DNA from: an archaeon
Lineage (GTDB): Archaea > Iainarchaeota > Iainarchaeia > Iainarchaeales > 1-14-0-10-31-34
Reading direction: 5' to 3'
DNA length: 64,000 nt
NCBI GenBank assembly: GCA_043819075.1
Contig: JBDRFE010000060.1
Location: forward strand, 780-64,779
The notes under the pieces were generated by a model that worked only from the letters and a program-made list of their open reading frames with translations, made no database searches and was not told where the DNA came from. The stretch's first letter is position 1. The number at the start of each line of letters is the position of its first letter. Of this stretch, positions 1-64,000 are shown piece after piece. Position numbers and translations under genes: made by a program.

Positions 1-6
1 ACAAAA

Positions 7-483
7 TTGTTTTCTGACAGAGGTGTTAAATTAGACAGGACTTACCAGTTGAACACTGGCGGCAACGCTGATTTTTTGAACATGCTTGAAAGAAAAAGGC
101 TGAAAAGCAAAAAAATTTCCAAGACAGAGTCAGTGCAGTCCCAGTTGCCTCAGAGAATGGATGCAGACAATATTCATATTGGGCCATCAGATTATGTTCC
201 TTGGCAGAAAGACAATAAAGTTTGTTTTATCAGAATGGAAGGAAGAAAGTTTGGAGACGTTCCATTGGAATTAGAACTGCGTTTAAGCGTTCAGGATTCC
301 CCGAATTCTGCTGGCATTACAATTGATGCCTTGCGTGCAATCAAGGTTGCAAAAGACAGAAACATTGGAGGAGAATTAACTTCTTGTTCGTCTTATTTTA
401 TGAAGCATCCATTGCATCAGTTCCCTGATTCTGTTGCAAAAACAATGGTTGAAGAATTTATTAAAGGTGAAAGGGAAAGATGA
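7..483 (+). CDS. myo-inositol-1-phosphate synthase, C-terminal part (5' end outside window)
   Basis: C-terminal MIPS-like sequence including SYFMKHP motif; ORF open to window start. Confidence 0.6.
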
Positions 484-1073
484 TTTCTGAGAACAGGGAA
501 AGATTCAAGAGCATTTCAATCCAGACAGGATTGTTGTTTGGAAAGCTTCCTTTGACTCCAAACCAGTGGACTTTGTTTTCTTTGGTTCCGGCTTTAATTT
601 GTTTTTATTTTTTATTGAAACAAGATTTTGTTTTTGCAGCAGTTTTTTTTGGTTTAGCGGCTTTTGTTGATGTAATTGACGGCGCTGTGGCCAGAGTGCA
701 GGGAAAAACAACTAAAAAAGGCGCTTATCTGGACACAATAACTGACAGATATGTTGAATTAATTGTTTTTCTTGGATTGTTTTTTGTTTCCCTTCCTGTT
801 TTTTATTTTTCTTCTCAGTTATGGATTTTTTTGTGTTTGTTTGGCGGCTTAATGACAACTTATTCTAAGGCTGCTGCAAAAGAAAAACTGTTTTTGGAAT
901 CAGAGTTAAAAGGCGGGTTAATGGAGCGTCCTGAAAGGCTGTTGTTGTTGTTTTTTATTCTTGTGGCAGGAATTTTTTCTTTAAAGCTTTCACTGTATCT
1001 AATTGTGTTGTTTGCTGTTCTTTCAAATTTAACTGCTTTTCAGAGAATCTTAAAGGCTTTTTCTCTGGCTTAA
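480..1073 (+). CDS. CDP-alcohol phosphatidyltransferase (archaetidylinositol-phosphate synthase-like), membrane
   Basis: D-x2-DG-x2-AR...G-x3-D-x3-D motif ([18 protein letters not shown]); multiple TM segments; 4-nt overlap with MIPS gene. Confidence 0.7.
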
Positions 1074-2327
1074 CTAAATTGTCGGGTCAGCAACTTTTCC
1101 GATAAATAAAATGCTGCCGGTTAAATTTTCCTGTATTAAGAAAATAAACGGGTGGTCTGCCCTGAATTCAGTGAAATCAGGCATTGCTGAAGTTGCGCCC
1201 ATTACTACTGCGGTTGCTGCTGCAGCTTCTGTCCCTTCTTCGTCTACTTTAACAAAAGCTTTGTGGATTACCTGGCTGATAAACAGGTTTTCTGTTGTTT
1301 TAGTTGAATCAAACATTCCAGTGAAATCTGCGTTGTTTTCAGAAAAAGCAGTCGGCATTCCCATTTCAGCCAGTTTTTCGTTTAAAGAGTATTCTGTTTC
1401 AAAAGTGAATTTTGGGAAATAAACATATACATCTTTTTTGTGCATTAATTTCTTCCATTCATCCAGTTTTTCCGGTGAAAGCATTGATTCAGTTTTCTGC
1501 AAGCTGTTTTTTGGAAGCAATACAATCATTGATATTTCTTTTCCTTTGTACGGCATTTCTATTATCTGCAGCTCTTCTGTTTCCCCGTAATTGAATTCTT
1601 CTTCTCCTTTTTTTAAGCTCATCATGTCTGCCTGCACTGTTGTTGTTTCATTTACTTTAAAGTCTTCTTTTTTTGTTTTTGTCTTGTCAAACTTTGTTTC
1701 CCAGTCTCCTTTAAAATAAATTGCATTAGTTAAAACCATTCTGGTTAATGAGTCAATTGAGCCTTGTGGAATCAAGTTTTTTATTTTGTTGTTTGTTTTT
1801 TCTTCAACCCATGAATTAATTGTTTTTCTTGATTCCTCTGTTTTGTTCACAAAATCCATGTTAGTGAATTCAGCTGAATAATATTTTTTTGTTGTGTCAA
1901 CATAGCTTTCAAGGAATGGGTAATCTTTTTGCGCCCATAAAGCGTTTGCGGTTGAAAGCTCGAATTCAGTGTTTTCTTTGTTCAATGAATTAAAGATTTT
2001 TGCAAAAGAGCTTCTTCTGTCCAAATTGTTTTCCTGAAAGTGAAGGACTGATTTCATTTCTTCTGCTGTCTGGCCTTTTGCCCCTTCAAAAGTCATTGCC
2101 AAAGCAGAGGAAATGCTCCAGGGAGAAAAAAACAAATTTTTTCCTTCGGTGTTTAATTCTGAATACATTTCTATTGCAAACTGGTTGTTTCCTTTTACTG
2201 TTTCTTTTATTCCGGGTTCTGTTGCCTGAGAGTCATCCAGTGATTCAGGTTTTGGCACTGGAGGCTGAATACAGCCTGCTAAAACAATGATTATGATTGT
2301 TAATCCGATTAAAATTTTTTTGTTCAC
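1074..2327 (-). CDS. serpin (serine protease inhibitor) lipoprotein
   Basis: Serpin core motifs (NAIYFKGDWETKF; hinge EEGTEAAAATAV; C-terminal HPFIFLI); N-terminal signal with LAGC lipobox. Confidence 0.8.
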   Translation of the reverse strand: MNKKILIGLTIIIIVLAGCIQPPVPKPESLDDSQATEPGIKETVKGNNQFAIEMYSELNTEGKNLFFSPWSISSALAMTFEGAKGQTAEEMKSVLHFQENNLDRRSSFAKIFNSLNKENTEFELSTANALWAQKDYPFLESYVDTTKKYYSAEFTNMDFVNKTEESRKTINSWVEEKTNNKIKNLIPQGSIDSLTRMVLTNAIYFKGDWETKFDKTKTKKEDFKVNETTTVQADMMSLKKGEEEFNYGETEELQIIEMPYKGKEISMIVLLPKNSLQKTESMLSPEKLDEWKKLMHKKDVYVYFPKFTFETEYSLNEKLAEMGMPTAFSENNADFTGMFDSTKTTENLFISQVIHKAFVKVDEEGTEAAAATAVVMGATSAMPDFTEFRADHPFIFLIQENLTGSILFIGKVADPTI

Positions 2328-2383
2328 GATAAACTATCGTGCTTTAGTTTATTTAAGTTTTCCTTTAAGATTAGCTTTTTGCC

Positions 2384-3073
2384 TTATTTTTTTTCGCATA
2401 AGACAAGCAAATGTTCTTTCTGGAACGGCTCTAAAAAAACAGCTTGCTTTACAATGAATTCTTTTTCAAGTTTTTGTTTTTCTTCCATTAAAATCTGTTT
2501 AGAGTTTTTCTGTGAAATGCTTCTTGCCTTGATTGAAATCATTGCTTTTCTTCCTTTTTTTAAAAAAATTCTTGCATTGTTGAGGAAAATGTCTGTCTGG
2601 TTTTTTTGCGAGATATCCTGGAACAAAAAATCAAATTCAATTTCCTTTAATTCTTTTGAAGTTTCTTCAGTATTATTTGCGTCAACCAAATATGGAATTA
2701 AGTTTTTTCTTTCCTCGCTTAATTCAACTAATTTATTCATTACTCTTGCACTGATATCAATTCCAATAATCAATCCTTTTTCCCCTATTATATCAGAGAT
2801 ATGCGAAATAGTTGTTCCTTCTGCTGCGCCAAGATAAAGGATTTTCATTTCTTTTTTTATCGGAGAAGGAACCCCTTTTTTTATTCCTGCGCCAAGCTTT
2901 GATCTAAACGGATTCCATTCCCTTAACTCTTTTCCTTTAAATGAAATCAGTTTTTCTCCGTAAACTTTTTTTCCTTTTACCGCGTTTTCAGTGAAAATTT
3001 TTCTTCCATCAGAGTAAATTCCGTCAAATACCTGGTTTAAGTTCATGCAATCAGTTCCTGTTAAGTTCTTCAA
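2384..3073 (-). CDS. flpA: fibrillarin rRNA/tRNA 2'-O-methyltransferase
   Basis: Fibrillarin SAM-MTase motifs (KILYLGAAEGTT); overlaps Nop5 gene as in archaeal operons. Confidence 0.9.
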   Translation of the reverse strand: MKNLTGTDCMNLNQVFDGIYSDGRKIFTENAVKGKKVYGEKLISFKGKELREWNPFRSKLGAGIKKGVPSPIKKEMKILYLGAAEGTTISHISDIIGEKGLIIGIDISARVMNKLVELSEERKNLIPYLVDANNTEETSKELKEIEFDFLFQDISQKNQTDIFLNNARIFLKKGRKAMISIKARSISQKNSKQILMEEKQKLEKEFIVKQAVFLEPFQKEHLLVLCEKK

Positions 3074-3860
3074 TTCTTTTATTTAATTCTGTTTTCATTT
3101 CATCTGTTTCTTTTGAATCTTTTTTTCCAAAAAAATCTTTTCTTGCTGTAATGCTTAGTTTTCCTGACAAAGTTCTTGCAAATTTTCCCTGATTGTTTCT
3201 CTTGACTTTTTTCAGCATTGGGTGCCCGAAAATAAAACCGTATTTTGGCGGTTTTGCACCTGATTTAATGTGATTAAATAATGCTTTTTCTGCTCCAAGC
3301 AATTGAATTGTAGAAGAAGGCATTAAAGCAAGTTTTTTTACCGAGCCTGCTTTGGCTAGCATTCTTGCCCCAATTAATGGTTCAGCTAATTCAGTGAAGT
3401 TTGGCAGAATGATTTTCATTTCTTTTTCAATGAATTTAGTTAACTCGTTTCTTTGTTTTTTTAATTCAATTCCTTTTAATGCCAAAGACTTTATCTGGCT
3501 TAAAGTTTCTTCTTCTAATTCAGAGCCCATTGAAGTCTTTGCTTTTTCGGCTATTTCTTTTGCTTTTTCTTTGTTGTCGTATGCTTCTAAAATATTTTTT
3601 TCAGAAAAATTTTTCCTGTTTCCCAGCAAAACCAGCTGCAAAAAAATTTCGTTGTCTTCTACTATTGAATTGAGTTCAGGGAAATGCATTCCAAACCATT
3701 CTCTGGTGTTCTCTGAAATCAGGTTAGCCATTTTATCCAGTTCATCTATTAATAAAACGGCTTTGATTATGTGAACGTCTTTTCCTGTAAAAGCTTTTGA
3801 AACCCTTTCTTTTGTTTTTCTTGTAAGCCTTTGCTTTAAGCTTTCATTTATTTCAGCCAT
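3051..3860 (-). CDS. nop5: Nop5 (Nop56/58) box C/D RNP protein, short form without N-terminal domain
   Basis: Coiled-coil plus Nop domain (GARMLAKAGSVKKLALMPSSTIQLLGAEKALF); only 269 aa. Confidence 0.8.
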   Translation of the reverse strand: MAEINESLKQRLTRKTKERVSKAFTGKDVHIIKAVLLIDELDKMANLISENTREWFGMHFPELNSIVEDNEIFLQLVLLGNRKNFSEKNILEAYDNKEKAKEIAEKAKTSMGSELEEETLSQIKSLALKGIELKKQRNELTKFIEKEMKIILPNFTELAEPLIGARMLAKAGSVKKLALMPSSTIQLLGAEKALFNHIKSGAKPPKYGFIFGHPMLKKVKRNNQGKFARTLSGKLSITARKDFFGKKDSKETDEMKTELNKRIEELNRN

Positions 3861-3915
3861 AATATAAGCTTTTTATCGCAAATTATTTATAAAGAATCCT
3901 AAGTTAATTGATATC

Positions 3916-5412
3916 ATGGCTTTAAAGAAATCAGAGGTTTTAATGGATTTGGCTTTAAGGAGAAGCATTTTTTTTCCTTCAGCCGAAATTTACGGCGACT
4001 CATTCAGCGGTTTCTGGGATTACGGGTTTTATGGCACAGCAATTAAAAACAAAATCATTGAAGCCTGGAGAAAAGACTTGGTTGAAAAAGAAGGTTTTAT
4101 TGAATTAGACGGCGCACAAATTCTGCCTGAAAAAGTTTTTCTTGCTTCAGGGCACTTAAACAATTTCAACGACCCTTTAATCCAATGCGAGAAATGCCAT
4201 TCACTTCACCGCGCTGACTCTTTGCTTGGAAAAGAATTTGAGTTAACTGAGGGAACACCAACTGAAAGATTTGATGAATTAATTTCACAACACAAAATCA
4301 AGTGCCCTTCCTGTAAAGGAAATTTAGGCAAAACAAAAAAATTTAATTTAATGATGGGCTTGGATATTGGTGCAACAGGCAAACTAAAAGGCTTTTTAAG
4401 GCCTGAAACCTGCCAGAACATTTTTTTGAATTTTTCTAGGATTTATAAGACTATGCGAAAAAACCTTGCATTCGGCATTGCACAGACAGGAAAATGCTTT
4501 AGAAATGAAATTGCTCCAAGAAACTCTATTTTAAGAATCAGAGAAATAAGCCAGATGGAAATAGAAGTATTTTTTAATCCGGACAAAATTAATGAAGTAG
4601 AAAACTTTTCTTTGATAGAGGATTTTCCTGTAAGAGTTTTGCTTGACAAAAAAAAGTCAGTTGAAGAAATCAAGGCAAAAGATTTGGTTGTAAAAAAAAT
4701 TGTTTCCGGAAAGCTTGCAGCCTATTATCTTTCCAGAGTCCAGCAGTTTTTTGAGGGATTAGGCATTCCAAGAGAAAAATTAAGGTTTAGGGAAGTAAGC
4801 CAAGAAGAAAGAGCGTTTTATGCTTTAGAGGGCTGGGATTTTGAGGTTGAAACTTCTCTTGGATGGATTGAGTTAGTGGCAAACAATTATCGTTCAGACT
4901 ATGACTTAAAAAATCATTCACTTACTTCTGGAGCAAACCTGAAAGTAAAAGAAGAAGACAAAGAATTTTTTCCTCATGTCTGGGAAATTTCTGCCGGGGT
5001 TGACCGAACATTGTTTGTTTTGCTTGAATTAGCTTTAAGAGAAGAAACAAAGAAAGGCGAAAACAGATTGTTTTTGTCTCTTTCTCCTAAGATTGCGCCT
5101 TTTACTGCCGGAGTGTTTCCTTTGGTTAACAAAGACGGATTAGATGTAAAAGCTAAACAGATTTTTGATGACTTGTTAGAGCATAAGATTGCTGTTTTTT
5201 TTGATTCAAAGGGTTCTATTGGCAAAAGGTATGCCAGGATTGACGAGATTGGTGTTTCTTTTGCTTTGACAATTGACTTTGATTCTTTGAAAGATGATTC
5301 TGTTACTATCAGGGAAAGGGATTCAACTGAACAGAAAAGAATTGCAGTTAAATCTCTTCCTGAAACCCTTTGGAAGCTTTCCACAGGCAAAACGACGTTC
5401 ACGCAGATTTAA
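3916..5412 (+). CDS. glyS: glycyl-tRNA synthetase (archaeal/eukaryal type)
   Basis: Class II GlyRS N-terminus (YGDSFSGFWDYGFYG) and overall length. Confidence 0.85.
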   Translation: MALKKSEVLMDLALRRSIFFPSAEIYGDSFSGFWDYGFYGTAIKNKIIEAWRKDLVEKEGFIELDGAQILPEKVFLASGHLNNFNDPLIQCEKCHSLHRADSLLGKEFELTEGTPTERFDELISQHKIKCPSCKGNLGKTKKFNLMMGLDIGATGKLKGFLRPETCQNIFLNFSRIYKTMRKNLAFGIAQTGKCFRNEIAPRNSILRIREISQMEIEVFFNPDKINEVENFSLIEDFPVRVLLDKKKSVEEIKAKDLVVKKIVSGKLAAYYLSRVQQFFEGLGIPREKLRFREVSQEERAFYALEGWDFEVETSLGWIELVANNYRSDYDLKNHSLTSGANLKVKEEDKEFFPHVWEISAGVDRTLFVLLELALREETKKGENRLFLSLSPKIAPFTAGVFPLVNKDGLDVKAKQIFDDLLEHKIAVFFDSKGSIGKRYARIDEIGVSFALTIDFDSLKDDSVTIRERDSTEQKRIAVKSLPETLWKLSTGKTTFTQI

Positions 5413-5493
5413 TTATTTCCTTGCACTATTTTTTTACATCACTATTGAGCAAAGCGAAATAGTGCACTGGTGTAAACTGACAGCGGCAGTTTT

Positions 5494-5569
5494 GCCGCCG
5501 TAGCATAGCTTGGTTTTATGCAGCGGTTTCGTAAACCGCAGATCGTGGGTTCAAATCCCATCGGCGGCT
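5494..5569 (+). tRNA. tRNA-Thr (anticodon CGT)
   Basis: Cloverleaf folds by hand: acceptor GCCGCCG/CGGCGGC, anticodon stem GCGGT/ACCGC, loop TTCGTAA, T-arm GTGGG-TTCAAAT-CCCAT. Confidence 0.8.
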
Positions 5570-5634
5570 ATCAGTCTTTTTCACTGGCAATGCGGTTTCC
5601 ACCAAAATAAAAACCATTAAAACGAAATATTTCA

Positions 5635-6657
5635 ATGCGTTATAATCGAATCGGGTTTTTTTCTGCAGAAGACAGGACCTTGTTTTTTGAAATTGGGAAA
5701 CAAGTGCTCTACTGTGATTCTTGGAAACAATTCTGTGCGAAAGTAGGTATTCAAAAATCGATGGCTGAATACTATCGTAATGGTAAACTTTTATTGCCGG
5801 AATGGCTATTTCTTAATTTGTCAGAAAAATTTTCTTCCGAAAAAAGAGCTTTTTTTAAATCAAAAATTTTTTTGAAACCGCCCAATTGGGGTGAGAGTAT
5901 TGGCGGTAGAAAAACATCAGCCTCCCATCCAGAATTTATTGTAGCTGCGCGTGCGTCTGCAAGGGAAAAGTTTTCGCGTCTTCCAAGGAACTGTTTTGAT
6001 TTAAATCAAGAACTGTCTTGTGAGTTGTGTGAATTTGTTGGCGCTTTTATGGGGGATGGCCACACAGGTTTATATGGCAGCCATACAATAGTCGGGTTTA
6101 CTGGGCATGCCAAACTTGATGATGATTATTATTATAGAACCATTATTCCAGCAGTAAAGAAATTGTTCCACATTGAAACTTGTTATGTCTGGAAAAAAGA
6201 AAACATAATGCGTGTTACTTTTCATTCAAAAAGACTCGTTGAATTGTTGATTAAACGATTTGGTTTTCCTACTGGAGTCAAATTTGATAAGATTCTGATT
6301 CCGGAAGAAATTTTGCATTCTTCAAACGAACACATTGCGGCAGTATTGCGCGGACTTTTTGATACTGATGGATGCGTTTTCTTTGATAAGAGAAAAATCT
6401 ACCGTAATCCCTATATGAGATTTAATCTGACAATGTATAATCCCCAAATTCTGGATCAGGTAGTTCAGGCACTTGCCAAAATAGGTATTCATGCTTCCAG
6501 AGCTAATTCCAAAAGAAGCATTCAAATCACCAACAGCCAGAATATTGAAGGTTTTCTCAGGTCTGTTGGGTTTTCAAACACAAGGCACATAAGCAAAGTT
6601 CTGCAGGCATATCCTGACTTTAACTCTTTTAACCCCGGAACAAGATTGACTTCGTAA
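5635..6657 (+). CDS. free-standing LAGLIDADG homing endonuclease with N-terminal HTH
   Basis: Two LAGLIDADG motifs (FVGAFMGDGHT and LRGLFDTDGCV); not embedded in an intein or rRNA. Confidence 0.75.
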   Translation: MRYNRIGFFSAEDRTLFFEIGKQVLYCDSWKQFCAKVGIQKSMAEYYRNGKLLLPEWLFLNLSEKFSSEKRAFFKSKIFLKPPNWGESIGGRKTSASHPEFIVAARASAREKFSRLPRNCFDLNQELSCELCEFVGAFMGDGHTGLYGSHTIVGFTGHAKLDDDYYYRTIIPAVKKLFHIETCYVWKKENIMRVTFHSKRLVELLIKRFGFPTGVKFDKILIPEEILHSSNEHIAAVLRGLFDTDGCVFFDKRKIYRNPYMRFNLTMYNPQILDQVVQALAKIGIHASRANSKRSIQITNSQNIEGFLRSVGFSNTRHISKVLQAYPDFNSFNPGTRLTS

Positions 6658-6693
6658 AGCGAAGGTCGGGGGTGCGATTCCCTCCAAGGGCTT
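6648..6693 (+). other. tRNA 3'-half-like fragment (anticodon-loop 3' part through acceptor 3' strand)
   Basis: TTCGTAAA-GCGAA-GGTC-GGGGG-TGCGATT-CCCTC-CAAGGGC-T parallels tRNA-Thr positions 32-73; oligo-T follows; no matching 5' half (GCCCTTG) nearby. Confidence 0.5.
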
Positions 6694-6759
6694 TTCTTAA
6701 AAAAGTAAAGCTCCGTTGAAACCGAAAACATGAAATACGGGTTTAAACTTATTTAAACC

Positions 6760-7872
6760 ATGAAACAATTAATTCTGATTGTATTAATTGGATTAATTTT
6801 ACTGGTTATTGGTTGCACTGCTGAAAATCAAGATACGAATTCAAATGATATTAAATTTCAGCCAAAAACAGATGTTAACTATGCAGAACTTTCAATGAAT
6901 CCTAAAGACGTTAATTTTGCTTATGTGTTAAGAGGGGAGCATTGGAAACTAACTTCGCAGTTTTATGGTGGGCTCAACGATTACTTACAAAGCCAGCCAA
7001 GAAGCATTACACTACTTAAAGGAGAAGAAATTACTGACGTCAATTTTGTTGAAAAGTTTATTGATGAACTCAATCAAAAAATTTATTTAAAATCATTAGT
7101 TGATTATATAAAACAAATTGAAGTTTCTGATGCTGATAAAGTTAGAATAGTTGTAAGTTTGGTTCAAAACATTCCTTACGATTATAATGCTTATTATAGA
7201 ATTGAAAATGATGAAAACAACATTGAAAAATACCCTTACCAAGTTTTATATTTGAATACAGGTGTTTGTGGCGAAAAATCAAGGCTGTTAATTTATTTTT
7301 TAAGAGAGTTAGGTTATGGAACCGCATATATTAATTTTGAAAAAGAAAATCATGCTGTTACAGGAATTAAATGTCCTATAAAATATAGTTACAAAGACTC
7401 TGGTTATTGTTTTATTGAAAGCACTGCCCCTACAATAATCACTTATTCTGAAGGAGAATACCTTAATGCAGGAAAACTTTCAAGCACGCCAAAAATAATT
7501 GTCAGTAGTGAAGGAATGTCTTTTGATTCTGTTTCAGAAGAATTTAATGATGCTTTACGCTATAAAGAGTTAATAAAAGACCATTTAGGAAACAATTATT
7601 CTGATTGGCTTTCTTTAATGTCAAAATATGGTTTAGAGAAGTCTTCCTGTTTTGACGGTTCTGTTTTATGTAATGGTGAGTGCTGGACTGCTTGTTTGCC
7701 GCAGCAAATATTCAATTGTGATGCTAAAACAGGTGCAACCTGCAAATGGGATGCAAAAAATTGTCCAACAGGAATGACAGCATGTAATAATGAATGTTAC
7801 CCAAACTGTACCGAAGGAACATTTGAATGCGCTCAGCAAGGCGTAGTTTGTCACATTGTCAAATACAGATAA
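6760..7872 (+). CDS. secreted lipoprotein with transglutaminase-like cysteine-protease core and Cys-rich C-terminus
   Basis: Signal peptide plus IGC lipobox; GVCGEKSRLLIYFLRELG (Cys) and NHAVTG (His); about 14 C-terminal Cys. Confidence 0.45.
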   Translation: MKQLILIVLIGLILLVIGCTAENQDTNSNDIKFQPKTDVNYAELSMNPKDVNFAYVLRGEHWKLTSQFYGGLNDYLQSQPRSITLLKGEEITDVNFVEKFIDELNQKIYLKSLVDYIKQIEVSDADKVRIVVSLVQNIPYDYNAYYRIENDENNIEKYPYQVLYLNTGVCGEKSRLLIYFLRELGYGTAYINFEKENHAVTGIKCPIKYSYKDSGYCFIESTAPTIITYSEGEYLNAGKLSSTPKIIVSSEGMSFDSVSEEFNDALRYKELIKDHLGNNYSDWLSLMSKYGLEKSSCFDGSVLCNGECWTACLPQQIFNCDAKTGATCKWDAKNCPTGMTACNNECYPNCTEGTFECAQQGVVCHIVKYR

Positions 7873-8025
7873 CTAATAGAATAATAAGGTCTCATTCTGT
7901 TAGCACTAAATTTTCTTTTTCATTACTTTTGCTTTAACTTTGTTTTAGCCAGCACTAAAGCGAAAACATGTTTTTTTCCAGTTCATTTAAATCTTTTTTG
8001 CTCTTTTTCTTGTTTTCTGATTTAA

Positions 8026-8226
8026 ATGAACTGCGCTGAATGTGGTAACACTGCAACAAAACTGAATTCAAAAGGAATTCCTGTTTGTTCAAGGCACTTA
8101 AAAACTTCGGTTAAGTTTCCTGAATGCCCTAACTGCAAGCTGGAAATGGTTTTAAGGAAAGGAAAATTCGGTGCATTCTGGGGCTGCAAAGCTTTTCCGA
8201 TGTGCGATGGAATAAGAAAAATCTAA
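8026..8226 (+). CDS. small zinc-ribbon protein (topoisomerase-type C4 finger)
   Basis: CxxC...CxxC and CPNC...GCKAFPMC pattern. Confidence 0.45.
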   Translation: MNCAECGNTATKLNSKGIPVCSRHLKTSVKFPECPNCKLEMVLRKGKFGAFWGCKAFPMCDGIRKI

Positions 8227-8370
8227 GTTTTTTTGATTAATTTTTTTTTGAGAAAGCTTGTGTTTGCGAAGCAAACCGTTTTTGATCAAACTTTTTCTGA
8301 AAAAGTTTGTGTGCGGAATAAGGAAAATCTGAGCATTGATTTTTTAAGTTTTGCCGGCTTTTATTTTTCT

Positions 8371-9072
8371 ATGAAGTTTGCTGCATTTGATGTTGACGGA
8401 ACCTTAGTTGAATTAGCTATTCCAACGCATTTCATTAGATGGCTTGAAAAAAAAAACAAATTTCCGGAAAAAGTTTTAGAAGAAATCCATGAAACAATCA
8501 GAAAACACGAGAACGGGGAAATTTCATGGGAGCAAAGAGGAAAAGAAGTGTTAAATGCATGGGCTAAAGGCTTTAAAGGAACTCAAAAAAAAGAATTACA
8601 GGAACTTTCAGCAGAGTTCGTGAAAGACTACGACAAAATTTTTTTAGGTTCAGTTGAAACCATGAATTACCTGAAAAAAGAAGGCTATTATCTGATAGCA
8701 GTTTCTCGCGCGTTCGAAGAAATCCTTGAAGCATTAAAAATAAAGCTGCCCTTTGATTTTATTATTGGAACAAAACTTGAAGCAAAAAAAGGAGTTTACA
8801 CCGGAAAAGTCTTAAACGAGTTATGGCATCTTAAAATAAAAAAAACTGTTTTGCTTGAATTAATAAAAGAAAAAAACCTTGATTTAAAGGATTCATTTGC
8901 TTTCGGCGACACAGAACAGGATTCTTTTATGATGGAATTAGCTGAAAACCCTGTTCCGGTTCAGCCGTCAAAAAAATTAAGGAAAGTTGCAGAAAAAAAC
9001 GGCTGGAAGTGTTTTGAAAAAATAAACGACTTTTTTTCAGAGCTGGAAGCAAAAGGCATTCAAGGGCTTTAA
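8371..9072 (+). CDS. HAD-superfamily hydrolase (phosphoserine-phosphatase-like)
   Basis: HAD motif I FDVDGTL immediately after the ATG at 8371; the upstream in-frame extension from 8233 is unlikely. Confidence 0.7.
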   Translation: MKFAAFDVDGTLVELAIPTHFIRWLEKKNKFPEKVLEEIHETIRKHENGEISWEQRGKEVLNAWAKGFKGTQKKELQELSAEFVKDYDKIFLGSVETMNYLKKEGYYLIAVSRAFEEILEALKIKLPFDFIIGTKLEAKKGVYTGKVLNELWHLKIKKTVLLELIKEKNLDLKDSFAFGDTEQDSFMMELAENPVPVQPSKKLRKVAEKNGWKCFEKINDFFSELEAKGIQGL

Positions 9073-9080
9073 AACAAAAA

Positions 9081-9551
9081 TTGAAAACAATTAAATATTC
9101 TTTCATTCATTTTGTATTCAGTGGTTTAATGGAATTATCTGATGACAAAATGGATGACTTTTTGTTCAAGGGATTAGTCATTGTATTAATTGTAGTTATC
9201 GGTCTGCTGTTAATTAATTCTTTTCTGAATTTGAAGCCGGAAACTTTTACCCAAGTGTACCTGATTCCTGACAAAATCGTGAATTCTGCTTCAGTTAACG
9301 AAAAAATCCCAGTAGAGTTTGAAATAGATAACAGGGAAGGCAAAACAACTGAATACTCTTACAAAATTTCTTTTGAAGGAAAAACTCTGGCAGAAAAAAC
9401 TGTTTCAGTGGAAAACAATGCAAGAAAAAGAATTACAGAAGAAATTTCTTTTTCAGAAACCTTTGAAGAAAAATCAAAGGTTTTGGTTGAAGTCACAAAA
9501 CCCGGCACGGAAGAACCATACTCTGTTTGGTTCTGGTTAGAAGTTAAATAA
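9081..9551 (+). CDS. hypothetical membrane-anchored protein
   Basis: ORF with one TM segment; no recognisable family. Confidence 0.3.
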   Translation: MKTIKYSFIHFVFSGLMELSDDKMDDFLFKGLVIVLIVVIGLLLINSFLNLKPETFTQVYLIPDKIVNSASVNEKIPVEFEIDNREGKTTEYSYKISFEGKTLAEKTVSVENNARKRITEEISFSETFEEKSKVLVEVTKPGTEEPYSVWFWLEVK

Positions 9552-9558
9552 AATTAGT

Positions 9559-10647
9559 TTATTTTTTCTTTTTTTTTCTTTTCGGTTTCTCTAGCGCTTC
9601 GTTAAGCATTGTTCTTGCTTTCTTATAGCCTAATTCTCTTTCAAGGTCTGAAATTCTTTTGTTTCTGTCGTCAACGATTTTCTCGAATTGTTCAAGCAGT
9701 TTGCTTTTTTCTTTGAGTGAATCTTTTTCTAAAGCCATTTTTTCCCTTAACTCTGATTCAATTTCTTTTCTTGCAAGAATCTTTGATTCATTTAATTTAA
9801 GCAGTTCTTTTGAGTACTGGCTTCTCAGTGAAAGCGAATCAGACTCTATTTCCATTAACATCTGTTTTGCGTTATCTCTTTCAATTTTAAGCATTGAAAT
9901 TAATTCATTTCCTTTTGAGCTTAATTCAACAGCCAAGTTTTCTAGAACCTTGCTTTTAAGCCTTAATGCATTGAACTCTGAGTTAATTGAATCCATTTTT
10001 TTCCTGAAGTCCTCAAAATTTTTTTCAATTAATTCTGCTTCAGTTTCAATTTTTCTTGCACTTTCATTGAATTCTTTTTCTGTTTCAGCAATGCTTTTGT
10101 CGCCTAAAGAAACTGAAAGATTTTTTTCCCTTAATTTCTCGTATTTTTCTTTTAATTCACTTAATTCTTTTTCTTTTGACTGAAGCAGGGATAAAATGTT
10201 TTTTGCAGTGGCTTTTTCCTGTTCTGGTGTGATTCTTTCTCTTATTGCATGCAAGTGAACGCGTTCAACTGCAAACCTTGTTTTTAACAGCAAAGACATT
10301 ATTTTTTCTGAAACAAAAGCATATAATTCCGGGACTTCAGTGTGGTCTTTTAAATCAAAAGGCATTTCTTTTTTTGCTTCTTCTAATGCAACATTTCTTC
10401 TTAATGCAGTTAAAGTCTTGTTGTAAGCTGAAATTAAAGGCGTTAAATCAGGCGAGTCAACTGATGGCTCTGATTCAATTCTTTTATGCAGTTCTTCAAT
10501 TATTTCAGTTAATTCCTCTAATCTTGCAATGCTTTTGTTTAATGCATGCACAAAACTTTTTCTTGTATATTGTTTCCATTCACTGGAAGTAATGTCTTCG
10601 TGCAGTTCATTTAGCTTGTAAAGCAGGCTGTCAAGCATTTTTTCCAT
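9559..10647 (-). CDS. coiled-coil protein with Lys-rich tail
   Basis: Long heptad-like E/K/L-rich sequence, C-terminal KKKKK. Confidence 0.4.
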   Translation of the reverse strand: MEKMLDSLLYKLNELHEDITSSEWKQYTRKSFVHALNKSIARLEELTEIIEELHKRIESEPSVDSPDLTPLISAYNKTLTALRRNVALEEAKKEMPFDLKDHTEVPELYAFVSEKIMSLLLKTRFAVERVHLHAIRERITPEQEKATAKNILSLLQSKEKELSELKEKYEKLREKNLSVSLGDKSIAETEKEFNESARKIETEAELIEKNFEDFRKKMDSINSEFNALRLKSKVLENLAVELSSKGNELISMLKIERDNAKQMLMEIESDSLSLRSQYSKELLKLNESKILARKEIESELREKMALEKDSLKEKSKLLEQFEKIVDDRNKRISDLERELGYKKARTMLNEALEKPKRKKKKK

Positions 10648-10709
10648 GTTATCTGTTATTTATTGGATGCTTCTGATTTATATTTTTATTTGATTTTTAC
10701 TATCTATTA

Positions 10710-11696
10710 ATGGTTAAGATAAAGCATTCTAAAGGAATTTTGTTTGAAGACGTGTTAATTGACCCGTCAGCTGTTTCATCAAAAAAGAATAACTTCATTA
10801 TAACTCATGCGCATTCAGATCACGCTAAAGTATCAAAGTCAAAGGAAAAAACTTTTTTTATGACTTCTGAAACAAAGGCGTTGCTTGAGTCAAGGAATTC
10901 AAAAGCATTTAATTCAGCTGAAATTCCTTTCAAAAAAAAGTTTGTAATTGAAGGAAACGATTTTTGTTTTTTCAGTTCAGGGCATATTCTTGGAAGCTCT
11001 CAGATTCAGGTGAATTCAGGGGAAACAGTTTTTACTTCTGATTTCAAGTTACAGGATTCTGTTTTGTTTAAGGGAGCTGAAGTGCTTGAAGCTGAAACCC
11101 TTGTAATTGAATCAACTTTCGGCCTGCCGGAATACGTTTTTCCTGAAAGAAAAAAAGTTTACTCTGAAATAGAATCCTGGGGAAAAAAAGAATTAAAAGA
11201 AAACAACCTGCTTCTTTTCGGGGGATACAGCATCGGCAAGGCACAGGAATTAACCAAAATTTCAAACGAGTTTTTGGATGAAATTCCTTTAGTGCATGAA
11301 AGTGTTTTTGCTTCAAACAAGGTTTACAAAGAAAAAGGGGTTTCGCTTGGAAAATTTGAATTGCTTGACCATAACTTAAAGGAATTTAATTTATTGATTC
11401 TGCCGCCGCATTTAATTAATCCTGATTTGGTTAAGGCTTTAGAGATTTCTTCCGGAAGAAAAGTTGTTCCTGCTTTTTTTTCCGGGTGGAATTCTTTTCG
11501 TAATGCAAAAAGCTTTCCTTTGTCTGACCACGCTGACTTCAGCCAGCTGTTAAAGTACATTGAATTATCTGGTGCAAAAAATGTTTTGACTCATCATGGT
11601 TTTGCAGGAGAGTTTGCTTCTGCTGTCAGGAGAAAACTGGGCGTTAATGCAAGGCCGTTGGATGAAAAAGGCCAGAGCAGTCTGCTGGATTTCTGA
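10710..11696 (+). CDS. MBL-fold beta-CASP family nuclease
   Basis: HAHSDH motif, SDHAD motif and C-terminal HHG. Confidence 0.55.
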   Translation: MVKIKHSKGILFEDVLIDPSAVSSKKNNFIITHAHSDHAKVSKSKEKTFFMTSETKALLESRNSKAFNSAEIPFKKKFVIEGNDFCFFSSGHILGSSQIQVNSGETVFTSDFKLQDSVLFKGAEVLEAETLVIESTFGLPEYVFPERKKVYSEIESWGKKELKENNLLLFGGYSIGKAQELTKISNEFLDEIPLVHESVFASNKVYKEKGVSLGKFELLDHNLKEFNLLILPPHLINPDLVKALEISSGRKVVPAFFSGWNSFRNAKSFPLSDHADFSQLLKYIELSGAKNVLTHHGFAGEFASAVRRKLGVNARPLDEKGQSSLLDF

Positions 11697-11768
11697 TAAA
11701 AAAACTGTTTTTTTAAGCAAATAATTAAGTATTCTTTTGCTGTAATCATTATTGTTTTGGTGCATTAA

Positions 11769-12944
11769 ATGATTGACTCAAACCTGTTGTTGTTTTTTGT
11801 CGTAATTCTTGTAGCTTTTGTTTTCGGGGAAATTTTTTACAGGTTTAACCTTCCAAGGTCAATAGGCCAGATTCTTGCCGGATTAGTTTTGGGTCTGCCT
11901 TTTTACAGCGGTTTTTTTTCTTTGGAAAACAATCCAATGATTTTGCTTTTGTCAGAGCTTGGAATAATTTTTTTGTTAATTTTGACTGGTTTGGAGATTG
12001 ACCTGAAAAGAATAAGGGAGTGCTCAAAGGATGTCTTGCTGATTGCAGTTTTTTCTGTTTTGATTCCGTTTGTTTTGGGTTTTGTTTTTGTTTTTGTTGT
12101 CTGGAAGTCACTTATTTTTGCTTTTATTGTGGGTGCTGCTTTGTCTGTTACTTCTGAGGCAACCAAGTCAATTGTTTTAATGCAAAAAAACGTTTTGCAG
12201 ACAAAACTTGGGGAAACAATGGTGCTGGCAGGAGCAGTTGATGACATTTTTGAACTGCTGTTTTTGTCTGTATTGCTTGTTTTTGTAGGAGAAAATTCAG
12301 GCCAGAACCTTGTTTTTTTTCCTTTTGAAGTAATAGGCTTTTTTGTTGCAGTGTTTATTGCCTTAAAGCTTCTTCCAAGGATTATTGGCTTGTTCAAGCA
12401 GGACAGTGATGACGGTTATTTTACCCTGGCTTTGCTTGTTGCATTAGGGCTTGCTTTCCTTTCCAGCATGCTTTCTTTGGGAACAATTATCGGGGCATTA
12501 ATTGCAGGGCTTTTATTGCAGAAGGCAATTAAGTCAGAGCAGACAGAGCATGCAATAGAAAATCATTTAAGAGTGCTCACTTTTGCATTAGTCATTCCTT
12601 TTTTTCATTTGCACATTGGCCTGATGTTTGATGCAGGAAGCATTGTATTGTATCCTTTTGTTATGCTGGCTATATTGTTTATTGCTTTTGCAGGAAAAAT
12701 GGCTGGTGCATTGATTGTAAAACCTTTTTCTTCCCTTGAATTAAAGCAGTTAATGCTTGTTGGCTGGGGAATGAATTCAAGGGGTTTTATGGAATTAGTA
12801 ATGCTTGCAGTTGTAATGAAGCAGGCAATTGGTTTCCCTGTTGAACTTTATTCTGCAATTGTTTTCATGACAATTGTCACTACAATTGCTTTTCCCCTGG
12901 CATTGAATTATTACCTGAAAAAATATCCTTATATAATGCATTAA
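11769..12944 (+). CDS. cation:proton antiporter (CPA/KefB-like)
   Basis: About 11 TM helices, Na+/H+ exchanger-like composition. Confidence 0.65.
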   Translation: MIDSNLLLFFVVILVAFVFGEIFYRFNLPRSIGQILAGLVLGLPFYSGFFSLENNPMILLLSELGIIFLLILTGLEIDLKRIRECSKDVLLIAVFSVLIPFVLGFVFVFVVWKSLIFAFIVGAALSVTSEATKSIVLMQKNVLQTKLGETMVLAGAVDDIFELLFLSVLLVFVGENSGQNLVFFPFEVIGFFVAVFIALKLLPRIIGLFKQDSDDGYFTLALLVALGLAFLSSMLSLGTIIGALIAGLLLQKAIKSEQTEHAIENHLRVLTFALVIPFFHLHIGLMFDAGSIVLYPFVMLAILFIAFAGKMAGALIVKPFSSLELKQLMLVGWGMNSRGFMELVMLAVVMKQAIGFPVELYSAIVFMTIVTTIAFPLALNYYLKKYPYIMH

Positions 12945-12962
12945 CTGCGTTTAATAATTTTT

Positions 12963-13679
12963 TTGCAGTTCATTTTTTTTGTGAAGCCAGAAAAATTGTT
13001 TGAAAAACTTTTGAATGTTTACGGAAAGCAGTTTTGGTGGCCTGTAACAGATGAAAGGAAAATAAAACCTGAATACAAGAAAAGAAAAACTCTTTCGGAA
13101 AAACAAAAACTTGAAACCTGTTTTGGCGCAATTTTAGCGCAGAACACTTCGTGGAAGAACGTGGAAAAAGCGGTAATTCAGCTGAATAAAAAAAACTTAA
13201 TTGACGCAGAAAAAATCCTGAAAATAAAAAAAGAAAAGCTTGCCGGAACAATTAAATCCGCAGGATACTTTAACCAGAAAGCAGTTTACCTGAAAGAATT
13301 CTGTTTGCATTTAAAAAAATACGATTATTCGCTTGCTTATTTTTTTTCTTCAGGCAATCTCAGAGCACAACTTTTATCAATCAAGGGAATCGGCAAAGAA
13401 ACCGCTGACTCAATTCTGCTTTATTCAGCTGGAAAGCCTTTTTTTGTAGTTGATGCTTACACTAAAAGAATTATTTCAAGGCTTGAAGGAACAAAAGAAA
13501 AATCTTATGAAGAACTGCAGAATTACTTTTACATTAATCTGAAAAAAGATTCGTTTTTGTTCAATGAATTTCATGCCTTGTTTGTAGAGCATGCAAAAAA
13601 TTTCTGCAGGAAAAAGCCTTTATGCAAAAACTGTTTTCTAAAGAAAGAATGTGTTTTTGGAAAAAGCAATTCATTTTAA
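12963..13679 (+). CDS. nth: endonuclease III-like DNA glycosylase (HhH-GPD, 4Fe-4S)
   Basis: HhH motif IKGIGKETADSIL; C-terminal C-x6-C-x2-C-x5-C cluster. Confidence 0.7.
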   Translation: MQFIFFVKPEKLFEKLLNVYGKQFWWPVTDERKIKPEYKKRKTLSEKQKLETCFGAILAQNTSWKNVEKAVIQLNKKNLIDAEKILKIKKEKLAGTIKSAGYFNQKAVYLKEFCLHLKKYDYSLAYFFSSGNLRAQLLSIKGIGKETADSILLYSAGKPFFVVDAYTKRIISRLEGTKEKSYEELQNYFYINLKKDSFLFNEFHALFVEHAKNFCRKKPLCKNCFLKKECVFGKSNSF

Positions 13680-13718
13680 ATTTAAAACTTCATATAATTA
13701 GAAGAGTAAAGTGGTTTT

Positions 13719-15101
13719 ATGCAGAGAACTCATTATTGCGGGGAATTAAGGGAAACAGATGAAGGCAAAAAAGTTGTCTTAGAAGGCTGGATTCATTCAA
13801 TTCGACAGCAGAAAAAGTTTGCTTTCGTTGATTTAAGGGACAGGACCGGCTTCACCCAGGTTTTTGTTTCAAAAAAAGAAAAAAAAACAGAAGACCTTGT
13901 GGATTCTTTTGGAAACGAATTTGTTTTAAGGGTTAAAGGTACAGTAAAAAAAAGGCCTGACCCAAACCCAAAAATTGCAACAGGAAAAATAGAGGTTACA
14001 GCAGAAGAAATAGAAATTTTAAATGCTTCAAATCCAGTTCCTTTTAGCATAGAAGAAGAAGTAAAAGCAAACGAAGACACTCGGTTAAAATACAGGTACT
14101 TGGATTTGAGAAGAGAAAAAATGTATTCAAATCTTTTGTTAAGGCATAAAGTAATCAAATCCATCAGGGATTTTTTTGATTCAAAAGGGTTTCTTGAAAT
14201 TGAAACTCCAATTTTATCCAAAAGCACTCCAGAGGGAGCAAGAGACTACCTTGTTCCAAGCAGGAAAAACAAGGGAAGCTTTTTTGCTTTGCCTCAGAGC
14301 CCACAATTGTATAAACAACTGTTAATGGTTTCAGGCATTGACAAGTATTTTCAGATAGCAAAATGCTTCCGAGATGAAGATTTAAGGGGAGACAGGCAGC
14401 CAGAATTTACGCAATTGGATTTGGAAATGAGTTTTGTTGAAGAAGAAGATGTTTTTGTCTTGCTTGAAAAAATGATGCAATTTGTTTTTGAAAATGCATT
14501 AAACGAAAAAATTTCCATTCCTTTTCCTAGAATGACTTACGCTGAATCAATGAAAAAATACAAAACAGACAAGCCTGATACAAGAACTGAAACCGGCTTA
14601 AAGAATTCTTTTTTGTGGGTAACAGATTTTCCTTTGTTTGAATTAAATGAAGAAAAAGAAATTGTGCCATGCCATCATCCTTTCACCCAATTCAATAAAG
14701 ACGATGAAAAACTTTTTGATTCAAAGAACAAAAAAGATTTGCTGTCAATTCGAAGCCGTTCCTATGATTTAGTGTTAAACGGAACAGAATTAGGAAGCGG
14801 GTCAATCAGGGTTCATGACAGGAAAACCCAGCAAAAAATATTTGATTTTCTTGGAATAAACGAAAAGCAGGCAAAAGAAAAATTCGGTTTTTTATTGGAA
14901 GCATTCCAGTTTGGCGCTCCGCCTCACGGAGGCTTTGCAATTGGGTTGGACAGGCTGATAATGATTTTAACTGAAAGCCCTTCAATCAGGGAAGTGATTG
15001 CTTTCCCGAAAAACAAGAACTGTAATGCTTTGCTTGAGAATGCGCCAGGCGAAATCTCAAAAAAACAGCTGGATGAATTAAGCCTGCAGCTGAAAAAATA
15101 A
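13719..15101 (+). CDS. aspS: aspartyl-tRNA synthetase (archaeal type)
   Basis: N-terminal OB fold plus class II motifs (FRDEDLRGDRQPEFTQLD; GAPPHGGFAIGLDRL). Confidence 0.9.
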   Translation: MQRTHYCGELRETDEGKKVVLEGWIHSIRQQKKFAFVDLRDRTGFTQVFVSKKEKKTEDLVDSFGNEFVLRVKGTVKKRPDPNPKIATGKIEVTAEEIEILNASNPVPFSIEEEVKANEDTRLKYRYLDLRREKMYSNLLLRHKVIKSIRDFFDSKGFLEIETPILSKSTPEGARDYLVPSRKNKGSFFALPQSPQLYKQLLMVSGIDKYFQIAKCFRDEDLRGDRQPEFTQLDLEMSFVEEEDVFVLLEKMMQFVFENALNEKISIPFPRMTYAESMKKYKTDKPDTRTETGLKNSFLWVTDFPLFELNEEKEIVPCHHPFTQFNKDDEKLFDSKNKKDLLSIRSRSYDLVLNGTELGSGSIRVHDRKTQQKIFDFLGINEKQAKEKFGFLLEAFQFGAPPHGGFAIGLDRLIMILTESPSIREVIAFPKNKNCNALLENAPGEISKKQLDELSLQLKK

Positions 15102-15151
15102 AAAAAAAGAATCAGAAAAAAATTCATGTTTTAAGGCAAAGGATTAAAGCA

Positions 15152-15589
15152 TTAGTTTATTTCCTCTAATACAATCATTGTGGTTGTCTTGTCGATTCCT
15201 TCAATATTCCTTAATTCTTTTGTAATGAATTTGTTTAGCTGCTGGACATTTTTTGTTCTCACTTTAATCAGCAAATCAAATTCTCCTGTAATTATGTCAA
15301 CTGTTTCAACAAAGCCTAAATGCAGTATTTTTTTTGCGATTTCCTGCTGTGAAACACTGTGCTTTACATTATAGTTGACTAATGCAAGAATGTAAGCGCA
15401 CAAGCTGAAGCCAAGCTTAGAGTAATCAATTTCAACAGAATAATTTTTTATTATTCCTTCTTTCTGCATTTTTTTTATTCTGTTGTGTGCGGTTGTTAAA
15501 GGAATCCCTGCTTTTTTTGCTATTTCCCTTAAGGAAAGCCTGCTGTTTTTCTTCAGAAACTCGAGAATTTGTTCACTTTTATCCTGCAT
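15152..15589 (-). CDS. Lrp/AsnC family transcriptional regulator
   Basis: N-terminal HTH (SLREIAKKAGIPLTTAHNRIKKM) plus RAM domain. Confidence 0.85.
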   Translation of the reverse strand: MQDKSEQILEFLKKNSRLSLREIAKKAGIPLTTAHNRIKKMQKEGIIKNYSVEIDYSKLGFSLCAYILALVNYNVKHSVSQQEIAKKILHLGFVETVDIITGEFDLLIKVRTKNVQQLNKFITKELRNIEGIDKTTTMIVLEEIN

Positions 15590-15703
15590 AATGGAAAATT
15601 ATTCCAAAAAGCATTTAAATTATTGTATTTTTTTGTATTTTTTCCCCTTTTTTCTGGATTTTATTTAAATACTTCTTCTGATGCGTTTATTTCAGGTGAT
15701 GCA

Positions 15704-16621
15704 ATGCATGAAACAATAAAGCATTTAATGAAGCCTGAATTAAGGCAGATAATGAAAATACAGTCAGCTGCATTAAAATCAGTTGATTCTTTTTTGTATT
15801 CAATGGGGCTGCTTCATTTAATGCCTGTGGTTCTTTCCCCTGTGACTGATCCTTTAAGCCATTCAGTTTATGATTCTTCAGTTGATTATTTAGGGCAGAA
15901 ACTTCAGCTGACTAAAAGCATGATTTTGCACAAGCAGTTAGCTTTAATGGCTGACTCTGTTCCTGGAATCTATATTGTTTCGCCTAACGTCAGACTTGAA
16001 TTCAGTGACAAGGCTTTAACCGGAAGGCATTTGATTGAGTTCTCTCAGGTTGACATTGAATTGTCTGGTGCTAGTTCAAGGCAGTTCATGGATTTTACAG
16101 AAGAATTATTTGCTTATGTTTTTTCTTTTGTAAAACAGGAATGCAGCAAAGAATTAAGCGAGCTTGGAAGAGATATTCCGCTTTCAGCAAAGCCTTTCAA
16201 AGTGTTTGATTCAGTTAAGCTCTTGGATAAATTCGGCGAAGACTTTGAGCAAATTGTTTCAGAAAAAGAAAAACAGCCTTTTTGGATAACAGATTATTAT
16301 AGGGAATTCTATGACAGGCAGGACAAAAAAACAGGAAAGCACTTTAACTATGATTTAGTGTATCCTGAAGGCTTTGGAGAAGCGCTTTCAGGCGGGGAAA
16401 GAGAATTTGAGTTTGATGTAATCAAAAAGAAATTGGCTGAAAGAAAAACAGAGTTTTCTTCTCTTGCCCCTTATCTTGAAATAGCTGAAAAAGGGCTTCT
16501 TAAGCCGACTGCAGGAGGGGGCTTTGGGGTTGAAAGGCTTGTAAGATTTCTTTCAGGAAAACAGCATATCAGGGATGTTACCTTGTTTCCAAGAATTCCG
16601 GGGGAAAAAATCGTTATCTGA
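15704..16621 (+). CDS. AsnA-like aspartate-ammonia ligase / class II aaRS catalytic-core paralog
   Basis: Class II core motifs (GGGFGVERLVRFL) without an anticodon-binding domain; start taken at ATG 15704, since the longer ORF begins inside Lrp. Confidence 0.5.
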   Translation: MHETIKHLMKPELRQIMKIQSAALKSVDSFLYSMGLLHLMPVVLSPVTDPLSHSVYDSSVDYLGQKLQLTKSMILHKQLALMADSVPGIYIVSPNVRLEFSDKALTGRHLIEFSQVDIELSGASSRQFMDFTEELFAYVFSFVKQECSKELSELGRDIPLSAKPFKVFDSVKLLDKFGEDFEQIVSEKEKQPFWITDYYREFYDRQDKKTGKHFNYDLVYPEGFGEALSGGEREFEFDVIKKKLAERKTEFSSLAPYLEIAEKGLLKPTAGGGFGVERLVRFLSGKQHIRDVTLFPRIPGEKIVI

Positions 16622-16673
16622 TTTTTCAATTCCTTTAAATTTTTTTCTTTGCAGGAATTAATGAAGTGATGCA

Positions 16674-17963
16674 ATGAAAGGCTTTATTTCAATTAAAGAA
16701 GCGTTTGAAAAAAAAGGCGAAGTTTCTGTCAGAGGCTGGATTAAACGAAAAAGGGAATTAAAGGACAAAGTATTTGTTTTGCTGAGAGACCCTTCAGGCG
16801 AAATCCAGTGTGTGATTGAACCTGAAAAAATTGGCAAAAAAGAGGCAGAAAAATTAAGTGCTTCTGGAATAGAGGCTTCAGTTGAATTGTCTGGTCTATT
16901 AAAAGAGGATTCAAGGGCTCCGAATGGATTTGAGTTAATTGTTCAGGAAGCAAAATTAGTTGGGGAAAGCATTAATTTTCCGATTCAAAAAGACTTAAGC
17001 GAAGAATTTCTGCTGGATGTAAGGCATTTGTGGATTAGAAGCACTAAAATGCAGGCAATAATGAAAATCCGTTCTACTGTATTGTATGCTGTAAGGGAAT
17101 TTTACAAAAAAGAAGGCTATTTTGAATGCAGTCCAGCAATTATTACCCCAAACGCTTGTGAAGGCGGAACAACATTGTTTCCTTTTGATTATTTTGGGGA
17201 AAAAAGGTTTTTGTCGCAGAGCGGGCAGATGTATCTTGAAGTATTAATTTTTTCTTTGGGAAAAGTTTTTGGCTTAACTCCTTCTTTTCGGGCAGAAAAA
17301 TCCAAGACTGCAAGGCATTTAACTGAATACTGGCATTTGGAAGGCGAATGCGCGTGGATGACAATGGAAGACCAAATGCATGAAATAGAAAAAATGGTTT
17401 CATTCATTTGCAACAAGGTTGCAGTAGAAAACCCGGAAGAATTAAAGGCATTGGGAAGAGACCCTGAAGACATGAAAGCAATCAGAGCGCCTTTTGCAAG
17501 AATTTCTTATGACGAGGCATTAGATGTTTTGTCTCAAAAATACAAAAATAAAATTCCGTGGGGGTCTGACTTAAGCATTAAAGAAGAAAAAGTTTTATCT
17601 GAAGACGAAAAAATTCCTTTCTTTATTTTTGGCTATCCTACTGCAATAAAAGCTTTTTATGCAAAAGAAATGCCTGACCCAAAAAAATGCTTTAGCTTTG
17701 ATTTAATTGGCCCAGAAGGTTATGGAGAATTATGCACCGGAGGCCAAAGAGAAGACTTAAACTCTAATATGCTGAAAAAATTAAAGAAAGAAAAAATTCC
17801 TTTGAAAAACTATGAATGGTATCTTGATTTAAGAAAATATGGAAGCGTTCCTCATTCAGGTTTTGGAATTGGTATTGAAAGATTGCTTAGATGGATTTGC
17901 AAGCTGGATTCAATCAAGGATACAATTCCTTTTCCAAGAACAATAAACAGAAGCTATCCTTAA
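16674..17963 (+). CDS. asnS: asparaginyl-tRNA synthetase
   Basis: AsnRS-type N-terminal OB fold and class II motifs (GSVPHSGFGIGIERLL). Confidence 0.85.
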   Translation: MKGFISIKEAFEKKGEVSVRGWIKRKRELKDKVFVLLRDPSGEIQCVIEPEKIGKKEAEKLSASGIEASVELSGLLKEDSRAPNGFELIVQEAKLVGESINFPIQKDLSEEFLLDVRHLWIRSTKMQAIMKIRSTVLYAVREFYKKEGYFECSPAIITPNACEGGTTLFPFDYFGEKRFLSQSGQMYLEVLIFSLGKVFGLTPSFRAEKSKTARHLTEYWHLEGECAWMTMEDQMHEIEKMVSFICNKVAVENPEELKALGRDPEDMKAIRAPFARISYDEALDVLSQKYKNKIPWGSDLSIKEEKVLSEDEKIPFFIFGYPTAIKAFYAKEMPDPKKCFSFDLIGPEGYGELCTGGQREDLNSNMLKKLKKEKIPLKNYEWYLDLRKYGSVPHSGFGIGIERLLRWICKLDSIKDTIPFPRTINRSYP

Positions 17964-18511
17964 TCTTCTCTTCCAGAAAGATGCCGCATGTTTTGCTGGA
18001 TTTTGCTGATTTCTTTAACTCTTCTTTGTTTTGCTCTGTCATTTCCTCTAGTTTTCATGTCTTCGTTGATTCCGCTTCCAACTGTTTTGGTCAGTATTTT
18101 CTTGAGTTTTTCCATTTCAGGTTTTTTTATTGCCCCGGAATAATACTTGTAAATCAAATCAAATAATTCCCTGTACTTGGCAGGGTTTTTCATTAAATAC
18201 TTTCTTATCCCGGAAGACTTTAACAAATAAGATGGAAAAACCCCTTGCTGGAGTTCATACATTATTCTCTGCAATTCCATTTGGTTTTTTGGTTTCAGGC
18301 GCATTCCAGAAACATTTACTTCTTCCATGTGTTTCAGCATTACAGCCATTTCTGCTTCTCTTTCCATTGCCTGCTGGTATCTTCCTTCTAGTTCAGCTTT
18401 TTTTCTCTGAATTTCCCCTGTAATTTTTTTTCTTATAGCTCCTGCAAATAATCCTCCAACAGTCTGTTTTTTTGCATGGCGTTCAGGCATTCTTGTTTTT
18501 CGCGCTGGCAT
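17960..18511 (-). CDS. hypothetical basic protein
   Basis: ORF only; 4-nt overlap with asnS stop. Confidence 0.3.
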   Translation of the reverse strand: MPARKTRMPERHAKKQTVGGLFAGAIRKKITGEIQRKKAELEGRYQQAMEREAEMAVMLKHMEEVNVSGMRLKPKNQMELQRIMYELQQGVFPSYLLKSSGIRKYLMKNPAKYRELFDLIYKYYSGAIKKPEMEKLKKILTKTVGSGINEDMKTRGNDRAKQRRVKEISKIQQNMRHLSGRED

Positions 18512-18645
18512 GAAATAATTTTTTGCCTGAAAAGCATTTTAAGATAACTGTTTCTGCAAAAAACTTTTTTTTTCATAAAATTTATGAAAAAACACTTTTT
18601 TTTTGCAAGAGCTTAAAAAAAGTTTCCTTCTAGTTTGTATTAATT

Positions 18646-19530
18646 ATGTTTCTTGAAGAGCATTTGGATGGAATTGACGACGGAATAAAAAGCATTATAC
18701 TTAATGTTGCCGAAAAATCAAAGGAAATCCAGAAAGCATTTTTTTCCCACAACAAATTAGCTGGCTCGAAAAACATTTACAATGAACATCAGCTGGAAAT
18801 AGATAAGTGGGCTGATGCTTTAATCCTTAATGCAATGGAAGAATCAAAGATAGTAAGGAATCTTGTCTCTGAAGAACAGTCTGAAATAATTGAAATAGTT
18901 AAGTCTGAAGGAGAATTTGGGGTAGTAGTTGACCCCTTAGATGGAATAAGCTGTGTTAAATCAAACCTTGCAGTTGGAACTATTCTTGGAATATTCAATG
19001 AAGGCAATGTAATGGAAAAAGGAAAAAAAATGGATGCAGCAATGTATGTTTTGTATGGCCCTTTAACCAGTTTAGTTTACACTGCAAAAAACGGAGTCCA
19101 TGAATTTGTTTTAGGCCCAAAAAACAAGTTTGAGTTAAAGGCTGAAGACATTAAGATTCCAAACGGAACAATTTATTCGCCTTCAGGCTTTAGAAGCGAG
19201 TGGAGCAGAAAATATTCTGGTTTCATTGAAGAACTTGAAAAACAAAAGTATAAATTAAGGTTAAGCGGTTCTTTTACTGCAGACTTCCAGCAAATCCTTT
19301 CTTTTGGAGGAATTTTTTGTTATCCTTCAACTAAATCAATGCCTGAAGGAAAACTAAGATTATTATTTGAATGCAATCCAATTGCTTTTATTGCAAAAAA
19401 TGCCGGAGGAGATTCTTCTGACGGAAAGCAATGCATTCTGGAAATAAAGCCTGAAAAAATTTCACAGAGAACCCCGATTTTTGTCGGCGGAAAAAAAGAA
19501 GTTGAATTAGCAGAAAAAATGTTAAGGTGA
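18646..19530 (+). CDS. fbp: fructose-1,6-bisphosphatase class I / IMPase family
   Basis: VVDPLDGISCVKSNLAVGTILGIF matches FBPase-I DPLDGSSN...VGTIFSI. Confidence 0.7.
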   Translation: MFLEEHLDGIDDGIKSIILNVAEKSKEIQKAFFSHNKLAGSKNIYNEHQLEIDKWADALILNAMEESKIVRNLVSEEQSEIIEIVKSEGEFGVVVDPLDGISCVKSNLAVGTILGIFNEGNVMEKGKKMDAAMYVLYGPLTSLVYTAKNGVHEFVLGPKNKFELKAEDIKIPNGTIYSPSGFRSEWSRKYSGFIEELEKQKYKLRLSGSFTADFQQILSFGGIFCYPSTKSMPEGKLRLLFECNPIAFIAKNAGGDSSDGKQCILEIKPEKISQRTPIFVGGKKEVELAEKMLR

Positions 19531-19534
19531 TTAA

Positions 19535-20716
19535 ATGAAAAAATTCAGCCCTTTGCCGGGAAACAAATTGTTTGATGCATTAAAAAACGAGAAAACAATT
19601 ATTATGGCATGCAACACCAGAATTACGATAGGCATTTTAAAAGGGATTTTCAGGGCGGCAAAAGAGCTTGATGCAGCAGTAATGTTTGAGTTAGCTAAAT
19701 CAGAGTCAGATTTAAGCGGAGGATACACCGGATTAAAGCCAAAAGATTTTGCCGCAATAGCAAGAGATGCTGCAGCAGAAATCGGCTTTGATGTCTGGGC
19801 ACTGCATGCAGACCATTTAATAATAAAAAAAGGCTCTGAAGAAGAAGTTAATGCAATGAAGGCATTAATTGAAGCACAGGTTAAGGCAGGCTTTACTTCT
19901 TTTGCCTTGGATGCATCTTTTTTGTTTGACTTTAACGGAAAAACAGTTGAAGAAGAACTCAGAAAAAACATTGAAATTACTGCAGAACTCGCTAAATTTA
20001 TTGAAGAAAAAATGAACGGAACTGAATTCGGATTAGAAGTTGAAGTAGGCGAAATAGGGAAGAAAAACGAGCACGGAATGGTTTTAACTACACCAGAAGA
20101 AGCAGTTGTTTTCATCAGGGAACTAAATAAGCGCGGTGTCTTTCCTAATGTAATTGGAATAGCAAACGGTTCAACTCACGGAAACATTTATGATGAAAAA
20201 GGAAAACGCATTGAACAAATTTCAATTGACATTAATCGGACAATTGAAGTAGGCAGGGCATTAAAAGACCAGGGATTTAATGCAAGGATTGCCCAGCACG
20301 GAATAACAGGAACTCCAAGAGAATTAATTAAAGAAAAATTTCCTGCAGACTTTGTTTTGAAAGGAAACGTAGGCACTTTATGGCAGGATATTTTTTATGA
20401 AATACTTAAAGTAAACAAGCCTGAATTGTATAAAGAAATAACTGAATGGGTTTTGAATTCTTTTAAGGAAGAGGCAGGAAAAAAAGGAATTAAAAGCGAG
20501 GAAGAACTTTTAGGCAAATACATTAAGTTTGCTGTCGGGGCAAGAAACGAGAAAGGAAAATTTCTTTTCTTTGACAAAATTTATTCTTTGGACAAAAACA
20601 CTGAAAAAACTCTTGAAGCAAGAGCTTTTTCCGAGGCAGCAATGTTTTTTGATGCATTCCATGCAATTGGTTCAGCCCAAAAAGTGAGAGAGCATTTAAA
20701 GAGAATAAGCTCTTAG
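19535..20716 (+). CDS. class II (metal-dependent) ketose-bisphosphate aldolase family protein
   Basis: TIM-barrel-like aldolase pattern (ALHADHL); directly downstream of fbp. Confidence 0.45.
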   Translation: MKKFSPLPGNKLFDALKNEKTIIMACNTRITIGILKGIFRAAKELDAAVMFELAKSESDLSGGYTGLKPKDFAAIARDAAAEIGFDVWALHADHLIIKKGSEEEVNAMKALIEAQVKAGFTSFALDASFLFDFNGKTVEEELRKNIEITAELAKFIEEKMNGTEFGLEVEVGEIGKKNEHGMVLTTPEEAVVFIRELNKRGVFPNVIGIANGSTHGNIYDEKGKRIEQISIDINRTIEVGRALKDQGFNARIAQHGITGTPRELIKEKFPADFVLKGNVGTLWQDIFYEILKVNKPELYKEITEWVLNSFKEEAGKKGIKSEEELLGKYIKFAVGARNEKGKFLFFDKIYSLDKNTEKTLEARAFSEAAMFFDAFHAIGSAQKVREHLKRISS

Positions 20717-20757
20717 TTCTAGTATTGTATTACTCTGCAACTATTGTACCAAAAAGC

Positions 20758-20765
20758 CTTTATAA
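20758..20765 (+). promoter_or_regulatory. TATA-like box (TTTATAAA) upstream of structured element copy A
   Basis: Consensus-like archaeal TATA about 30 nt ahead of the GGAGGAAA hairpin. Confidence 0.3.
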
Positions 20766-20861
20766 AGCCGGAAATACTATTACTTCAGTAAAAACATTTA
20801 ATCTTCCTTCACCCCGGAGGAAATTTCACCTCACGAAATTTTTCCTCCCTCCTTTTTTTTT

Positions 20862-20962
20862 CGCGATTTCAACCGCTCACTCGGTTGACGCGTGTGCAGA
20901 GCGTAAAGCTCTGCTAGCATGGCTTTATGCCGTGCCTCGTGCTCAAACGGCGAAACGTTTGA
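20862..20962 (+). ncRNA. GC-rich twin-hairpin structured element, copy A (stand-alone candidate sRNA)
   Basis: GCAGAGC-GTAAA-GCTCTGC TA GCATGGC-TTTAT-GCCGTGC, then CAAACG-GCGAAA-CGTTTG; oligo-T runs at 20969-20985. Confidence 0.45.
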
Positions 20963-21009
20963 AAAGCTGTTTTTTAAGTTTTTTGCTTTAACTTTAATTA
21001 GGTGATGCT

Positions 21010-21399
21010 TTGTTTAAGAAAACTTTTTTTTTGACTGCTTTAATTGCTTTAATTCCTTTGGCTTTTGCTGAAGCCGCTTCTCATCCATGGGATTTTTTAA
21101 GGTCGATTTCTTCTATGGCTTATTCTTTTGATTCAGCTACAAGAGTTCTTGTATTTGTTTTTGCCTTGGCTTTATGCTTTATTGCATTGAAAGCTTATCT
21201 GAAAAACAAATCCAGAAGGCTTTTGTTAATCAGCGGAGCATTTTTTTTGTTTGCAGTTAAATGGTTTCTTAAAATCCTTGACTTGTTTTTGAGCCCAGGA
21301 AGCTTTCTTCCTGATGCATCTGAAAACGTCTTTGAGTTATTTATTTTATTGTTTTTGTTTATTGCCTTGTTTTTTAAGCCAAAACAAAAAGGGGTTTAA
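21010..21399 (+). CDS. small membrane protein
   Basis: Signal/TM segments. Confidence 0.3.
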   Translation: MFKKTFFLTALIALIPLAFAEAASHPWDFLRSISSMAYSFDSATRVLVFVFALALCFIALKAYLKNKSRRLLLISGAFFLFAVKWFLKILDLFLSPGSFLPDASENVFELFILLFLFIALFFKPKQKGV

Positions 21400-21405
21400 T
21401 GCATT

Positions 21406-21930
21406 ATGCAGGACTCTGATGCCCTGAACCTTGATTCAAGGAAAAAAATTTATGAGTTAATTGAAGAAAACCCAGGGCTTCATTTCAGGGAAATAGAACG
21501 AAGAACTGGACTTGCTGTCGGCAGCTTGCAGTACCATCTGGAGTTCCTGCAGAAAAGCCATTTAATTAAGTCTTTCAGGCAGGGAAAATTTTTAAGGTAT
21601 TATACTTCAAAAGAATCTGTTGTAGAAGAAAAAGCCGCAATGTCTTTTTTGAGGAAGCCAAGTTCAAGGAAAATAATTATTTTTTTGCTGAACAAAAAAA
21701 AAGCAAACAATTTAGTGATTTCAAAAAAAATTGGATTGTCTCCTTCAACTACTTCATGGCATTTAGAGCAATTGGTTAAAGAAAGCGTTTTAGGCAAAGA
21801 AAAAAGAGGAAGGGAAAGCCTTTTTTTTGTGGTTAACCCAAATGAAGTTGCTTCTTTGTTAGTTGAACACAAAAAGTCTTTTGTTGATGAATTAGTTGAT
21901 AACTTTGTTGAAGTCTGGACAGAAATTTAG
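21406..21930 (+). CDS. tandem winged-helix transcriptional regulator
   Basis: Two wHTH-like segments (REIERRTGLAVGSLQYHLEFL; ISKKIGLSPSTTSWHLEQL). Confidence 0.5.
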   Translation: MQDSDALNLDSRKKIYELIEENPGLHFREIERRTGLAVGSLQYHLEFLQKSHLIKSFRQGKFLRYYTSKESVVEEKAAMSFLRKPSSRKIIIFLLNKKKANNLVISKKIGLSPSTTSWHLEQLVKESVLGKEKRGRESLFFVVNPNEVASLLVEHKKSFVDELVDNFVEVWTEI

Positions 21931-22050
21931 TTACTCTAATACTTCTGATTCAGCGTCTTGTATTTCTTCTGCTTCTTCTCCACAGCACTGTTCTGCTTCA
22001 GCCTGTGAATCATATTCGTTGTTGCAGCCCACACAAACAAATTTTTTCAT
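21931..22050 (-). CDS. 39-aa Cys-containing acidic peptide (MKKFVCVGCNNEYDSQAEAEQCCGEE...)
   Basis: Short ORF below the track cutoff; CxxC...CC. Confidence 0.2.
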   Translation of the reverse strand: MKKFVCVGCNNEYDSQAEAEQCCGEEAEEIQDAESEVLE

Positions 22051-22113
22051 AAAGCCAACCCCCTAAAGCTTTCTGAATAATCTATTTCTTTGCAATAGTT
22101 TTTTTAAAGGCTT

Positions 22114-23040
22114 TTAACTGATTTGAGTGCCTGTTTTTCCTTTTAATGCAGGAACAAGCCTGTCAAGAGAAGTTATTACTGCTTTTTTTCCGCCTGATTC
22201 AATGAATTTAATGCAGGACTCGATTTTTGGCTTCATAGAGCCTTTGCCGAACTCATTTTTTTCAAGCAATTCCTTTAACTCTTTTACTTTTATTTTTCTT
22301 ATTTTTTGCTGGTTTTTTTTGTTGTAGTTCAGGTAAACGAATTCAACGTCAGTTAAAATAATCATTTCTTTTATTCCAAGAGAAACAGCAAGCAATGTTG
22401 ATGCCTTGTCTTTGTCTATTACTGCTTCAATGCCATTCCATTTTTTTCCTTTTTTTGTTACCGGAATTCCTCCTCCCCCACAGCAGACAACAATGCTTCC
22501 TTTTTTCATTAACTCTTTTATTGCTTTTATTTGCAAAATTTTTTTTGGCTCAGGTGAAGCAACAACTTTTCTGTACCCTCTTCCGGAGTCTTCAATGAAA
22601 TCCTTTATTTTTAGTTCAGAAATTTTTTCTTTTGAATAAAACGGCCCAATCGGCTTTGACGGATTCCTAAAAGCAGGGTCTTTTTTGTTTACCTCTATTT
22701 CTGTTACAACAGTTAAAATTTCTTTTTCCGGCAAAAAATTTCTTAAAGATTTCTGGATTAAATAGCCTATCTGTCCTTGAGTCATTGCGTCTTCGACATC
22801 TAAAGGCATTTTTGGGATTTTTGTTTCACAGCTCATCTGGATTTCAAGGTTTCCTACTTGTGGTCCGTTCCCATGCGTTAAAACAACTGTATAATCCTTT
22901 CTGATTAATTCAGCTATTTTTTTTGTTGTTGCATCAACGTTTTTTATTTGTTCTTCAACTTTTCCTTTCTGCCCTTCTTTTATTAAAGCGTTTCCGCCTA
23001 ATGCAACCAGAATTGTTTTCATGAGAAAAGTATTATTCAA
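22114..23040 (-). CDS. arcC: carbamate kinase
   Basis: ILVALGGNAL N-terminus and CCGGGGIPV motif. Confidence 0.85.
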   Translation of the reverse strand: MNNTFLMKTILVALGGNALIKEGQKGKVEEQIKNVDATTKKIAELIRKDYTVVLTHGNGPQVGNLEIQMSCETKIPKMPLDVEDAMTQGQIGYLIQKSLRNFLPEKEILTVVTEIEVNKKDPAFRNPSKPIGPFYSKEKISELKIKDFIEDSGRGYRKVVASPEPKKILQIKAIKELMKKGSIVVCCGGGGIPVTKKGKKWNGIEAVIDKDKASTLLAVSLGIKEMIILTDVEFVYLNYNKKNQQKIRKIKVKELKELLEKNEFGKGSMKPKIESCIKFIESGGKKAVITSLDRLVPALKGKTGTQIS

Positions 23041-23078
23041 GCTTAACTTTTTTATTCTGAACTGCTGTTCTTATTTAA

Positions 23079-24443
23079 ATGACCCAAAAAACAAGGCTTT
23101 TGATTGCAGTTTTTGCTGTAATAATTTTTCTTTTAACATTGTTTATTCCATTGCAGTTAGAGCCATTGCAGAGAGTTGTTTTAGCTGTTTTATTTCTTGC
23201 AATGATTTTATGGTTTTCTGAGTTAGTGCCATTGCATATCACTGCATTTATTGCAGCGTTTTTATTAATTGTTGTCGGAGGCTTTTTTGACAAAACAGTT
23301 TTTACTCCAAAAACAGTTTTTGCCCCTTTTTTTGACCCAATAATAATGCTTTTGCTTGGAGGCTTTGTTCTGGCTTTAGGACTTCAAAAGCATGGCTTGG
23401 ATAAATTAATTTCTTTTGTTTTATTGGAAAAAGTCGGCAGCAAGCCAAAAAAATTTTTATTAGGTTTAATGTGCTTAACAGCATTTTTTTCTTTTTGGAT
23501 GTCAAACACTGCTTCAACTGCAATAATGCTGCCAATTGCAATAGTTGTATTGAATTCAAATAAATTAAAGCCATTGGAATCAAATTTTGGAAAATCTTTG
23601 GTGTTAGGAATTGCTTTTGCTGCAACAATTGGCGGCATTGGAACAGTTATTGGTTCTCCGCCAAATGCAATGGCTTTAAGCTATCTGAATGCAGAAGGAA
23701 TTTCTTTTGGCTTTTCAGACTGGCTGTTATTTGGATTGCCTTTAACATTAATTTTGCTGCCGATTGCATGGTTTGTTTTAATAAAATTTTTTCAGCCGGA
23801 AATTCATGTAATTAAATCAGATTTTTCTTTTTCTCCTTTAACTAAAAACCAAAAACTTGTTTTATTGATTTTTGGGGTAACAGTTTTTTTCTGGCTGACA
23901 ACAGGCTTTCATGGAATGGAAACCTCTGTTGTGGCATTGATTCCAGTAATCTTATTGTATGCTTTTGGCTTGCTTGACACAAAAGACATTAACAAAATAA
24001 GCTGGAGTGCATTAATTTTGTTTGGAGGAGGATTAACTTTAGGCAGTGCAATTCAGGCTGTTGGGTTAGATGAATTGTTTGCCTCTTTTTTGTTCACTTT
24101 TTTGTCTAACCAGCCTGTCCTGCTTGTTTTGGCTGCTTTAGCTGTTTTTGCAGTAATTTTTACTTTGGTTGCAAGCAATACTGCTGCAGCAGCAATCAGC
24201 ATTCCTTTAGTGATTCCTTTGGCTAAAGGATTAGGCATTCCGGTTGAAACAGCTGTAATAGTTATTGCAATAGGAGTTTCACTGGATTTTATTGTGCCAA
24301 TCGGCACTCCGCCAAGCACTATAGCTTATTCTTCTGGTTATATCCGAACTTCTGACATGGCTAAACCAGGAATAATTATTGCTTTAATTGGAATTGCATT
24401 GCTTACCTTGCTGGCGTTTTTCTTATGGCCGTTTCTGGTTTAA
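23079..24443 (+). CDS. DASS/SLC13-family anion:Na+ symporter
   Basis: Two SNT(A)/SPPN hairpin motifs (MSNTASTAIMLPIA; GSPPNAMA); about 12 TM segments. Confidence 0.7.
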   Translation: MTQKTRLLIAVFAVIIFLLTLFIPLQLEPLQRVVLAVLFLAMILWFSELVPLHITAFIAAFLLIVVGGFFDKTVFTPKTVFAPFFDPIIMLLLGGFVLALGLQKHGLDKLISFVLLEKVGSKPKKFLLGLMCLTAFFSFWMSNTASTAIMLPIAIVVLNSNKLKPLESNFGKSLVLGIAFAATIGGIGTVIGSPPNAMALSYLNAEGISFGFSDWLLFGLPLTLILLPIAWFVLIKFFQPEIHVIKSDFSFSPLTKNQKLVLLIFGVTVFFWLTTGFHGMETSVVALIPVILLYAFGLLDTKDINKISWSALILFGGGLTLGSAIQAVGLDELFASFLFTFLSNQPVLLVLAALAVFAVIFTLVASNTAAAAISIPLVIPLAKGLGIPVETAVIVIAIGVSLDFIVPIGTPPSTIAYSSGYIRTSDMAKPGIIIALIGIALLTLLAFFLWPFLV

Positions 24444-24493
24444 CTGACTGTTATTTTAATTTTTTTCTTTCATTAATTCTTTTTGGTGGTTTA

Positions 24494-25000
24494 ATGAGAG
24501 TTGTGTTTGTTATTGCAAAAAACGGTTTTCGTGACGAAGAACTGTTTCACACAAAAGAAGAACTGGAAAAAGAAAAAATTGAAACAGTGATTGCTTCAAC
24601 AGAAAAAGGCTTGTGTCAAGGAAAACTTGGCGGAACAATTGAAGCAGAATTATCAATAGAAGAAATCAGTGTAGAAGAATTTGATGCAATAATTTTTGTT
24701 GGGGGTTCTGGAGCAAAAGAGTATTTTGAAGATGAAATTGCGTTAAATCTTGCAAGAGAATTTAATAAAAAAACAAAGCTTGTTGCTGCAATCTGCATTG
24801 CCCCGTCAATTCTTGCTAACGCTGGCTTGCTGGAAGGAAAAACCGTTACAGCTTTTGCAAGCGAAAAAGAAAACTTAACAGAACAAGGAGCTTTTTTTTC
24901 AGGCGAACCAGTTGAAGTTTCAGGAAACATTGTTACAGCCAATGGCCCGAAAGCCGCAAGAGATTTTGGAAAAAAAATAGCTGAACTGTTGAATGAATAA
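24494..25000 (+). CDS. DJ-1/PfpI family protein
   Basis: AAICIAPSILANAGLL nucleophile-elbow region; start at ATG 24494. Confidence 0.7.
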   Translation: MRVVFVIAKNGFRDEELFHTKEELEKEKIETVIASTEKGLCQGKLGGTIEAELSIEEISVEEFDAIIFVGGSGAKEYFEDEIALNLAREFNKKTKLVAAICIAPSILANAGLLEGKTVTAFASEKENLTEQGAFFSGEPVEVSGNIVTANGPKAARDFGKKIAELLNE

Positions 25001-25016
25001 AAAAAATTTTCAATGA

Positions 25017-25427
25017 TTACTCGCCGATTATTTTAACTAAAACCCTTTTTTTTCTTTGACCGTCAAATTCAGCGTAATAAATTTGTTCCCATGTTCCTAA
25101 ATCAAGTTTTCCGTTTGATACTGCAACAGTTGTTTCCCTTCCCATTATTGTTCGCATTAAATGAGCGTACGCATTATCTTCGCCTGTAAGGTTATGCCTG
25201 TAATCTTTGTCCGGCACTAATTTTTTCAGCCATTCCTTGTAGTCCTCTATTAAGCCTGTTTCAGCGTCATTAATGTACACAGAAGAAGTAATATGCATTG
25301 GATTCACTAAAACAATTCCTTCTTTTATTCTGCTTTTTTTTACAGCTTCTTCTACTTGTTGTGTGATGTTAATGAATTCAATCCTGTTTTTTGTATTAAA
25401 AAACAGGTATTCTGTAAATGTTTTCAT
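25017..25427 (-). CDS. YjbQ/UPF0047 family protein
   Basis: Family-like length and composition. Confidence 0.5.
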
Positions 25428-25431
25428 AAAA

Positions 25432-25503
25432 TGGGAAAGGGGAGAATCGGACTCCCGACCTTTCGATTATCAGTCGAACGCTCTGCCACTAAGCCACTCT
25501 CCC
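25432..25503 (-). tRNA. tRNA-Ile (anticodon GAT)
   Basis: Acceptor GGGAGAG/CTTTCCC (one G.U), anticodon stem TTCGA/TCGAA, loop CTGATAA, T-arm GGGAG-TCCGATT-CTCCC. Confidence 0.7.
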
Positions 25504-25759
25504 AACACCTTTTCCAAAAGGTGCAACTTAAACCAAAAAGGTTTAAGTGCACAACAAAATAAAAATTTTGTTGCTGTAACAAAATGCACGGCATTCGCTT
25601 TTTGCTCAGCCGGGCTGTAATGGCCAAAAAAACCAAAACAAGTAGTAATTATTTCTTTAAGTAAATAATTAAAGCTTTTGTGGAAGAATCCGTGAATCAC
25701 TTCTGTAAAACATTAAGATGTTTCGTTGCTAAAATAATTTAAATGCTGTGGTTAAGAAG

Positions 25760-25935
25760 AGGTTGTACTAGCACGGGTTTATCCCATGCACAGTCACATC
25801 CGAGCGAAATCGCGAATAGCCCAGAAGAGATCCCAACAACAGTTTCGGCTGTTGGGTACGAGGCACGACGTGAAGTCGTGCTAGCACAGCTTTATGCTGT
25901 GCACTGGTGTCAAGCTGACAGCGGCAGTTGTGAAA
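25760..25935. ncRNA. GC-rich twin-hairpin structured element, copy B (on the 3' flank of tRNA-Gln)
   Basis: GCACGGG-TTTAT-CCCATGC ... CAACAG-TTTCGG-CTGTTG ... GCACGAC-GTGAA-GTCGTGC TA GCACAGC-TTTAT-GCTGTGC, then the ACTGGTGTCAAGCTGACAGCGGCAG motif. Confidence 0.45.
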
Positions 25936-26008
25936 TAGCCCCGAGGAGATTCGAACTCCTGTCAACGGGTTCAAAGCCCGTCATCCTTGGCCACTAGACT
26001 ACGGGGCT
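25936..26008 (-). tRNA. tRNA-Gln (anticodon TTG)
   Basis: Acceptor AGCCCCG/CGGGGCT, anticodon stem ACGGG/CCCGT, loop CTTTGAA, T-arm AGGAG-TTCGAAT-CTCCT. Confidence 0.8.
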
Positions 26009-26364
26009 GACAAGGATATAACTAATAAAAAAAACAATTAAATATTAATGAGCTATTGAATAAAATGAAATAACTCGATATATTTGCACACCAACTGAGC
26101 GAGACGGTTGTTGAACAGCTGTTTTTAAGCTTTTTCTATTATCATCTTTTTTTTTGTTCATTTTTTTTGTTTTATTTTCTTTTTTTTGTGTTTTCCATTA
26201 AAAAAAACTGTTCGGAATACCAACTTTTTTTACTGAAACGGTTTGCTTATGAATGGCTCAAACTTTTTAAATAGAACAGGTGTTTGTATTAATGCCTTTT
26301 GTTAGTTAAAAAAAATGCCTTTTGTTAGCTAAAAAAAGACAAGGAATCGGTTAGGGGTGATTAA

Positions 26365-26736
26365 GTGAGTTTAATTTCATTGACTTTTGGCAACAAAAAA
26401 AATAGTTTCTCTGTTTCTTCTGCAATCCAGATTGTAAGGCCTGCTGACTGCCTTGTATCAAAGGCTGGCATTGAAAATACTGTTAGAGTGGTTAAATCAT
26501 GCTTTTTTTTCAAGCAAAAAGAACCGTATATTGTTGCAAACATTGTTTCAGGAATTGTATCAGAGAAAATGTGCGGGACAGTGAATGGAAGAAATTTTGA
26601 AATAGTTGAACTGGAATCAAAATACGGTGACGCTGGAATAGCAAAAAAAGGAATGACTATTGGCTTGATGGTTAAAGGACTTGAAAACGAAGTCATTGAA
26701 TCAGGTTCAACAATTTCTTTTGAAGAAAAAAAATAA
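26365..26736 (+). CDS. hypothetical small protein (beta-barrel-like)
   Basis: Plus-strand ORF preferred over the antisense 26361..26741 ORF on composition. Confidence 0.3.
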   Translation: MSLISLTFGNKKNSFSVSSAIQIVRPADCLVSKAGIENTVRVVKSCFFFKQKEPYIVANIVSGIVSEKMCGTVNGRNFEIVELESKYGDAGIAKKGMTIGLMVKGLENEVIESGSTISFEEKK

Positions 26737-26741
26737 TTCAT

Positions 26742-28469
26742 TCATTTTTTTCTTGTTAATAACAGAACACTAAATAAAACCACTAAAACGAATGCAGGGT
26801 TTATTTCTGGTGCTTCGACTGATGGAATGGTTGTTGGCCCTAATTCGATTATTTTGTATCCTGAGTTGTTTGTTTTGTTTTGTTCTGGGATTTGTTCTTC
26901 TGGAATGTAGTATGGTTCTCCGTCGTCCCAGTATGCGCTGTTTGGGTTTGTTGGGTTAACATAGTATTCTGGTGAGGATTCGACTTCATTGCTTACAACT
27001 AAAAATTCTATTTTGTAGTTGTTTCTTTCAAAAAAATCATAACTGCTTAAATCAATGTTTAAGTCGTATTCTTCAAAGTCAGGTGAATTAAAGGTTAAAT
27101 AGAATGGGCTTGGGCCGTATATTGCTTGGTGTGTTGTTGCGTCGCTTATTATGATGAATGCTTTTGCGTTCACTGGTTGTGAAATAAAGTAATTTACTTT
27201 TGCTTTAACCCTTATTTTTCCGTTGACTGCGAATCTTCCAGCTGGTTCAACTGGAATTAATTCAAAGTTTGAGATAGAGAAAACGTCTGCTGTGATTGGT
27301 TTAATGCTGATTTCAATTGAGTCTCTTGTTGTGTTTGTGTCTGTGGTTACTGTAAAAGAAATGTTGTGGTCTCCGATGCTTAAGCCTGAGTATGAAAGGT
27401 TTTCGTCTGTTGGATTCCAGCCTGTGTCTTTGTTTGAATCCCATTGAACTGTATAAGCGCTTGAGCTTGAAATGTTTGATTTAAAGTTGATTGTTGTTCC
27501 GACAAAAAAATTGTTTCCGTCAAACGGAGTTAAAATTGATGCATTCAAAAATGTTTCTGGTTCTGCCGGAGGAGGCTCTGTTATTGTAATGTTTCGGGAA
27601 TTTGAGTTGCTTCCATAAAGGCTTCCGACAACGCTTGTTGAAGTTGGTGCATCATCTGGCCTTACAAAAATACAGTAGTTTCCTGCAGGAATTGATGGAA
27701 TAGTCCAGTTATATGTTTTTGCGCCAGCTGTTTGGTATGCTGTTGAATAAAAGTTTGTTCCTGCACCAAGAGTGCAGTTGCTTTGAGGGGCATAATATAA
27801 TTGGGAGCGGATGTTGTCATTGTTTGCATCGCTTGTGTTCCATGCAATTGTAAGTTGTTGTCCTTGTTCTCTTGATGTTCCGTTTGAGGGAGCAGTTAAT
27901 GTTGCAATTGGCGGAAAATTCATCAAAAAACTTTTTCCTGTGCTTAGATACTTTGTTGTTGGATTAATGTTTGTGCCTGTCACAACCATTCTCAGCCTGT
28001 AAATTGTATCTGGAGAGCCAGTATAAGTGTTAATCATCCAAGCAGGGTAATATCCTGAACCCCAAGTCCATGTAGCACCGGTTGCAAGGCTTGCTATAGT
28101 GTATGCTTCTGTGCCTCCTGGATAAGTTGAAAACATTTTATATCCTGTTAGAGGAACACTAGTAATATTTAGGTTTTGGTAGTTAGAGCAATTTATTCCC
28201 TGGCAGTATTGCAGTCTTGCTGTCAGGTTAAGGCATGGGCCAGTATTGCACACTAGGTTAAGGGCGATGTAAGGATATGGATTGTAATCTCTAAGAAGAG
28301 TTGTTGTTGGAGAACGCCAGGTTAGTGTAACTGTTGCATAACTGTCTCCATCTATTATGTCTCCAGTGTCTTCTCCAGAGTCAAGTGGGTCTCCTTCAGC
28401 TGCATTAACTGAACTAAACAAAAGCATGAAAAAAATAGCCAATAAAAATAATTGTGTTTTTTTGTTCAT
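26742..28469 (-). CDS. large cell-surface glycoprotein with C-terminal TM anchor
   Basis: Signal peptide, many N-x-S/T sequons, C-terminal hydrophobic stretch followed by RKK. Confidence 0.5.
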   Translation of the reverse strand: MNKKTQLFLLAIFFMLLFSSVNAAEGDPLDSGEDTGDIIDGDSYATVTLTWRSPTTTLLRDYNPYPYIALNLVCNTGPCLNLTARLQYCQGINCSNYQNLNITSVPLTGYKMFSTYPGGTEAYTIASLATGATWTWGSGYYPAWMINTYTGSPDTIYRLRMVVTGTNINPTTKYLSTGKSFLMNFPPIATLTAPSNGTSREQGQQLTIAWNTSDANNDNIRSQLYYAPQSNCTLGAGTNFYSTAYQTAGAKTYNWTIPSIPAGNYCIFVRPDDAPTSTSVVGSLYGSNSNSRNITITEPPPAEPETFLNASILTPFDGNNFFVGTTINFKSNISSSSAYTVQWDSNKDTGWNPTDENLSYSGLSIGDHNISFTVTTDTNTTRDSIEISIKPITADVFSISNFELIPVEPAGRFAVNGKIRVKAKVNYFISQPVNAKAFIIISDATTHQAIYGPSPFYLTFNSPDFEEYDLNIDLSSYDFFERNNYKIEFLVVSNEVESSPEYYVNPTNPNSAYWDDGEPYYIPEEQIPEQNKTNNSGYKIIELGPTTIPSVEAPEINPAFVLVVLFSVLLLTRKK

Positions 28470-28580
28470 TCAGTATTTAGATGGTTTTTCTTGTATTTAT
28501 TTATTGCTTTTTGCAGTTTAATGCATTGCTTTAAAATATTGTTTTGTTTTTTGTTTTAATGTGGTTTTAAAGGCGATTGA

Positions 28581-28772
28581 ATGGGTTTAACTGATATGTT
28601 TAAGAAAAAAGAAGAAGAAAAACAGGAACCAAAAGAAGCTGTTCCAGAAGGAAAATACAATCAGGCTTGCGCTTTATGCGGAGCAGAAGGAACAGAAAAA
28701 AAGTGGGCTGGACAGTACTGGCACAAAAAATGCATGAGAAAATCTCGGAAGATGGCTCGTGGAATGTTTTAA
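28581..28772 (+). CDS. small Cys-containing protein
   Basis: ORF with CALC...KKC. Confidence 0.25.
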   Translation: MGLTDMFKKKEEEKQEPKEAVPEGKYNQACALCGAEGTEKKWAGQYWHKKCMRKSRKMARGMF

Positions 28773-28838
28773 GAATTAATTAACACTGGCAGTCTACTGT
28801 CTCAAAGCTTTTTTATACGCTAAAAACAAAATCTTATT

Positions 28839-30011
28839 GTGAATAAAGTAATTGTTGACCAGAAAAAGTTTCTTTCAATGTTCTCCAAAAAAGATAGAAA
28901 AAATTCAAGAAAGTATTTTAAAGCAGTTAATTTATTTAATAAAATTAAAAACAAATCTGAAATTGCAGAAATTATCGAACAACCAGGAAGAACTGTAAAT
29001 AATTGGTTAAATAAAGAAAAAACTCCTTCTGCCATAAGGGCCATTAATCAGTTAAAGGCAAATAATCTTCTCCCTTTAATAAATGATGAAACTTCAGACT
29101 CTTTTAATTTGTTTGTTGACGTTTTTGCTTTTGTTTTTGGTGATGGTTCAATAAAAAAAGATTTTTCAGGAATTGATTTGTTTGGGCAGGAAAAAGATTT
29201 GATTTTATTAAAAGATAAACTTGACAGAGTTTTTAGTTTTAATAGTAAAATAACTTTAAGTCAAACGCCTGGAAAAATAACAAAGAAAAATAACGGTGTT
29301 GCTTATACAAAGATTGTTAATGGATCTTGTTATAGATTAAGCATTAATTCCGTACAACTTTCCAAACTTTTGTATTTAGCAGGTGCGCCAAAGGGAGACA
29401 AAGTTGCTCAAAAAGTTTTAATTCCCTTTTGGCTTATGAGTTCTTCAAAAGAAACAAAAATGAGATTTTTAAGTGTTTTATTTGGAAACGAATTACAATG
29501 CCCTCAACTCAGAGCAAAAAATGCTTTTACGTCTTCACAATTCGGTTTGCATAAAATTGAAAGCAAGAAAAAGGAGTTGAAAACTTTCCTTGATCAGATA
29601 AAAATATTGCTTAATGAATTTGGAATTTCAACTTCTTCCATAGCTTTTGAAAAATGTAGGACAATAAGAAAAGACGGCAATCTTTCAATGAAACTTTATT
29701 TTCATATTGATTCTCATAGCCCAAATGTCTTGCGTTTGTTTAAAGAAATTCCATTTAAATACGCAGAAGAAAAACAAGAGAGATTTAGAACTGCTGTTAA
29801 GAAATTCTTAAAAAAATCTAGTTATTTGAATAATGAATGGATTTTATATGAAAAAGTAATGAAAATGCATTCTGAAGGTTTGGGAAGAAGAAAAATATTT
29901 AAAAAACTTGAATTGCCTAAAAAATATTTTTATAAAATAAATTCGTGGATTCATTATGGGCACAAACCATTGTATTTTGATGAAAAAAAGCATTTCTTTT
30001 TTACTTGTTAA
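28839..30011 (+). CDS. HTH-LAGLIDADG homing-endonuclease paralog (second motif degenerate)
   Basis: FVDVFAFVFGDGSI (motif 1) and MRFLSVLFGNE (motif 2, E for D); N-terminal HTH; GTG start, possibly ATG at 28878. Confidence 0.6.
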   Translation: MNKVIVDQKKFLSMFSKKDRKNSRKYFKAVNLFNKIKNKSEIAEIIEQPGRTVNNWLNKEKTPSAIRAINQLKANNLLPLINDETSDSFNLFVDVFAFVFGDGSIKKDFSGIDLFGQEKDLILLKDKLDRVFSFNSKITLSQTPGKITKKNNGVAYTKIVNGSCYRLSINSVQLSKLLYLAGAPKGDKVAQKVLIPFWLMSSSKETKMRFLSVLFGNELQCPQLRAKNAFTSSQFGLHKIESKKKELKTFLDQIKILLNEFGISTSSIAFEKCRTIRKDGNLSMKLYFHIDSHSPNVLRLFKEIPFKYAEEKQERFRTAVKKFLKKSSYLNNEWILYEKVMKMHSEGLGRRKIFKKLELPKKYFYKINSWIHYGHKPLYFDEKKHFFFTC

Positions 30012-30044
30012 AAATTTGAAAAGGCGCAAAAGGAATGTTTTAGT

Positions 30045-31082
30045 TCAGAATTTGTGTTCTTCTAGCTTAATTCCTTTTCCTTTAATTGTTTCGCCCAAGA
30101 TTACTGCCTGGGTATTAAACTTGTTTTTGAGTTCTGAAACAATTTTCTCTGAATCTTTTTCTGAAACAACTAACACCAATCCAATCCCCATATTGAATGC
30201 CCTGAACATTTCTTTTTCTTCAACGTTTCCTTTTTCTTTTAAAAACCTGAAAATGAACTGAACCTTAATTCTTTTAATGAAAATTTTTGCTCCAATTCCT
30301 TCTGGAAAAATTCTCGGAAGATTGTCAATCAGCCCTCCGCCGGTAATGTGTGCAATTCCTTTTAATTCAAATTTTTCTTTTAAGTAATTGACTTCATTTA
30401 AATAACTTTTATGTATTTTCAGCAGTTCTTTTCCTAAAGTAGAGTTTGTTTCAACAAAGTGCTCGTTTAAGCTTAACTGTTTTTCCTGAATTATTTTTCT
30501 TGCAAGAGAGTAACCGTTTGTATGCAATCCGTTTGAAGGCAGTCCAATCAATACATCGTTTTCTTTTATTTTTTTGCCTGTAATTAATTTGTTTTTTTCT
30601 GCCACCCCAATAATTGTTCCTGCGACGTCTACCTCGTTTTCCTTGTATGTTCCAGGCATTTCAGCGGTTTCCCCTGCAATTAATGCAATTTTTTGTTGTT
30701 TGCAGGCAATGCTCATTCCTTCAACTATTTTTTCAATTATTTCTGGTTCAAGTTTTGCTGAAGCAATATAGTCAAGGAATGCAATTGGTTCCGCGCCATG
30801 GCATAAAATGTCGTTAACTGAATGGTTCACTAAATCCTGGCCGATTGTAGTCCATTCATTTAATTGTTTTGCAATCATTATTTTTGTGCCGACTCCGTCA
30901 ATGCTTGCAAGCAATACAGGGTTATTCATTTTCTTTATTTTTTTTAAGTCAATTGCCCCTGCAAACAGCCCTGCGTCAAGCATTACGCTTTCATTGAATG
31001 TTGCTTTAACATGTTTTTTTATTCTTGCAACAGCCTGGTTTCCTTTGTCAATGTTTACTCCTGCATCAGAATAATTTGTCAT
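30045..31082 (-). CDS. purM: phosphoribosylformylglycinamidine cyclo-ligase (AIR synthetase)
   Basis: ASIDGVGTKIMIA and DILCHGAEPIAFLDY motifs; start at ATG 31082. Confidence 0.85.
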   Translation of the reverse strand: MTNYSDAGVNIDKGNQAVARIKKHVKATFNESVMLDAGLFAGAIDLKKIKKMNNPVLLASIDGVGTKIMIAKQLNEWTTIGQDLVNHSVNDILCHGAEPIAFLDYIASAKLEPEIIEKIVEGMSIACKQQKIALIAGETAEMPGTYKENEVDVAGTIIGVAEKNKLITGKKIKENDVLIGLPSNGLHTNGYSLARKIIQEKQLSLNEHFVETNSTLGKELLKIHKSYLNEVNYLKEKFELKGIAHITGGGLIDNLPRIFPEGIGAKIFIKRIKVQFIFRFLKEKGNVEEKEMFRAFNMGIGLVLVVSEKDSEKIVSELKNKFNTQAVILGETIKGKGIKLEEHKF

Positions 31083-31090
31083 TTTTTCAC

Positions 31091-31762
31091 TCAAAGAATT
31101 TTTGTTTCGGTTTTTGTCCCGATAATTACGGTGCAAGGCCTTGTAAAAACGCCGTTTGCTTTTACTCCAATAATTGAATCAAGTTGTTTTTCAAGTTTTT
31201 TTGCGTTCTCTATTGGAGTATGCAATTGCATTGAAATAATATAGTTTTTGTTTTCTGTTTCCAAGGGCATGCATTTGTTTGAAACCTGGACTATTTCTGC
31301 TTCAAATGAATCGCTTAAATGCTTTAATATCTTGAAAGTCATTGCAGGCTCGACTTCAATTAAAATTTCTCCGGTTAATTGCTTTAATAATTTGCTTTCA
31401 TCAGCTATTACAATAAATTTTTCTGCTTTGTAGTCAATTTTTTTTTCTTTCAGGAAAGCATACATTGAATTTCCTTTTAGGAGTTCTTTTTTCCTGTTAA
31501 TCTGGTCTGCGCCGTCAACTGCAATGTCTATTCTGTCAACTGAATCAAATCCTGCTACTTTCAATCCTGAGTCAATTGCAAGGCCGGCTGTTTTGTTTGA
31601 AGTTGCAACACAGATTAAATTCATGTTTTCTTTTTTGTTTTTTTCTGCAAGCTTTTTTACAAAAATTTCTGCGGTGCTGCCGCTTCCCAATCCTATTATC
31701 ATTCCTTTTTCAATTAATTCAACTGCTTTTATTGCAGCGTTTTCCTTCATTTTTTCTTTCAT
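31091..31762 (-). CDS. rpiA: ribose-5-phosphate isomerase A
   Basis: IIGLGSGSTA and DGADQI motifs. Confidence 0.8.
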   Translation of the reverse strand: MKEKMKENAAIKAVELIEKGMIIGLGSGSTAEIFVKKLAEKNKKENMNLICVATSNKTAGLAIDSGLKVAGFDSVDRIDIAVDGADQINRKKELLKGNSMYAFLKEKKIDYKAEKFIVIADESKLLKQLTGEILIEVEPAMTFKILKHLSDSFEAEIVQVSNKCMPLETENKNYIISMQLHTPIENAKKLEKQLDSIIGVKANGVFTRPCTVIIGTKTETKIL

Positions 31763-31799
31763 TTAAACCACATCTGATTATTTTGTGTGTGCAAAGATT

Positions 31800-32711
31800 T
31801 TAATTTGGTTCCAGTGCAAGCAATCCTGCTCCAATCATGCCTGCTTTTTCCCTGAATCTTGCTTTAAGCACTTTAGTGTTTTTTGCCGGTTTCAGGGCTC
31901 TTTTCTTCATTTCTTTTACTGCTTCATTAAAAATAATTTTTGAGTTGCTTAATCCTCCTCCTAAAATTATTGCATCAGGGTTAAACGAGTTTGCAATGTT
32001 TGCTAAGCCGATTCCTAAAAGCATTCCTGTTTCTTTTAGTACTGAAATAGCAAGCTTGTCTTTTTTTTGTGCGGCTTCATCAATTTTTTTCGGCGTTAAA
32101 GGCCACATTTTTTTCAGGATTGAAGGACATGCCTCCATTTTTCTTTCTGTGAGCCTCATTAAAGCTTTTATTCCGGCGTATTCTTCCAGGCAGCCTGTGT
32201 TGCCGCACTGGCATTTTGGCCCGAAAAAGTTTATTGTAGTGTGGCCTATTTCGGTTAAATTATTTTTTCCTGAAAAAATTTTTTTATTGATTATTATTCC
32301 AGAGCCTATTCCTGTCCCGGCTGTTAAGCCTACTATAACACTGAATTTTTTCCCTGCTCCGATTTTTGCTTCAGCTAAAGCCATTAATTTTGCGTCATTC
32401 TGTAAAACAATTTTTTTCCTGATTTTTTTTTTTAGTGCTTCCACTATTTTTGTGTTATTCATTTTCGGTATGTTCGGGCTTTCAATTATTATGCCTTTTT
32501 TTTCGTCAACGCTTCCTGCAAAGCCTATTCCAATGGATTTGATTTCTTTTGAGTCAAGTTTTGAAATAATTCTTTCAATAGAAGAAATAATGCTGTTTTT
32601 TCCGGAAGAAGGGTTTGTTTCAATGTTTATTTGCTTGAATATTTTTCCTTTGCTGTCAACAATTCCTGCTTTAATTTGTGTTCCGCCGACATCAATGCCT
32701 ATTGCTTTCAT
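31800..32711 (-). CDS. ROK-family sugar kinase (glucokinase-like)
   Basis: IGIDVGGT N-terminus; zinc motif CQCGNTGCLE. Confidence 0.75.
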   Translation of the reverse strand: MKAIGIDVGGTQIKAGIVDSKGKIFKQINIETNPSSGKNSIISSIERIISKLDSKEIKSIGIGFAGSVDEKKGIIIESPNIPKMNNTKIVEALKKKIRKKIVLQNDAKLMALAEAKIGAGKKFSVIVGLTAGTGIGSGIIINKKIFSGKNNLTEIGHTTINFFGPKCQCGNTGCLEEYAGIKALMRLTERKMEACPSILKKMWPLTPKKIDEAAQKKDKLAISVLKETGMLLGIGLANIANSFNPDAIILGGGLSNSKIIFNEAVKEMKKRALKPAKNTKVLKARFREKAGMIGAGLLALEPN

Positions 32712-33691
32712 TTCAATACCTTTTTTAGTTTTGTTATTACCGGCACAGGAGATGGATTAACTTTGTTTAATATTGCAAGGTAGTATGAAGTGAAATCCCC
32801 TGAATAAATCAGGTAAAACAGCTGGCAGAAAAGGCTTTTTCCTTTTGAGGTGAGTTCAATGGTTTTGTTTTTTCCCGAAAAAACTTTTTTTGTGAATTCA
32901 ATTCTTTTATTCATCTGGGTGCTTTCATTTCTTGTTTTCAGGAAAACAAAGATTCCTTTGCTGTAATCCATGTTTATTTCGTTGTGATTCATTTCAGGCA
33001 AAACGTTTGCATGGCAGAAGGCTTTTGAGTTCTCGTTGATTTGTGTCATCCACCTTAGAGAGGAAACTTCAACTGATTTAGCTGAATAAACAAAAACTGT
33101 TTTCCTGAACATTTTTTTTGCTGTTTCAAGAGCGGTTTTTTTTATTCCTGTTTTTTCTTTTTCTGCTAATGCAATGAATTCTTTTATTTCTTTTTCTTTT
33201 GATTTTATCAGGCCCAGTTTCTGGAATGCAAAAATTAGCGGGATAACTAAAAAAGCTGTGGCTGCTCTTGGAGGGTATCCTTCAGGAATTTTGATGAAAT
33301 GACTGCATGTTTTCTTGAATTGTTTTCCAGAACTTATTCCAAGAATAAATGCTTTTTTTTGTTTTGCTTTTTTTGCCCCTGTAAGGGTTTCTTCTGTTGT
33401 TCCTGAATAGCTTATTGCAATAAACAGTGTTTTTTCTGAAACAAATTTAGGTATTTCATAGCCGTTGCTCGTCTGAATCGGGATTTTTAATTCGTTTTCA
33501 AGCAGGTTGGCAAGTATTTTTCCTGTTATTCCTGAGCCGCCCATTCCCTGCACCACAATGTTTGCAAATTCTTTTTTTTCAAGGCGGATTTTTTTCCCTA
33601 TTTCCATTGCTTCTTTTATCTGTTCAGGAAAGTTTTCAAGGAGTGAAAAATAATTTTCTGAATCAATTTTTTTCATTTCATTTAATTCCAT
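32708..33691 (-). CDS. bifunctional phosphoglucose/phosphomannose isomerase (SIS domain)
   Basis: VVQGMGGSGITG SIS motif; about 330 aa as in archaeal PGI/PMI. Confidence 0.75.
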   Translation of the reverse strand: MELNEMKKIDSENYFSLLENFPEQIKEAMEIGKKIRLEKKEFANIVVQGMGGSGITGKILANLLENELKIPIQTSNGYEIPKFVSEKTLFIAISYSGTTEETLTGAKKAKQKKAFILGISSGKQFKKTCSHFIKIPEGYPPRAATAFLVIPLIFAFQKLGLIKSKEKEIKEFIALAEKEKTGIKKTALETAKKMFRKTVFVYSAKSVEVSSLRWMTQINENSKAFCHANVLPEMNHNEINMDYSKGIFVFLKTRNESTQMNKRIEFTKKVFSGKNKTIELTSKGKSLFCQLFYLIYSGDFTSYYLAILNKVNPSPVPVITKLKKVLK

Positions 33692-33713
33692 TCTTTCACC
33701 TATTTAATTCTTT

Positions 33714-35606
33714 TTATTCTATTCCCTTCTTTTTGAGTTCTTCTTTCAGGATCCTGCTTATTTCTTTTCCTGAAATTCTGCCTTTCAGCTGAATCATTGC
33801 GTTTCCCATTAAGGCAGAGAAAACGTTTGCTCCCGGGGTATTAATTATTGCAGTGTTTTTTGCAATTATTTCTTTTATTGTTTTCCTTGTTTTTTCTTCT
33901 GAAAGCCTTTCTTCTTGCAGTTCATTTATTATTTTTTCCAATGGAAGCTCTTTTTCTTTTGCCCAAAAGTCAAGGGCCTTGAGTTTGTTGTCTTCAAGGA
34001 GTTTTCCTTCTTTAGCTGAAAAAAGAACTGATTCAATCATTTCATCTGAAATGTTTTCTGTTTGTGTTCCCTGTCTTTTTAATGTTGTGATTCCTTCAAG
34101 CAATAAAACTGCTGTTGCTGTTGCGTTAAATCCTTTTTCAACTAATTGCTCAAAAAATCTTGCGTGATTGTTTAACTTCATTTTTTCTGCAAGCTGTTCT
34201 GAGATTTTGTATTTGTTGATGTATTTTATTTTTCTTTGCTCTGGAGTCAGCGGCAGGCTTTGCTTTAGTTCATCTAATTGTTTTCTGCTGATTTTTTTTA
34301 TTGGAATGTCTGTTTCAGGGTACATTCTTGACGCGCCAGGCAATGGCCTTGAATATTCAGTGTTACCGTCTTCCAAGGCGTTTCTTGTTTCTTCTGGAAC
34401 GCCTTCAAGTGCTGTAATGCATCTGTCAATTACAGTGTTTAATGCCTGCTGTGATTTTTTTTCTTCAGCTGAAACCAATACAAAAGAATCTTGTTCTCCG
34501 GCTTGGAGTTTTTCTTTTGTTTTTTTGACTTCTTCTTCACTGATTCCGTATTTTGGAAGTTCGTCTGAATGAAAAATTCCTTTTAATCCTGTTATTGCAT
34601 TAACATAGTTTGCCAGTTCTGTGCCGAATCTTCTTCCTTCCTGAAGTTCTTTTCCAATTAATGAAGCGAACTTTGGTATTTTTATGCCAAAAACTTTTTT
34701 TCCTTTAATTGTATTGCAGTCAGTGTTTTCAAACACTTCAGCCAAATCAACCGCCTTGTTCTTATACATAATTAATTCTTGTTTTTCACAGCCTCTTGTT
34801 TTCAATTCCTGTTTTAATTCAATTAATCCTAACTGCCTTTCTGTTTCTCTTTCAACAAACAAGCCTATTTTTTCCAGCTCTTGCACTCCTTTTATTTCAA
34901 TTCTTGCCCCTTTTTCTATTGAAATATTTATGTCCTGCCTTATTGTTCCTAAGCCTCTTTTTGTTTTCCCTGTTCTTCTCAATAACTCCCCTATTTTTAG
35001 CGCGGTTTCTTTTGCTTCTTCTGGTGAAAAAATTTCTGGTTTTGTTGTTAATTCAATTAACGGAATTCCCAGCCTGTCTAAAGAGTAAATTATTTCTTTT
35101 TCTTTTTTTTCAATTAGTTTTGCTGAATCCTCTTCTAATGCAATTGTTTCAATTCCTATTTCTTTTTTTTCCAGTTTTATTTTTCCGCCTAATGCAATCA
35201 TTGCTGTTCTCTGGAAGCCTGCTGTATTGCTTCCGTCTATTACTGTTTTTCTCATTACATGAATTTCGTCCACTGCATTTGATTCAGCCATTAAAGCAAT
35301 TTCTAAAACCGTTTTTAATGCGTTTTCATCCATTTCTTTTGGCGGCTCTTCGTCTGCTTCAATTAAGCAGTTTGATTCATTAAAGTATTTGTATGAGTAA
35401 ACGAATTTTCTTTTGAATATTTCTATTGAAGCAGGGTCAAATTTTCCGAGCTCTGATGCAACAGGCCTTAATTTTCTTTTGAATTCACTGTCTTCTTTTT
35501 TTTCCTGTATTATTGAAGGGCACCTGCAGAACAGCTTTCCAGTGTCTAACTGCTGGTGTATTTCTAATCCAACTTTCAGTCCAACTGCCTTAAAATCGTG
35601 TTTCAT
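33714..35606 (-). CDS. gatE: Glu-tRNA(Gln) amidotransferase subunit E
   Basis: GLEIHQQLDTGKLFCRCPS N-terminus; about 630 aa. Confidence 0.9.
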   Translation of the reverse strand: MKHDFKAVGLKVGLEIHQQLDTGKLFCRCPSIIQEKKEDSEFKRKLRPVASELGKFDPASIEIFKRKFVYSYKYFNESNCLIEADEEPPKEMDENALKTVLEIALMAESNAVDEIHVMRKTVIDGSNTAGFQRTAMIALGGKIKLEKKEIGIETIALEEDSAKLIEKKEKEIIYSLDRLGIPLIELTTKPEIFSPEEAKETALKIGELLRRTGKTKRGLGTIRQDINISIEKGARIEIKGVQELEKIGLFVERETERQLGLIELKQELKTRGCEKQELIMYKNKAVDLAEVFENTDCNTIKGKKVFGIKIPKFASLIGKELQEGRRFGTELANYVNAITGLKGIFHSDELPKYGISEEEVKKTKEKLQAGEQDSFVLVSAEEKKSQQALNTVIDRCITALEGVPEETRNALEDGNTEYSRPLPGASRMYPETDIPIKKISRKQLDELKQSLPLTPEQRKIKYINKYKISEQLAEKMKLNNHARFFEQLVEKGFNATATAVLLLEGITTLKRQGTQTENISDEMIESVLFSAKEGKLLEDNKLKALDFWAKEKELPLEKIINELQEERLSEEKTRKTIKEIIAKNTAIINTPGANVFSALMGNAMIQLKGRISGKEISRILKEELKKKGIE

Positions 35607-35672
35607 GCAAAAACCTTTAATAAAAGAATAAATAAATACTTTAAAGAGTATTTGGTTTTATTGGATGATTGC

Positions 35673-36737
35673 ATGGCTAAACTGATTAAAACGCCTTTAA
35701 GCAAGCCTGGCTTGTCTCCCGGAACACTTGTTTTCACCGGAAAAAAGAAAACAGAACAAGTTAAAATCCAGTTAATGGATTACAGTGAAACAAAGTTTGA
35801 GGAAAGAGAATTAAAGAATGTAGAGGAAATTTTTCCTTTCAGAAACACTCCGACTGTTACCTGGATTAATGTAATCGGAATTCATGACACAGAAGTAATT
35901 GAAAAAATCGGAAAGCATTTTGAATCACATCCCTTGATTTTAGAGGACATTCTTAACACAGAGCAGAGGCCCAAGCTGGAAGACTTTGAATCTTATTTGT
36001 TTTTAGTCCTTAAAATGATTTTTTATAACGGCAAAAACAGCGAGATGACAATAGAGCAGGTTAGCCTTATTTTAGGCCAAACTTTTGTTATTTCTTTTCA
36101 GGAAAAAGAAGGAGATGTATTTGATGTTGTAAGGGACAGGATAAGGAATTCCAAGGGAAAAATAAGGAAAATGGGGCCTGATTACCTTGCATATGCTTTG
36201 GTTGACGCTGTAGTTGACAGTTATTTTCTTATTCTTGAAAGAATCGGCGAGCAGATTGAATTATTGGAAGAAAAAGTAATGGTTAATCCTTCTAGAAAAG
36301 AATTAAACACAATTTACAGGCTCAAGCATGACCTGATTTTTTTGAGAAAATCTGTCTGGCCTTTAAGGGAAGTAATTAACAGCATGCAGAGAGGGGAATC
36401 CAAGTTAATCAAGAAAACAACTTCATTGTTTTTAAGAGATGTTTATGACCACACAATTCAAGTAATTGATACAGTTGAAACTGACAGGGACATGGTTTCA
36501 GGTTTGCTGGAAATTTATCTTTCAAGCATCAGCAACCGCATGAACGAGGTAATGAAAGTTTTAACTGTTATTGCAACAATTTTTATTCCATTGACTTTTA
36601 TTGTAGGAGTTTATGGAATGAATTTTAAGTTCATGCCTGAACTTGAAATGCAATGGGCTTATCCTTTGTTGTGGGTTTTAATGCTTTCAATTGCATTGCT
36701 TATGTTCTTTTTTTTCAGAAAAAAAGGCTGGGTTTAA
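35673..36737 (+). CDS. corA: CorA Mg2+/Co2+ transporter
   Basis: YGMNF (GMN) motif plus two C-terminal TM helices; the GTG start at 35598 lies inside gatE and is rejected. Confidence 0.8.
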   Translation: MAKLIKTPLSKPGLSPGTLVFTGKKKTEQVKIQLMDYSETKFEERELKNVEEIFPFRNTPTVTWINVIGIHDTEVIEKIGKHFESHPLILEDILNTEQRPKLEDFESYLFLVLKMIFYNGKNSEMTIEQVSLILGQTFVISFQEKEGDVFDVVRDRIRNSKGKIRKMGPDYLAYALVDAVVDSYFLILERIGEQIELLEEKVMVNPSRKELNTIYRLKHDLIFLRKSVWPLREVINSMQRGESKLIKKTTSLFLRDVYDHTIQVIDTVETDRDMVSGLLEIYLSSISNRMNEVMKVLTVIATIFIPLTFIVGVYGMNFKFMPELEMQWAYPLLWVLMLSIALLMFFFFRKKGWV

Positions 36738-36744
36738 TTTTTTT

Positions 36745-37800
36745 TTATTTCTGCAGGTAAACTGTATGGGTTGGGAATGGAATTCCAATCTTATTCTTGT
36801 TTAATGCATTATAGATTTCTTTTGTTAACTGCCTTTCAGTTGGCCAAACTTCAGTGTAGTCATCGCACCAGAATTTTGCGCTGAAATTTAGCGAGAAATC
36901 CGCCATTAAAAGAAAGTCAACTGCTGGTTCCCTGTCTTTGTGTTTTGAAACTTTTTCATTTTTTTTCATTGCATCTAATACAACTTTTTGCACTTTTTCT
37001 ATGTCGCTTCCATACACTACGCTGAATTTTATTTCTCCCCTGCCAAAAGAATTTGGTTGGGCGTAATTAATTATTTTGCTGTTAGCCATTTTGGAGTTTG
37101 GAATAATTATTATTTCATTTGAGTAAGTCCTTATTCTCGTGCTTCTTATGTCTATTTCATTTACTATTCCTACTTCACCTGATTCAAGCTTTATTTTGTC
37201 GCCTATTTTGATTGACTTGTCTAAAATCAGGGAAATTCCGCCAAAAACATTTGAAACTGTTTCTTGTGCGGCAAAAGCTAATGCTAATCCTCCTATTCCA
37301 AGCCCTGCCAGCAAAGCAGTTACATCAAATCCCACTGAATCTAAAACCATTATTGTTGCAATAATTGCAATTATTGCTTTGCTTGCTTTTGAAATCAATG
37401 GAATCATCTGGTCGTCAAAAGAAGATTTTGTTTTTTGTGCTAAAGGGATGAGCAGTTTGTCTCTGATTGCATTAACAAACCTTAACGCAGTCCATGCAAG
37501 GACAACAATTACTGCAACTTTCAGCAGTGCATTGATTATTCCGTCGCCTATTTTCAGGAACTGGAATGCAATAAACACTCCGACTAAAATAATTATTGCA
37601 ACAACTGGTTCTTCTATTATGTCAATTAAAATGTCATCCAAGTCTGTTTTTGTTTTTGCTGTAATTTTTCTTCCGACTGTCTTGAACAAATAGTAAACTA
37701 TTTTTCCGATGAAGAATGCGCCGATAATTATCCCTAATGCAATCAGGATATTCAATAAACTTATTTCAAAAAAAGTCCATCCTAAAAATTCATAAGCCAT
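36745..37800 (-). CDS. MscS-family mechanosensitive channel
   Basis: N-terminal TM helices plus MscS beta-domain-like region. Confidence 0.7.
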   Translation of the reverse strand: MAYEFLGWTFFEISLLNILIALGIIIGAFFIGKIVYYLFKTVGRKITAKTKTDLDDILIDIIEEPVVAIIILVGVFIAFQFLKIGDGIINALLKVAVIVVLAWTALRFVNAIRDKLLIPLAQKTKSSFDDQMIPLISKASKAIIAIIATIMVLDSVGFDVTALLAGLGIGGLALAFAAQETVSNVFGGISLILDKSIKIGDKIKLESGEVGIVNEIDIRSTRIRTYSNEIIIIPNSKMANSKIINYAQPNSFGRGEIKFSVVYGSDIEKVQKVVLDAMKKNEKVSKHKDREPAVDFLLMADFSLNFSAKFWCDDYTEVWPTERQLTKEIYNALNKNKIGIPFPTHTVYLQK

Positions 37801-37892
37801 TTTTTTTTACCTTTTATTATAAATTATTTGGTTACCTTTAAATAGTTTTCTTTCGCTATTTTCTCGTAATAACTTTCTTGGAGGGAATATTA

Positions 37893-38573
37893 ATGAAAAA
37901 ATTTTTGATTTTAGTTGTTTTGATTTCTGTGGTCATTTATTTTGCCGGATGCACTCAAGAAACAAAAGACGAAGAGCCAGGGGCAGCAGATAACAAGGAA
38001 ACAAAAGATGAAAAAAAGGATGAATTAGACAAAGGAGAAATAGAAGTATTCAATTGCGGCGAAGATTCTGATTGCTTTGACGAAAAGCTTAAAGCATGCG
38101 AGCCTGCAACATTTGAAGCAGGTTTTGGCCCGGAAGCCATGTTTTTGTTCACAGTTAAAGGATTTGAAGGAGAAAACTGTCTGATAAATACTTTGGTAAC
38201 AGTAAATCCTGACCAAAAATTTCAGGGCACTTTCTATGACTGTCTGGTTCCGAAAGAATCACTTGGCTATAAAGAATACAGTGATTGGGTTGCATTAAAT
38301 TTGATGGATTCCTGTACTGGCACATTTATTGATACAATGAATCATACAATGAATTGCCCTACAACCAGCATGGTTCCAGGGATTGCAGTGACAAGAAATG
38401 ATGTAACAGTTAAAGTAACTGAAATTGGCTCCAATGATGAAATTACTGTTGAAGTTTATGGAGTAACAGAAACAATTGCTCATTTAGAAACAAAAACAGT
38501 TAACGGAGTAAAAATAAAGAACATTGCAATAGAAAATGGAATGGCAGAAATGGAAATAAACTGTGGCAATTAG
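37893..38573 (+). CDS. Cys-rich secreted lipoprotein
   Basis: Signal peptide plus AGC lipobox; GGAGGGA RBS-like upstream. Confidence 0.4.
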   Translation: MKKFLILVVLISVVIYFAGCTQETKDEEPGAADNKETKDEKKDELDKGEIEVFNCGEDSDCFDEKLKACEPATFEAGFGPEAMFLFTVKGFEGENCLINTLVTVNPDQKFQGTFYDCLVPKESLGYKEYSDWVALNLMDSCTGTFIDTMNHTMNCPTTSMVPGIAVTRNDVTVKVTEIGSNDEITVEVYGVTETIAHLETKTVNGVKIKNIAIENGMAEMEINCGN

Positions 38574-38648
38574 TTTAACTAAAACCACTGCTTTAATGCA
38601 GTGGTTCGATTTCTTTTTTTTTGGTTTTTAAAGATTAACTAAACTTTT

Positions 38649-39116
38649 TCATCCGACGTTTATCTGCACTTTCTTGCTTACGTCAAAACTTTTTTCTATG
38701 TCTAATTTTGCCTCCACAAACCACTGGATTCTGGATGAACTTCCGGATAAAAACTGAATTGTTTTAATTGCTGTTCCTGCTGCTCCTTCAGGCAAACTTC
38801 CTCCTGCTTCAAGAATTCCAGCAGGAATTGCTATTTCAAAAGGATATTCCCCTTGAGTGTATTCTTTTTCTCCATCCAAAGGCATTTCAAATCTGTGCAC
38901 AAAAACTTTTTTCGTTTTTTTTGTATTGTCTCTTGTTGAGCCAAAAGACACCGAGCTGCTTGAAGTTGTTTTTTCCCCTGCAAACAATACCCTTAATTCT
39001 TTTGCTTTAGTCGGCTTGTTCATTTTCACTGAAACTTTTCCTTTAATTGTTTCCCCTTGCTTGAAATTATATTTTTCTAAAACCAGTTCAATTTTTCCTT
39101 TTCCAAAACCAAACAT
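38649..39116 (-). CDS. Spo0M-like (arrestin-N-fold) protein
   Basis: Resemblance to the Spo0M family N-terminus (KIELVLEKYNFKQGETIKGKVSV). Confidence 0.35.
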   Translation of the reverse strand: MFGFGKGKIELVLEKYNFKQGETIKGKVSVKMNKPTKAKELRVLFAGEKTTSSSSVSFGSTRDNTKKTKKVFVHRFEMPLDGEKEYTQGEYPFEIAIPAGILEAGGSLPEGAAGTAIKTIQFLSGSSSRIQWFVEAKLDIEKSFDVSKKVQINVG

Positions 39117-39152
39117 AAAATCAACTCCTTCAAATTAATGTTTTTTTTCTAT

Positions 39153-39710
39153 TTAAAGCTTGCTTTTGCTGAACACCATATTTTTTTCCTTTAACCCTGT
39201 TTTTTTCTTGTGTTCCAAAAAAATGTGAAGATAATTTTTTGTAATCCGGTTTTCTTCTTTTAACCCAAGCATTTTTTCTGTTTCCATAATGCCTTTTTCT
39301 GTTCCCTCTAATTCAAGAAAAAACCCAAGAAAAGGAAGTTCGTCCAAAAGGATTTCTGTTCTGTTGAATTCAAAGTACTCTCTTTTTTTTTCGTAAACAA
39401 AGACTGGAAGAAAGTTCATTGATTCAAGAAGCCTTTTAGTCCTGTTAAAATCTTTTACAATTAGTTCAGTTTCATTTCTTTCCTTGAATTTGCTTTTTTT
39501 TGCAGGAGCCTTGAAAGTTAAAGTGTTTTTTGAGTCTTTTCTCAGCCTTAAAAGAAAATCTTTTTTTTTCAGTTCCCCTTCAGTTGAATCAAATACAAGA
39601 TTAAATTCTTTTTCTTTTTTTTGGAACACAGCAGACTTTTTGAGCTTTAACTTGATTTTCCTGAGTGCAGCATTATTTTTTATTTTGTGTTTTACTTCTG
39701 TTTCAATCAT
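39153..39710 (-). CDS. CYTH-domain (triphosphate tunnel metalloenzyme / CyaB-like) protein
   Basis: N-terminal IETEVK and C-terminal ELPFLGFFLELE CYTH signatures. Confidence 0.5.
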   Translation of the reverse strand: MIETEVKHKIKNNAALRKIKLKLKKSAVFQKKEKEFNLVFDSTEGELKKKDFLLRLRKDSKNTLTFKAPAKKSKFKERNETELIVKDFNRTKRLLESMNFLPVFVYEKKREYFEFNRTEILLDELPFLGFFLELEGTEKGIMETEKMLGLKEENRITKNYLHIFLEHKKKTGLKEKNMVFSKSKL

Positions 39711-39722
39711 TTAAACCATAAA

Positions 39723-40094
39723 TCATTTGCTGAAAAAAGACTTTATTTTTTCAAGAAGTGTTTTTTCTTTGTGCTCGTTTTTGTCTGCTTCAAATAAAAT
39801 TCTTTGCTCTAAGATGAATGAATCAAACGGATGATTATGTATAAGTTTGGCTATTTGGTGTTTTTTGTGTTCATCGTATTCTATTTCACTTAACAATGCC
39901 AGTGCTTTCATTGAGCTTTGCATTGGAGTTGTCCCTGTTTCGTGTAAGAGGGCTGAAATTTCTATTACTTCTGTGTCTGTTTGCATTCCTGTGCTTAGCC
40001 TTAAAGCGTTTTCCCTTACGGTGTATGCGTGCAAAATTTTTTTTGGCTCAAAGTTTTCTTTTATATGCTGTTCTACTTTTGTCACAAAACCCAT
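39723..40094 (-). CDS. small HD-domain-like protein
   Basis: H...LLHE pattern; short; weak. Confidence 0.25.
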   Translation of the reverse strand: MGFVTKVEQHIKENFEPKKILHAYTVRENALRLSTGMQTDTEVIEISALLHETGTTPMQSSMKALALLSEIEYDEHKKHQIAKLIHNHPFDSFILEQRILFEADKNEHKEKTLLEKIKSFFSK

Positions 40095-40103
40095 TTTTTC
40101 ACC

Positions 40104-41453
40104 TCACATTGTGTTAAAGCCCCTTAAATCGCTTCTTTCAGTTATTTCTCCTCTCAAGTTTTCTGCAATTAATTTTTTTGTTTCTTCCATTGAATAATTG
40201 CCTAACAGCCATGCCAGTTTAATGAAAGCTGTTTCTGGGGTCATGTCTTCTGCCGGAATGACTCCTGCATTAAGCAAGTCTTTTCCTGTTGAATAAACAT
40301 TTAAGTCTGTTCTTCCGTAGAATGCCTGTGAAGCCATTACAACAACAGCTTTTTCTGTTAATTTTTTTATTGCTTCAAGGTTTTTTTTGTTTTCTTCCGT
40401 GTTTCCTTTGCTTCCGATTGGTGCATGGCCTAATCCTGTTCCCTCTAAAACAATTCCTTTGAATCCTTCTCTTTCATAAAACTCTATTTCTTTTGAATGA
40501 ATGTTTGGATGCAGTTTAATTAAAGCAGTTTTTTCTTCCATTTTTTCTTTTAAAATTAAATTTGTTTTCTCTTTTTTTCTTTCATAGTTTTCTTTCAAGT
40601 AAGTTATTTTTTTTGACTCAAAATTAATTCTTGCTATTGCAATATCATTTATTGGCTTAAATGCGTCTCTTCTGCTTGAATGCATTTTCCTGCTTTTTGT
40701 TCCTGAAAGAATTACGCAGTTGTCGTCTGAAGAGCTTTCATGCATGCATAATCCGACTCCGACAAAATCTGTTCTTGCAATGAATTCTGCTGCACAAATT
40801 AAGTTCATTGCTGCATCAGATGAACCTCGGTCAGAGCTTCTCTGCGAACCGACTAGAATAACAGGAATATTAAGGTTTTCCAGCATGAATGATAGCGCGG
40901 CTGAAGTGTAATGCATTGTGTCTGTTCCATGCCCTATGATTATTCCTTTTAATTCTTTTTTTTCTTTTATTTCTTTTTCTATTTCTTCTGCTATTTTTTT
41001 GTAGTTCCTGAAATTCATGTCTTCTGAAAACATTTCCATTATGTTTTTTGTTTCAATGTTTGCGGTTTCCATTAATTCAGGAATATTGGTTATCAGTTTT
41101 TCCTGTTCCATTGCCGGAGAAACCGCCCCAGTCCTGTAATCGATTCTTGAAGCAATTGTTCCCCCTGTATTTAGGATTGAAATCAAGGGAAGCGAGCCAT
41201 TTTTAATGAATTTTTTTTCTTCTCCGCTTTTTTGTTCTGTTTTTTCTGTTTCTTTTGCTGCTGAAAGCCTTTCAATTTTTTTTATTCTTTCTGTTCCTAC
41301 TCCGATATTGTATCCTGACTTTAATTTTATTGTCATGTTTTTTTCATTTTGCGAGGGAAGCATTATTCCTGAGTATTCTTCGTTTTCAGTGAAAACCCTT
41401 ATTTCATCCATTTCCCTTACTGAAAACTTTTCTTTTAACTCTTTTAAACCCAT
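40104..41453 (-). CDS. gatD: Glu-tRNA(Gln) amidotransferase subunit D
   Basis: Asparaginase-like domain (LISILNTGGTIAS) with GatD-type N-terminus. Confidence 0.85.
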   Translation of the reverse strand: MGLKELKEKFSVREMDEIRVFTENEEYSGIMLPSQNEKNMTIKLKSGYNIGVGTERIKKIERLSAAKETEKTEQKSGEEKKFIKNGSLPLISILNTGGTIASRIDYRTGAVSPAMEQEKLITNIPELMETANIETKNIMEMFSEDMNFRNYKKIAEEIEKEIKEKKELKGIIIGHGTDTMHYTSAALSFMLENLNIPVILVGSQRSSDRGSSDAAMNLICAAEFIARTDFVGVGLCMHESSSDDNCVILSGTKSRKMHSSRRDAFKPINDIAIARINFESKKITYLKENYERKKEKTNLILKEKMEEKTALIKLHPNIHSKEIEFYEREGFKGIVLEGTGLGHAPIGSKGNTEENKKNLEAIKKLTEKAVVVMASQAFYGRTDLNVYSTGKDLLNAGVIPAEDMTPETAFIKLAWLLGNYSMEETKKLIAENLRGEITERSDLRGFNTM

Positions 41454-41503
41454 TCAAATCACTTTAATTGTAATACAATAAAGTATTTAAAGTATTTAAG
41501 AAG

Positions 41504-42367
41504 TTACTTTTTCCTGAATTCCTGCAGAACGCTTTCCCTGAGTTTTTCCGCGATAAACCTGTCCTTAAAGAAAGTGAACTTGATTTTTGTTTTTGTTGTA
41601 ACCAGTTTCTGCAAATCTTTTGAATCAGTCTTGAAATCCCTGTACTTGGAAAAAAAAGCATTGAGTTTCCTGAGAATGTCTTTTGGGTATTCAACTTCAA
41701 TTATTAAGTCCCCCAAAACCGATAAGTCTTTTTCTGCTTGAGGAGACTTGTTTTCTTTAATAATGTATTTTCCTTCTGGGAATATTTGTTTGTAGCTTCT
41801 AACTGCCAATTGGTTTAAAGGAAAATCTTTGGTAAAAACCATAAATTCCTTTCCGCCTATTTTTTTCAGTTCTTTGTGGACTTTTGTTTCGCTTGCAAAA
41901 TTAAGCAGGAACCACCAGCCAAAAGGGGACTGCCCGGTTAAAATCTTTTTTTCCTCTTTTTCAATGTTATTTATCCACTCATACATTAAGTCAGCCCAAA
42001 AATTGTCTAATTCATATAAATCGGAAAAAAAGAATGAATTCTTTTTTTTATAATCTGCATTGAACCCTTTTCTCGTTCCCACTTTTGAGACATTCCTTGA
42101 AGTCAATGCATCAAAAAACTTTTTTGACTCAGAAATCCATTTCTTGTCCAGAAAAAAGCTTTTTCCCTCTTTTTTGATTATGCCTTCTTCTTCAAGGGAA
42201 TCAACTGCTTTTTTTACTGCCTGAAAAGAAACATCCACTGAAAATTCTTCTTTCAGCCTTTTCTTTATTTCAATTAACTGCAGGGGAAACTCTCTGCTAA
42301 GCAGTAGGACAGACAGTTCTTTTACTCCTTTCTTTTTAAGATTTGAAGGATTGAAAAACTTGCTCAT
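41504..42367 (-). CDS. hypothetical protein with N-terminal winged-helix domain
   Basis: wHTH-like N-terminus; remainder unassigned. Confidence 0.3.
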   Translation of the reverse strand: MSKFFNPSNLKKKGVKELSVLLLSREFPLQLIEIKKRLKEEFSVDVSFQAVKKAVDSLEEEGIIKKEGKSFFLDKKWISESKKFFDALTSRNVSKVGTRKGFNADYKKKNSFFFSDLYELDNFWADLMYEWINNIEKEEKKILTGQSPFGWWFLLNFASETKVHKELKKIGGKEFMVFTKDFPLNQLAVRSYKQIFPEGKYIIKENKSPQAEKDLSVLGDLIIEVEYPKDILRKLNAFFSKYRDFKTDSKDLQKLVTTKTKIKFTFFKDRFIAEKLRESVLQEFRKK

Positions 42368-42459
42368 CTGACATAACCAGGATAAACTATTTATTAAACC
42401 TTTTGGTTTAATTGGTTTTGAACTTTGGTTATATTAATTCATGAAAAGAATACTTTCTT

Positions 42460-43962
42460 ATGTATATAAAAAACTTTGATTCGCTGAAAAAGTATTCCTG
42501 GGTTTGGTTCTGGAGTGGCAACTGGCCTTTGTTTGACTGCTCTTCTGCTGAAGAAGGAAAAGAATTCAAAAAAGTTTTTTTAAAACTTACAGGAACTGTC
42601 CCGACTCTTTCTGCCCTTTTATTTAAAGGGCATAACCTTACGAAATATCAGGCAGAAGAACATTATTCAAGGCTTAGAAAAGTTTTTTTTAAAAATTATG
42701 ACAACAACCCTGCTTATGCTTCACAAATTTTTAATACATTTGATTCTGAGATAAAAGGCAAGAAAAAATTGATTGAACAAATTTCTGGAGAAAATTTTTC
42801 ACTCAAATCTAATGCTGAATTAATTGAATTGTTTGCCTTGGCAAAAAAAGCTTTGGGTTTTGTTCTTGCAATGGATTTCTGGTGCTGGTATACAGAGTAT
42901 TTTTTTACTCCAAGGCTTGAAAAACTTGTTTCTGAAAGGCTTTCAGACAAGAATATGGTTTCAGATGGTTTGATTAAAATTACAACTCCTTTTTTGCCTT
43001 CAAAAACTTTAGAGGAAGAAGAAAGTTTAGTTGAACTGGCTAAGATGGTTTTGCAGGAAAAAATAAATATCGAAAGCTTTAATGAAATTGATTTGCCTGA
43101 ATTTAATGAAAAACTGAACAATCATTTAGAAAAATTCTGCTGGATTCCTGTTTTAGTAAATAATGAACCTTTAACAAAAAAAGATGTTTTGAATGAAATA
43201 AAAAACAAGTCAAAAGAAGACTTGTCTAAATACAAGGGAATGAATTCAAAGCTTGAAAAAACTAAGGCTGATTTTTATTCAACTCTGACTAATCTTGAAC
43301 TTAATGCAACTGAATCAAGGTTTGTAAATGAAATGAATAAAACTGCTTTTTACAGGGCTGAATCAAATTTTCTTTTAAGTTATTTTTCCTTCAAGCTTAT
43401 TCCTTTTTACTCTGAAATGGCTGAAAGAATTGGCTTAACTTACGGGGAACTGAAAAATTTCACTGACGAAGAAGTTGAAAGATTCCTTAAATATAATTCA
43501 AAAGCAGACAGGCAGACATTAAATGAAAGAACTGCATTCTGTTATGTGCTGGAAGAAGAAAAATATTTTCTTGAATCAGGAGAAAATGCATTGAAAATAA
43601 AGTCAATAATTGAAGGAACTCCTTCAGATTCTTCTGGAGAAAAATTTTTTTCTGGAATGAGCGCTTCCTCTGGAACAGTTTTTGGGAAAGCAGTGGTTTT
43701 AAGTGATTCAAGCGAGATTTCAAGAATAGAAAAAGGAGACATTCTTGTTGCTCCTGCGACAAGCGTTGATTTTGTTCCTGCAATGAAAAAGGCTTCTGCA
43801 ATAATAACAGAGTTCGGCGGAATAACTTCTCATGCAGCCATTGTTTCAAGGGAGTTAGGCATTCCGTGCATTGTCGGGGTAAAAAACATCACTAAACTTC
43901 TTAAAGATGGGGACAAAATAAAGGTTGATGCTTTTAAGGGATTAATTGAAAAAGTTGATTGA
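42460..43962 (+). CDS. PEP-utilizing-enzyme mobile (swivel phosphohistidine) domain protein with uncharacterized N-terminal domain
   Basis: C-terminal GGITSHAAIVSRELGIPCIVG; N-terminal ~380 aa unlike the PPDK/PEPS ATP-grasp region. Confidence 0.55.
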   Translation: MYIKNFDSLKKYSWVWFWSGNWPLFDCSSAEEGKEFKKVFLKLTGTVPTLSALLFKGHNLTKYQAEEHYSRLRKVFFKNYDNNPAYASQIFNTFDSEIKGKKKLIEQISGENFSLKSNAELIELFALAKKALGFVLAMDFWCWYTEYFFTPRLEKLVSERLSDKNMVSDGLIKITTPFLPSKTLEEEESLVELAKMVLQEKINIESFNEIDLPEFNEKLNNHLEKFCWIPVLVNNEPLTKKDVLNEIKNKSKEDLSKYKGMNSKLEKTKADFYSTLTNLELNATESRFVNEMNKTAFYRAESNFLLSYFSFKLIPFYSEMAERIGLTYGELKNFTDEEVERFLKYNSKADRQTLNERTAFCYVLEEEKYFLESGENALKIKSIIEGTPSDSSGEKFFSGMSASSGTVFGKAVVLSDSSEISRIEKGDILVAPATSVDFVPAMKKASAIITEFGGITSHAAIVSRELGIPCIVGVKNITKLLKDGDKIKVDAFKGLIEKVD

Positions 43963-44310
43963 ATGCCACAAAAATTAATGAAAGGAAAAACATTAAGGGT
44001 TACCCTTGATTCAGATGACTTAAAACATTTGGAGTTTGAAAAAAGAGAAGACATTATTAATAAATGGATTAACTGGGAAATAGATGACATTAAACTCAAG
44101 GCAGAAATGAATTCTTACATTGGTTTGTGCCTGTTAAGCGTTTTAGGCGGCTTTTTTGTTTTTAACTGGTTTTTTTTGTTCTTGATTTTCTTTTTTCCTA
44201 AAGTGCTGAATATGCAGTTTGTTTACGGCGACTCAAGCTCTGACAAAAAAAGATGGAAGAAAAAAGTTGTCACAAGAATTGACGGCTTTGACATTGCAAA
44301 GGGCGGTTGA
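43963..44310 (+). CDS. small membrane protein, paralog 1
   Basis: Start abuts the preceding stop; one or two TM segments; KKVVTRIDGFDIAKG tail. Confidence 0.4.
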   Translation: MPQKLMKGKTLRVTLDSDDLKHLEFEKREDIINKWINWEIDDIKLKAEMNSYIGLCLLSVLGGFFVFNWFFLFLIFFFPKVLNMQFVYGDSSSDKKRWKKKVVTRIDGFDIAKGG

Positions 44311-44697
44311 ATGTTTAAACTAGTTAAAGGAAAACAGATTTTGTTTGATGTTGAAACAGACAAGTCTGACATAAAATTCAGGGAAGAAATCGGAAGAACT
44401 TACTTAAACATGAAAATAGATGAAGGAAAAACACTTGGAATCTTTTACTTTAATTTTGTTCTTTTGTTGCTGAACATGGTTTTTGCAGTTTTTGTATCAA
44501 ATATTTTTGTTATTGGAATACTTCTTTCCCTTTACTCCAGTTACCAGTCACACGAAAACTATTTAAGTGCATGGTCTAAAAGAAACAAGTTTGGAAGAAA
44601 AAAAGTAATAAGGATTGACATAGAAAAAAGGCCTGCAATAATTGACAAAGGGCCTCAGGTGCCATGGATTAAAGCAGACAAGACAGTAAAATTTTAA
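44311..44697 (+). CDS. small membrane protein, paralog 2
   Basis: Start abuts the preceding stop; same architecture (KKVIRIDIEKRPAIIDKG). Confidence 0.4.
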   Translation: MFKLVKGKQILFDVETDKSDIKFREEIGRTYLNMKIDEGKTLGIFYFNFVLLLLNMVFAVFVSNIFVIGILLSLYSSYQSHENYLSAWSKRNKFGRKKVIRIDIEKRPAIIDKGPQVPWIKADKTVKF

Positions 44698-45440
44698 TCT
44701 TTTAATTCAAATACAATCCTGTCCCTGTCTTTTCCTTTGTTTTCCCTTCCAGTTATTTTAATAAAGCCGATTTCTTTTGTGTTTTTTACGTGTGTTCCCC
44801 CGCAAGGGCATTTATCAATGCCGGGAATTTCTATTACACGGATTTCTTGTATTGTTTCAGGCAGCCTTGAAAATAAAACACGCCTCTTTTCATCCACTTC
44901 ACTTAAAACAGTTTCTCTTTCCTTAAAATAAATTTCAACTGGCAGTTCTTTTTCAACTATTTCATTGAATTTGTCTTCAAATCCTTTCAGGTTTTCTTCA
45001 GTAAATTTTACTGGAAAAAAATCCATTCTGCTTTTTTCAAAGCCAATCTGGTTGCCTACAGTTGAAGCCCCTAATTCATCTAAAATCAAGGCTGAAAGCA
45101 AATGCTGGGCTGAATGCATTCTCATAAACTTGTAACGCAGTTCCCAGTTCAAAACCAGTTTAACTTCAGTGCCTTTTTCCGGTGTTTCGCCTTCAATTAA
45201 ATGAATTATTTTTCCGTCTTTTTTTTTCACTTCTTTTACTTCAGCTTCTTTTCCCTGCCATTCAATTTTTCCTTTATCCGAGGGCTGGCCGCCTGATTCA
45301 GCATAAAAAATTGTTTTATCCAGTTCAACCCATTTTTCTTCTTTGCTTGAATCAATTACTTTTGCCTGAGCTTCTTTCAGATAAGAATCCCTTAAATAAA
45401 GCTGTTCTGAGTGCATTAAAGAAAGAAAAAGGGAAATCAA
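44694..45440 (-). CDS. alaX: AlaX-M type aminoacyl-tRNA(Ala) trans-editing protein
   Basis: TIFYAESGGQPSDKG, HSAQHLL (HxxxH) and CPCGGTH (CxxxH) zinc motifs. Confidence 0.75.
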   Translation of the reverse strand: MISLFLSLMHSEQLYLRDSYLKEAQAKVIDSSKEEKWVELDKTIFYAESGGQPSDKGKIEWQGKEAEVKEVKKKDGKIIHLIEGETPEKGTEVKLVLNWELRYKFMRMHSAQHLLSALILDELGASTVGNQIGFEKSRMDFFPVKFTEENLKGFEDKFNEIVEKELPVEIYFKERETVLSEVDEKRRVLFSRLPETIQEIRVIEIPGIDKCPCGGTHVKNTKEIGFIKITGRENKGKDRDRIVFELKD

Positions 45441-45476
45441 TTAATATTTAATCTTTTTTGATAAAATTTTAGTTTA

Positions 45477-46178
45477 ATGAAGATTGCAAGCTTGTTTTCT
45501 GGCGGAAAGGATTCCTGTTATTCAGTGAACTGGGCGTTTGAAGAAAAACATGAAGTAAAAGTATTGATTTCACTTGTTTCAGAAAACCAGTTTAGTTTCA
45601 TGTTTCACACCCCGAACATTAAGTTAACTTCTTTTCAGGGAATTGCAGCAGAAATTCCTGTAATGCACAAAGAAACCGCTGGAGTGGCAGAAGAAGAGAT
45701 TGAAGACTTAAAGAATGCTTTAATTAAAGCCAAAGAAAATTTTGGCATTCAAGGCATTACTACTGGAGCATTAGCTTCTTCTTACCAAAAAAAAAGAATT
45801 GAATCAGTTTGCTCTGAGCTAGAGCTTGAATGCTTTTCTCCTTTATGGCAGAAAAACCAGTCAGATTATGTGAAAGAATTAATTGAAAAAAAATTTGAAG
45901 TAATAATTGCTGCTGTTGCAGCCAAAGGCTTGGACAAGAACTGGCTTGGCAGGAAATTAGACAAAAAAACTTTAAAGGATTTAATGCAATTGGATAAAAC
46001 TTTTGGCTTGAATGTTGCAGGAGAAGGCGGGGAATACGAAACTTTTGTCTTGAACGCGCCTTTCTTTAAGCAAAAGCTTCAGGTAACTTCTTCTGAAAAG
46101 CACTGGGATAAAACAACAGGATATCTTGAAATAAAAGAAATTCAATTGGTAAAAAATAAACTTTTTCCAAAAGTTTAA
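45477..46178 (+). CDS. dph6: diphthine-ammonia ligase (MJ0570-family PP-loop ATPase)
   Basis: SGGKDS PP-loop and EGGEYETFVLNAPFF. Confidence 0.7.
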   Translation: MKIASLFSGGKDSCYSVNWAFEEKHEVKVLISLVSENQFSFMFHTPNIKLTSFQGIAAEIPVMHKETAGVAEEEIEDLKNALIKAKENFGIQGITTGALASSYQKKRIESVCSELELECFSPLWQKNQSDYVKELIEKKFEVIIAAVAAKGLDKNWLGRKLDKKTLKDLMQLDKTFGLNVAGEGGEYETFVLNAPFFKQKLQVTSSEKHWDKTTGYLEIKEIQLVKNKLFPKV

Positions 46179-46200
46179 TCAAAAACAGTCCTTCGGACAA

Positions 46201-46845
46201 TTATTTTTTCACTTTATTCCAGTCGTCTAAAAACTTTTGTATTCCTTTGTCTGTCAAAGGATGCTTTATCATTAAATCCAGCACACTGAAAGGAATTGTT
46301 GCAATGTCTGCCCCTGCTTTCGCTGATTCAATTACATGAATTGGGTTGCGAATGCTTGCTGAAATCAGTTTTGATTTAATTGAATGTTTTTTGAATATTT
46401 CTGCTGAATCTTTTATTACCTGCATTCCGTCATTGCCTGCGTCATCTAATCTGCCGACAAAAACGCTTACATAAGTGGCGCCGGCTTTTGCTGCAAGCAA
46501 TGCCTGGCTGGCAGAAAAAACCAATGTGCAGTTTGTCTTGATTCCTTTTTTTGTTAAAGTTTTAATTGCTTTTAATCCTTCTTCGCTCATTGCAACTTTT
46601 ATTACAATGTTTTTGTGGATTATGCTGTATTCAATGCCTTGTTTTATTATTCCTTCAGCTTTTTCGTCTGTTGTTTCAACACTAATCGGTCCGTCAACTA
46701 TTGAAACAATTTCTTTTATGATTTCTTTAAACGGTTTATTTTCTTTTGCTATTAAAGAAGGGTTTGTTGTTACTCCGTCAACTATTCCTAAAGCATAATA
46801 CTTTTTTATTTCCTGTGTGTTTGCTGTGTCAATAAAAATCTGCAT
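46201..46845 (-). CDS. transaldolase / fructose-6-phosphate aldolase (short type)
   Basis: [10 protein letters not shown]...[10 protein letters not shown]-terminus. Confidence 0.8.
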
Positions 46846-46924
46846 TTTTTCACCTTTTAATATATCTTTGGTGCAACTAATTTTTAATTGTTTTTTTTTG
46901 GTTGTATACAGGCTAATATTTATT

Positions 46925-47070
46925 CAGCTCGACTGAACGAAGTGAATAACCGCTTCCGTGCGGTTGTGACGGCGCACGGCGTGAAGCCGTGCTAGCGCAA
47001 CTTTATGTTGTGCACCGTTGCTCACGGACGGAACCGTGACGTGGCAGCCGAGCGAAATCGGCTAACTGCA
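46925..47070 (+). ncRNA. GC-rich twin-hairpin structured element, copy C (stand-alone, oligo-T at 47081-47093)
   Basis: TTCAG-CTCGA-CTGAA; GCACGGC-GTGAA-GCCGTGC TA GCGCAAC-TTTAT-GTTGTGC; CACGG-ACGGAA-CCGTG; GCCGA-GCGAAA-TCGGC. Confidence 0.5.
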
Positions 47071-48044
47071 GTTTGTTCCTCTGCTTTTTTCTGTTGTGAA
47101 ATCTTTTGTCCCTAACTCAAAATTTTTTTGCTGAAAAACTTTTTTCCAAGCCTGCTTGCATTCAAATGCATATAAGCAATCAGAACAATAATGCCTTATA
47201 GTGCATTCAGTTATTGTTGTAGGAGAAACTGTTGTGTCATCAATAATTATTTCTTTTTTTGTGCTGTCAATCCTGCAGTCGTAAGCAGGCGTGCCTAAAA
47301 CATTTACTGTGAATTCCTGTTCAATGAAACCAAAATCCAGTCCAGTAATTTTTGCTTTAACAAAGTATTCTCCGGGAGAATCAAATTCAATTTCTGTTTC
47401 AAGTGTTTTTGTTTCTTTTGGTTCAATTCTTGTCCTTGTGCTAACAGCTTTTTTTATTTGCTCTTGTTTTATTGTTCCGTTGTCGTTGAATGCAATTGCT
47501 GCAACAGCTTCAATTACTGCAAAGCTTTCAGTTGTATTCCCTTTGTTGGTTACTTCAGCTGAAATTCTTAGTTTATCTGAATCAAAATAAAAGTTGTTGT
47601 TGTAGTTTAACCCATCTGATTGCACTTGCGCCGGAACACCTCCAACGTAAATGTCGCAGAAATAGGTTCCTTTCACGTTCTCGCATCTGGTGCTTGTTAT
47701 TGGATTAATTGTTTTGTTGAATTTAATGAAATCTTTTGTCCATTCACTTCTTGAATCGCATTTCTCGTTTTCTGCACAGCAAAATTCATATGAATTGCAT
47801 TCAAATTCTATTACAGTATTATTTGATTCAAAATCCTGTTTTGACAGTGAAATTCCTTTTTCAAGCTTTAAATCGTATTCAGAGTTATAAATTCCTAAAT
47901 TTTTTTTTTTGAGAGCTCTATTTGCCCGTTTAATTTTTCTACAATGCCTTGTTTGGGGAATGCAGCGGGAAAAAAAATGTTTGAAATAAAAAAAAACAAA
48001 TACAATAGTACAATAAAGCTTACAACTATTTTGAATGGATTCAT
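47062..48044 (-). pseudogene. secreted Cys-rich protein gene split by an A11 tract (signal-peptide ORF 47900-48044 plus body 47062-47900)
   Basis: ATG at 48044 encodes a hydrophobic signal peptide and stops just after T11 (plus 47900-47910); the body frame runs from the tract with no ATG; A12 would fuse them. Confidence 0.45.
47900..47910. repeat. T11/A11 homopolymer at frameshift site
   Basis: Counted directly. Confidence 0.8.
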
Positions 48045-48286
48045 TTTCTTCTCCTTGTAATTCCTGCTTCTTTTCTGTAAACTGAAAGCAATAGTTTTCT
48101 TAAAATATAGCCTATTCCCAAGGTAATCAAAATTAATACAAGGACTTCAGCGTAATCTCCTGTCTTGAAATAGTAGTCCCTGAATTCGCCTAAGTATTCC
48201 CCGAAAAAAACCATTCCATATGCAACTAAAACAAATCCTGTCAAAAACACTGCTGTCCGAAGCAAAAAGAAAACTGTTTTGTTCAT
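48041..48286 (-). CDS. small two-TM membrane protein
   Basis: ORF with 4-nt overlap onto the downstream signal-peptide ORF. Confidence 0.35.
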   Translation of the reverse strand: MNKTVFFLLRTAVFLTGFVLVAYGMVFFGEYLGEFRDYYFKTGDYAEVLVLILITLGIGYILRKLLLSVYRKEAGITRRRK

Positions 48287-48333
48287 TCAAATCTATTAGC
48301 TCTTTGCATTTAATAATTTTAATGTTTTTTGCT

Positions 48334-50187
48334 TTACTGCGTGTTTTCTTCTGTTTTTTTCCCCTGCAGTTCAAACATTCTGGTTATTTCTTTTTCTGTT
48401 GTTGCTTCTTCCGGTTTTTTGTCTGAACGCATTGAAATCATTCTCGGAAACCTTAAAGCCAGCCCTTTTCCGTCTTTAAACCCTGCCAAGTGAATCGGGC
48501 TTCTAGTTATTTCGTCTGCCCTGATTTCAATTACATATTTTGGTTCAGTCCAGTAATCTGGTTCAAGAGATGATTCAACTCTTGCAGGCTTTTTTTTTGA
48601 AGAAATTTTTTTAAGGATTTTTTCTAACTCGCTTAAATTTTTTTCTGTCAAGCCTGTCCCGATTTTTGCAATGCTTTTAAAGCAGTCATCTTTTTCAGAG
48701 TAAATTCCTGTTAATAGCGCGCCTAACCCGAATTCAGTTCTTTTTCCTTTTCCTTTATAGTAACCTATTATTACTCCGTCAATTGAGTCATTTAATTCCA
48801 TTTTATAGCTTCTTTTTAATTTAATCCAGGCAAACTTTCTTGCTCCTGCAATGTATTTTGCGTTCAAGTCTTTTGCAATAATCCCTTCTAATCCTTTTGA
48901 AATGCTGTCATCAAAGAATTCATCCAGTTTTTTGCTTGAATCTGTTTCAATGCTTTTGGTTAATTCAATTATTTTTCCTTTGCCAATCATTTCCTTTAAT
49001 TTTTTTCTTCTTTCAGTTAAAGGCTTTTCCATTAAATTTTCTTCTTCTAAAAGCATTATATCAAACACAAAAAGTTTTAACGGGAATTCTTTTGTTTTTT
49101 CGTTTATTCCGTATTTTCTTTTTCTCTGGATTGTCAGCTGGAATGAAAGGAATTCTTCTGTTAATTCATTGAATGCAATTGCTTCGCCTTCAAAAATCGT
49201 TTTCTCTGCTTTAACCTGTTCTTTTATTGCTTTCACTATATCAGGAAACATTTCACTCATGTTCTCTGACTGCCTTGAATAAATCCATACATTGTTTTTG
49301 TTTTTATGGCACTGTAATCTGAAGCCGTCATATTTTGCTTCTACAATGCATTTTCCCAGTTTTTCTATTATTTCTTGAGAAGAATTAAGCCTTTCAGCTA
49401 AAGTCGGCCTGATAGGAATTCCTGCTTCAATTTTAATTTCTTTTAATCCATTTAATCCTTTTTCTTTGAGTATTTCAGCTATTGCCCCTAAATCAGAATA
49501 AATATTATATTTTTCCTCTATTTTCTGCCTTAACCTTAATTTAATTCTTCTTTCAAGTTCTTCTTTCCGGTTTTTTTCTTTTATTTTTTTTTCATTCATT
49601 TCAGCTTCAATTTTTTGCATTAATTTTTTGTCCTGCATTCCTTCTTCCAGAAAGTTTGCTGCAAGCGCATCCATTATTGTGGGGTCTCCTATGCCTAACC
49701 TTAAGTTTTCTAACGGAATTCTTGCAATAAATTTTGCTTCTTTTCCTGTAGCGGAATTAAATAGTTCTGCCATTAATTTTAGTTTTGATTCTTTTGAGCC
49801 GGTTCCCTCTGTTTTTGAAATCTTTATTAAGTTGTCAAAAACTTTTTCTACAGTTAATTCGCTTGAAAACAATGCTGACTGTTTTTTTTGTTCAGCAAAT
49901 TCTTCTGCCACCAACCCTAAATCCCCTTTTTCCCTGAACTTTTTTTCTATTTCTTTTTTTGTAAAGCCAGTTGTTTTTGCAATGGCTTCAATCACCATTT
50001 TTTCTCCTAATCCTGACTCAATTTTTTCGTAATTAGCGCCTAACCTGCCCTGGCATAAGAAAACAATTTTTTTGATGTCTTTTTTGCCTGCTTTCTCAAA
50101 TAATTCTGCTAAAACTGAAGTCATTTCCAGCCTTGAAGAAATGCCTTCAATTCTGTCAAAATATGAGCTTAATTCCCTGAAATTCAT
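48334..50187 (-). CDS. lig: ATP-dependent DNA ligase
   Basis: KYDGFR adenylation motif; start at MNFRELSSYFD (50187) as in archaeal ligases. Confidence 0.85.
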   Translation of the reverse strand: MNFRELSSYFDRIEGISSRLEMTSVLAELFEKAGKKDIKKIVFLCQGRLGANYEKIESGLGEKMVIEAIAKTTGFTKKEIEKKFREKGDLGLVAEEFAEQKKQSALFSSELTVEKVFDNLIKISKTEGTGSKESKLKLMAELFNSATGKEAKFIARIPLENLRLGIGDPTIMDALAANFLEEGMQDKKLMQKIEAEMNEKKIKEKNRKEELERRIKLRLRQKIEEKYNIYSDLGAIAEILKEKGLNGLKEIKIEAGIPIRPTLAERLNSSQEIIEKLGKCIVEAKYDGFRLQCHKNKNNVWIYSRQSENMSEMFPDIVKAIKEQVKAEKTIFEGEAIAFNELTEEFLSFQLTIQRKRKYGINEKTKEFPLKLFVFDIMLLEEENLMEKPLTERRKKLKEMIGKGKIIELTKSIETDSSKKLDEFFDDSISKGLEGIIAKDLNAKYIAGARKFAWIKLKRSYKMELNDSIDGVIIGYYKGKGKRTEFGLGALLTGIYSEKDDCFKSIAKIGTGLTEKNLSELEKILKKISSKKKPARVESSLEPDYWTEPKYVIEIRADEITRSPIHLAGFKDGKGLALRFPRMISMRSDKKPEEATTEKEITRMFELQGKKTEENTQ

Positions 50188-50258
50188 TATAGAATTAGTC
50201 TTCTGAAATTTAAATGCTTTTAGTTTAAAAACATTATTTAACCATTTTATTATGTTTT

Positions 50259-50459
50259 GGGACCGTGGTGTAGCCTGGTCTAGCATTGCGGCTTTGGGCC
50301 ACAACTGTTTCGTCAGTTGAGTGCGATGCACGACTTTCGCGGTTTAGCCCGCGAGAGACTATGCACTACTTTCAGTAGAGCTAGCTTGCTTCGCTTTATT
50401 CTGATAAAATAATTGATGCAAATAAGCCGTTGACCCCGGTTCAAATCCGGGCGGTCTCA
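50259..50459 (+). tRNA. tRNA-Pro (anticodon TGG) with 126-nt intron after position 37 (50299..50424)
   Basis: Exon 1 GGGACCG..GCGGC-TTTGGG; exon 2 A-GCCGT-TGAC-CCCGG-TTCAAAT-CCGGG-CGGTCTC-A; acceptor and anticodon stems pair across the intron. Confidence 0.7.
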
Positions 50460-50668
50460 TAACATTTTTCTTAAATTAATCTCGCATTTGCTTTCTTCTT
50501 CTCTGCCTTCTTTCGTCACTTGTTTTTGTATTCTGTTTTTCTTGTTTCAAGAACTTTTTTTGTTTTAATGCTTTGTTTGCAGTCCTTTCCTTTGATTCTT
50601 TTGAACGCGAAAACATTCCTGAATTCATGTTATACTATTGTTTTATGATATTAATTAGCTTTTGTTTT

Positions 50669-51274
50669 TCACTGTACTTCAACTGATTCTATGAGCCAGT
50701 CGTCTCCGTCCTTGTTTTCAAAGACAACCGGATAAGCTTTTGATTCAAGGCCTGTTACTTCAACTGTTCCCTTGTAATTGCACATGCATGCAAACCTTTC
50801 TTCCGGCGGAGCTGTTGTGGGGCCGAAATCAAATTTTGTGTCATCAACTGCTTCTCCTTCGGCTACAATAACAAACCCGTCCAAGTCAATGTATGTTTCA
50901 AATGAAAGCGTTGATGCCTCGCAGAACATTAAGCCATAATATTCTATTTTAAGAGAGTTTTTGCCTGGCACAACATTAATGGATTTCATTTGCTCTTCTG
51001 TCGGGTTTCTTTCATCCGGAATGAATTCATTGTTTTTTATTTCACCTAAACAGCCTGTTGACTTAAAAGAATAATTTAATTCAGTGATTGTTTCTGATGG
51101 CTGGCCGACATACCATGCAGGATCTGGCTCGAATTCGTTTACATCATTAAAAAGTGTTTCCTCATAGTCTGCAGGAAGCTCTGGCTTTTCTAAAGGAAAC
51201 TGTGAAATCAGTACAACCCCGATAAAAATAATCGCAAAAGCAATCGCAGCGTAATGTTTTTTGTTTAACTGCAT
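50669..51274 (-). CDS. secreted hypothetical protein
   Basis: Signal peptide; no family assigned. Confidence 0.35.
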   Translation of the reverse strand: MQLNKKHYAAIAFAIIFIGVVLISQFPLEKPELPADYEETLFNDVNEFEPDPAWYVGQPSETITELNYSFKSTGCLGEIKNNEFIPDERNPTEEQMKSINVVPGKNSLKIEYYGLMFCEASTLSFETYIDLDGFVIVAEGEAVDDTKFDFGPTTAPPEERFACMCNYKGTVEVTGLESKAYPVVFENKDGDDWLIESVEVQ

Positions 51275-51370
51275 AATACAATAACGCTTAACCTTTATTT
51301 AAAACTTTATTTTTTCATTTAAATCAGGATTCCTGCAGTAAAGTATAAAAATTCTGGTTCCCTTGTTTTA

Positions 51371-51931
51371 TTGCATATGATAAGCAATTTAATCCAGTCA
51401 ACTGAAAAAATCAGGTCTGCGTTTGAAAGAAATGATTTGGTTAAGTTAAGGCAGTTAAGCAACAGCTTAATAGAGGAAGCTGCCCTGAAATCAGATAAAG
51501 TTCTGGCACAGCTTTCGCTGATTTCTTATTCACTGCAGAAAATCCTGTCAAAACCGCATATAATTGAGGCAGGGAAATGGGGGAAAATAAAATCAACAAT
51601 CATTTTTTCCCTGAATAAGGCTTCCCTTTATTTAAAGAAAAAAAATTTTGATGAATTCAGGAAAGAACTGGATAATCTTTCTGCAAAAGTTTTTGAAGTT
51701 GATTCCTCTATGGGGAATTATATTGCAAACGTTTATGAGAAAGCAAGAGTAAAACAGGCTTCAAGGGCTTATGCTTTGGGGTTAAGCTTGAGGCAGGCAG
51801 TAAGCCTGACTGATGCAAACGAAAAAGACCTTTTAAGTTATATTGGCGGGACAAAAATCCATGACAGGGAAAAAAACATTAAAAGCCTGAAAGAAAGAAA
51901 AAAATTATTGGACGGGATTTTCTTTGAATGA
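51371..51931 (+). CDS. hypothetical protein
   Basis: ORF; 8-nt overlap with the next gene. Confidence 0.3.
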   Translation: MHMISNLIQSTEKIRSAFERNDLVKLRQLSNSLIEEAALKSDKVLAQLSLISYSLQKILSKPHIIEAGKWGKIKSTIIFSLNKASLYLKKKNFDEFRKELDNLSAKVFEVDSSMGNYIANVYEKARVKQASRAYALGLSLRQAVSLTDANEKDLLSYIGGTKIHDREKNIKSLKERKKLLDGIFFE

Positions 51932-52619
51932 ACTTGTTTTTGATTCAAGTTCAATTATTTCGATTTCACAGAACTGTTTAATGAATGTTTTGGAAAACCT
52001 TTCAAAAAAAACAAAAAGCAGATTTTTGATTCCAAAAAGCGTTGAATTTGAGTCAGTTACAAAGCCTTTGTCAATTAACAGGTTTGAATTAAATGCTTTG
52101 AGAATAAAAAAAGCAGTTGATTCAGGCTGGCTTGGCCTTGAAGAAGAAATTGATTCAACGCAGATACTTGAATTGTCTAACAACATTTTTTTTGCAGAAA
52201 ACCACCCGATTAAAATAATCCATCAGGGTGAAGCAGAAACAATTGCATTATACAAAAAAACAAATGCTTTTGCAATGGTAATTGATGAAAGGACTACTAG
52301 AATGCTTTTAGAGGAGCCTGAAAACCTTGCAAAAAAGCTGAGATTTAATTACAGGAAAAAAATTAAAGTGAACAAAAAAAATTTAAGGGATTTTTTTTCT
52401 GTTGCAGGAAAAATAAAGATTGTGAGGTCAGCAGAGTTAATTGCAAAAGCTTTTGAGTTAGGGTGTTTTGAAGGGGAACTTGAGTCATCTTTGAAGGCGC
52501 TTGAAGCAGCATTATATGCATTAAAGTTTAATGGTTGTGCGATTTCACTGGACGAAATAAGGGATTATGTTGGTGTGGTGAATGAAAATAATTCAGGCAG
52601 AAAAAAAGCATTTCAGTGA
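51924..52619 (+). CDS. PIN-like domain protein
   Basis: Acidic triad candidates in PIN-like spacing (FDSSSII; GEAETIAL; VIDERT). Confidence 0.35.
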   Translation: MNELVFDSSSIISISQNCLMNVLENLSKKTKSRFLIPKSVEFESVTKPLSINRFELNALRIKKAVDSGWLGLEEEIDSTQILELSNNIFFAENHPIKIIHQGEAETIALYKKTNAFAMVIDERTTRMLLEEPENLAKKLRFNYRKKIKVNKKNLRDFFSVAGKIKIVRSAELIAKAFELGCFEGELESSLKALEAALYALKFNGCAISLDEIRDYVGVVNENNSGRKKAFQ

Positions 52620-53034
52620 AATAAATTCTTTAATTGAAGATGAATTCCCTTACACAAAGAAAACGATTCCTGAAATAAGCCTGAGGGAAAGGCAGGGAAG
52701 CAGTATTTTTGTTGCAGAAGAAAAAAAAGTTTTTATGGGTTTTATTGAATTCAAGTTAAAAGGCTTTGAGGCAAGCCTTTTGGGTATTGCGGTAAAAAAA
52801 GAGTTCAGGAAAAAAAGCATTGGAAAAAAATTATTTGATTTTTTTATTGAATACTGCAAAAAAAACAGTGTGAAAAAAATTTCCCTGCTTGTAAAAAAAG
52901 AAAACCTTCATGCAAAAACCATTTATAAGTCAAGAGGCTTTGCTGAAGCAGGAGAACTTGAAAAAAAAATAGATGGTTTTGTTATTAACAGAATGCAGTT
53001 AACCTTGGATGAAGGCTCTGCCGGAGTAAATTAA
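52582..53034 (+). CDS. GNAT family N-acetyltransferase
   Basis: Acetyl-CoA-binding motif region (LGIAVKKEFRKKSIGKKL). Confidence 0.7.
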   Translation: MKIIQAEKKHFSEINSLIEDEFPYTKKTIPEISLRERQGSSIFVAEEKKVFMGFIEFKLKGFEASLLGIAVKKEFRKKSIGKKLFDFFIEYCKKNSVKKISLLVKKENLHAKTIYKSRGFAEAGELEKKIDGFVINRMQLTLDEGSAGVN

Positions 53035-54126
53035 CTGTAAATAATTTCAATTACCGGCTCAATTATTTTTTTCGGGTGGCCTTCAAGCTCTAATGCTTCA
53101 ATTATTTCTTCTTTAGTGTATTTTTTCACTGCAACATCCAGTGACGAAACAAGCTTTTTCACTTTGTTTTTTTCTTCTTTTGTCAGGCCGTTAAAAACGC
53201 TTTCATCAACTTGTTTTGCCCCCATTTTTTTTGCTAGGCCTTTGGTGAAAAAACCCGTAATGTTTTTCAGCTGTCCTGCCACGCTCTGGTTTTCTTCTAC
53301 GCTTTTCTCTTTTTGCGGCATTGCTTTAATGTTAACAGGAATTATTTTTTCCAGTTCTTTCATTCTTTCTTCCGGTGCCAGATAAATTTTTTGTTCCGGG
53401 GTTTCTGTTTCAAATGATTCTATTACCTGGAACATGGATTTTTTTTCTTTGGGTTTTTCGCTTTCAGTTGCCTTTGTTTTTTCTTTCAGAGGTTTTTCCA
53501 GGACAAACTCTTTCAGCATTTCGCTTTCAATGTCTTTTTTTTTTTTCAGGCAGCGGAGTTTTTATTATTTTTTCAGCTGACTTTTTTTCAAGGATTATTT
53601 TTTCTGAAACCCCTTTTTCAAAAAGTTTTTTTTCAGGAGCACTGATTTCATTTATTTTTTTGTAGCCTGAAGCATGTTCTTTTAATTCTTCCAGAATCTG
53701 TTTTTTTTGTTCTGTTTCTTTTTCTTCATGGTGCAGGGGCTTTTCCTCTAATTTAATGTTCAGTGAACTGATTTTGTTTTCTTTTTTTTGTTGTTCTGTT
53801 TTGTGCCAGTGCCCTTCCCTGAAAGGAATCTTTTTGTCTTCGATTAGTTCAGGCTGTATTTCTTTTTTTTCCTCTTTTTTATTCCATAAATGCTCTGATT
53901 CTTTTTCTTTTATTATTAAGCCGTCAATGTCTTCTTTTTCAAGGTCTTTTCCTTTTATACTGGAGACTTCTTCCCTGAGCTTGTTCATTAAAATTTTTTG
54001 TTTATTGTTTTTTTCTTCTTTCACAACAGGTTTTTTCTGCTGCTTTATTTTTTCTGCTTCTTCTTTTCTTTCTTTTAAGTCTTTTTTTGATTTGACTAAA
54101 GCATTTATTTCTTCTATTGACGGCAT
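53031..54126 (-). pseudogene. Lys/Glu-rich low-complexity protein gene split by an A12 tract (ORFs 53527..54126 and 53031..53519)
   Basis: The upstream ORF ends PEKKKRH* across T12 (plus 53535-53546); A11 would read through into MLKEFVLEK... Confidence 0.35.
53535..53546. repeat. T12/A12 homopolymer at frameshift site
   Basis: Counted directly. Confidence 0.8.
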
Positions 54127-54173
54127 TCAATCACACTAATAATAAATACTGCCATATATAAAAGTTTGTCAGT

Positions 54174-55637
54174 TTAATACGATTTTGCGATATAAACGAT
54201 TTTTTCTGCTTTTTTTCCGCAGGCAATGCAGTTTCCTTTTGGATTTTCTTTTTCTCCAAGCCTTGTCCCTCTAATGCTTGCATTCAATTCTTTTTCAATT
54301 TTTTCTGCGCAAGAATAGCCTTCCATTGACACTGAACAGAACCCTGTTTTGATTATTTTGCCTTTCTCTAATTCTTTTTTTGCTTTTTCAATTGAGTCAG
54401 CTGAAACAATTGCTTCACTGAACTCTTTTTCAGCTTTTAACTGAAGTTCTTTCAGCTGTTTTTCGCCTTCTTTTAAAATCAAAGAGCTTATTCTTGCAAG
54501 GTTTTCTTTTGTTTTTTTTCCTGAATGCCTTGCAAAAACTGTTGCTTTTTTTTCAGTTAACTCTTTTTCCCCTAATTCAATGCGGAATGGAACTCCTTTC
54601 ATTTCCCAGAAATAAAATTTTTCTCCGATTGTTTTGTCAGTTAAATCAGCTTCAGCCCTTAATTTTTTTTCAGTTAATTCTTTTCTTATTTTTTCTGTTT
54701 CTTTTAATATTTTTTCCTTGTTTTTGTCGTTATAAATCGGCACAATCACTGCTTGCAACGGTGCCGCAGTGAATGGAAGCACTAATCCTTTGTTGTCGCC
54801 GTGAACTGAAATCATTGCGGCAAAAATCCTGCTTACTGCCGGGCCATAGCATGTTGTCCAGCAGTAATTTTCTTTTCCTTTTTCGTCAGTGAATTTTACA
54901 TTAAATGCTTTTGTAAAATTTTGCGATATAACATGAGTTGAAGGCAGCTGCAGTATTTTTCCGTCTGGCATTAAAGTGTCTGCTGCAAAAGTTGATTCTG
55001 CTCCCGGAAACTTGTCCCATTGCGGTCTCTCAAAAAAAATAAACGGAATCCCTAATTTTTCCAGCAGCACTTCTTTTGTTGTCTGCATGTCTTCTTCTGC
55101 CTGCAAAAAAGCGTTTTCTCTTGAATCAAATGCATTATGTGTTTCAATCCAGTAAAATTCCCTGCTTCTGATGAAAGGCTTTGTTGCTTTTGTTTCATGC
55201 CTGAAAACCTGTGCTCTTTGATATGTTTTGAATGGAAGGTCTTTGTATGACCTAATCCATAAAGAAAACATCTGGTAGAAAGCTGTTTCTGATGTCGGCC
55301 TTAAAGCAAGTTTTTCCTCTAATTTTTCTCCTGCACCAGTTTCTGTTACCCAAAACACTTCTGGTGCAAAGCCTTTTACATGCTCTTTTTCCATTAAAAA
55401 ATTTTTTTCCGGGATTACAACAGGATACCAGTATGGTTTGTGGCCTTTTAATTGAAGTGTTTCTTCAAAAAAGTCATACATTTTTTCCATTGCAATAACA
55501 GACCATGGCTGGAAAATCAGAAAGCCTTTTACATTATATCTTAAGTCCCCTAATTCAGCTTTTTTTACTATTTCAGAGTACCATTCAGAGAAATTGTTTT
55601 TTTTGTCAAAGTCAAATGTGACTTTTTCTTTTGCCAT
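54174..55637 (-). CDS. proS: prolyl-tRNA synthetase (archaeal/eukaryal type)
   Basis: Class II ProRS core with C-terminal zinc-binding extension; about 487 aa. Confidence 0.85.
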   Translation of the reverse strand: MAKEKVTFDFDKKNNFSEWYSEIVKKAELGDLRYNVKGFLIFQPWSVIAMEKMYDFFEETLQLKGHKPYWYPVVIPEKNFLMEKEHVKGFAPEVFWVTETGAGEKLEEKLALRPTSETAFYQMFSLWIRSYKDLPFKTYQRAQVFRHETKATKPFIRSREFYWIETHNAFDSRENAFLQAEEDMQTTKEVLLEKLGIPFIFFERPQWDKFPGAESTFAADTLMPDGKILQLPSTHVISQNFTKAFNVKFTDEKGKENYCWTTCYGPAVSRIFAAMISVHGDNKGLVLPFTAAPLQAVIVPIYNDKNKEKILKETEKIRKELTEKKLRAEADLTDKTIGEKFYFWEMKGVPFRIELGEKELTEKKATVFARHSGKKTKENLARISSLILKEGEKQLKELQLKAEKEFSEAIVSADSIEKAKKELEKGKIIKTGFCSVSMEGYSCAEKIEKELNASIRGTRLGEKENPKGNCIACGKKAEKIVYIAKSY

Positions 55638-55673
55638 AGGAAAAAACTTCTTTCAATCTCTTTAAAACCTTTT

Positions 55674-56045
55674 TTACAGCCTTCTCAGTCTTCTGAAAAA
55701 CTTTCTTATCTCATGTTTTCTTATTACAGGCTTGACTGGTTTTCCGCCTATTGTTCCTGTTTTGGTTGTCTTGTCAATTTTTCCGCCGACATAAGTTTCC
55801 TGTATTTCCATTATTCTTGGCTTGCCTTCCATTGAACTGTCCTGTGCATTTATTGTTCTGCTGACAGGGTTTCCTTTTGAATCCCATTCAGTGACTTCAT
55901 GGCGTGTTCCGATATAATTTCCTGTTTTTTTTGTTTTTCTCCTGAACTTATCCTGTTCAGGGCTTTTTCCTACAATATGGTTTGTTTGTCCAAGCGACTG
56001 TTTTGCTTTCTTCATTTCTTCTGGCGTTAATTTTCTTACAGGCAT
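55674..56045 (-). CDS. hypothetical basic protein
   Basis: Start at ATG 56045; the longer track ORF extends into the GC-rich element and is unlikely. Confidence 0.3.
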   Translation of the reverse strand: MPVRKLTPEEMKKAKQSLGQTNHIVGKSPEQDKFRRKTKKTGNYIGTRHEVTEWDSKGNPVSRTINAQDSSMEGKPRIMEIQETYVGGKIDKTTKTGTIGGKPVKPVIRKHEIRKFFRRLRRL

Positions 56046-56140
56046 TTTAATCAATAAAAATACTGAACCAGAATTAATAAGGCTTTCTTTAAACTGCCGT
56101 TCGCCGATTCTGCTCGGTGGCAATGAGGTACAACACAAGG

Positions 56141-56283
56141 TCTTGTTAGCACGGTTTTATGCCGCAACCGTCACGCTCGGTTGGTGTGCGCGCACGGGAT
56201 AAACCCGTGCTAGCGCAACTTTATGTTGCGCACCGTTACACTCGCACGGAAGCGAGTCGGTGCTCGCGGGCGAAACCGCGAAA
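56141..56283. ncRNA. GC-rich twin-hairpin structured element, copy D (abuts the tRNA-Pro(GGG) 3' end)
   Basis: ACGGTT-TTATGCCGC-AACCGT; GCACGGG-ATAAA-CCCGTGC TA GCGCAAC-TTTAT-GTTGCGC; CTCGC-ACGGAA-GCGAG; CGCGG-GCGAAA-CCGCG. Confidence 0.5.
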
Positions 56284-56357
56284 TGGGACCGCCGAGATTT
56301 GAACTCGAGTTACAAGCTCCCCGAGCTTGAGTGATAACCAGACTACACTACGGCCCC
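56284..56357 (-). tRNA. tRNA-Pro (anticodon GGG)
   Basis: Acceptor GGGGCCG/CGGTCCC (one G.U), anticodon stem CAAGC/GCTTG, loop TCGGGGA, T-arm TCGAG-TTCAAAT-CTCGG. Confidence 0.75.
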
Positions 56358-56363
56358 TTAATC

Positions 56364-57479
56364 TTAAATTAATTTAAAGTAGAATTCCTCTAATTTTAAT
56401 GCCCGTTTTTCCCTTGAATTCTCTTCAGCTTTTTTAACTGCATTAACTGAAAGCCTGTTATACAATGTTTTGTCTGAAAAAAGTTTTTTTATTTTTTCTG
56501 CTGCTTCTCTGGCATTAAACGGTTCAAACAAGAAACCATTAACCTCCTCTTTTATTGTTTCTGGTATAGCCATTTTGTTTGCTCCAATGCAGGGCATTCC
56601 TGTCGCCATTGCCTCTGCAATTGTCAATCCTTGTGTTTCCATTGTTGCTGCAGTTATAAAAACATTTGATTCAGCGACTTTTTCAGCTAATTCTTTTCCT
56701 TTTAATGCTCCTGTAAAAAAAACCCTTTTTTCAAGGTTTTTTTCTTTTGCTTTTTCCTTTAATTTTTCTAATGCAGGGCCTGAGCCGATTATTGAAAGCA
56801 AAGCAGTTTCTTCAAGCAGTTCCAGTGTGTCAATCAGCACTTCAATGTTTTTTTCAAATGAAATTCTTCCGAAGTAAACCAGTTTTTTTTGTTTTAAGTC
56901 TTTATTGCATTTCACTGAATTAAATAATTTAAAGTTTATTCCGTTTGGCAAAACTTTCACGTTTTTTATTCCGTTTTCTTCTAATTCTTTTTTTATTTTT
57001 TCTGTTGGCGTGGTAGTTAAATCACATTTGTTGTAAAACAGTTTTGAATAAAACCAGACTCCTTTTTTTGCTATCTGTGATTCTTTTAGGAAGGGAATTG
57101 GCAGGTACATCATGAAGTCAGGCAGGTAAGTGTGGTATGTCCCGATTTTTTTTTTCTTTAATTTTTTTGCTAAATTTAATCCAATCCAGCCCACTGAAAA
57201 AGGCGTGTGGCAGTGAATTATATCTGGATTGAATTCTTTTAGTTTTTTTTCTGCTTCAAGTGAAATAATTGAACTAATCCTGTATTCTTTGTATGTTGGC
57301 AGTGAAATGCTTGGAATCCAGAAAACATCAAATTTTGTTTTTACTTCTTCCCTTGTTTTTGGCGCAAAAACCATTATTTTGTGGCCTTTTTTTTCTAATT
57401 CTTCTGCAAAATTGTCTATGGAAATGACTACTCCGTTTATCTGCGGCCAGTAACTGTCAGAAAAAAAAGCTATTCTCAT
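56364..57479 (-). CDS. GT4-family glycosyltransferase
   Basis: GT-B fold with RIAFFSDSYWPQINGV N-terminus. Confidence 0.75.
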   Translation of the reverse strand: MRIAFFSDSYWPQINGVVISIDNFAEELEKKGHKIMVFAPKTREEVKTKFDVFWIPSISLPTYKEYRISSIISLEAEKKLKEFNPDIIHCHTPFSVGWIGLNLAKKLKKKKIGTYHTYLPDFMMYLPIPFLKESQIAKKGVWFYSKLFYNKCDLTTTPTEKIKKELEENGIKNVKVLPNGINFKLFNSVKCNKDLKQKKLVYFGRISFEKNIEVLIDTLELLEETALLSIIGSGPALEKLKEKAKEKNLEKRVFFTGALKGKELAEKVAESNVFITAATMETQGLTIAEAMATGMPCIGANKMAIPETIKEEVNGFLFEPFNAREAAEKIKKLFSDKTLYNRLSVNAVKKAEENSREKRALKLEEFYFKLI

Positions 57480-57522
57480 GTTATCAGATAAATTGTTCTT
57501 GGTTTAAGTTCTTTAATTCTTT

Positions 57523-58227
57523 CTATCGAATGTTTTCGTATTTTCTGCTTGCCTTGTTGAAGAAATAAAAGTTTACTGCGTTCTTTAAGTGAAAGAAAAT
57601 AAAATAAAAGTAGCCCCATGCCTTTACTCTTCTTGCTGAAACCTCTACAATGCTTTTTTTGTTGTATTTTATTTTGCCAATTTTTTTAAGGTGCCTGAAT
57701 AAATCCAGGTCTTCGCAGGTTACATAGCTTGAATCAAAGCCGTTTATTTTCCTGAAGGATTCTTTTCTTACTGCAATGTTTGAGCCAATCGGGTTATGCA
57801 TTCCGATTGCGGCCATTAAACTCATGAACAACGGCATTACTGTGCTGCTAATTTTTTTCTCTGATGAGCTTACATCAGAAAAAAACACGCTTCCGTACTG
57901 GCCTATTACTTCTGGGTTTTTTTCAAAAAAATTAACGTTTTCCTGCACCCAGTTTTCTGCTACAATTGCATCAGCGTCTGTGAATAAAAAGTATTTTCCT
58001 TCAGCAATTTTTGCTCCTGCGTTTCTTTCAGCTGCAATTCTTCTTATTTTTTCTTTTATTGTTTTTGCTCCAAGGCTTTTTGCTATTTCAACTGTTTTGT
58101 CTTCACTGTTTCCGTCTGCTACAATTACTTCAAAGCTTCCTGAAAACTTTTGTTTTTGGATTGATTTAACGCAGTCGCCAATCCTTTTCTCTTCGTTTAA
58201 AGTGCAGACGATTACTGAGATATCCAT
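57523..58227 (-). CDS. GT2-family glycosyltransferase (dolichyl-phosphate glycosyltransferase-like)
   Basis: ISVIVCTLNEE...DADAIV motifs. Confidence 0.75.
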   Translation of the reverse strand: MDISVIVCTLNEEKRIGDCVKSIQKQKFSGSFEVIVADGNSEDKTVEIAKSLGAKTIKEKIRRIAAERNAGAKIAEGKYFLFTDADAIVAENWVQENVNFFEKNPEVIGQYGSVFFSDVSSSEKKISSTVMPLFMSLMAAIGMHNPIGSNIAVRKESFRKINGFDSSYVTCEDLDLFRHLKKIGKIKYNKKSIVEVSARRVKAWGYFYFIFFHLKNAVNFYFFNKASRKYENIR

Positions 58228-58334
58228 GAATAACCGATAAAAGAAAGCTTTTGAAAAATAAAAGGTTTTTGGAGGGAATACAGTTTCTGGCGGTTAAACC
58301 AACAAATTTTAATTAGTTTAACATAATTTATTAT

Positions 58335-58826
58335 TTGATGAATAAAGAGCAGTTTGTCGAAGGAAAGCTTGAAGGATGTGAAAAAGAATTTTGTTCACAA
58401 TCCTGTTGTGATGACGATAAAGTTGAAGAATGGACAAACGAGTATTTTGCTTTTCATGAAAGAATGAAAGAGCATTTGCTTTCTGCTGGAATTAAAATTC
58501 ATTTTGCCGGAGACAGAGTAAGATTCACTAATTGTTCTGATGGCAGGGAATGCAAGTTTTTAAAGTATTCTTTAAACAAAGATATTGATCCAAGGCCAAT
58601 TGACTGCAAAATATTTCCTTTTACAGTTGACTGGGAATCAATTGATTTTAATAAAAAAATAGCAAAACTGGATTATTGGGACAAAAGCTGCCCTTTAGTG
58701 AAAAGCAACAACATTCCAAAAGAGTTCCTGAAAGAAGTTGAAGGCATAATAAAAAGAGATTTTGCAGTTCTGTTTTATGGGGCAAGATTTGAAGTTAAGT
58801 TTCCTGCAGACTTAAACAAAAAATAA
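58335..58826 (+). CDS. Cys-rich hypothetical protein
   Basis: C-x4-C-x3-CC plus further Cys residues. Confidence 0.3.
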   Translation: MMNKEQFVEGKLEGCEKEFCSQSCCDDDKVEEWTNEYFAFHERMKEHLLSAGIKIHFAGDRVRFTNCSDGRECKFLKYSLNKDIDPRPIDCKIFPFTVDWESIDFNKKIAKLDYWDKSCPLVKSNNIPKEFLKEVEGIIKRDFAVLFYGARFEVKFPADLNKK

Positions 58827-58840
58827 AAGAAATAAAACTT

Positions 58841-58962
58841 TTTCAGCTCGGCTGAGCAGAGCGAATGCCAAACCAGTTTCGGCTGGTTGCAGCGACGCAC
58901 AGCTTTTAGCTGTGCTAGCACGACCTTGTGTCGTGCGTTTGATACAACTTTGGAAAGTTGTT
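58841..58962. ncRNA. GC-rich twin-hairpin structured element, copy E (abuts the tRNA-Trp 3' end; hairpin order swapped)
   Basis: TCAGC-TCG-GCTGA; CCAG-TTTCGG-CTGG; GCACAGC-TTTTA-GCTGTGC TA GCACGAC-CTTGT-GTCGTGC; CAACTTT-GGA-AAGTTG. Confidence 0.45.
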
Positions 58963-59090
58963 TGGGGACACTGGGAGTCGAACCCAGATTTCATGGTTGC
59001 TGCCTTTTTTAGAAAATTTTGTTTTTGATAAAACTTTTTTCTAAAAAGTTTTGTCTGGAGCCAAGCGGGATGCCATTACCCCATGTCCCC
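58963..59090 (-). tRNA. tRNA-Trp (anticodon CCA) with ~55-nt AT-rich intron in the anticodon loop
   Basis: Exon 1 GGGGACA..CTTGG-CTCCAG; exon 2 A-CCATG-AAAT-CTGGG-TTCGACT-CCCAG-TGTCCCC-A; one U.U mismatch in the anticodon stem. Confidence 0.6.
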
Positions 59091-59190
59091 TGTGGATAAG
59101 ATTTTAATGGCGAGATGTTTTTATTTATTGTGGAGCAATGCAAAAGATTATATTTGATGTTATTCTATTTATTTAGTTAAAGGGATTTAA

Positions 59191-60465
59191 ATGAAGAAGT
59201 TTTTGGCTTTATTGTTTTTGGTGTTTTTGGTTAGTTCAGTGAATGCTTTGTCTTCTGCTGAAGTAACAAATTTTTTTAAATCTGAATCGCATTACCTTGA
59301 ATCAAACCAGTCTTTTAGTGAAACCCCTTATTTCATTAAATCTGATGCCAAAAATTACTGGGTTGTTGTCTTGATTTCTGACAGGACGCCAACCGGTTTT
59401 ATTGCGGTTTTTTCTGATGAAAAAAAGGTTGTTGATTCTGCTGCAGTTAACAGAAAGCTGTTCAGGACAGCTTATGTTCTTTTTTCGGTTAATTCTTATA
59501 AGACAAGCTCTAACTGGATTTTTTCTAATTCAAATAAAGGCAAATTTAATACTCTGTCAAAAATTATTTCATCTGATGTGCCGTTTAAATTGAATTCAAT
59601 CAAGCAGGGTTCAACTGATTCTTTTGTCAGAAACAAAGTTGATTTAATGAATTCAATGCTTGAGTTAATGTCTGTTAAATCAAATGAAGTGGAGCAGGCT
59701 TTTGATGAAGCAATTTCTTTGGAGTTATCTTTTACTACCAGCCCTGATGCTTCTGATACTGATAAATTAAAGCAGAAATACGAGGAAGTTTTTTCTTTGC
59801 TGCAGGAATTCCAGGACCTGAAACTGGATTATTCTTTGAATGCAATTGAATTAAAGAAACTGATTTCTGATTCAAATGCCAGTACTTCAGAAAAACAGCA
59901 GTTTTTGGCTCTTGCAACCGAACCCCAGCAGCTGGCTTCAATTGACTCTATTTTTTCTTTGTCTGATGATGCTTCACAGAGAATTGAAGAAGTTTATTCT
60001 TCTGTTAATTCTTATGTAAGTTTTTGGGTTGATGATGTTTCTTTGATGGCTGAAAGGAATTCAGCTTTCAATGAAATTTATTCAGAGGACAAGGATTTTT
60101 ATTCAAAGACAAAAAACAATTTTTATGCCCTGAATGAAGCGTATTCTTTTATTGTGAAAGAAGAAAATGACCCTTATTGGAAAGAACAGTCAAGGCTTTC
60201 TTCGCTGAAAAAAAATTTTTCTGAGGCAACAAAAGCTTTTGAACAAAAAAATTATTCCAGAAGCATTTCTTTTTCAGTTAAAGCAAAAAGCGATGCAATT
60301 GCAGTTATTTTTGCAGGCTTCAGTGAGCAGTCAACTTTTTTTGTTGATCCTGGGACAATAATCATTGCCTTGGCTGTATTGCTTGTTTTGCTTATTTTGT
60401 TCAATAACAGGAAAAAGTTTTTCAAGCCCAAAGCGGAAACTGAAATAACTGAATTCAAGTTTTAG
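59191..60465 (+). CDS. secreted protein with C-terminal TM anchor
   Basis: Signal peptide and C-terminal hydrophobic segment followed by a basic tail. Confidence 0.4.
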   Translation: MKKFLALLFLVFLVSSVNALSSAEVTNFFKSESHYLESNQSFSETPYFIKSDAKNYWVVVLISDRTPTGFIAVFSDEKKVVDSAAVNRKLFRTAYVLFSVNSYKTSSNWIFSNSNKGKFNTLSKIISSDVPFKLNSIKQGSTDSFVRNKVDLMNSMLELMSVKSNEVEQAFDEAISLELSFTTSPDASDTDKLKQKYEEVFSLLQEFQDLKLDYSLNAIELKKLISDSNASTSEKQQFLALATEPQQLASIDSIFSLSDDASQRIEEVYSSVNSYVSFWVDDVSLMAERNSAFNEIYSEDKDFYSKTKNNFYALNEAYSFIVKEENDPYWKEQSRLSSLKKNFSEATKAFEQKNYSRSISFSVKAKSDAIAVIFAGFSEQSTFFVDPGTIIIALAVLLVLLILFNNRKKFFKPKAETEITEFKF

Positions 60466-61600
60466 GAATAAACTTCCATTAAGTCCCCGTCTTTTAGCTT
60501 AAAGTCTAATGAAACTTTTTGCCCGGGAAAAGAGCCTGAACCCCATACTTTAACATATTTTAAGCTCTGGGCAAAATCCTTGTGCACTATTCCTGCAACT
60601 TCTTTTACTGTTATTCCTTTTGGCAGCACTAACGGCTCGTTAAGGTTTTCTTTTTGCCCTGGCTTTCTTGTATAAACAAGTATTTTGTCTAACAGCAAGA
60701 AAATCTGTTTTTTTATTTCTTCAGTGTTTTTTTCATTGAATGCAATTGAATTGACTTTTTTTCCGTTCAAGTCTTTGAGTTCAATTTCTTTTCCTGTTCC
60801 CTTGGTTGTTACTGCAAAAACTTTTTTGTACACTATTCTGTTGTCAAGTACTTCGGATATTTTTTTTAAGTCAGCTTTTTCGTTTATTATTACATTGCAG
60901 TTCTGTAATGCCATGCTTTTAAGGAAAGAAATTAATGTTTCTTCTTCAACATCCAAAAACTTTTTTCCTGCAATATTTATTCCAGGAAACTTTGAGGGAA
61001 AAATTTCAATTAACGGCTTTTTCTGGTTTAATTTGATGTTCACTTCATTTGTTTCTTTTAAGAGAATGTTCAGTTGTTCTTGTGCTTTTTCTTCTTCTAA
61101 TATAATGGCCACTGCGTCTGCATTCCTTATCACTGAAAGAATTTGCACTCCGTTTGCTTTTCCTTTTGATGACCCTTCAATTAATGCTGGAACTTCAACT
61201 AACTGCACCATTGCCCCTTTATAGTTCATTGTGGCTATTTCAGGTTTTGTTGTGGTGAATTCATAGTTTCCTACTGCAAGCAATGCATTTGTTATTGTGT
61301 TAATTAAAGTGCTTTTCCCTGAGTTTGGAAGCCCGATTACTGCTATCTGGCCGACTCCTTCTTTTTTTACGTTGATTGAGTACCCTGAACCGCTTTTTGC
61401 CTGTGTTTTTTGTTTTTCCATTTTTTTTTTTTGAGCAAGGCAATTTTTTTTGTTATTTCTGCCCTGAGTTTTTCTGCTCCCTTGTGTTTTGGCGCAGCAG
61501 ACTTCATTTCCTGTAATGCGGCTAATTTTTCTAACTCTGTTTTTGCTTCATGGAATTTTTTTTCTGCTATAGCATAATTGTAGTCGGCATTTGAAGGCAT
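60462..61600 (-). CDS. DRG-family GTPase with TGS domain, interrupted by a frameshift at an A12 tract (ORFs 61367..61600 and 60462..61421)
   Basis: N-terminal ORF resembles the DRG basic N-terminus; downstream ORF has GLPNSGKSTLIN P-loop and a TGS domain; A13 would restore one frame (...LLKKKKMEKQKTQAKSGSGYS...). Confidence 0.65.
61421..61432. repeat. T12/A12 homopolymer at frameshift site
   Basis: Counted directly. Confidence 0.8.
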
Positions 61601-61651
61601 TATAATCCAGAATAAAATTTGATTGAAAATATTTAAAATAACAACAAAGGG

Positions 61652-62275
61652 TTATTTCCATGCCTTAAAGACTATTAGTTCCTCAAAAAAAATCTTTTTC
61701 CTTTTTTCCACAGCATATTTTAATGCGTTTTCTTCCAGTTTTTTTTCTGTTTTTTTTATTTTGTTCAAGTCTGACTGCAAAAAAAAGCATTTTCCGTTTT
61801 CAGTTAAATGATTTTTTATTTCAGGAATAAATTTGTCAATTATTTCTCTTCCTTTTTTTCCGCCGTCAACTGCCTTGTCAATCCAGCCGCTTTCACTGGC
61901 TTTTCCTTCAACGTAAGGCGGGTTAAAGTAAATAAAATCAAACTTTTCTTTTATGTTTGAAAACAAATTGCTTTCAATGACTGTAATTTCCAGTTTGTTT
62001 TCTATTGCGTTTTTTTCTGTTAAACTTAATGCCACAGGATTAATGTCAGCGCAGTACACTATTGCTTTTTGTTTTGCCGCAATTAATCCAAGAAATCCTG
62101 TTCCGCAGCCTAAGTCAAGCGCTTTTGCTTTAGGAAAAACTTTAATGCATTCAGCTAACAGTTCAGAGTCTTCTCTTGGAAAATAAACTTTTTTATCTGA
62201 GAAAAGCTTTATCCCGTGCAATTCAATTGCTTTTGTTTCATTCATAAAAAAAATTAGTTTGCTGTGTCCTTGCAC
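61652..62275 (-). CDS. HemK/Mtq2-like N5-glutamine (release factor) methyltransferase
   Basis: DLGCGTG SAM motif and NPPY motif. Confidence 0.7.
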   Translation of the reverse strand: MQGHSKLIFFMNETKAIELHGIKLFSDKKVYFPREDSELLAECIKVFPKAKALDLGCGTGFLGLIAAKQKAIVYCADINPVALSLTEKNAIENKLEITVIESNLFSNIKEKFDFIYFNPPYVEGKASESGWIDKAVDGGKKGREIIDKFIPEIKNHLTENGKCFFLQSDLNKIKKTEKKLEENALKYAVEKRKKIFFEELIVFKAWK

Positions 62276-63471
62276 GAATTAAGTTCTGGATGCAGTTCGC
62301 ATATTAAGTCATTTATTTTTTGTATTTGTTCGTTTCCCTGGATAATGTATTTGCAGTCAACTACTAATGAGGGTGCAAAATTTACCCCTAAATCTTTTGC
62401 CTGCTGTGTTTCTTGGTTGATTTTTTCAAGGGGCTCTTGTGTGTTCACGCATTCACTGAAAGCTTTTGTATCAGGAATCTGTGTTACAAGGGCTCCTGCA
62501 TTAATTACTTCTGGCAGGGAGTTGTCTATTGCATTGCTTTCAAGCCCGAAAACATCCGGAAAGCTTTTTTCAAACAAGTATTTATTGAATTCAAAGAATC
62601 TTCCTTGTTTTGCCGCGCATTCAGCTGCAATTGCTGCGTTCAAAGAGTTTTTGTGGACAATATAATTTTTGTACCTGAAAATCATTTCTCCTGCAAACTT
62701 TTCTCTTGCTTTTTTTGTTGCATCAAAAACTATTGCACATCCAAGGCACTGGTAGTCAGAGAATTCTTCGACAAAAACTTTTCCTTGTTCTGCATTACAG
62801 CTTTCAGGTTTTTCCAAAAACATTATGTTGTGTGGCAGTGAATCAAGATATGATTCAGGCACAATAAAATAACCTTTTTTTTGAGTGAAAGCTTTTTTGA
62901 TTAAGTTTTCCTGTAAAGGGTATTTTTCGAGGCTTGCTGCATTCACTAAAGCGCTTGGAATTACTGTTAAGCCAAATTCATCAATATAATGCTTGTTTTC
63001 TTCTTTTGACAAGTCAATTGATTCAACTGAAAAATTAATGTCTTTTGCCTTAAAGTTTGCAATAATAGAGTTTTCTTTTGAGCAAAAACTGCATTCACTT
63101 GAATAAAAGTTTTTTATTTCAACTAAAGCCGGTTCTTCAAAGCTTCCTTGTTTTGGTGTGTTTTCAAAAAAAACTTTGTTTAATGCAAGCCCTGCAAAAA
63201 TGATGAAGATTACTGCAAGCACTGCAATAATCCAGGGAAAAGATTTCTTTTCTTTTGCTTTTATTTCTTCTTTTTCAGGTTCTTCGAGATGCAGTTTATC
63301 CCAGTTTTCTTCTTCTGTGCTTGAATCAATTTTTTCTTGGATTTCTTCTCTGGTTTCAAATTCTTTTAAATCTCCAATGCTTTCTTCCTGTTCTTTTTTT
63401 ATTTCAGGTTTTTCTATTGTTTTTTTTCCTTTATCTGAAGGTTTTTTTTCTTTCATGTTTTCCCTTAACAA
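62254..63471 (-). CDS. membrane-anchored protein with two DsbA/thioredoxin-like domains
   Basis: Acidic N-terminus, one TM helix, CSFC and CLGC CxxC motifs in thioredoxin-like contexts. Confidence 0.55.
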   Translation of the reverse strand: MLRENMKEKKPSDKGKKTIEKPEIKKEQEESIGDLKEFETREEIQEKIDSSTEEENWDKLHLEEPEKEEIKAKEKKSFPWIIAVLAVIFIIFAGLALNKVFFENTPKQGSFEEPALVEIKNFYSSECSFCSKENSIIANFKAKDINFSVESIDLSKEENKHYIDEFGLTVIPSALVNAASLEKYPLQENLIKKAFTQKKGYFIVPESYLDSLPHNIMFLEKPESCNAEQGKVFVEEFSDYQCLGCAIVFDATKKAREKFAGEMIFRYKNYIVHKNSLNAAIAAECAAKQGRFFEFNKYLFEKSFPDVFGLESNAIDNSLPEVINAGALVTQIPDTKAFSECVNTQEPLEKINQETQQAKDLGVNFAPSLVVDCKYIIQGNEQIQKINDLICELHPELNSCKDTAN

Positions 63472-63521
63472 ACTTCTCTTGGTTTGTTTTTTAAATTTAA
63501 CGAGTTTGTTAGTTTATCTGC

Positions 63522-64000
63522 ATGTTTGTTGATGTTCACTGCCATCTGGAAATGTTCAGGGATTTAAGGAAAATTGTTTCTGAAAGCGTTTCACAGGGAA
63601 CAAAAACAATTGTTTCTGCTTCTGTTGACATGAATTCAATGAAATCAAACCTTAAAATTTCAGGAAAGTTTTCTGAAGTTGAATGCTGTTTGGGTGTTCA
63701 TCCGGTTAACCTGCTTTCAATGAAAGAAAAAGAATTAAGTGAATCAATTTCTTTCCTGAAAAAAAACATTTCTTCCTGTAAAGCTGTTGGTGAAATAGGA
63801 GTAGATTTCAAGTACGCTGATTCAGCTGAAAAAAAAGAAAAGCAGTTCAAGGTTTACAGGGAACAGCTTTTAATCGCGGAAGAAAATTCCATGCCTGTTG
63901 TAGTTCATTCCCGTTTTGCTGAAAAAAAGTCCCTTGAAATTCTTTCAGATTTTAACGGAAAAGTTTTATTGCACTGGTTTGACGGAAGCACTGAATCTTT
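63522..64000 (+). CDS. TatD-family metal-dependent hydrolase (3' end outside window)
   Basis: MFVDVHCHL N-terminus, VGEIGVDF, VVVHSR motifs; open to window end. Confidence 0.7.
   Translation, partial: MFVDVHCHLEMFRDLRKIVSESVSQGTKTIVSASVDMNSMKSNLKISGKFSEVECCLGVHPVNLLSMKEKELSESISFLKKNISSCKAVGEIGVDFKYADSAEKKEKQFKVYREQLLIAEENSMPVVVHSRFAEKKSLEILSDFNGKVLLHWFDGSTES

Follow-up and report, generated by a model that had tools for sequence, protein, structure and literature searches.

The window (the whole 64,000-nucleotide stretch of archaeal DNA that was analysed) contains a complete tRNA-Pro(UGG) gene made up of a 5' exon, an intron and a 3' exon that ends with the discriminator A73; CCA is not encoded (Table 1). 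This gene was missed by default ARAGORN and by Rfam at the gathering threshold. ARAGORN calls tRNA-Pro(tgg) with a 126-nt intron once introns are allowed, and the joined exons give a clean 75-nt tRNA-Pro(UGG) cloverleaf that the program calls tRNA-Pro(tgg) as well. An earlier note on this DNA had proposed a tRNA-Pro(TGG) gene here, and the manual cloverleaf, the intron-aware call and the call on the spliced form agree that the gene is real. Because standard finders miss such genes, the tRNA complements of DPANN metagenome-assembled genomes are likely under-called.

That standard tRNA finders skip the gene could be taken to mean that it is a pseudogene or a disrupted tRNA whose two halves are never joined, but we consider this very improbable. 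The splice motif has no flaw, and joining the exons yields a canonical tRNA-Pro(UGG). The acceptor and anticodon stems of the 5' exon covary with the 3' exon across the sequences of relatives (pair 6-67 changes from C-G to U-A, 28-42 from C-G to U-A and 29-41 from G-C to U-A). Synteny is kept as well, with the gene adjoining a DNA ligase gene in L001, L002, L005 and L007-L011. An exact look-up of the window's own DNA ligase returned no match; the 99%-identical P0001 led to L007. No other tRNA-Pro(UGG) was seen in the window, and the gene is followed by an oligo-T run, as expected for a terminator. Judged by its sequence, the locus is a genuine, working-type archaeal tRNA-Pro(UGG) gene with a bulge-helix-bulge (BHB) intron.

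The intron is ordinary in mechanism. Manual numbering and aragorn -i both place its 126 nt at the canonical 37/38 site, as the earlier note had it, and the exon-intron junctions fold into a textbook BHB motif of canonical geometry. Marck and Grosjean (2003) are said to have described the canonical archaeal tRNA introns of this BHB (hBHBh') kind. The 4-bp central helix is formed by U32-G35 (UUUG) and a CAAA close to the 3' end of the intron. It is flanked by two 3-nt bulges, one at the 5' splice site (G36, G37 and intron nt 1, 50297-50299, GG/C with the slash at the exon-intron boundary) and one at the 3' splice site (U, A and A38, 50423-50425, UA/A). Helix h is the 5-bp anticodon stem. Helix h' comprises C2-G, A3-U, a 1-nt bulge, C4-G, A5-U and A6-U, with the UG at 50417-50418 pairing with intron nt 2-3. 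The central helix is paired at all four positions, with 3-nt bulges, in the window gene and in all six syntenic orthologues. Archaeal BHB tRNA introns are spliced by EndA and RtcB (PMC4090602). Following this established archaeal pathway, EndA would cut in both bulges, RtcB would join the exons, and the excised intron would probably be circularised. The insertion site, the 4-bp helix between two 3-nt bulges, the flanking helices and the normal cloverleaf are thus those of canonical BHB introns. What sets this intron apart is a body that copies a dispersed repeat and a length at the upper end of the published 11-129 nt (medians 12-25 nt; PMC4090602), which bears out its earlier description as long.

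The intron is predicted to fold at -39.8 kcal/mol (z = -3.8), and 0 of 200 shuffled sequences were equally stable. At minimum energy it forms an unbroken rod in continuation of helix h'. A fold constrained to the cloverleaf and the BHB is feasible and lies no more than 7 kcal/mol from the minimum-energy fold. The intron had also been called GC-rich, which holds relative to the window (43.7% vs 34.5% GC) and in that relative sense only; 80-nt stretches with at least 50% GC extend across 50251-50400. The three hairpins listed earlier are all present. CAACTG-TTTCGT-CAGTTG (50302-50319) and TCGCGG-TTTAGC-CCGCGA (50337-50354) have 6 bp each, and CTAC-TTTCA-GTAG sits inside a longer hairpin, GCACTAC-TTTCA-GTAGAGC (50363-50381).

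Table 1. Features of the tRNA-Pro(UGG) locus and related elements in the window
Feature	Coordinates	Strand	Description
tRNA-Pro(UGG) gene, complete	50259..50459	+	manual cloverleaf; aragorn -i gives tRNA-Pro(tgg) i(41,126)
5' exon, tRNA positions 1-37	50259..50298	+	G1 = 50259, G37 = 50298; anticodon UGG 50295-50297
BHB 5' half	50293..50299	+	U32-G35 (50293-50296) is the 5' strand of the 4-bp central helix
Intron, 126 nt, canonical 37/38 site	50299..50424	+	manual numbering; aragorn -i; identical to the intron of L007
Module 1	50302..50334	+	H1 CAACUG-UUUCGU-CAGUUG; P1 5' strand AGUGCGAU; GCACGAC, the orphan 5' half of hpA
Hairpin X, H1-type	50335..50355	+	UUUCGCGG-UUUAGC-CCGCGAG; aligned to model helix H1
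hpA-like hairpin	50363..50385	+	GCACUAC-UUUCA-GUAGAGC, then the centre GC-UA-GC (GCTAGC 50380-50385)
Decayed hpB remnant and A/U-rich tail	50386..50418	+	…CGC UUUAU U…; conserved with the L009 and L010 introns
BHB 3' half	50417..50425	+	CAAA (50419-50422) pairs with U32-G35 (UUUG)
3' exon, positions 38-73	50425..50459	+	A38 = 50425, A73 = 50459
Full copy, stand-alone intergenic	20868..20965	+	R1 66-68 bits on both strands
Two copies in the tRNA-Ile/tRNA-Gln spacer	25705..25934	+	weak copy 25705-25819 (29.5 bits); full copy 25835-25934 (69.6 bits)
Best full copy in the window	46946..47043	+	R1 90 bits; between the transaldolase gene and a 326-aa ORF
Hairpin array directly 3' of tRNA-Pro(GGG) (56284-56357, -)	56095..56283	-	full copy 56163-56261, 78-81 bits
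Hairpin array directly 3' of tRNA-Trp (58963-59090, -)	58835..58965	-	contains a copy, 59-71 bits

The intron shares its modules with a family of repeated elements. A full element is ~100 nt long and consists of H1 with a UUYCGN loop, a closing helix P1, the twin 7-bp hairpins hpA and hpB, which are joined by UA around a GCUAGC palindrome, and H4. We built a covariance model, R1, from 20 metagenomic copies chosen with a pairing filter, none of them from the window. In the window, R1 detected five full copies (59-90 bits), one weaker copy and the intron. The full copy in the tRNA-Ile/tRNA-Gln spacer ends 1 nt from the 3' end of tRNA-Gln, which is encoded on the opposite strand (25936-26008). 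A similar copy at position 13143 of L002 was considered as an orthologue of the 20868 copy and rejected, the flanking genes not being shared.

The pairing of the stems recurs across genomes. Stems were fully paired in 26 out of 70 metagenomic pattern matches, compared with 1 out of 80 in viral contigs. H1 (93% paired) and hpA (100% paired) both show compensatory changes and both were unconstrained by the search pattern; the loops UUUAU, UUYCGN and GCGAAA are conserved across genomes. The copies in the window also differ in stem sequence with compensatory changes, and the only near-identical piece is 21 nt long and found at two loci. Divergent copies with covarying stems imply sustained selection on hairpin formation. 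We note that they also fit a functional RNA. P1 was rejected as a universal closing helix, being paired in only 60% across copies.

R1 scores both strands of the element almost equally, and the element is therefore a pseudo-palindrome. Strand assignment from the loops was dropped because the element is symmetric under reverse complementation, and the orientation of copies was instead set by the difference in folding energy between the strands. Loop-loop kissing (H1 with H4, hpA with hpB) was tried as a general feature and rejected: some copies have complementary loops (UUCCGU/ACGGAA in the 46946 copy, AUAAA/UUUAU), and others do not (UGAAA/AUAAA, ACAAG/UAAAA, CUCACU/GCGAAA). Searches of IMG/VR with loose and strict patterns returned unpaired chance matches only, and a viral or mobile-element origin was set aside. 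With Rfam 15, under gathering and E-value thresholds alike, tRNAs were the only matches for the locus, for the window as a whole and for 12 metagenomic loci, with nothing for the intron or the elements. The family is apparently undescribed in Rfam 15 or in the literature that we searched.

The intron body is a sense-oriented, mosaic, partly decayed copy of this lineage-specific modular element. It is a truncated 5' fragment (H1, the 5' strand of P1 and half of hpA) followed by a second copy (hairpin X, hpA and UA-GC) in which hpB is deleted. R1 scores the intron at 34.0 bits (E = 8.5e-7 over the 64-kb window, a rough value from a shortened calibration), and the next unrelated match scores 17.8 bits. 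In blastn comparisons, copies from other genomes match the intron 11 times (best E = 2.9e-7), and 167 out of 171 matches fall in seven element regions. The pieces can be followed one by one. Module 1 is 90-93% identical over 29-32 nt to copies in L032 and L061 (blastn, E = 2.9e-7). Its stretch at 50302-50327 carries the family signature, a 6-bp H1 with a UUYCGN loop and then the P1 5' strand AGUGCGRU, and R1 gives a partial match at 50300-50323. Hairpin X shares 20 of 21 bases with the first 21 nt of the tRNA-Pro(GGG) 3' trailer (56283-56263, minus strand; 95%, E = 3.8e-4). The intron's hpA has one mismatch, and the L075 copy matches 50362-50385. GCTAGC occurs seven times in the window, six of them in elements. 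Where hpB would stand, the model deletes 13 of 15 interior positions and the UUUAU loop alone remains. Since the hpB stem is deleted while hpA and GCUAGC are kept, the intron copy is a decayed member of the family. In the minimum-energy rod, the A/U-rich tail folds back to pair with module 1. The resemblance of the TTTCGT loop to the TTTCGG of flanking elements, remarked on earlier, thus reflects real homology by both blastn and the covariance model. The TTTCGG hexamer is not enriched in the window (30 sites vs 31 expected), so it is the surrounding hairpin, not the hexamer, that carries the signal.

We compared the intron with those of orthologous genes. All seven related Iainarchaeia (DPANN) genomes with the syntenic gene have an intron at the site, with lengths of 38-126 nt; the ligase-adjacent orthologues with an intron at the same site are those of L001, L002, L005, L007, L008, L009 and L010/L011. 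The interior is not conserved as a unit. Only the introns of L009 and, in part, L010 are alignable, some orthologues have unrelated AT-rich interiors, and the shortest intron, in L002, is 38 nt long. Module 1 is also present in the L009 intron, and hairpin X is absent from it, falling in an alignment gap. The window, L009 and L010 have the 3' part of the intron (UUUAUUCUGAU…) in common, a conservation that shows some constraint on the interior. The intron termini and the 3' tail, which pairs with module 1, are likewise conserved in L009 and L010.

Members of the family are linked to tRNA genes. They occur as tRNA leaders and trailers, inside tRNA introns and in a few intergenic spacers, and 12 of the 27 distinct copies analysed lie 25-160 nt from a tRNA gene. 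Two further introns host the element. In L037, a 157-nt tRNA-Thr(UGU) intron, outside the training set, holds an intact copy that scores 61.4 bits in sense and 57.6 bits in antisense; in L034, the host is a tRNA-Arg(UCU) intron. Of 12 copies compared, 11 have their better-folding strand directed towards the tRNA gene, whichever side they lie on; where the two strands differ by at least 3 kcal/mol, all eight do. This polarity is the outcome that target-oriented insertion would produce. One strand folds better owing to G·U pairs, an RNA-like signature. Pairing of leader with trailer as an rRNA-like processing stem was rejected: inverted modules are found 5' of some tRNAs and 3' of others, but never stood on both sides of one tRNA at the loci examined.

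Copies turn over between close relatives. The spacer that holds the 46946 copy is 217 nt long in the window and in L007, compared with 56-61 nt in L008 and L009. Orthologous tRNA-Pro(GGG) and tRNA-Trp trailers range from intact through decayed to absent; for tRNA-Pro(GGG), L010 has an intact trailer element and L005 a decayed one, and L008 and L002 have none. Presence/absence polymorphism is thus seen at orthologous sites, both in the 46946 spacer and in the tRNA trailers. Copy number per syntenic ~20 kb varies from four in L007 to 0-2 in relatives.

The earlier note had raised the possibility of a box C/D small RNA in the intron, having seen only TGATGC and CTGA fragments. Both fragments were located (CTGA at 50401, TGATGC at 50414), and the proposal itself failed. 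No RUGAUGA-like box C is found within one mismatch in the linear or the circularised intron, the CUGA is single, with no second one at guide distance, and Rfam box C/D models match the locus at chance level only (E > 1). An argument could be made from the 9-nt spacing of CUGA and UGAUGC, in an order that is loosely D'/C'-like, and from the precedent of tRNA-Trp introns (PMC4090602). However, CUGA-N9-UGAUGC occurs in the window/L007 allele only, and neither motif is present in any of the six orthologous introns (L001, L002, L005, L008, L009 and L010). The tRNA-Trp intron of the same genome is also without C/D boxes. According to the passages of PMC4090602 that cite Clouet d'Orval 2001 and Singh 2004, the Haloferax volcanii tRNA-Trp intron carries a box C/D sRNA. 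Like it, the present intron is a long, structured tRNA intron with a distinct RNA module that excision would free; unlike it, the present intron lacks C/D and C'/D' boxes as well as a conserved guide, and orthologues do not preserve its interior as a unit. The intron body is not a guide RNA, and the idea that it encodes a box C/D or other snoRNA-like guide, as euryarchaeal tRNA-Trp introns do, is effectively refuted and of negligible probability.

We lean towards the reading in which the element is probably a selfish, hairpin-dependent repeat and the intron copy a passenger. Such an element would persist where it does no harm, in the RNA that tRNA processing discards (leaders, trailers and introns) of a compact, AT-rich genome. 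The sole cis role of the intron copy would then be to supply helix h' and a stable rod beside the BHB. A purely cis role for the intron itself, with the rod stabilising and presenting the BHB, or slowing or gating the maturation of pre-tRNA-Pro, and the likeness to other loci being incidental, is improbable. It would account for a minimum-energy rod that extends helix h', for the conserved termini and module-1-pairing tail in L009 and L010 and for the retention of an intron at the site in every relative. However, the homology to family copies elsewhere is statistically strong, and the GC-rich body is dispensable because orthologues make do with unrelated AT-rich interiors and, in L002, with an intron of just 38 nt.

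A functional tRNA-linked small RNA is a possible but rather doubtful alternative. It would be released by RNase P where a tRNA or a mirror (antisense) tRNA follows the element, and by EndA in the intron. The intron copy would in that case give rise to a stable, probably circular RNA acting in trans, for example as a protein-binding scaffold. This proposal draws on the strong covariation of H1, hpA and hpB and the conserved loops across many metagenomic copies, on the wide spread of the family, and on the tRNA or antisense tRNA that begins 0-6 nt after the G·U-rich, better-folding strand. The intact copy in the L037 tRNA-Thr intron, slightly higher-scoring in sense, and a plausible promoter-like ATTTAAATGCT upstream of the 25705-25934 copies and of tRNA-Pro(UGG) point the same way. 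Against it, the window's intron copy is broken, being assembled from two partial copies with hpB deleted; the element is lost or decayed at orthologous sites of relatives; and the copies share no conserved single-stranded stretch of the guide kind. Nor would an RNA that acts from one strand only be expected to have loops that mirror each other as reverse complements (UUCCGU/ACGGAA, AUAAA/UUUAU), and kissing is not consistent. We note that the divergence of copies with covarying stems, the conserved loops, the RNA-like G·U asymmetry between strands and the conserved 3' part of the intron count against a selfish repeat. In its broadest form, which we entertain tentatively, the element would be a class of structured RNA of DPANN archaea, coupled to tRNAs and so far undescribed, with intron copies, the present one in its intact ancestral state among them, released as stable circles that function in trans. 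Every copy would be placed so that its transcript runs into a tRNA, a mirror tRNA or a tRNA exon, and RNase P or the splicing endonuclease would thereby set its ends. A mobile element that targets the outer borders of tRNAs and the anticodon-loop intron with fixed polarity would, if that is what it is, be equally new.

Bacterial REP/BIME sequences and Rickettsia palindromic elements are hairpin-forming selfish repeats of compact or AT-rich genomes. Yeast mitochondrial GC clusters (PMC4478555) and prokaryotic MITEs (PMC11602168) are hairpin-forming selfish repeats as well. With these families the present element shares GC-rich palindromic modules in an AT-rich genome, a modular architecture, presence that varies between close relatives, decay of copies and insertion into non-coding or RNA-gene sequence; the likeness is one of features only. 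It differs in its divergent copies with compensatory stem changes and in its tight, polar tie to tRNA ends. Many near-identical copies per genome, a hallmark of MITEs and REPs, were not found in the window.

Release of RNA from tRNA-linked transcripts also has precedents, in the tRNA-C/D sRNA co-transcripts of Nanoarchaeum, plant tRNA-snoRNA genes and the cleavage of MALAT1-mascRNA by RNase P. The resemblance lies in a structured RNA that abuts a tRNA or a tRNA-like structure and is a candidate for release by RNase P, RNase Z or EndA. The element described here belongs to no known RNA class and is known from sequence alone.

The result is a structured, covarying, pseudo-palindromic repeat family concentrated beside tRNA genes and inside tRNA introns of ultra-small archaea. 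It raises the question of whether tRNA flanks and introns are havens for selfish hairpins in streamlined genomes or a maturation route for a new small RNA. In the Thermoproteales, similar introns are found in unrelated tRNA genes of one lineage, as far as the account of Fujishima et al. 2010 in PMC4090602 goes. Such similarity, there and here, implies that intron sequence has moved or been gained as DNA. Here, however, the sharing goes beyond introns to 5' leaders, 3' trailers and intergenic stretches; every intron sits at a canonical position, and what recurs is a defined pseudo-palindrome of several hairpins. The element is thus a concrete DNA-level source for the turnover of tRNA intron sequence. 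By acquiring repeat modules, archaeal tRNA introns can grow to and past the reported length limit; the 157-nt intron of L037 exceeds the published range of 11-129 nt (PMC4090602).

The tRNA-Pro(UGG) intron is a canonical bulge-helix-bulge (BHB) intron whose unusual length is due to the repeat modules that it hosts. We read all cloverleaf arms directly from the sequence, with normal D and T arms, acceptor stem GGGACCG/CGGUCUC, anticodon stem GCGGC/GCCGU and anticodon UGG. Default ARAGORN, and Rfam at the gathering threshold, missed the gene. When introns were allowed, ARAGORN returned tRNA-Pro(tgg) with the 126-nt intron after G37 that the earlier note had placed there, and it called the joined exons tRNA-Pro(tgg) as well. 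The junctions form a textbook hBHBh' motif. Constrained to cloverleaf and BHB, the precursor folds at -68.5 kcal/mol, versus -75.8 for the unconstrained optimum. An oligo-T run directly follows the gene. By this analysis the intron works like any canonical archaeal intron, with splicing itself predicted: following the established archaeal pathway, EndA would cut the precursor, RtcB would ligate the exons and the intron would circularise.

The earlier note had also described the intron as long and GC-rich, with three hairpins, and each point was borne out. All three hairpins are present, and GC content is 43.7% versus 34.5% in the window. Archaeal tRNA introns range from 11 to 129 nt with medians of 12-25 nt (PMC4090602), so 126 nt is long, yet with precedent. 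The intron was more stable than 200 out of 200 shuffles (z = -3.8).

The adjoining ATP-dependent DNA ligase identifies the organism as a member of the Iainarchaeia/Diapherotrites (DPANN). A 99%-identical ligase and an identical pre-tRNA-Pro(UGG) occur on contig JBDRTA010000007 of GCA_043824355.1 (L007; L numbers denote contigs of relatives or metagenomes). In six more relatives, whose ligases are 78-82% identical, the gene lies at the same place and has 37/38 introns of 38, 82, 85, 88, 103 and 103 nt. The 4-bp BHB helix and 3-nt bulges are intact in L007 and all six. Exon-spanning pairs covary between genomes (6-67 and 28-42, C-G/U-A; 29-41, G-C/U-A), so the exons must be joined into one tRNA; together with the intact BHB, this essentially excludes a pseudogene. 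The intron interiors are mostly unalignable. The exception is L009, whose 82-nt intron aligns with the first ~38 and last ~46 nt of the window intron, the latter having ~44 extra nt in the middle; the L010 intron has its 3' part in common with the window. A prolyl-tRNA synthetase gene lies between tRNA-Pro(UGG) and tRNA-Pro(GGG), within ~6 kb, an arrangement kept in L007, L008, L009 and L010.

The box C/D small RNA that the earlier note considered possible is essentially excluded. No RUGAUGA-like box occurs within one mismatch in the linear or circularised intron, the single CUGA (50401) and UGAUGC (50414) are missing from every orthologous intron, and Rfam gave only chance-level matches to the intron.

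Self-comparison of the window linked the intron to sequences beside other tRNA genes. Intron nt 37-57 are identical at 20 of 21 positions to the first 21 nt after tRNA-Pro(GGG), and nt 3-36 resemble a stretch beside tRNA-Gln. Inspection of GC islands revealed five GC-rich hairpin arrays. The palindrome GCTAGC is the centre of every array; the window has seven such sites, and all but one fall in arrays, the intron holding one of these six. In the core, UA links a pair of 7-bp hairpins (GCNNNNN-loop-NNNNNGC UA GCNNNNN-UUUAU-NNNNNGC). We scanned metagenomes with the pattern GCTAGCACNNNTTTATNNNGTGC and obtained 70 matches; the unspecified triplets were fully paired in 26, versus ~5% expected by chance. 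A larger architecture surrounds all 26 paired matches, and the unpaired ones are unrelated conserved genes. In viral contigs a looser pattern gave one paired match out of 80, and stricter patterns none.

The element runs H1 (6-bp stem, UUYCGN loop), P1 5' strand, hpA, UA, hpB, P1 3' strand and H4 (loops GCGAAA, CCGAAA or ACGGAA). Pairing was counted on 20 aligned copies, all taken from genomes other than this one. H1 (93% of cells paired, compensatory changes at 5 of 6 pairs) and hpA (100%; 5 of 7) lie outside the search pattern and thus support the family independently. hpB (98.6%) belonged to the pattern; H4 (71%) differs in register among copies, and P1 (60%) occurs only in some. No Rfam family matches the elements, and the literature searched, on Diapherotrites, archaeal MITEs and tRNA introns in DPANN, gave no description of them. 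The family appears undescribed. Its structure is well defined, its coupling to tRNA genes is tight and directional, and it is widespread in groundwater metagenomes, its taxonomic range being that sampled by one pattern scan; it is a more interesting object than the intron itself.

Our covariance model R1 was built only from the 20 foreign copies, chosen with a pairing filter, and its E-values are rough. It retrieved five full copies in the window (59-90 bits), the intron, and a weak copy; the next match reached just 17.8 bits. The intron alignment puts an H1-type hairpin (X) in the H1 place and GCACUAC-UUUCA-GUAGAGC in the hpA place, followed by UA-GC, with hpB deleted save its UUUAU loop. Upstream of this match lie an extra H1, P1 5' strand and half hpA, 90-93% identical to the 5' ends of the L032 and L061 copies (E = 2.9e-7). 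By these alignments the intron is a mosaic in sense orientation that combines a truncated copy with an internally deleted one, and its termini supply the BHB.

Other tRNA introns host the family. The L037 tRNA-Thr(UGU), miscalled Tyr(gta) by ARAGORN when unspliced, has a 157-nt canonical BHB intron with a nearly complete copy (61 bits, outside the training set), exceeding the 129-nt archaeal maximum of a 2014 review (PMC4090602). Family modules also occur in the 83-nt tRNA-Arg(UCU) intron of L034 and the tRNA-Trp introns of L001 and the window. The window tRNA-Trp(CCA), miscalled Gly(ccc) by ARAGORN with introns, has a canonical AT-rich intron of ~57 nt. The C/D boxes of euryarchaeal tRNA-Trp introns are lacking, and the AT-rich hairpin modules that make up the intron recur in L043 next to a copy of the family (blastn E = 7e-9). 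The anticodon stem of this tRNA has a U28·U42 mismatch in the window/L007 allele; L005 and L008 have CCAAG.

Among 27 distinct copies analysed, twelve have a tRNA gene at a distance of 25-160 nt, often abutting within 0-6 nt. Turnover is evident among close relatives: the spacer holding the 46946 copy is 217 nt in the window versus 56-61 nt in L008 and L009, and of the tRNA-Pro(GGG) trailer arrays, those of the window and L010 are intact, that of L005 has decayed, and L008 and L002 have none. tRNA-Trp trailers vary similarly, and ~20-kb syntenic regions hold four copies in L007 versus 0-2 in others. R1 scores are near-equal on both strands and the loops of the two sides are reverse-complementary; the element is a pseudo-palindrome. 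One strand folds better, owing to G·U pairs, and in 11 of 12 copies this strand points to the adjacent tRNA gene, as it does in all 8 whose strands differ by 3 kcal/mol or more; the strand assignment rests on modest folding-energy differences. Upstream copies are on the tRNA's strand and downstream copies on the opposite one. This polarity could come from oriented insertion, or from an RNA needing a tRNA or mirror tRNA at its 3' end.

We favour the reading that the intron body is a selfish, hairpin-dependent repeat accumulating where it is harmless. In its support, copies are gained, are lost and decay between close relatives, some are mosaic or truncated, the two strands are symmetrical, and the polarity at tRNA ends is fixed from either side, as expected of oriented, target-specific insertion. 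In a compact genome, harmless sites would be the parts of tRNA transcripts removed by RNase P, RNase Z and EndA. For the intron, the closest known parallel is the transposed tRNA introns of Thermoproteales, in which sequence sharing is limited to introns (as summarised in PMC4090602). Against a selfish repeat, the element has no known transposase, terminal repeats or target duplications, and its divergent copies show compensatory changes, conserved loops and an asymmetry of G·U pairs between strands. Such features of the copies leave room for the rather unlikely alternative that the element is a functional structured RNA; its transcript would always lead into a tRNA, mirror tRNA or tRNA exon, and the tRNA-processing enzymes would define its ends. 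A purely structural role in cis probably does not account for the GC-rich body, since introns that are 38 nt long or AT-rich suffice in relatives.

Coordinates of the features (window positions unless a contig is named; a slash marks the splice site)
Feature	Position	Strand	Detail
DNA ligase gene	48334-50187	-	
tRNA-Pro(UGG)	50259-50459		
Intron	50299-50424	+	126 nt; G37 = 50298, A38 = 50425
BHB central helix	50293-50296 with 50419-50422	+	U32-G35 with CAAA
BHB bulges			5' G36 G37/C; 3' U A/A38
BHB flanking helices			h, anticodon stem; h', intron nt 2-6 with UUG-A-UG
Extra H1, P1 5' strand, half hpA	50302-50334		
R1 intron match	50335-50418		34 bits, E about 1e-6
Hairpin X	50337-50354		
Prolyl-tRNA synthetase gene	54174-55637	-	
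tRNA-Pro(GGG)	56284-56357		no intron
Match to intron nt 37-57	56283-56263	-	
Match to intron nt 3-36	25836-25869		
Hairpin arrays	20868; 25705-25934; 46946; 56095-56283; 58835-58965		
Weak R1 copy	25705-25819		
Polarity examples	25835-25934; 56163-56261		also L013, L030, L032, L033, L051, L057, L061
tRNA-Thr(UGU), L037	1426-1654	-	
tRNA-Trp(CCA)	58963-59090	-	
GGCAUUCGCU module	25590-25617	+	also L034 tRNA-Arg intron, L010 trailer, L012, L063
GGCAUUCGCU module	58835-58860	-	
5' leader module	5440-5493	+	
5' leader module, L001	666-711		
5' leader module, L002	9880-9915	-	
5' leader module, reverse-complemented	25903-25935		also L009 tRNA-Pro trailer
Hairpins abutting tRNA-Ile	25505-25575	+	
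Locus with AGTTCAAATCTCGGCGGCCCCA repeat, L001	3893-4135	+	
ATTTAAATGCT	50218-50229	+	~30-40 nt upstream of tRNA-Pro(UGG)
ATTTAAATGCT	25736-25746	+	~25 nt upstream of element cluster at 25768

Several further modules were observed. In L001, whose tRNA-Pro(GGG) has a 21-nt intron, the last 22 nt of that gene (AGTTCAAATCTCGGCGGCCCCA) recur ~125 nt downstream, on the far side of a hairpin array. The repeat resembles an att-type duplication left by integration, although it may be an assembly artefact, given a run of N in the interval. The recurrent module GGCAUUCGCU(N2-4)GCUCAGYCGRGCUG, outside R1, accompanies the family at distal array ends. A conserved module of 5' leaders stops 0-2 nt short of the tRNA 5' end and occurs reverse-complemented directly 3' of other tRNAs. 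It comprises a hairpin with loop GAGC(R)AAAGCGAA and a G·A-rich internal loop, which may be K-turn-like, and then a second hairpin, AACUG-ACAGCGG-CAGUU, with covariation in its stem (L001 has AAUCG/CGAUU). Directly adjoining the tRNA-Ile 5' end are three perfect AT-rich hairpins in a row (ACACCUUUUCCAAAAGGUG; ACUUAAACC-AAAAA-GGUUUAAGU; CAACAAAAU…AUUUUGUUG). They are related to the AACAACUUU…AAAGUUGU-AUCAAAC module, which is found at the start of the L010 tRNA-Pro intron and of several 3' trailers. The motif ATTTAAATGCT occurs upstream of tRNA-Pro(UGG) and of the element cluster at 25768 in the window, with strings like TTAAATGCTTT upstream of tRNA-Pro(UGG) in L005 and L009, and may be the BRE/TATA promoter consensus used locally, in which case transcription of the 25705-25934 elements would be on the + strand, toward antisense tRNA-Gln.

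Follow-up and report, generated by a model that had tools for sequence, protein, structure and literature searches.

Modular, mirror-symmetric hairpin cassettes adjoining tRNA genes in an AT-rich DPANN archaeal genome

Introduction

Three tRNA genes on the minus strand of a 64,000 nt stretch of archaeal DNA (hereafter the window) each border a block of hairpins at their 3′ ends, which raises the question of what these blocks are. An earlier note on this DNA offered two readings, namely tRNA-trailer structures serving as processing or termination signals, or convergently transcribed sRNAs overlapping the tRNA 3′ ends. The host is a DPANN archaeon: the window contains archaeal-type tRNA introns, GlyRS, ProRS and DNA ligase and is syntenic with DPANN MAG contigs at 78–82% identity, the genome being a relative of the 'Iainarchaeum'/Diapherotrites MAGs. 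The hairpin blocks have a GC content of 52–58% against a window mean of 34%. We confirmed that the three blocks are genuine and form, with members elsewhere in the window, one repeat family. A GC-rich, mirror-symmetric hairpin repeat family in DPANN archaea has apparently not been described before, and we found no published account of it in the literature.

Results

Hairpin cassettes at the 3′ ends of three tRNA genes

ARAGORN and Rfam agreed on tRNA-Gln and tRNA-Pro(GGG) as given in the earlier note. The third gene scored 47.4 bits against the Rfam tRNA model, but its assignment to Trp is only likely, as the intron mode of ARAGORN called it Gly(CCC) with i(35,57), a non-canonical intron position. 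We consider Trp(CCA) more likely because on inspection the loop CUCCAGA is contiguous, the intron sits at the canonical 37/38 position and the discriminator is A73; the intron is AT-rich and ~57 nt long. As the note had claimed, hairpin blocks adjoin the 3′ ends of all three tRNAs; we place the spacers at 1–3 nt. For tRNA-Gln, the final hairpin reaches ~25933 and the spacer is 2–6 nt, according to the number of weak foot pairs included. The blocks, referred to as cassettes E25, E56 and E58, are composed as follows (bits are covariance model scores except where Rfam is named).

25765–25935: cassette E25, 3′ trailer of tRNA-Gln (sequence, covariance model)
25771–25789: E25 solo core-type hairpin (24 bits)
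25832–25856: E25 outer hairpin CCCAACAACAG-TTTCGG-CTGTTGGG
25863–25902: E25 double-hairpin core (62.6 bits on the plus strand, 61.5 on the minus strand)
25903–25935: E25 ACTGGTG and hairpin with loop ACAGCGG
25936–26008, minus: tRNA-Gln(UUG) (ARAGORN; Rfam 67 bits)
26085–26116: GCACACC-AACTG..GACGGTTG, a degenerate half-unit ahead of the tRNA-Gln promoter region (by eye only)
56130–56283: cassette E56, 3′ trailer of tRNA-Pro(GGG) (sequence, covariance model)
56130–56165: E56 degenerate core
56165–56183: E56 outer hairpin CAACCG-TCACGCT-CGGTTG
56192–56231: E56 core (64.4 and 62.4 bits on the two strands)
56240–56257: E56 hairpin ACTCGC-ACGGAA-GCGAGT
56264–56281: E56 hairpin TCGCGG-GCGAAA-CCGCGA, 2-nt spacer to the tRNA
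56284–56357, minus: tRNA-Pro(GGG) (ARAGORN, Rfam)
58844–58962: cassette E58, 3′ trailer of the Trp tRNA (53.5 and 52.6 bits)
58844–58869: E58 terminal tandem-GA hairpin, M6
58871–58888: E58 outer hairpin AACCAG-TTTCGG-CTGGTT
58897–58936: E58 core
58944–58961: E58 AT-type hairpin, 1-nt spacer to the tRNA
58963–59090, minus: intron-containing tRNA, most likely Trp(CCA) (Rfam 47.4 bits; fold, inspection)
59023–59052: AT-type module AAAACUUUUU-AGA-AAAAAGUUUU-AUCAAAAAC at the start of the Trp-tRNA intron

Rfam 15 at the gathering threshold returned only tRNA matches in the window and in 34 further loci (L numbers below), no family fitting the cassettes, and at E ≤ 10 nothing credible appeared in the regions of the three tRNA-adjacent elements. 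Cassettes in L011 and L006 match E25 at 88–89% identity over ~90 nt, and the degenerate half-unit upstream of tRNA-Gln resembles, by eye, the module CAACCG-TCACGCT-CGGTTG-GTGTGC in reverse orientation. In tRNA sense, E56 opens with the hairpin UCGCGG-UUUCGC-CCGCGA, which is near-identical to the one opening the trailer of a tRNA-Pro in L014. E58 starts 17 nt past the stop codon of the convergent ORF 58335–58826 (plus strand), and in tRNA sense a T-rich run directly follows it.

Further copies in the window

Family modules were also found in tRNA leaders, in a tRNA intron and away from tRNA genes.

5440–5493, plus: 5′ leader of tRNA-Thr(CGU) (tRNA 5494–5569; sequence)
20870–20961: free-standing cassette E20, with CAACCG-CTCACT-CGGTTG, core 20896–20935 and CAAACG-GCGAAA-CGTTTG
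25505–25617, minus: 5′ leader of tRNA-Ile (tRNA 25431–25504), M6 followed in tRNA sense by three AT-rich hairpins
46920–47069: free-standing cassette E46, with M6, outer hairpin, core 46974–47013 and two outer hairpins
50258–50460, plus: tRNA-Pro(UGG) with intron (ARAGORN intron mode, fold)
50299–50424: intron of tRNA-Pro(UGG), with modules AACUG-UUUCGU-CAGUU and UCGCGG-UUUAGC-CCGCGA and a degenerate core at 50363–50389 (18.5 bits)

The tRNA-Thr leader consists of a CACTATT..AATAGTG hairpin, an ACTGGTG linker and the hairpin AAACTG-ACAGCGG-CAGTTT abutting the tRNA; this module is the tRNA-proximal module of E25, mirrored. The AT-rich hairpins that the earlier note had placed 5′ of tRNA-Ile are present at 25506–25523, 25526–25549 and 25552–25574, the last of them in tRNA sense ending 1 nt ahead of the tRNA. 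A weak, sub-threshold Rfam match to U4atac lies in this leader at 25510–25639. tRNA-Pro(UGG) escaped default tRNA scans. Its 126 nt intron is a canonical archaeal tRNA intron: it sits at position 37/38, and inspection of the splice sites revealed a bulge-helix-bulge with a 4-bp helix UUUG/CAAA and 3-nt bulges GG|C and UA|A. E46 overlaps the stop codon of ORF 47062–47676 (minus strand) and lies upstream of a transaldolase gene. E20 lies within a T-rich run downstream of a class II aldolase gene and is possibly untranscribed because it is behind a T9 run in gene sense. The two free-standing copies, the intron copy, the tRNA-Thr and tRNA-Ile leader modules and the membership of all in one family were absent from the earlier note.

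All six tRNAs in the window bear at least one family module. The window contains five true double-hairpin cores, compared with 0–1 in 20 local-GC-preserving shuffles, and five occurrences of GTGCTAGCAC with ≤1 mismatch, compared with 0.54 expected. The window cores score 52–64 bits in the covariance model, and folding z-scores range from −2.7 to −6 on either strand.

Architecture and covariation

The family unit is a double hairpin, GCRC-N3-loop-N3′-GYGC / UA / GCRC-N3-loop-N3′-GYGC, with strong covariation. Each inner hairpin has 7 bp, two being joined via the palindrome GUGC-UA-GCAC, and the dyad centre of the cassette is the perfect palindrome GTGCTAGCAC. The cassette as a whole consists of two half-units, of mixed types and inverted relative to each other, in which outer hairpins flank the core as mirror images. 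The outer part comprises a linker and an outer hairpin with the loop UUUCGN, UCACGCY, CUCACU or CCRCUGU on one side and its reverse complement on the other, and the M6 hairpin with tandem G-A pairs is an optional terminal part.

We collected 37 unique double-hairpin cores. In an alignment of 35 core sequences, 98.6% of cells were paired and 10 of the 14 pairs had changed on both sides (90 cells), values reached by none of 500 shuffles; slid controls paired at 13–44%. The core stems comprised 507 Watson-Crick pairs, 4 G-U (0.8%), 3 A-C (0.6%) and 4 other pairs, whereas G-U accounted for 9.5% in tRNA stems of the same loci (Fisher p = 3.6e-12), and the covariance model gave near-equal scores on either strand. 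The mirror symmetry and the Watson-Crick-only stems therefore indicate that a cassette forms the same hairpins from either strand. Leader modules are the reverse complement of trailer modules: the tRNA-proximal hairpin was of the NCGAAA type upstream of the tRNA in 11 of 11 GC-type leaders and of the UUUCGN type downstream in all 10 GC-type trailers. The tandem G-A pairs of M6 and the UNCG-like loops are stabilizing on one strand only, which hints at a strand-specific RNA role outside the symmetric model.

Genomic slots and turnover

We searched 185,579 species genomes with one 26-nt degenerate core motif, which matched at 14 places in five DPANN MAGs besides one chance match. The motif also occurs in ~30 metagenome contigs of family type but had no match in viral contigs; its recurrence is limited to related DPANN MAGs and metagenome contigs. 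The slots occupied in relatives are tRNA leaders, trailers and introns (the intron copies being confirmed in L005, L010 and L029) and sites 3′ of protein genes. Free-standing copies lie mostly just past a stop codon, nine between tandem, eight between convergent and one between divergent genes. The hairpin foot is 0–3 nt from the tRNA end in more than 20 independent tRNAs; some tRNAs lack a module, such as Thr-GGU and Met of L010 and L013. The occupied slots are probably transcribed but discarded DNA.

Orthologous sites differ in their cassettes. In the tRNA-Glu leader, a precise 65-nt block with TG on both sides is present in one and absent from the other of L013 and L010, and in the alignment E20 is missing from the orthologous spacer of L005. 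L026 has an AT-type hairpin at the E46 slot. The tRNA-Pro(UGG) ortholog of L014 contains a different intron (AT-rich, 78 nt) and also differs from the window in the presence of a trailer cassette. The orientation of tRNA-Gln relative to tRNA-Ile is inverted in L031 compared with the window, though tRNA-Gln itself is 100% identical over 75 nt, and a tRNA may stand in either orientation at the end of collinear cassettes, as in E58 and the L013 leader. Within-genome cassette pairs are 82–98% identical over only 35–73 nt, no closer than between-genome pairs.

Transcription context of the trailers

The first run of five or more T residues occurs 140 nt after the Trp tRNA and 224 nt after tRNA-Pro(GGG), and none occurs within 300 nt after tRNA-Gln; for tRNAs with GC trailers generally, it lies 77–224 nt downstream. 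Among ~19 tRNAs without blocks, nine have a T-run 5–16 nt downstream. Since no oligo-T terminator precedes the cassette, tRNA transcripts would run into the blocks, the cassette forming a long structured trailer. Both the spacing and the lack of T-runs suggest that tRNA and cassette are co-transcribed and processed.

Discussion

We put at about one in two the probability that the cassettes are a lineage-specific, modular, dyad-symmetric, GC-rich repeat family resembling REP/BIME elements or mitochondrial GC palindromes, which in this AT-rich DPANN genome is transcribed as tRNA trailers and processed off. This reading draws on the family membership, the covariation and symmetry of the hairpins, their slots, the turnover at orthologous sites and the lack of a terminator ahead of the cassette. 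RNase Z would remove the cassette together with the tRNA trailer, RNase P would cut off the leader copies and the splicing endonuclease the intron copies. At the DNA level, the cassette would turn over as a REP/BIME-like element, and it may act as an orientation-independent barrier at RNA ends or in processing. Co-transcription, removal by tRNA-processing enzymes and a barrier or stabilizing role are what we infer for the cassettes. Several observations count against this reading. Copies from one genome are no closer than copies from different genomes and so give no hint of a recent spread by replication, and searches close to the copies turned up neither a transposase nor a recombinase. Loops and linkers stay constant between genomes with coding DNA of ~78–82% identity while the stems vary with compensation, as is typical of a structured RNA or a protein-binding site under selection. 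The one-strand stabilization by the M6 tandem G-A pairs and the UNCG-like loops, and the position of E20 behind a T9 run, likewise fit this reading poorly.

Families of transposing tRNA introns occur in Thermoproteales, and archaeal C/D box sRNAs can be linked to tRNAs, as in the tRNA-Trp intron and the tRNA-sRNA transcripts of Nanoarchaeum. The cassettes share with them related sequences in introns of non-homologous archaeal tRNAs and, putatively, small structured RNAs co-transcribed with and released by the processing of tRNAs. Unlike these systems, they have no box C or guide features, are palindromic on both strands and occur equally in leaders, in trailers and after protein genes. In the mitochondrial DNA of Neurospora crassa, GC-rich PstI palindromes reportedly flank tRNA genes (Yin, Heckman and RajBhandary 1981, Cell 26:325, in the reference lists of PMC7272585 and PMC4478555), and their core is said to be a double palindrome round a central TA, CCCTGCAG-TA-CTGCAGGG. 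Both are conserved GC-rich hairpin-forming repeats adjoining tRNA genes in an AT-rich genome, where tRNAs punctuate longer transcripts, and the Neurospora core would resemble the cassette GUGC-UA-GCAC. However, the cassettes reside on a cellular archaeal chromosome rather than in an organelle, the sequences are unrelated, and the cassettes are modular and multi-hairpin, occur also in tRNA introns and combine conserved loops with stems that vary and covary.

Mitochondrial GC clusters, repetitive hairpin-forming elements and double-hairpin elements (yeast GC42, PMC4478555; sponge RHE, PMC2800124; Allomyces DHE, Paquin et al. 2000, as cited there) are likewise GC-rich single or double hairpins of AT-rich compact genomes, with intergenic and intron sites, presence/absence polymorphism, and palindromic modules that merge and are reshuffled. 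The substitutions of yeast GC42 fall mainly in the loops, its stems being conserved (PMC4478555); the cassettes are the opposite, with conserved loops and linkers and covarying stems, which counts against the favored reading. The organelle elements also have target dinucleotides (AG), whereas none is clear in the cassettes. Organelle GC-rich palindromes are an analogue of the cassettes, not the same family, the tRNA adjacency being shared but neither the mitochondrial residence nor homology. With REP/BIME/REPIN elements (PMC3116915, PMC3184786), the cassettes share short, GC-rich, imperfect palindromes that are dispersed, extragenic and mostly 3′ or intercistronic, mosaic clusters with alternating unit orientation, and RNA hairpins either way round. 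REPs are bacterial, carry a GTAG-type tetranucleotide recognized by the RAYT transposase, and are near-identical within a genome (PMC3116915, PMC3184786). In contrast, the centre and foot of the cassettes read CTAG, no RAYT was found by a weak search of ~380 kb, the copies have diverged within the genome, and the elements are strongly associated with tRNAs and their introns.

That the cassettes are selfish mobile palindromic DNA of MITE or REPIN kind, without host function and persisting only at sites where an insertion does no harm thanks to tRNA processing or a terminator region, seems unlikely to us. It would account for the presence/absence at orthologous sites (the 65-nt block, E20), the differing module content of the same slot in related genomes, the scarcity in divergent promoter regions and stems that act like DNA palindromes in having roughly as few G-U as A-C pairs; RHE (PMC2800124) and GC clusters (PMC4478555) are organelle precedents. 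Yet clear terminal inverted repeats or target-site duplications were not seen: the optional terminal M6 modules are mutually inverted, and no consistent duplication appears, one clean indel having TG on both sides and E20 lying in a T-run. The similarity of copies within and between genomes also speaks against it, as does the failure of tblastn to find a transposase/Y1 (RAYT-like) gene in ~380 kb, a weak test with IS608 TnpA and E. coli RAYT queries. Moreover, 98% of stem pairs are intact despite the varied N3, and the conservation of loops and linkers extends across genera, features that decaying junk would lose.

Neither a tRNA-specific signal nor a strand-specific sRNA gene fits the cassettes. 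The trailer reading of the earlier note holds in position, with 1–3 nt spacers and no intervening oligo-T, and fails in its specificity for tRNA 3′ ends, given the modules in leaders, in introns and past protein genes. As a 3′ trailer or terminator signal the cassettes were rejected on the same distribution and on oligo-T following E58 but not E25. Hairpins by the acceptor stem that direct cleavage by RNase Z or RNase P or set its timing, or end tRNA transcription, could explain hairpin feet so close to tRNA ends, a module on all six window tRNAs and the T-run directly past E58. Such dedicated signals are very unlikely, however, with some tRNAs lacking a module, presence varying among orthologous tRNAs, GC-type modules devoid of oligo-T, and leader and trailer modules that, being reverse-complementary, cannot be one signal to an RNA-binding enzyme. 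The convergent sRNAs of the note found no support: no family-specific promoter is evident, the strands score about equally, and the stems have no more G-U than A-C to speak of. Separate small-RNA genes whose transcription runs towards the tRNA 3′ end are highly improbable, even though the M6 tandem G-A strand in trailers is antisense to the tRNA and points at it, AT-rich TATA-like sequence precedes M6, and two transitions in L018 produce two G-U pairs in the strand that is antisense to the adjacent tRNA. No conserved promoter stands at a constant spacing, AT-rich strings being ubiquitous at 34% GC; leaders and introns hold the same modules in tRNA sense; G-U and A-C number ~4 and 4 relative to tRNA sense (manual tally); and box C/D features and Rfam matches are absent. 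In a separate check for box C/D sRNAs, box C (RUGAUGA) was missing from both strands of all window elements, CUGA occurred in M6 only, and the M6 internal loop is, on inspection, a tandem G-A without the 3-nt bulge of a K-turn.

Sites acting at the DNA level, whether bound by a dimeric protein, folding as ssDNA hairpins in replication or recombining, including inverted repeats that flip tRNA genes, are likewise a long shot. The dyad symmetry about GTGCTAGCAC, the rarity of G-U (about that of A-C), the near-equal strand scores, the inverted tRNA-Gln in L031 and the tRNAs in either orientation at collinear cassette ends would all suit them. But 7-bp stems with 5-nt loops are short for cruciform extrusion, the N3 covariation needs intrastrand pairing rather than duplex recognition, the distinct conserved loop and linker motifs are too many for a single binding protein, and the location in transcribed slots suggests a connection to RNA.

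If the favored reading, a REP/BIME-like or mitochondrial-GC-palindrome-like family, is correct, one conserved hairpin 'grammar' labels almost all tRNA genes, as well as numerous tRNA introns and gene ends, throughout a lineage of ultra-small archaea, and the REP/BIME and mitochondrial GC-palindrome phenomenon reaches Archaea. The cassettes would then be a marker of transcription-unit boundaries in unculturable genomes. For annotation, they yield spurious ORFs (e.g. 25743–25997 and 20725–20991) and cause default tRNA finders to miss tRNAs with introns. The shared modules would tie tRNA introns to flanking repeats and bear on the origin and movement of archaeal tRNA introns. More tentatively, and rather improbably, the cassettes may be the archaeal counterpart of REP/BIME with their own putative hairpin-loop-recognizing factor (nuclease, chaperone or recombinase) conserved in the DPANN lineage, with one module set that would move among gene 3′ ends and the introns, leaders and trailers of tRNAs. 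This would provide a concrete route for tRNA introns to gain or exchange sequence and for tRNA genes to flip or relocate.

Hairpin blocks accompany the tRNA genes of the window

The earlier note placed a hairpin element on the 3′ side of the minus-strand tRNAs Gln, Pro(GGG) and Trp, and we confirmed this at all three sites. The AT-rich hairpins that it described 5′ of tRNA-Ile are likewise present (25506-25574). ARAGORN in intron mode called the intron-containing gene at 58963-59090(-) Gly(CCC), with the intron oddly placed. By inspection, Trp(CCA) is the better reading in view of the contiguous CUCCAGA loop, an intron at the canonical 37/38 site, and A73. The tRNAs, the adjoining blocks and the further copies of the same family are as follows.

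tRNAs and copies of the hairpin family in the window
25936-26008 (-), tRNA-Gln; ARAGORN and Rfam agree
25765-25935, hairpin block E25 on the 3′ side of tRNA-Gln
56284-56357 (-), tRNA-Pro(GGG); ARAGORN and Rfam agree
56130-56283, hairpin block E56 on the 3′ side of tRNA-Pro(GGG), spacer 2 nt
58963-59090 (-), tRNA with an AT-rich intron, probably Trp; Rfam tRNA, 47 bits
58844-58962, hairpin block E58 on the 3′ side of the Trp tRNA, spacer 1 nt
20870-20961, free-standing copy E20
46920-47069, free-standing copy E46
50258-50460 (+), tRNA-Pro(UGG) with a canonical 126-nt intron; ARAGORN intron mode only
5440-5493, family modules in the tRNA-Thr leader
25505-25617, family modules in the tRNA-Ile leader

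The short-hairpin blocks of all three flagged tRNAs are 52-58% GC, and the GC content of the window is 34%. Double-hairpin cores occur five times, compared with 0-1 in shuffles keeping local GC, and GTGCTAGCAC with at most one mismatch occurs 5 times versus 0.54 expected. Folding z-scores of the blocks range from -2.7 to -6 on both strands. The hairpin blocks are thus far from chance. Scanned with a covariance model of the core, the window gave five complete copies scoring 52-64 bits plus three degenerate copies. Family modules sum to 979 nt (1.5% of the window), and each of the six tRNAs carries at least one. The tRNA-Pro(UGG) gene, whose intron is assembled from hairpin types of the cassette family, went undetected in the default ARAGORN run and in the Rfam scan at the gathering threshold. 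A DNA ligase ORF call, 48334-50331(-), overlaps this tRNA; the ligase gene therefore probably begins further downstream.

Several genes and ORF calls lie near the tRNAs and cassettes. The prolyl-tRNA synthetase gene, 54174-55637(-), lies ~650 nt from tRNA-Pro(GGG), separated from it by E56 and a 154-aa ORF of unknown function. An 81-nt gap separates the glycyl-tRNA synthetase gene, 3916-5412(+), from tRNA-Thr(CGU) downstream of it, and 65 nt downstream of this tRNA is the gene for a free-standing 340-aa LAGLIDADG_3-domain protein, 5635-6657(+). In models of intein-containing RFC, helicase and GyrA, it is the homing-endonuclease portion that this protein matches; the protein may be a homing endonuclease derived from an intein and encoded on its own. 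Mechanical ORFs at 25743-25997(+) (84 aa) and 20725-20991(+) (88 aa) lie entirely over E25 and E20, respectively; automatic annotators might call them, and they are almost certainly spurious.

The core is a covarying double hairpin that folds from either strand

The core inside each cassette has the form GCRC-N3-(5-nt loop)-N3′-GYGC, UA, GCRC-N3-loop-N3′-GYGC, with the palindrome GUGC-UA-GCAC at its center. One of its loops is nearly always AUAAA or UUUAU, a regularity to be read knowing that the search motif itself demanded CTTTATG. In 35 non-identical cores, which were gathered through a pairing filter and whose pairing statistics carry that caveat, 98.6% of cells are paired and 10 of the 14 pairs have changed on both sides (90 cells). 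None of 500 shuffles equaled this pairing and covariation, and slid controls paired at 13-44% only. The search motif left two loop-proximal stem positions of the right-hand hairpin free, and these are paired in family matches and unpaired in chance matches.

Core stems comprise 507 Watson-Crick, 4 G-U, 3 A-C and 4 other pairs, whereas G-U accounts for 9.5% (58/612) of pairs in tRNA stems from the same sequences (Fisher p = 3.6e-12). Neither approach assigned a strand. The covariance model gave near-equal scores on both strands, differing by 1-6 bits. G-U and A-C pairs showed no preference relative to the tRNA sense (~4 versus ~4), and the G-U excess on the U-rich-loop strand was weak (~15 versus 5), numbers too small to decide. 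The cassettes look like DNA-type palindromes rather than one-strand RNA helices. Folding equally from either strand would suit convergently read or inverted elements; among 18 classified free-standing copies, 8 lie between convergent, 9 between tandem and 1 between divergent genes. The same equality argues against strand-specific sRNA genes, and with them against the proposal of convergent sRNAs overlapping the tRNA 3′ ends.

Cassettes are inverted pairs of half-units and have an AT-rich sister module

Outside the core are linkers and outer hairpins of few recurrent types. The left outer loops are UUUCGG, UUCCGU, UCACGCY, CUCACU or CCRCUGU, and the right ones are their reverse complements. Some cassettes also carry a terminal hairpin, M6, with conserved tandem G-A pairs. 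A cassette is an inverted pair of half-units, the types of which may differ.

Several more specific structures were considered and rejected. M6 is neither a box C/D element nor a K-turn, as box C is absent, also from the window elements in general, and the tandem G-A pairs make a symmetric internal loop that lacks the 3-nt bulge. A closing helix ACGAG/CUCGU, which would create a multi-way junction, was seen only when the half-units are of the same type; it is therefore a by-product of the inverted arrangement and no selected pair. Kissing between UUUCGG/CCGAAA or AUAAA/UUUAU loops was dismissed because the loop types of the two sides are combined freely and do not covary. Leader-trailer pairing at doubly flanked tRNAs was discarded as well, the flanks sharing module types without complementarity.

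An AT-rich sister module, AAACUUUUU-NNN-AAAAAGUUU-AUCAAAAAC, obeys the same placement rules as the GC cassettes.

AT-rich modules in the window
8280-8309 (-), AT-rich module
46157-46184 (+), AT-rich module after a protein gene
58937-58961 (-), AT-rich module in the Trp trailer
59023-59052 (-), AT-rich module at the start of the Trp intron

The module also occurs in L002, L009, L026, L028 and L041, which like the other L-numbered loci are MAG or metagenome contig stretches bearing family copies outside the window. Some copies follow protein genes, others immediately adjoin tRNA 3′ ends, and several tRNA introns have the module at their 5′ start; copies ahead of tRNAs are mirrored (UUUUGAU-hairpin). 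It has T-runs on both strands. In L002, a hairpin 'super-array' of ~380 nt (657-1040) follows tRNA-Val(GAC) and includes more module types, e.g. GUGCUAUCUAAAGAUAGCAC and GUGCUACUUUCAGUAGCAC; an identical array is present in L048 and partial ones in L018, L032 and L050.

The family occurs in a few DPANN genomes and metagenome stretches and favors certain slots

We searched one genome per species from 185,579 species with a 26-nt degenerate core motif. Fourteen of the 15 matches fell in five DPANN MAGs (Ca. Iainarchaeum, Ca. Diapherotrites, two unclassified archaea and one labelled Micrarchaeota), and the 15th is a chance match in a bacterium with 61% GC. The motif matched 35 metagenome stretches, ~30 of them family-type, and no viral contigs. 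The window is syntenic with contigs of two cassette-bearing MAGs at 78-82% nucleotide identity, and therefore belongs to the cassette-bearing DPANN lineage.

Every tRNA of the loci was then written in its own sense. In 11 leaders, the tRNA-proximal hairpin has a purine-type loop, which is GCGAAA, ACGAAA or GCGGAA in seven, often as ...AUCGUGCUCAAACG-GCGAAA-CGUUUG followed by the tRNA, and ACAGCGG, ACAGAGG, GGCGCGA or AGUGAG in four. In 10 trailers, it is of the reverse complement type (tRNA, then UCGCGG-UUUCGC-CCGCGA...). The foot of the hairpin is 0-3 nt from the tRNA in both. This mirror rule is a consequence of the dyad symmetry of the cassettes, which have an outer hairpin at each end, and shows no more than that tRNAs of either gene orientation border on cassette ends. 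Canonical introns of tRNA-Asn (L005), tRNA-Thr (L010) and tRNA-Arg (L029) are filled by cassettes as well. The usual position of a free-standing copy is immediately behind a stop codon, and E46 overlaps such a codon. The common denominator of these slots is probably RNA that is transcribed and then discarded.

Apparent tRNA 3′ halves (T-arm and acceptor) stand directly before cassettes in L038 (~3060-3145) and L018 (~4990-5020). Neither ARAGORN nor Rfam called a tRNA at these sites, which may represent tRNAs with non-canonical introns or split genes.

Orthologous sites vary in whether they hold a cassette and in its modules

E20 is absent from the orthologous spacer of L005, where the T-rich run is continuous. 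Comparison of L013 with L010 shows tRNA-Glu leaders that are ~93% identical save for a precise, TG-flanked 65-nt block consisting of an outer hairpin and a core. The L014 ortholog of tRNA-Pro(UGG) combines a 78-nt AT-rich intron with a GC cassette in its trailer, whereas the window gene has the GC-module intron without a trailer cassette; in L026, an AT-type hairpin occupies the E46 slot. The tRNA-Gln of the window is 100% identical to that of L031 over 75 nt and is inverted relative to tRNA-Ile, the two being divergent in L031 (962-1446) and co-oriented in the window (25431-26008). This amounts to an inversion of the tRNA-Gln unit within a cassette-packed region. In L005, a tRNA-Asn with a cassette-bearing intron (4468-4635) lies between two genes, the orthologs of which are adjacent in the window with a 52-nt spacer lacking a tRNA (16622-16673).

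Two cassette copies from one genome resemble each other no more than copies from different genomes do. Pfam and NCBIfam scans of the genes adjoining the window cassettes returned housekeeping genes only, with no transposase or integrase, and a rough tblastn of ~380 kb sampled, with IS608 TnpA and E. coli RAYT as queries, gave no match to Y1 transposase.

The trailer cassettes are probably transcribed with their tRNAs

Archaeal RNA polymerase terminates at oligo-T. Among tRNAs without GC trailers, the first T5+ run is 5-16 nt downstream in 9 of ~19; among those with GC trailers, it is 77-224 nt away, beyond the cassette. A T-rich run directly follows E58, and the first T5 of Pro(GGG) comes ~75 nt past E56. 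Gln-E25-Ile may be a single transcript, because no T5+ run precedes the tRNA-Ile leader. Since the gap between tRNA and cassette is only 1-3 nt, transcription of the tRNA must continue into the cassette. We infer that all three flagged copies almost certainly form part of the tRNA transcripts as trailers, which RNase Z would remove by the standard pathway. Of the earlier suggestion that the elements are tRNA trailers serving as processing or termination signals, the trailer part is upheld by these gaps and by T-runs lying past the cassettes. A role of the GC modules as terminators was abandoned, as they have no T-runs and also sit inside introns.

The UPF0047 gene, 25017-25427(-), begins 4 nt beyond the 3′ terminus of tRNA-Ile, 25431-25504(-), an arrangement kept in L031. 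This conserved proximity suggests a tRNA-mRNA co-transcript, from which an RNase Z cut would leave a nearly leaderless mRNA.

The cassettes form a lineage-specific palindromic repeat family

Rfam at the gathering threshold matched only tRNAs in the window and 34 loci, and at E≤10 only tRNAs were credible in two element regions. A sub-threshold U4atac match in the tRNA-Ile leader, 25510-25639(-) (28 bits versus a threshold of 53, E 0.01), was dismissed and probably reflects a tandem-GA hairpin and stem-loops. Our full-text literature search found no description of these hairpin elements.

In Neurospora mitochondria, tRNA genes are flanked by GC-rich PstI palindromes (Yin et al., 1981, as cited in PMC7272585 and PMC4478555). 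These are among the closest analogues of the cassettes, along with other mitochondrial hairpin elements, namely yeast GC clusters (PMC4478555), sponge RHEs (PMC2800124) and Allomyces double-hairpin elements, and with bacterial REP/BIME/REPIN sequences (PMC3116915, PMC3184786). The cassettes share with them composition, hairpin nature, mosaic inverted arrangement and placement. They differ in being archaeal and in populating tRNA introns as well. Their loops and linkers are conserved while the stems covary, the opposite of the pattern in yeast GC42 (PMC4478555), and as far as tested they lack the REP/RAYT hallmarks. We therefore class them as a variant of this kind of element and as a member of none of these families. 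A purely selfish model would leave the conservation of loops and linkers unexplained, as well as motifs that stabilize one strand only (tandem G-A, UNCG-like loops).

The phenomenon behind the hairpin observation is larger than the first finding suggested. There is good support for the cassettes being a lineage-specific family of palindromic hairpin repeats that occupies tRNA introns, the flanks of tRNAs and the ends of genes. For the organism, they may act as an orientation-independent barrier at RNA ends, a punctuation mark for processing or a site for a factor, or may do nothing.

Follow-up and report, generated by a model that had tools for sequence, protein, structure and literature searches.

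A GTPase gene split at a run of 12 A's

Close to the end of the window (the whole 64,000-nt stretch of the archaeal contig JBDRFE010000060.1 analyzed here), two overlapping open reading frames read like the two parts of one gene, and the locus raises the question of whether this gene is broken in the organism, only in its assembly, or as part of a recoding signal. The first-pass annotation had placed the N-terminus of a DRG GTPase and its P-loop/TGS body in different frames at a run of 12 A's. The upstream ORF (61367..61600, minus strand; 77 aa; hypothetical protein ABH986_05745 at NCBI) starts with MPSNADYNY, and its residues 1-60, which are basic and helical, end in AEKLRAEITKKIALLKKKK and correspond to the DRG N-terminus. 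Beyond them the ORF has a tail of 17 out-of-frame residues, WKNKKHRQKAVQGTQST, and closes with TAA at 61367-61369. The downstream ORF (60462..61421, minus strand; 319 aa; "GTPase" MFH1664271.1 at NCBI) contains the P-loop GLPNSGKS, the G domain, an insertion, and the TGS domain.

The two frames meet in the A run at 61421..61432 on the minus (sense) strand, which is T12 on the plus strand. The junction reads ATT GCC TTG CTC AAA AAA AAA AAA TGG AAA AAC, with exactly 12 A's, so that the run encodes four Lys (AAA) when read in the upstream frame, and its final base is the A of the start ATG of the 319-aa ORF. The coordinates, the frames, and the start codon embedded in the poly-A are therefore as first described. 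Adding one A (A13) restores the frame and gives a 379-aa ORF, and removing two (A10) gives 378 aa. The earlier proposal that A13 yields a continuous product of about 378 aa was right about continuity, but the length is 379; the 378-aa in-frame allele, seen in a 99.8%-identical strain, is A10.

The joined 379-aa product was compared with proteins of known identity by phmmer, and the matches span about 355 residues. It aligned with yeast Rbg2 (7nrc_So) over residues 23-378 (E=1e-39) and with yeast Rbg1 (4a9a_A) over residues 16-377 (E=4e-34), in both cases with no gap at the junction, and also with 7rr5_R. Pfam detected MMR_HSR1 at residues 85-198 (1e-19) and TGS at residues 309-377 (4e-12), while MMR_HSR1_Xtn at residues 207-304 scored 29.7 bits, under the Pfam cut-off of 35.2. 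The gene is thus laid out as an N-terminal helical region, a G domain with an S5D2L-type insertion, and a C-terminal TGS domain. Together with an intact orthologue in a sibling genome (P0001, below), these data confirmed that the two ORFs are one DRG/Rbg-like gene (60462..61600, minus strand) with a single homopolymer frameshift, in agreement with the gene identity first assigned.

The protein shares with Rbg1/Rbg2 and human DRG1/2 its full-length collinearity, the order of domains, and conserved G1 and G2 motifs: G1 (GLPNSGKS) fits the P-loop pattern GxxxxGK[ST], and G2 (YEFTT) contains FTT, both matching the motifs of Rbg1/2. It differs at G3 and G4. The DxxG motif of G3 is not present, EVPA standing where Rbg1/2 have DLPG, and E-x-P-A occupied this position in all 15 DPANN homologues inspected. 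The NKxD motif of G4 is likewise not present, as TKGT aligns to NKID of Rbg1/2, and no NKxD was found in the 15 DPANN homologues. Because these two motifs are non-canonical, we refer to the protein as DRG-like rather than as a canonical DRG. It belongs to a divergent DRG-like GTPase subgroup.

The DRG-like gene in related genomes

The protein search returned P0001, a 378-aa protein that is 99% identical at full coverage and comes from another NCBI MAG, and P0002, which is the deposited 319-aa ORF of the window itself. P0001 is encoded on contig JBDRTA010000007.1 of GCA_043824355.1 (the sibling) and in the Logan assembly of SRR26275509. The sibling has A10 at the DRG site and reads ...LLKKKMEKQK... 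there, in two assemblies of one run (L001, L002). Five Iainarchaeota/DPANN MAGs with 76-78% protein identity were read at the DNA level; they carry interrupted Lys-rich codons at the site (AAAAAAGAAA, AAAAACCAAAA, AAAAATAAAA, and similar), and their genes are intact. Two further homologues with 79-80% identity (P0003, P0004), checked at the protein level, are also intact.

P0002 was the only fragment-length entry among the 120 DRG homologues listed, and none of the relatives among them had a gene split at that position. An additional homologue search with the N-terminal 129 aa of the DRG-like protein scored 45 candidates; P0001 was absent from its results, and L012 was found. Given the interrupted codons and unbroken genes of the relatives at 76-78% identity and the in-frame sibling, the long A run is specific to the species and the frameshift to the assembly of the window. 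The exact DNA pattern across the run (flanks and A8 with a gap of 0-8 nt) had no match in the genome or metagenome contig collections. Exact-product look-ups of window ORFs (319, 449, and 233 aa, the ligase allele, and the 49-aa frameshift product) found none on record, and thus neither a second assembly of the strain nor one sharing its frameshift came to light.

Related Iainarchaeota MAGs keep the gene at 76-80% identity, and it is retained over a wider range of DPANN. The first-pass annotation had argued from a universally conserved gene; the argument is weaker than stated, since the protein of this DPANN clade is without canonical G3 and G4 motifs.

Two further genes broken at long A runs

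The window was aligned with the sibling contig. Positions 50461-64000 were 99.80% identical, with 24 substitutions and two indel events, and both indels lie at the only two 12-mers of the window: the DRG site (A12 versus A10) and a second site at 53535 (A12 versus A11). Over 40.5-64 kb (23.5 kb), frame-breaking differences occurred only at three A runs. The remaining indels in this region are two in-frame events (3 nt and 6 nt), both within one divergent patch.

The second out-of-frame run (A12 in the sense direction, 53535..53546, minus strand; A11 in the sibling) splits a Lys/Glu-rich hypothetical gene (53031..54126, minus strand) into ORFs of 199 aa (53527-54126) and 162 aa (53031-53519). 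In the sibling this is a single 364-aa protein, and the run length is the only nucleotide difference between the two copies; the intact form is also present in the Logan assembly of SRR26275509 (L014). The third out-of-frame run, found through gaps in coding density, is A11 in the sense direction (47900..47910, minus strand), where both the sibling and an independent sample (ENA ERZ928008 / ERR2191545; L010) have A9. It splits a gene at 47062..48044 (minus strand) into a 49-aa ORF (47895-48044) and an open frame that extends to 47062 and is startless until a GTG at 47676. The N-terminus of the product is hydrophobic and signal-peptide-like, and the sibling encodes the product whole, with 326 aa (L013).

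Other long runs served as controls. An in-frame A11 run (32423..32433, minus strand) in a ROK-family kinase gene (31800-32711) lies in protein sequence that does not differ between the window, the sibling, and a Logan contig, and an in-frame A10 run (57146..57155, minus strand) in a glycosyltransferase gene is as long in the sibling as in the window. Apart from the three breaking runs, eight of 9-10 nt (one A10 and seven A9) had the length seen in the sibling; with the A11 run in the kinase gene, which was judged by protein, this makes nine runs of 9-11 nt that match relatives. No homopolymer indels were found at runs of 10 nt or shorter over the 23.5 kb compared with the sibling, and a general excess of indels was thus not seen. 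Three of the four window runs of at least 11 A's break genes, each of which is intact in relatives, and the sibling is in frame at four of four checked runs of its own of at least 10. The break had first been presented as an event in a single gene, which no longer fits these data: within 64 kb, three otherwise intact genes lose their frame at poly(A) tracts of 10 or longer. Possible read-through of in-frame stops at 26742 and at 43960-44313 was also considered and rejected, as separate genes meet there at TGAATG, a stop/start junction of the ordinary kind.

Apart from the runs, the DRG-like gene differs from the sibling by 12 substitutions, the gene at 53031..54126 by none, and that at 47062..48044 by two. 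Eight of the ten changed codons in the DRG-like gene are synonymous, and we take it to be a normal gene under purifying selection. No further frameshifts or stops were found in the three broken genes. With no other lesions and few, mostly synonymous substitutions, an old pseudogene is excluded, and the frameshifts are recent. The initial judgment that the DRG-like gene was unlikely to be a true pseudogene is consistent with these results, the frameshift being its sole lesion.

Three aspects of this set speak against real alleles. All three out-of-frame runs are in one assembly, an asymmetry expected of a sample-specific technical problem. For a free population, three gene-breaking alleles at once are many, with one of them in a widely conserved gene. 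A second slippage step is needed at two of the sites, where the difference is +2.

Run-length statistics and search for recoding signals

A/T runs were counted in the window and in dinucleotide-preserving shuffles. For 11-mers, 6 were observed versus 28.9 +/- 8.6 in the shuffles, and for A/T runs of at least 10, 6 were observed versus about 31 expected, a strong depletion. Runs of 7-8 nt were enriched 1.45-1.65-fold and 9-mers were at 0.74-fold, so that a cliff lies between 9 and 10. Such a cliff in run lengths is attributed to selection against slippage-prone lengths (Baranov et al., PMC1088944). Long runs are thus avoided, not exploited, in this genome, and in this depletion it differs from the endosymbiont precedent, although a parallel with the long A-runs of AT-rich reduced genomes was first drawn. 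A long A run is by itself not improbable, but its position exactly at the junction of a collinear conserved gene exceeds chance.

The A12 run at the DRG junction is a slippery sequence located exactly where the frame changes, and a -1 shift or +1 A restores the frame. Downstream RNA structure, evaluated in the 91 nt after each run, was no better than in shuffles (z = -0.17, +0.79, -0.29). The corrections required also differ: the DRG and 47900 sites need +1/-2 nt (equal to a -1 ribosomal shift), while the 53535 site needs -1/+2 nt. The out-of-frame state of the DRG-like gene is not conserved among orthologues (A10 in the sibling; five relatives intact). Out-of-frame runs retained across strains, as in endosymbionts, were found at none of the three sites, where relatives are in frame.

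Origin of the assemblies

Dopson et al. 2024 (PMC11484514) describe the sibling MAG as MEGAHIT-group-3.44, from deep groundwater of the Äspö HRL. The pipeline of that study used Illumina NovaSeq sequencing, MEGAHIT v1.1 (k 21-141), and MetaBAT2 binning (PMC11484514). The 95%-ANI cluster of the sibling holds one other genome, MEGAHIT-group-1.353 (JBDRFE000000000; 1.24 Mb; GC 34.61%; Iainarchaeales family 1-14-0-10-31-34) (PMC11484514). The window has a GC content of 34.5% and NCBI locus tags with the prefix ABH986_, which belong to the same accession series, and its source is presumably MEGAHIT-group-1.353, which would make it part of an Illumina/MEGAHIT MAG. In the metatranscriptome table of the same study, the species score is 0 (PMC11484514).

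Dopson et al. also include one R9.4.1/Flye assembly (PMC11484514). An unpolished nanopore origin of this kind was ruled out for the window, as short-homopolymer indels are absent and the species cluster consists of MEGAHIT bins only. The presumed Illumina/MEGAHIT provenance argues against a simple miscall: a de Bruijn path needs reads in which A12 is present with both flanks. Since the assembly calls runs of 9-11 correctly, it is hard to see how a true A9 or A10 could have been miscalled by +2.

Origin of the out-of-frame runs

We lean slightly, at a probability of about one half, towards the three runs being real, very recent, strain-specific replication-slippage alleles that are not programmed and whose genes have leaky expression. 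The species has gained an uninterrupted run of AAA-Lys codons at the end of the DRG N-terminal helical region, runs of this length are hypermutable by replication slippage, and slippage would have expanded them from A10 to A12 in the DRG-like gene, from A11 to A12 at 53535, and from A9 to A11 at 47900. The alleles would be tolerated for two probable reasons: RNA polymerase slippage together with sliding or -1 slipping of ribosomes on 11-12 A's may give some in-frame product, and in-frame lengths are probably also present in the population. Short-read de Bruijn provenance and the correct calls at other runs suggest that A12 is the true majority DNA allele. Rescue of expression by slippage is presumed by analogy with bacterial and eukaryotic precedents, and we know of no demonstration of RNA polymerase slippage on A runs in archaea. 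Transcriptional slippage on runs of 9 or more A's corrects the frame of 12-50% of the transcripts in endosymbionts (PMC5009743), and ribosomes slide along AAA runs (PMC4363877). For -1 slipping, archaeal fucA1 is a precedent of leaky expression (PMC8211752).

The serious competitor, which we rate at somewhat less than an even chance, is a library or sequencing artefact. The true runs would then be in frame, their lengths altered by PCR or sequencing stutter in a low-biomass groundwater library, and the split ORFs would be artefacts of annotation. Only runs of at least 11 are affected, whose lengths are the least reliable on every platform, and the breaks are limited to a single assembly, the frame being kept in relatives and in independent assemblies; the three genes are otherwise without lesions, and in a genome that selects against long runs, frameshifts should cost fitness. 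However, an assembler with the presumed Illumina/MEGAHIT provenance follows the best-supported k-mer path, and one A11, one A10, and seven A9 runs compare correctly. Stutter favors contraction, yet the runs are longer than those of relatives (+2, +1, +2). Supposing that in-frame runs had each been read one base short, real expansions of +3 would still have to be assumed for two of them. If the A12 run is instead real and unrescued, the DRG-like gene and the other two would be on the way to becoming pseudogenes in a shrinking genome. DPANN genomes are reduced, the protein of this clade is already without canonical G3 and G4 motifs, and yeast Rbg1 and Rbg2 are each individually dispensable. We nevertheless consider such a loss of function improbable, given that the gene is retained at 76-80% identity in Iainarchaeota MAGs and more widely in DPANN, that secondary lesions are absent and substitutions mostly synonymous, and that a 12-A run would be physically expected to yield some in-frame product (PMC4363877, PMC5009743).

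Programmed recoding would make the out-of-frame run a selected signal for slippage or -1 frameshifting, tuning the dosage of the DRG-like protein or giving two products. A12 is an efficient slippery sequence, the correction at the DRG site (+1 nt in mRNA, equal to a -1 ribosomal shift) fits the X_XXY_YYZ geometry as A_AAA_AAA, and fucA1 is an archaeal precedent (PMC8211752). The unconserved frameshift, with A10 in frame in the sibling and intact genes in relatives at 76-80%, makes this very improbable, as do the absence of downstream structure at the three sites, the different corrections that these need, and the genome-wide avoidance of long runs. We give the lowest probability of all to gene fission, in which separate translation would make two subunits of the 77-aa N-terminal piece and the 319-aa body. 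It would account for the ATG with which the downstream frame begins and for the annotation of both ORFs as proteins by NCBI, but in the sibling this ATG encodes a Met inside the protein, other relatives having Ile or Leu there, and what lies upstream of it is the A run itself, without a ribosome-binding motif. The 77-aa ORF, moreover, carries the 17-aa out-of-frame tail, and no relative among the listed homologues is split at the DRG position. The three breaks are therefore ordinary homopolymer length instability, either a real strain variant or a library error, and not a designed recoding signal. The two explanations offered in the first-pass annotation, a homopolymer error and a frameshift buffered by slippage, are both still leading, while conserved or programmed slippage is unsupported because the frameshift is absent from all relatives and the long run itself is absent at 76-80% identity.

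Comparison with known systems

The fucA1 gene of Saccharolobus solfataricus is the only reported archaeal case of cellular -1 programmed ribosomal frameshifting; it is expressed via -1 frameshifting at A-AAA-AAT, and in-frame alleles elsewhere have one A fewer (PMC8211752). Both loci have two annotated ORFs that overlap at an A run (81 and 426 aa in fucA1; 77 and 319 aa here) and a strain-specific frameshift, with full-length alleles of close relatives that differ only in the number of A's and a protein restored by a -1 shift. In contrast, fucA1 has flanking rare codons, a putative stem-loop, and experimental support, whereas the DRG site has no predicted structure and is known from sequence only. 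The window also has two neighboring genes that are broken likewise, with other frame requirements.

In Buchnera and Blochmannia, frameshifts at poly(A) are rescued by transcriptional slippage (Tamas et al. 2008, as summarized in PMC5009743). The likeness lies in a small, AT-rich genome in which several genes, intact in all other respects, lose their frame at sense poly(A) runs of at least 10. The differences are that the state of the window is not common to strains, that long runs are depleted and not accumulated, that the host is an archaeon, and that the window is described by its DNA sequence.

Replicative slippage is the accepted mechanism for hypermutable homopolymeric tracts (PMC2831843; PMC1088944). 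As at phase-variable homopolymer loci, near-identical strains differ here only at the longest runs, which toggle the frame (PMC2831843; PMC1088944). Unlike those loci, which are typically surface or restriction genes, the window includes a housekeeping translation-associated GTPase, and there is no sign of reversible switching. Homopolymer errors of assemblies resemble the present case in that the frameshifts of one assembly coincide with its longest homopolymers, whereas other assemblies have these genes intact; the differences are the presumed short-read de Bruijn provenance, the correct lengths of the other 9-11-mers, and expansions of +1/+2, which are outside the usual error profile. The frameshift is thus a member of the well-known class of homopolymer length variants, and the occurrence of several otherwise intact genes out of frame at long poly(A) is the only feature of the endosymbiont type that it shares.

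Implications

The split of the DRG-like gene is an ordinary kind of event of an already known class, which is neither unique to this gene nor a conserved recoding site; it is notable only if the three out-of-frame alleles prove real and expressed. Public DNA and RNA data exist for the borehole that is the presumed source, so the question is cheaply testable. If the runs are artefacts, MAG annotations split real genes at long homopolymers, and the six "proteins" deposited at NCBI are no more than pieces of three genes.

If the alleles are real, they would show how quickly run lengths change between strains 0.2% apart, and they would be the first indication of a DPANN archaeon that tolerates frameshifts at long A runs. 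This would imply slippage of the polymerase or the ribosome in archaea, where only the -1 case of fucA1 has been reported. It is a tentative and rather doubtful proposal, although not a negligible one, that in this DPANN archaeon three genes or more, the DRG-like translation GTPase among them, truly are out of frame at poly(A), that enough in-frame product arises on 11-12 A's by slippage of the archaeal RNA polymerase and/or ribosome sliding to keep it viable, and that it may thus be an archaeal counterpart of Buchnera and Blochmannia in which run lengths drift in a near-neutral manner.

Genes broken at A runs

Two genes besides the DRG-like GTPase gene (60462-61600, minus strand; A12 run at 61421-61432) are broken at A runs on the sense strand. 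The gene at 53031-54126 is broken at an A12 run (53535-53546) and is intact in the MAG of the near-identical sibling strain (GCA_043824355.1), where it encodes 364 aa; its pieces are separate hypothetical proteins in NCBI (ABH986_05690/05695). The gene at 47062-48044 is broken at an A11 run (47900-47910), with its pieces likewise annotated as hypothetical proteins (ABH986_05635/05645), and intact copies were found both in the sibling MAG (326 aa) and on an independent contig of ERR2191545. Apparent in-frame stops at 43960-44313 and 26741-26744 were rejected as breaks, being TGAATG stop/start junctions between consecutive genes in the same frame; the genes there are ordinary neighbours, encoding a PEP-utilising enzyme and, after it, two small membrane proteins.

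The A/T run-length spectrum of the whole window falls off in a cliff. Enrichment is 1.45-1.65-fold at 7-8 nt, the ratio drops to 0.74-fold for 9-mers, and where about 31 runs of at least 10 nt would be expected there are 6. Each of these six is poly(A) on the sense strand and lies within coding sequence.

Comparison with related strains

Divergence from the sibling, measured over window positions 40471-64000 against its contigs L013 and L001, is mosaic: the value is about 10% at 41-44 kb and 1-3% at 48-50 kb, with 0.1-0.2% over the rest. Half of the substitutions at 50.4-64 kb (12 of 24) fall inside the DRG-like gene, in its first 490 nt, around the A run, and this cluster in the 5' part of the gene looks like a recombination patch. 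Contigs of ERR2191545/ERZ928008 (L009, L015 and L017), which come from a different project, match the window at 99.8-100% identity across short stretches (30927-31849 and 50417-51094), so that, as judged by sequence identity, this strain or one nearly identical to it is present in a second public metagenome.

The DRG orthologue of another MAG (GCA_053535995.1, contig JAIYID010000040.1, 49% GC; positions 3001-4068) contains an in-frame TAG, which replaces a Glu conserved in its relatives immediately before the P-loop (..FNVRK*GSGQVV..); the gene is annotated as two proteins of 80 and 232 aa. Possible readings of this TAG are a nonsense allele, a sequencing error and a recoded stop.

G motifs of the DRG-like protein

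G1 and G2 are retained in the DRG-like protein and in 15 homologues from DPANN archaea. In place of the DxxG of G3, the window protein has EVPA and the homologues have E-x-P-A, and the NKxD of G4 is absent from all of them, the window protein having TKGT; in the joined product the non-canonical motifs lie at about residues 133-140 (G3) and 268-275 (G4). This pattern suggests that nucleotide specificity or hydrolysis is altered in this clade.
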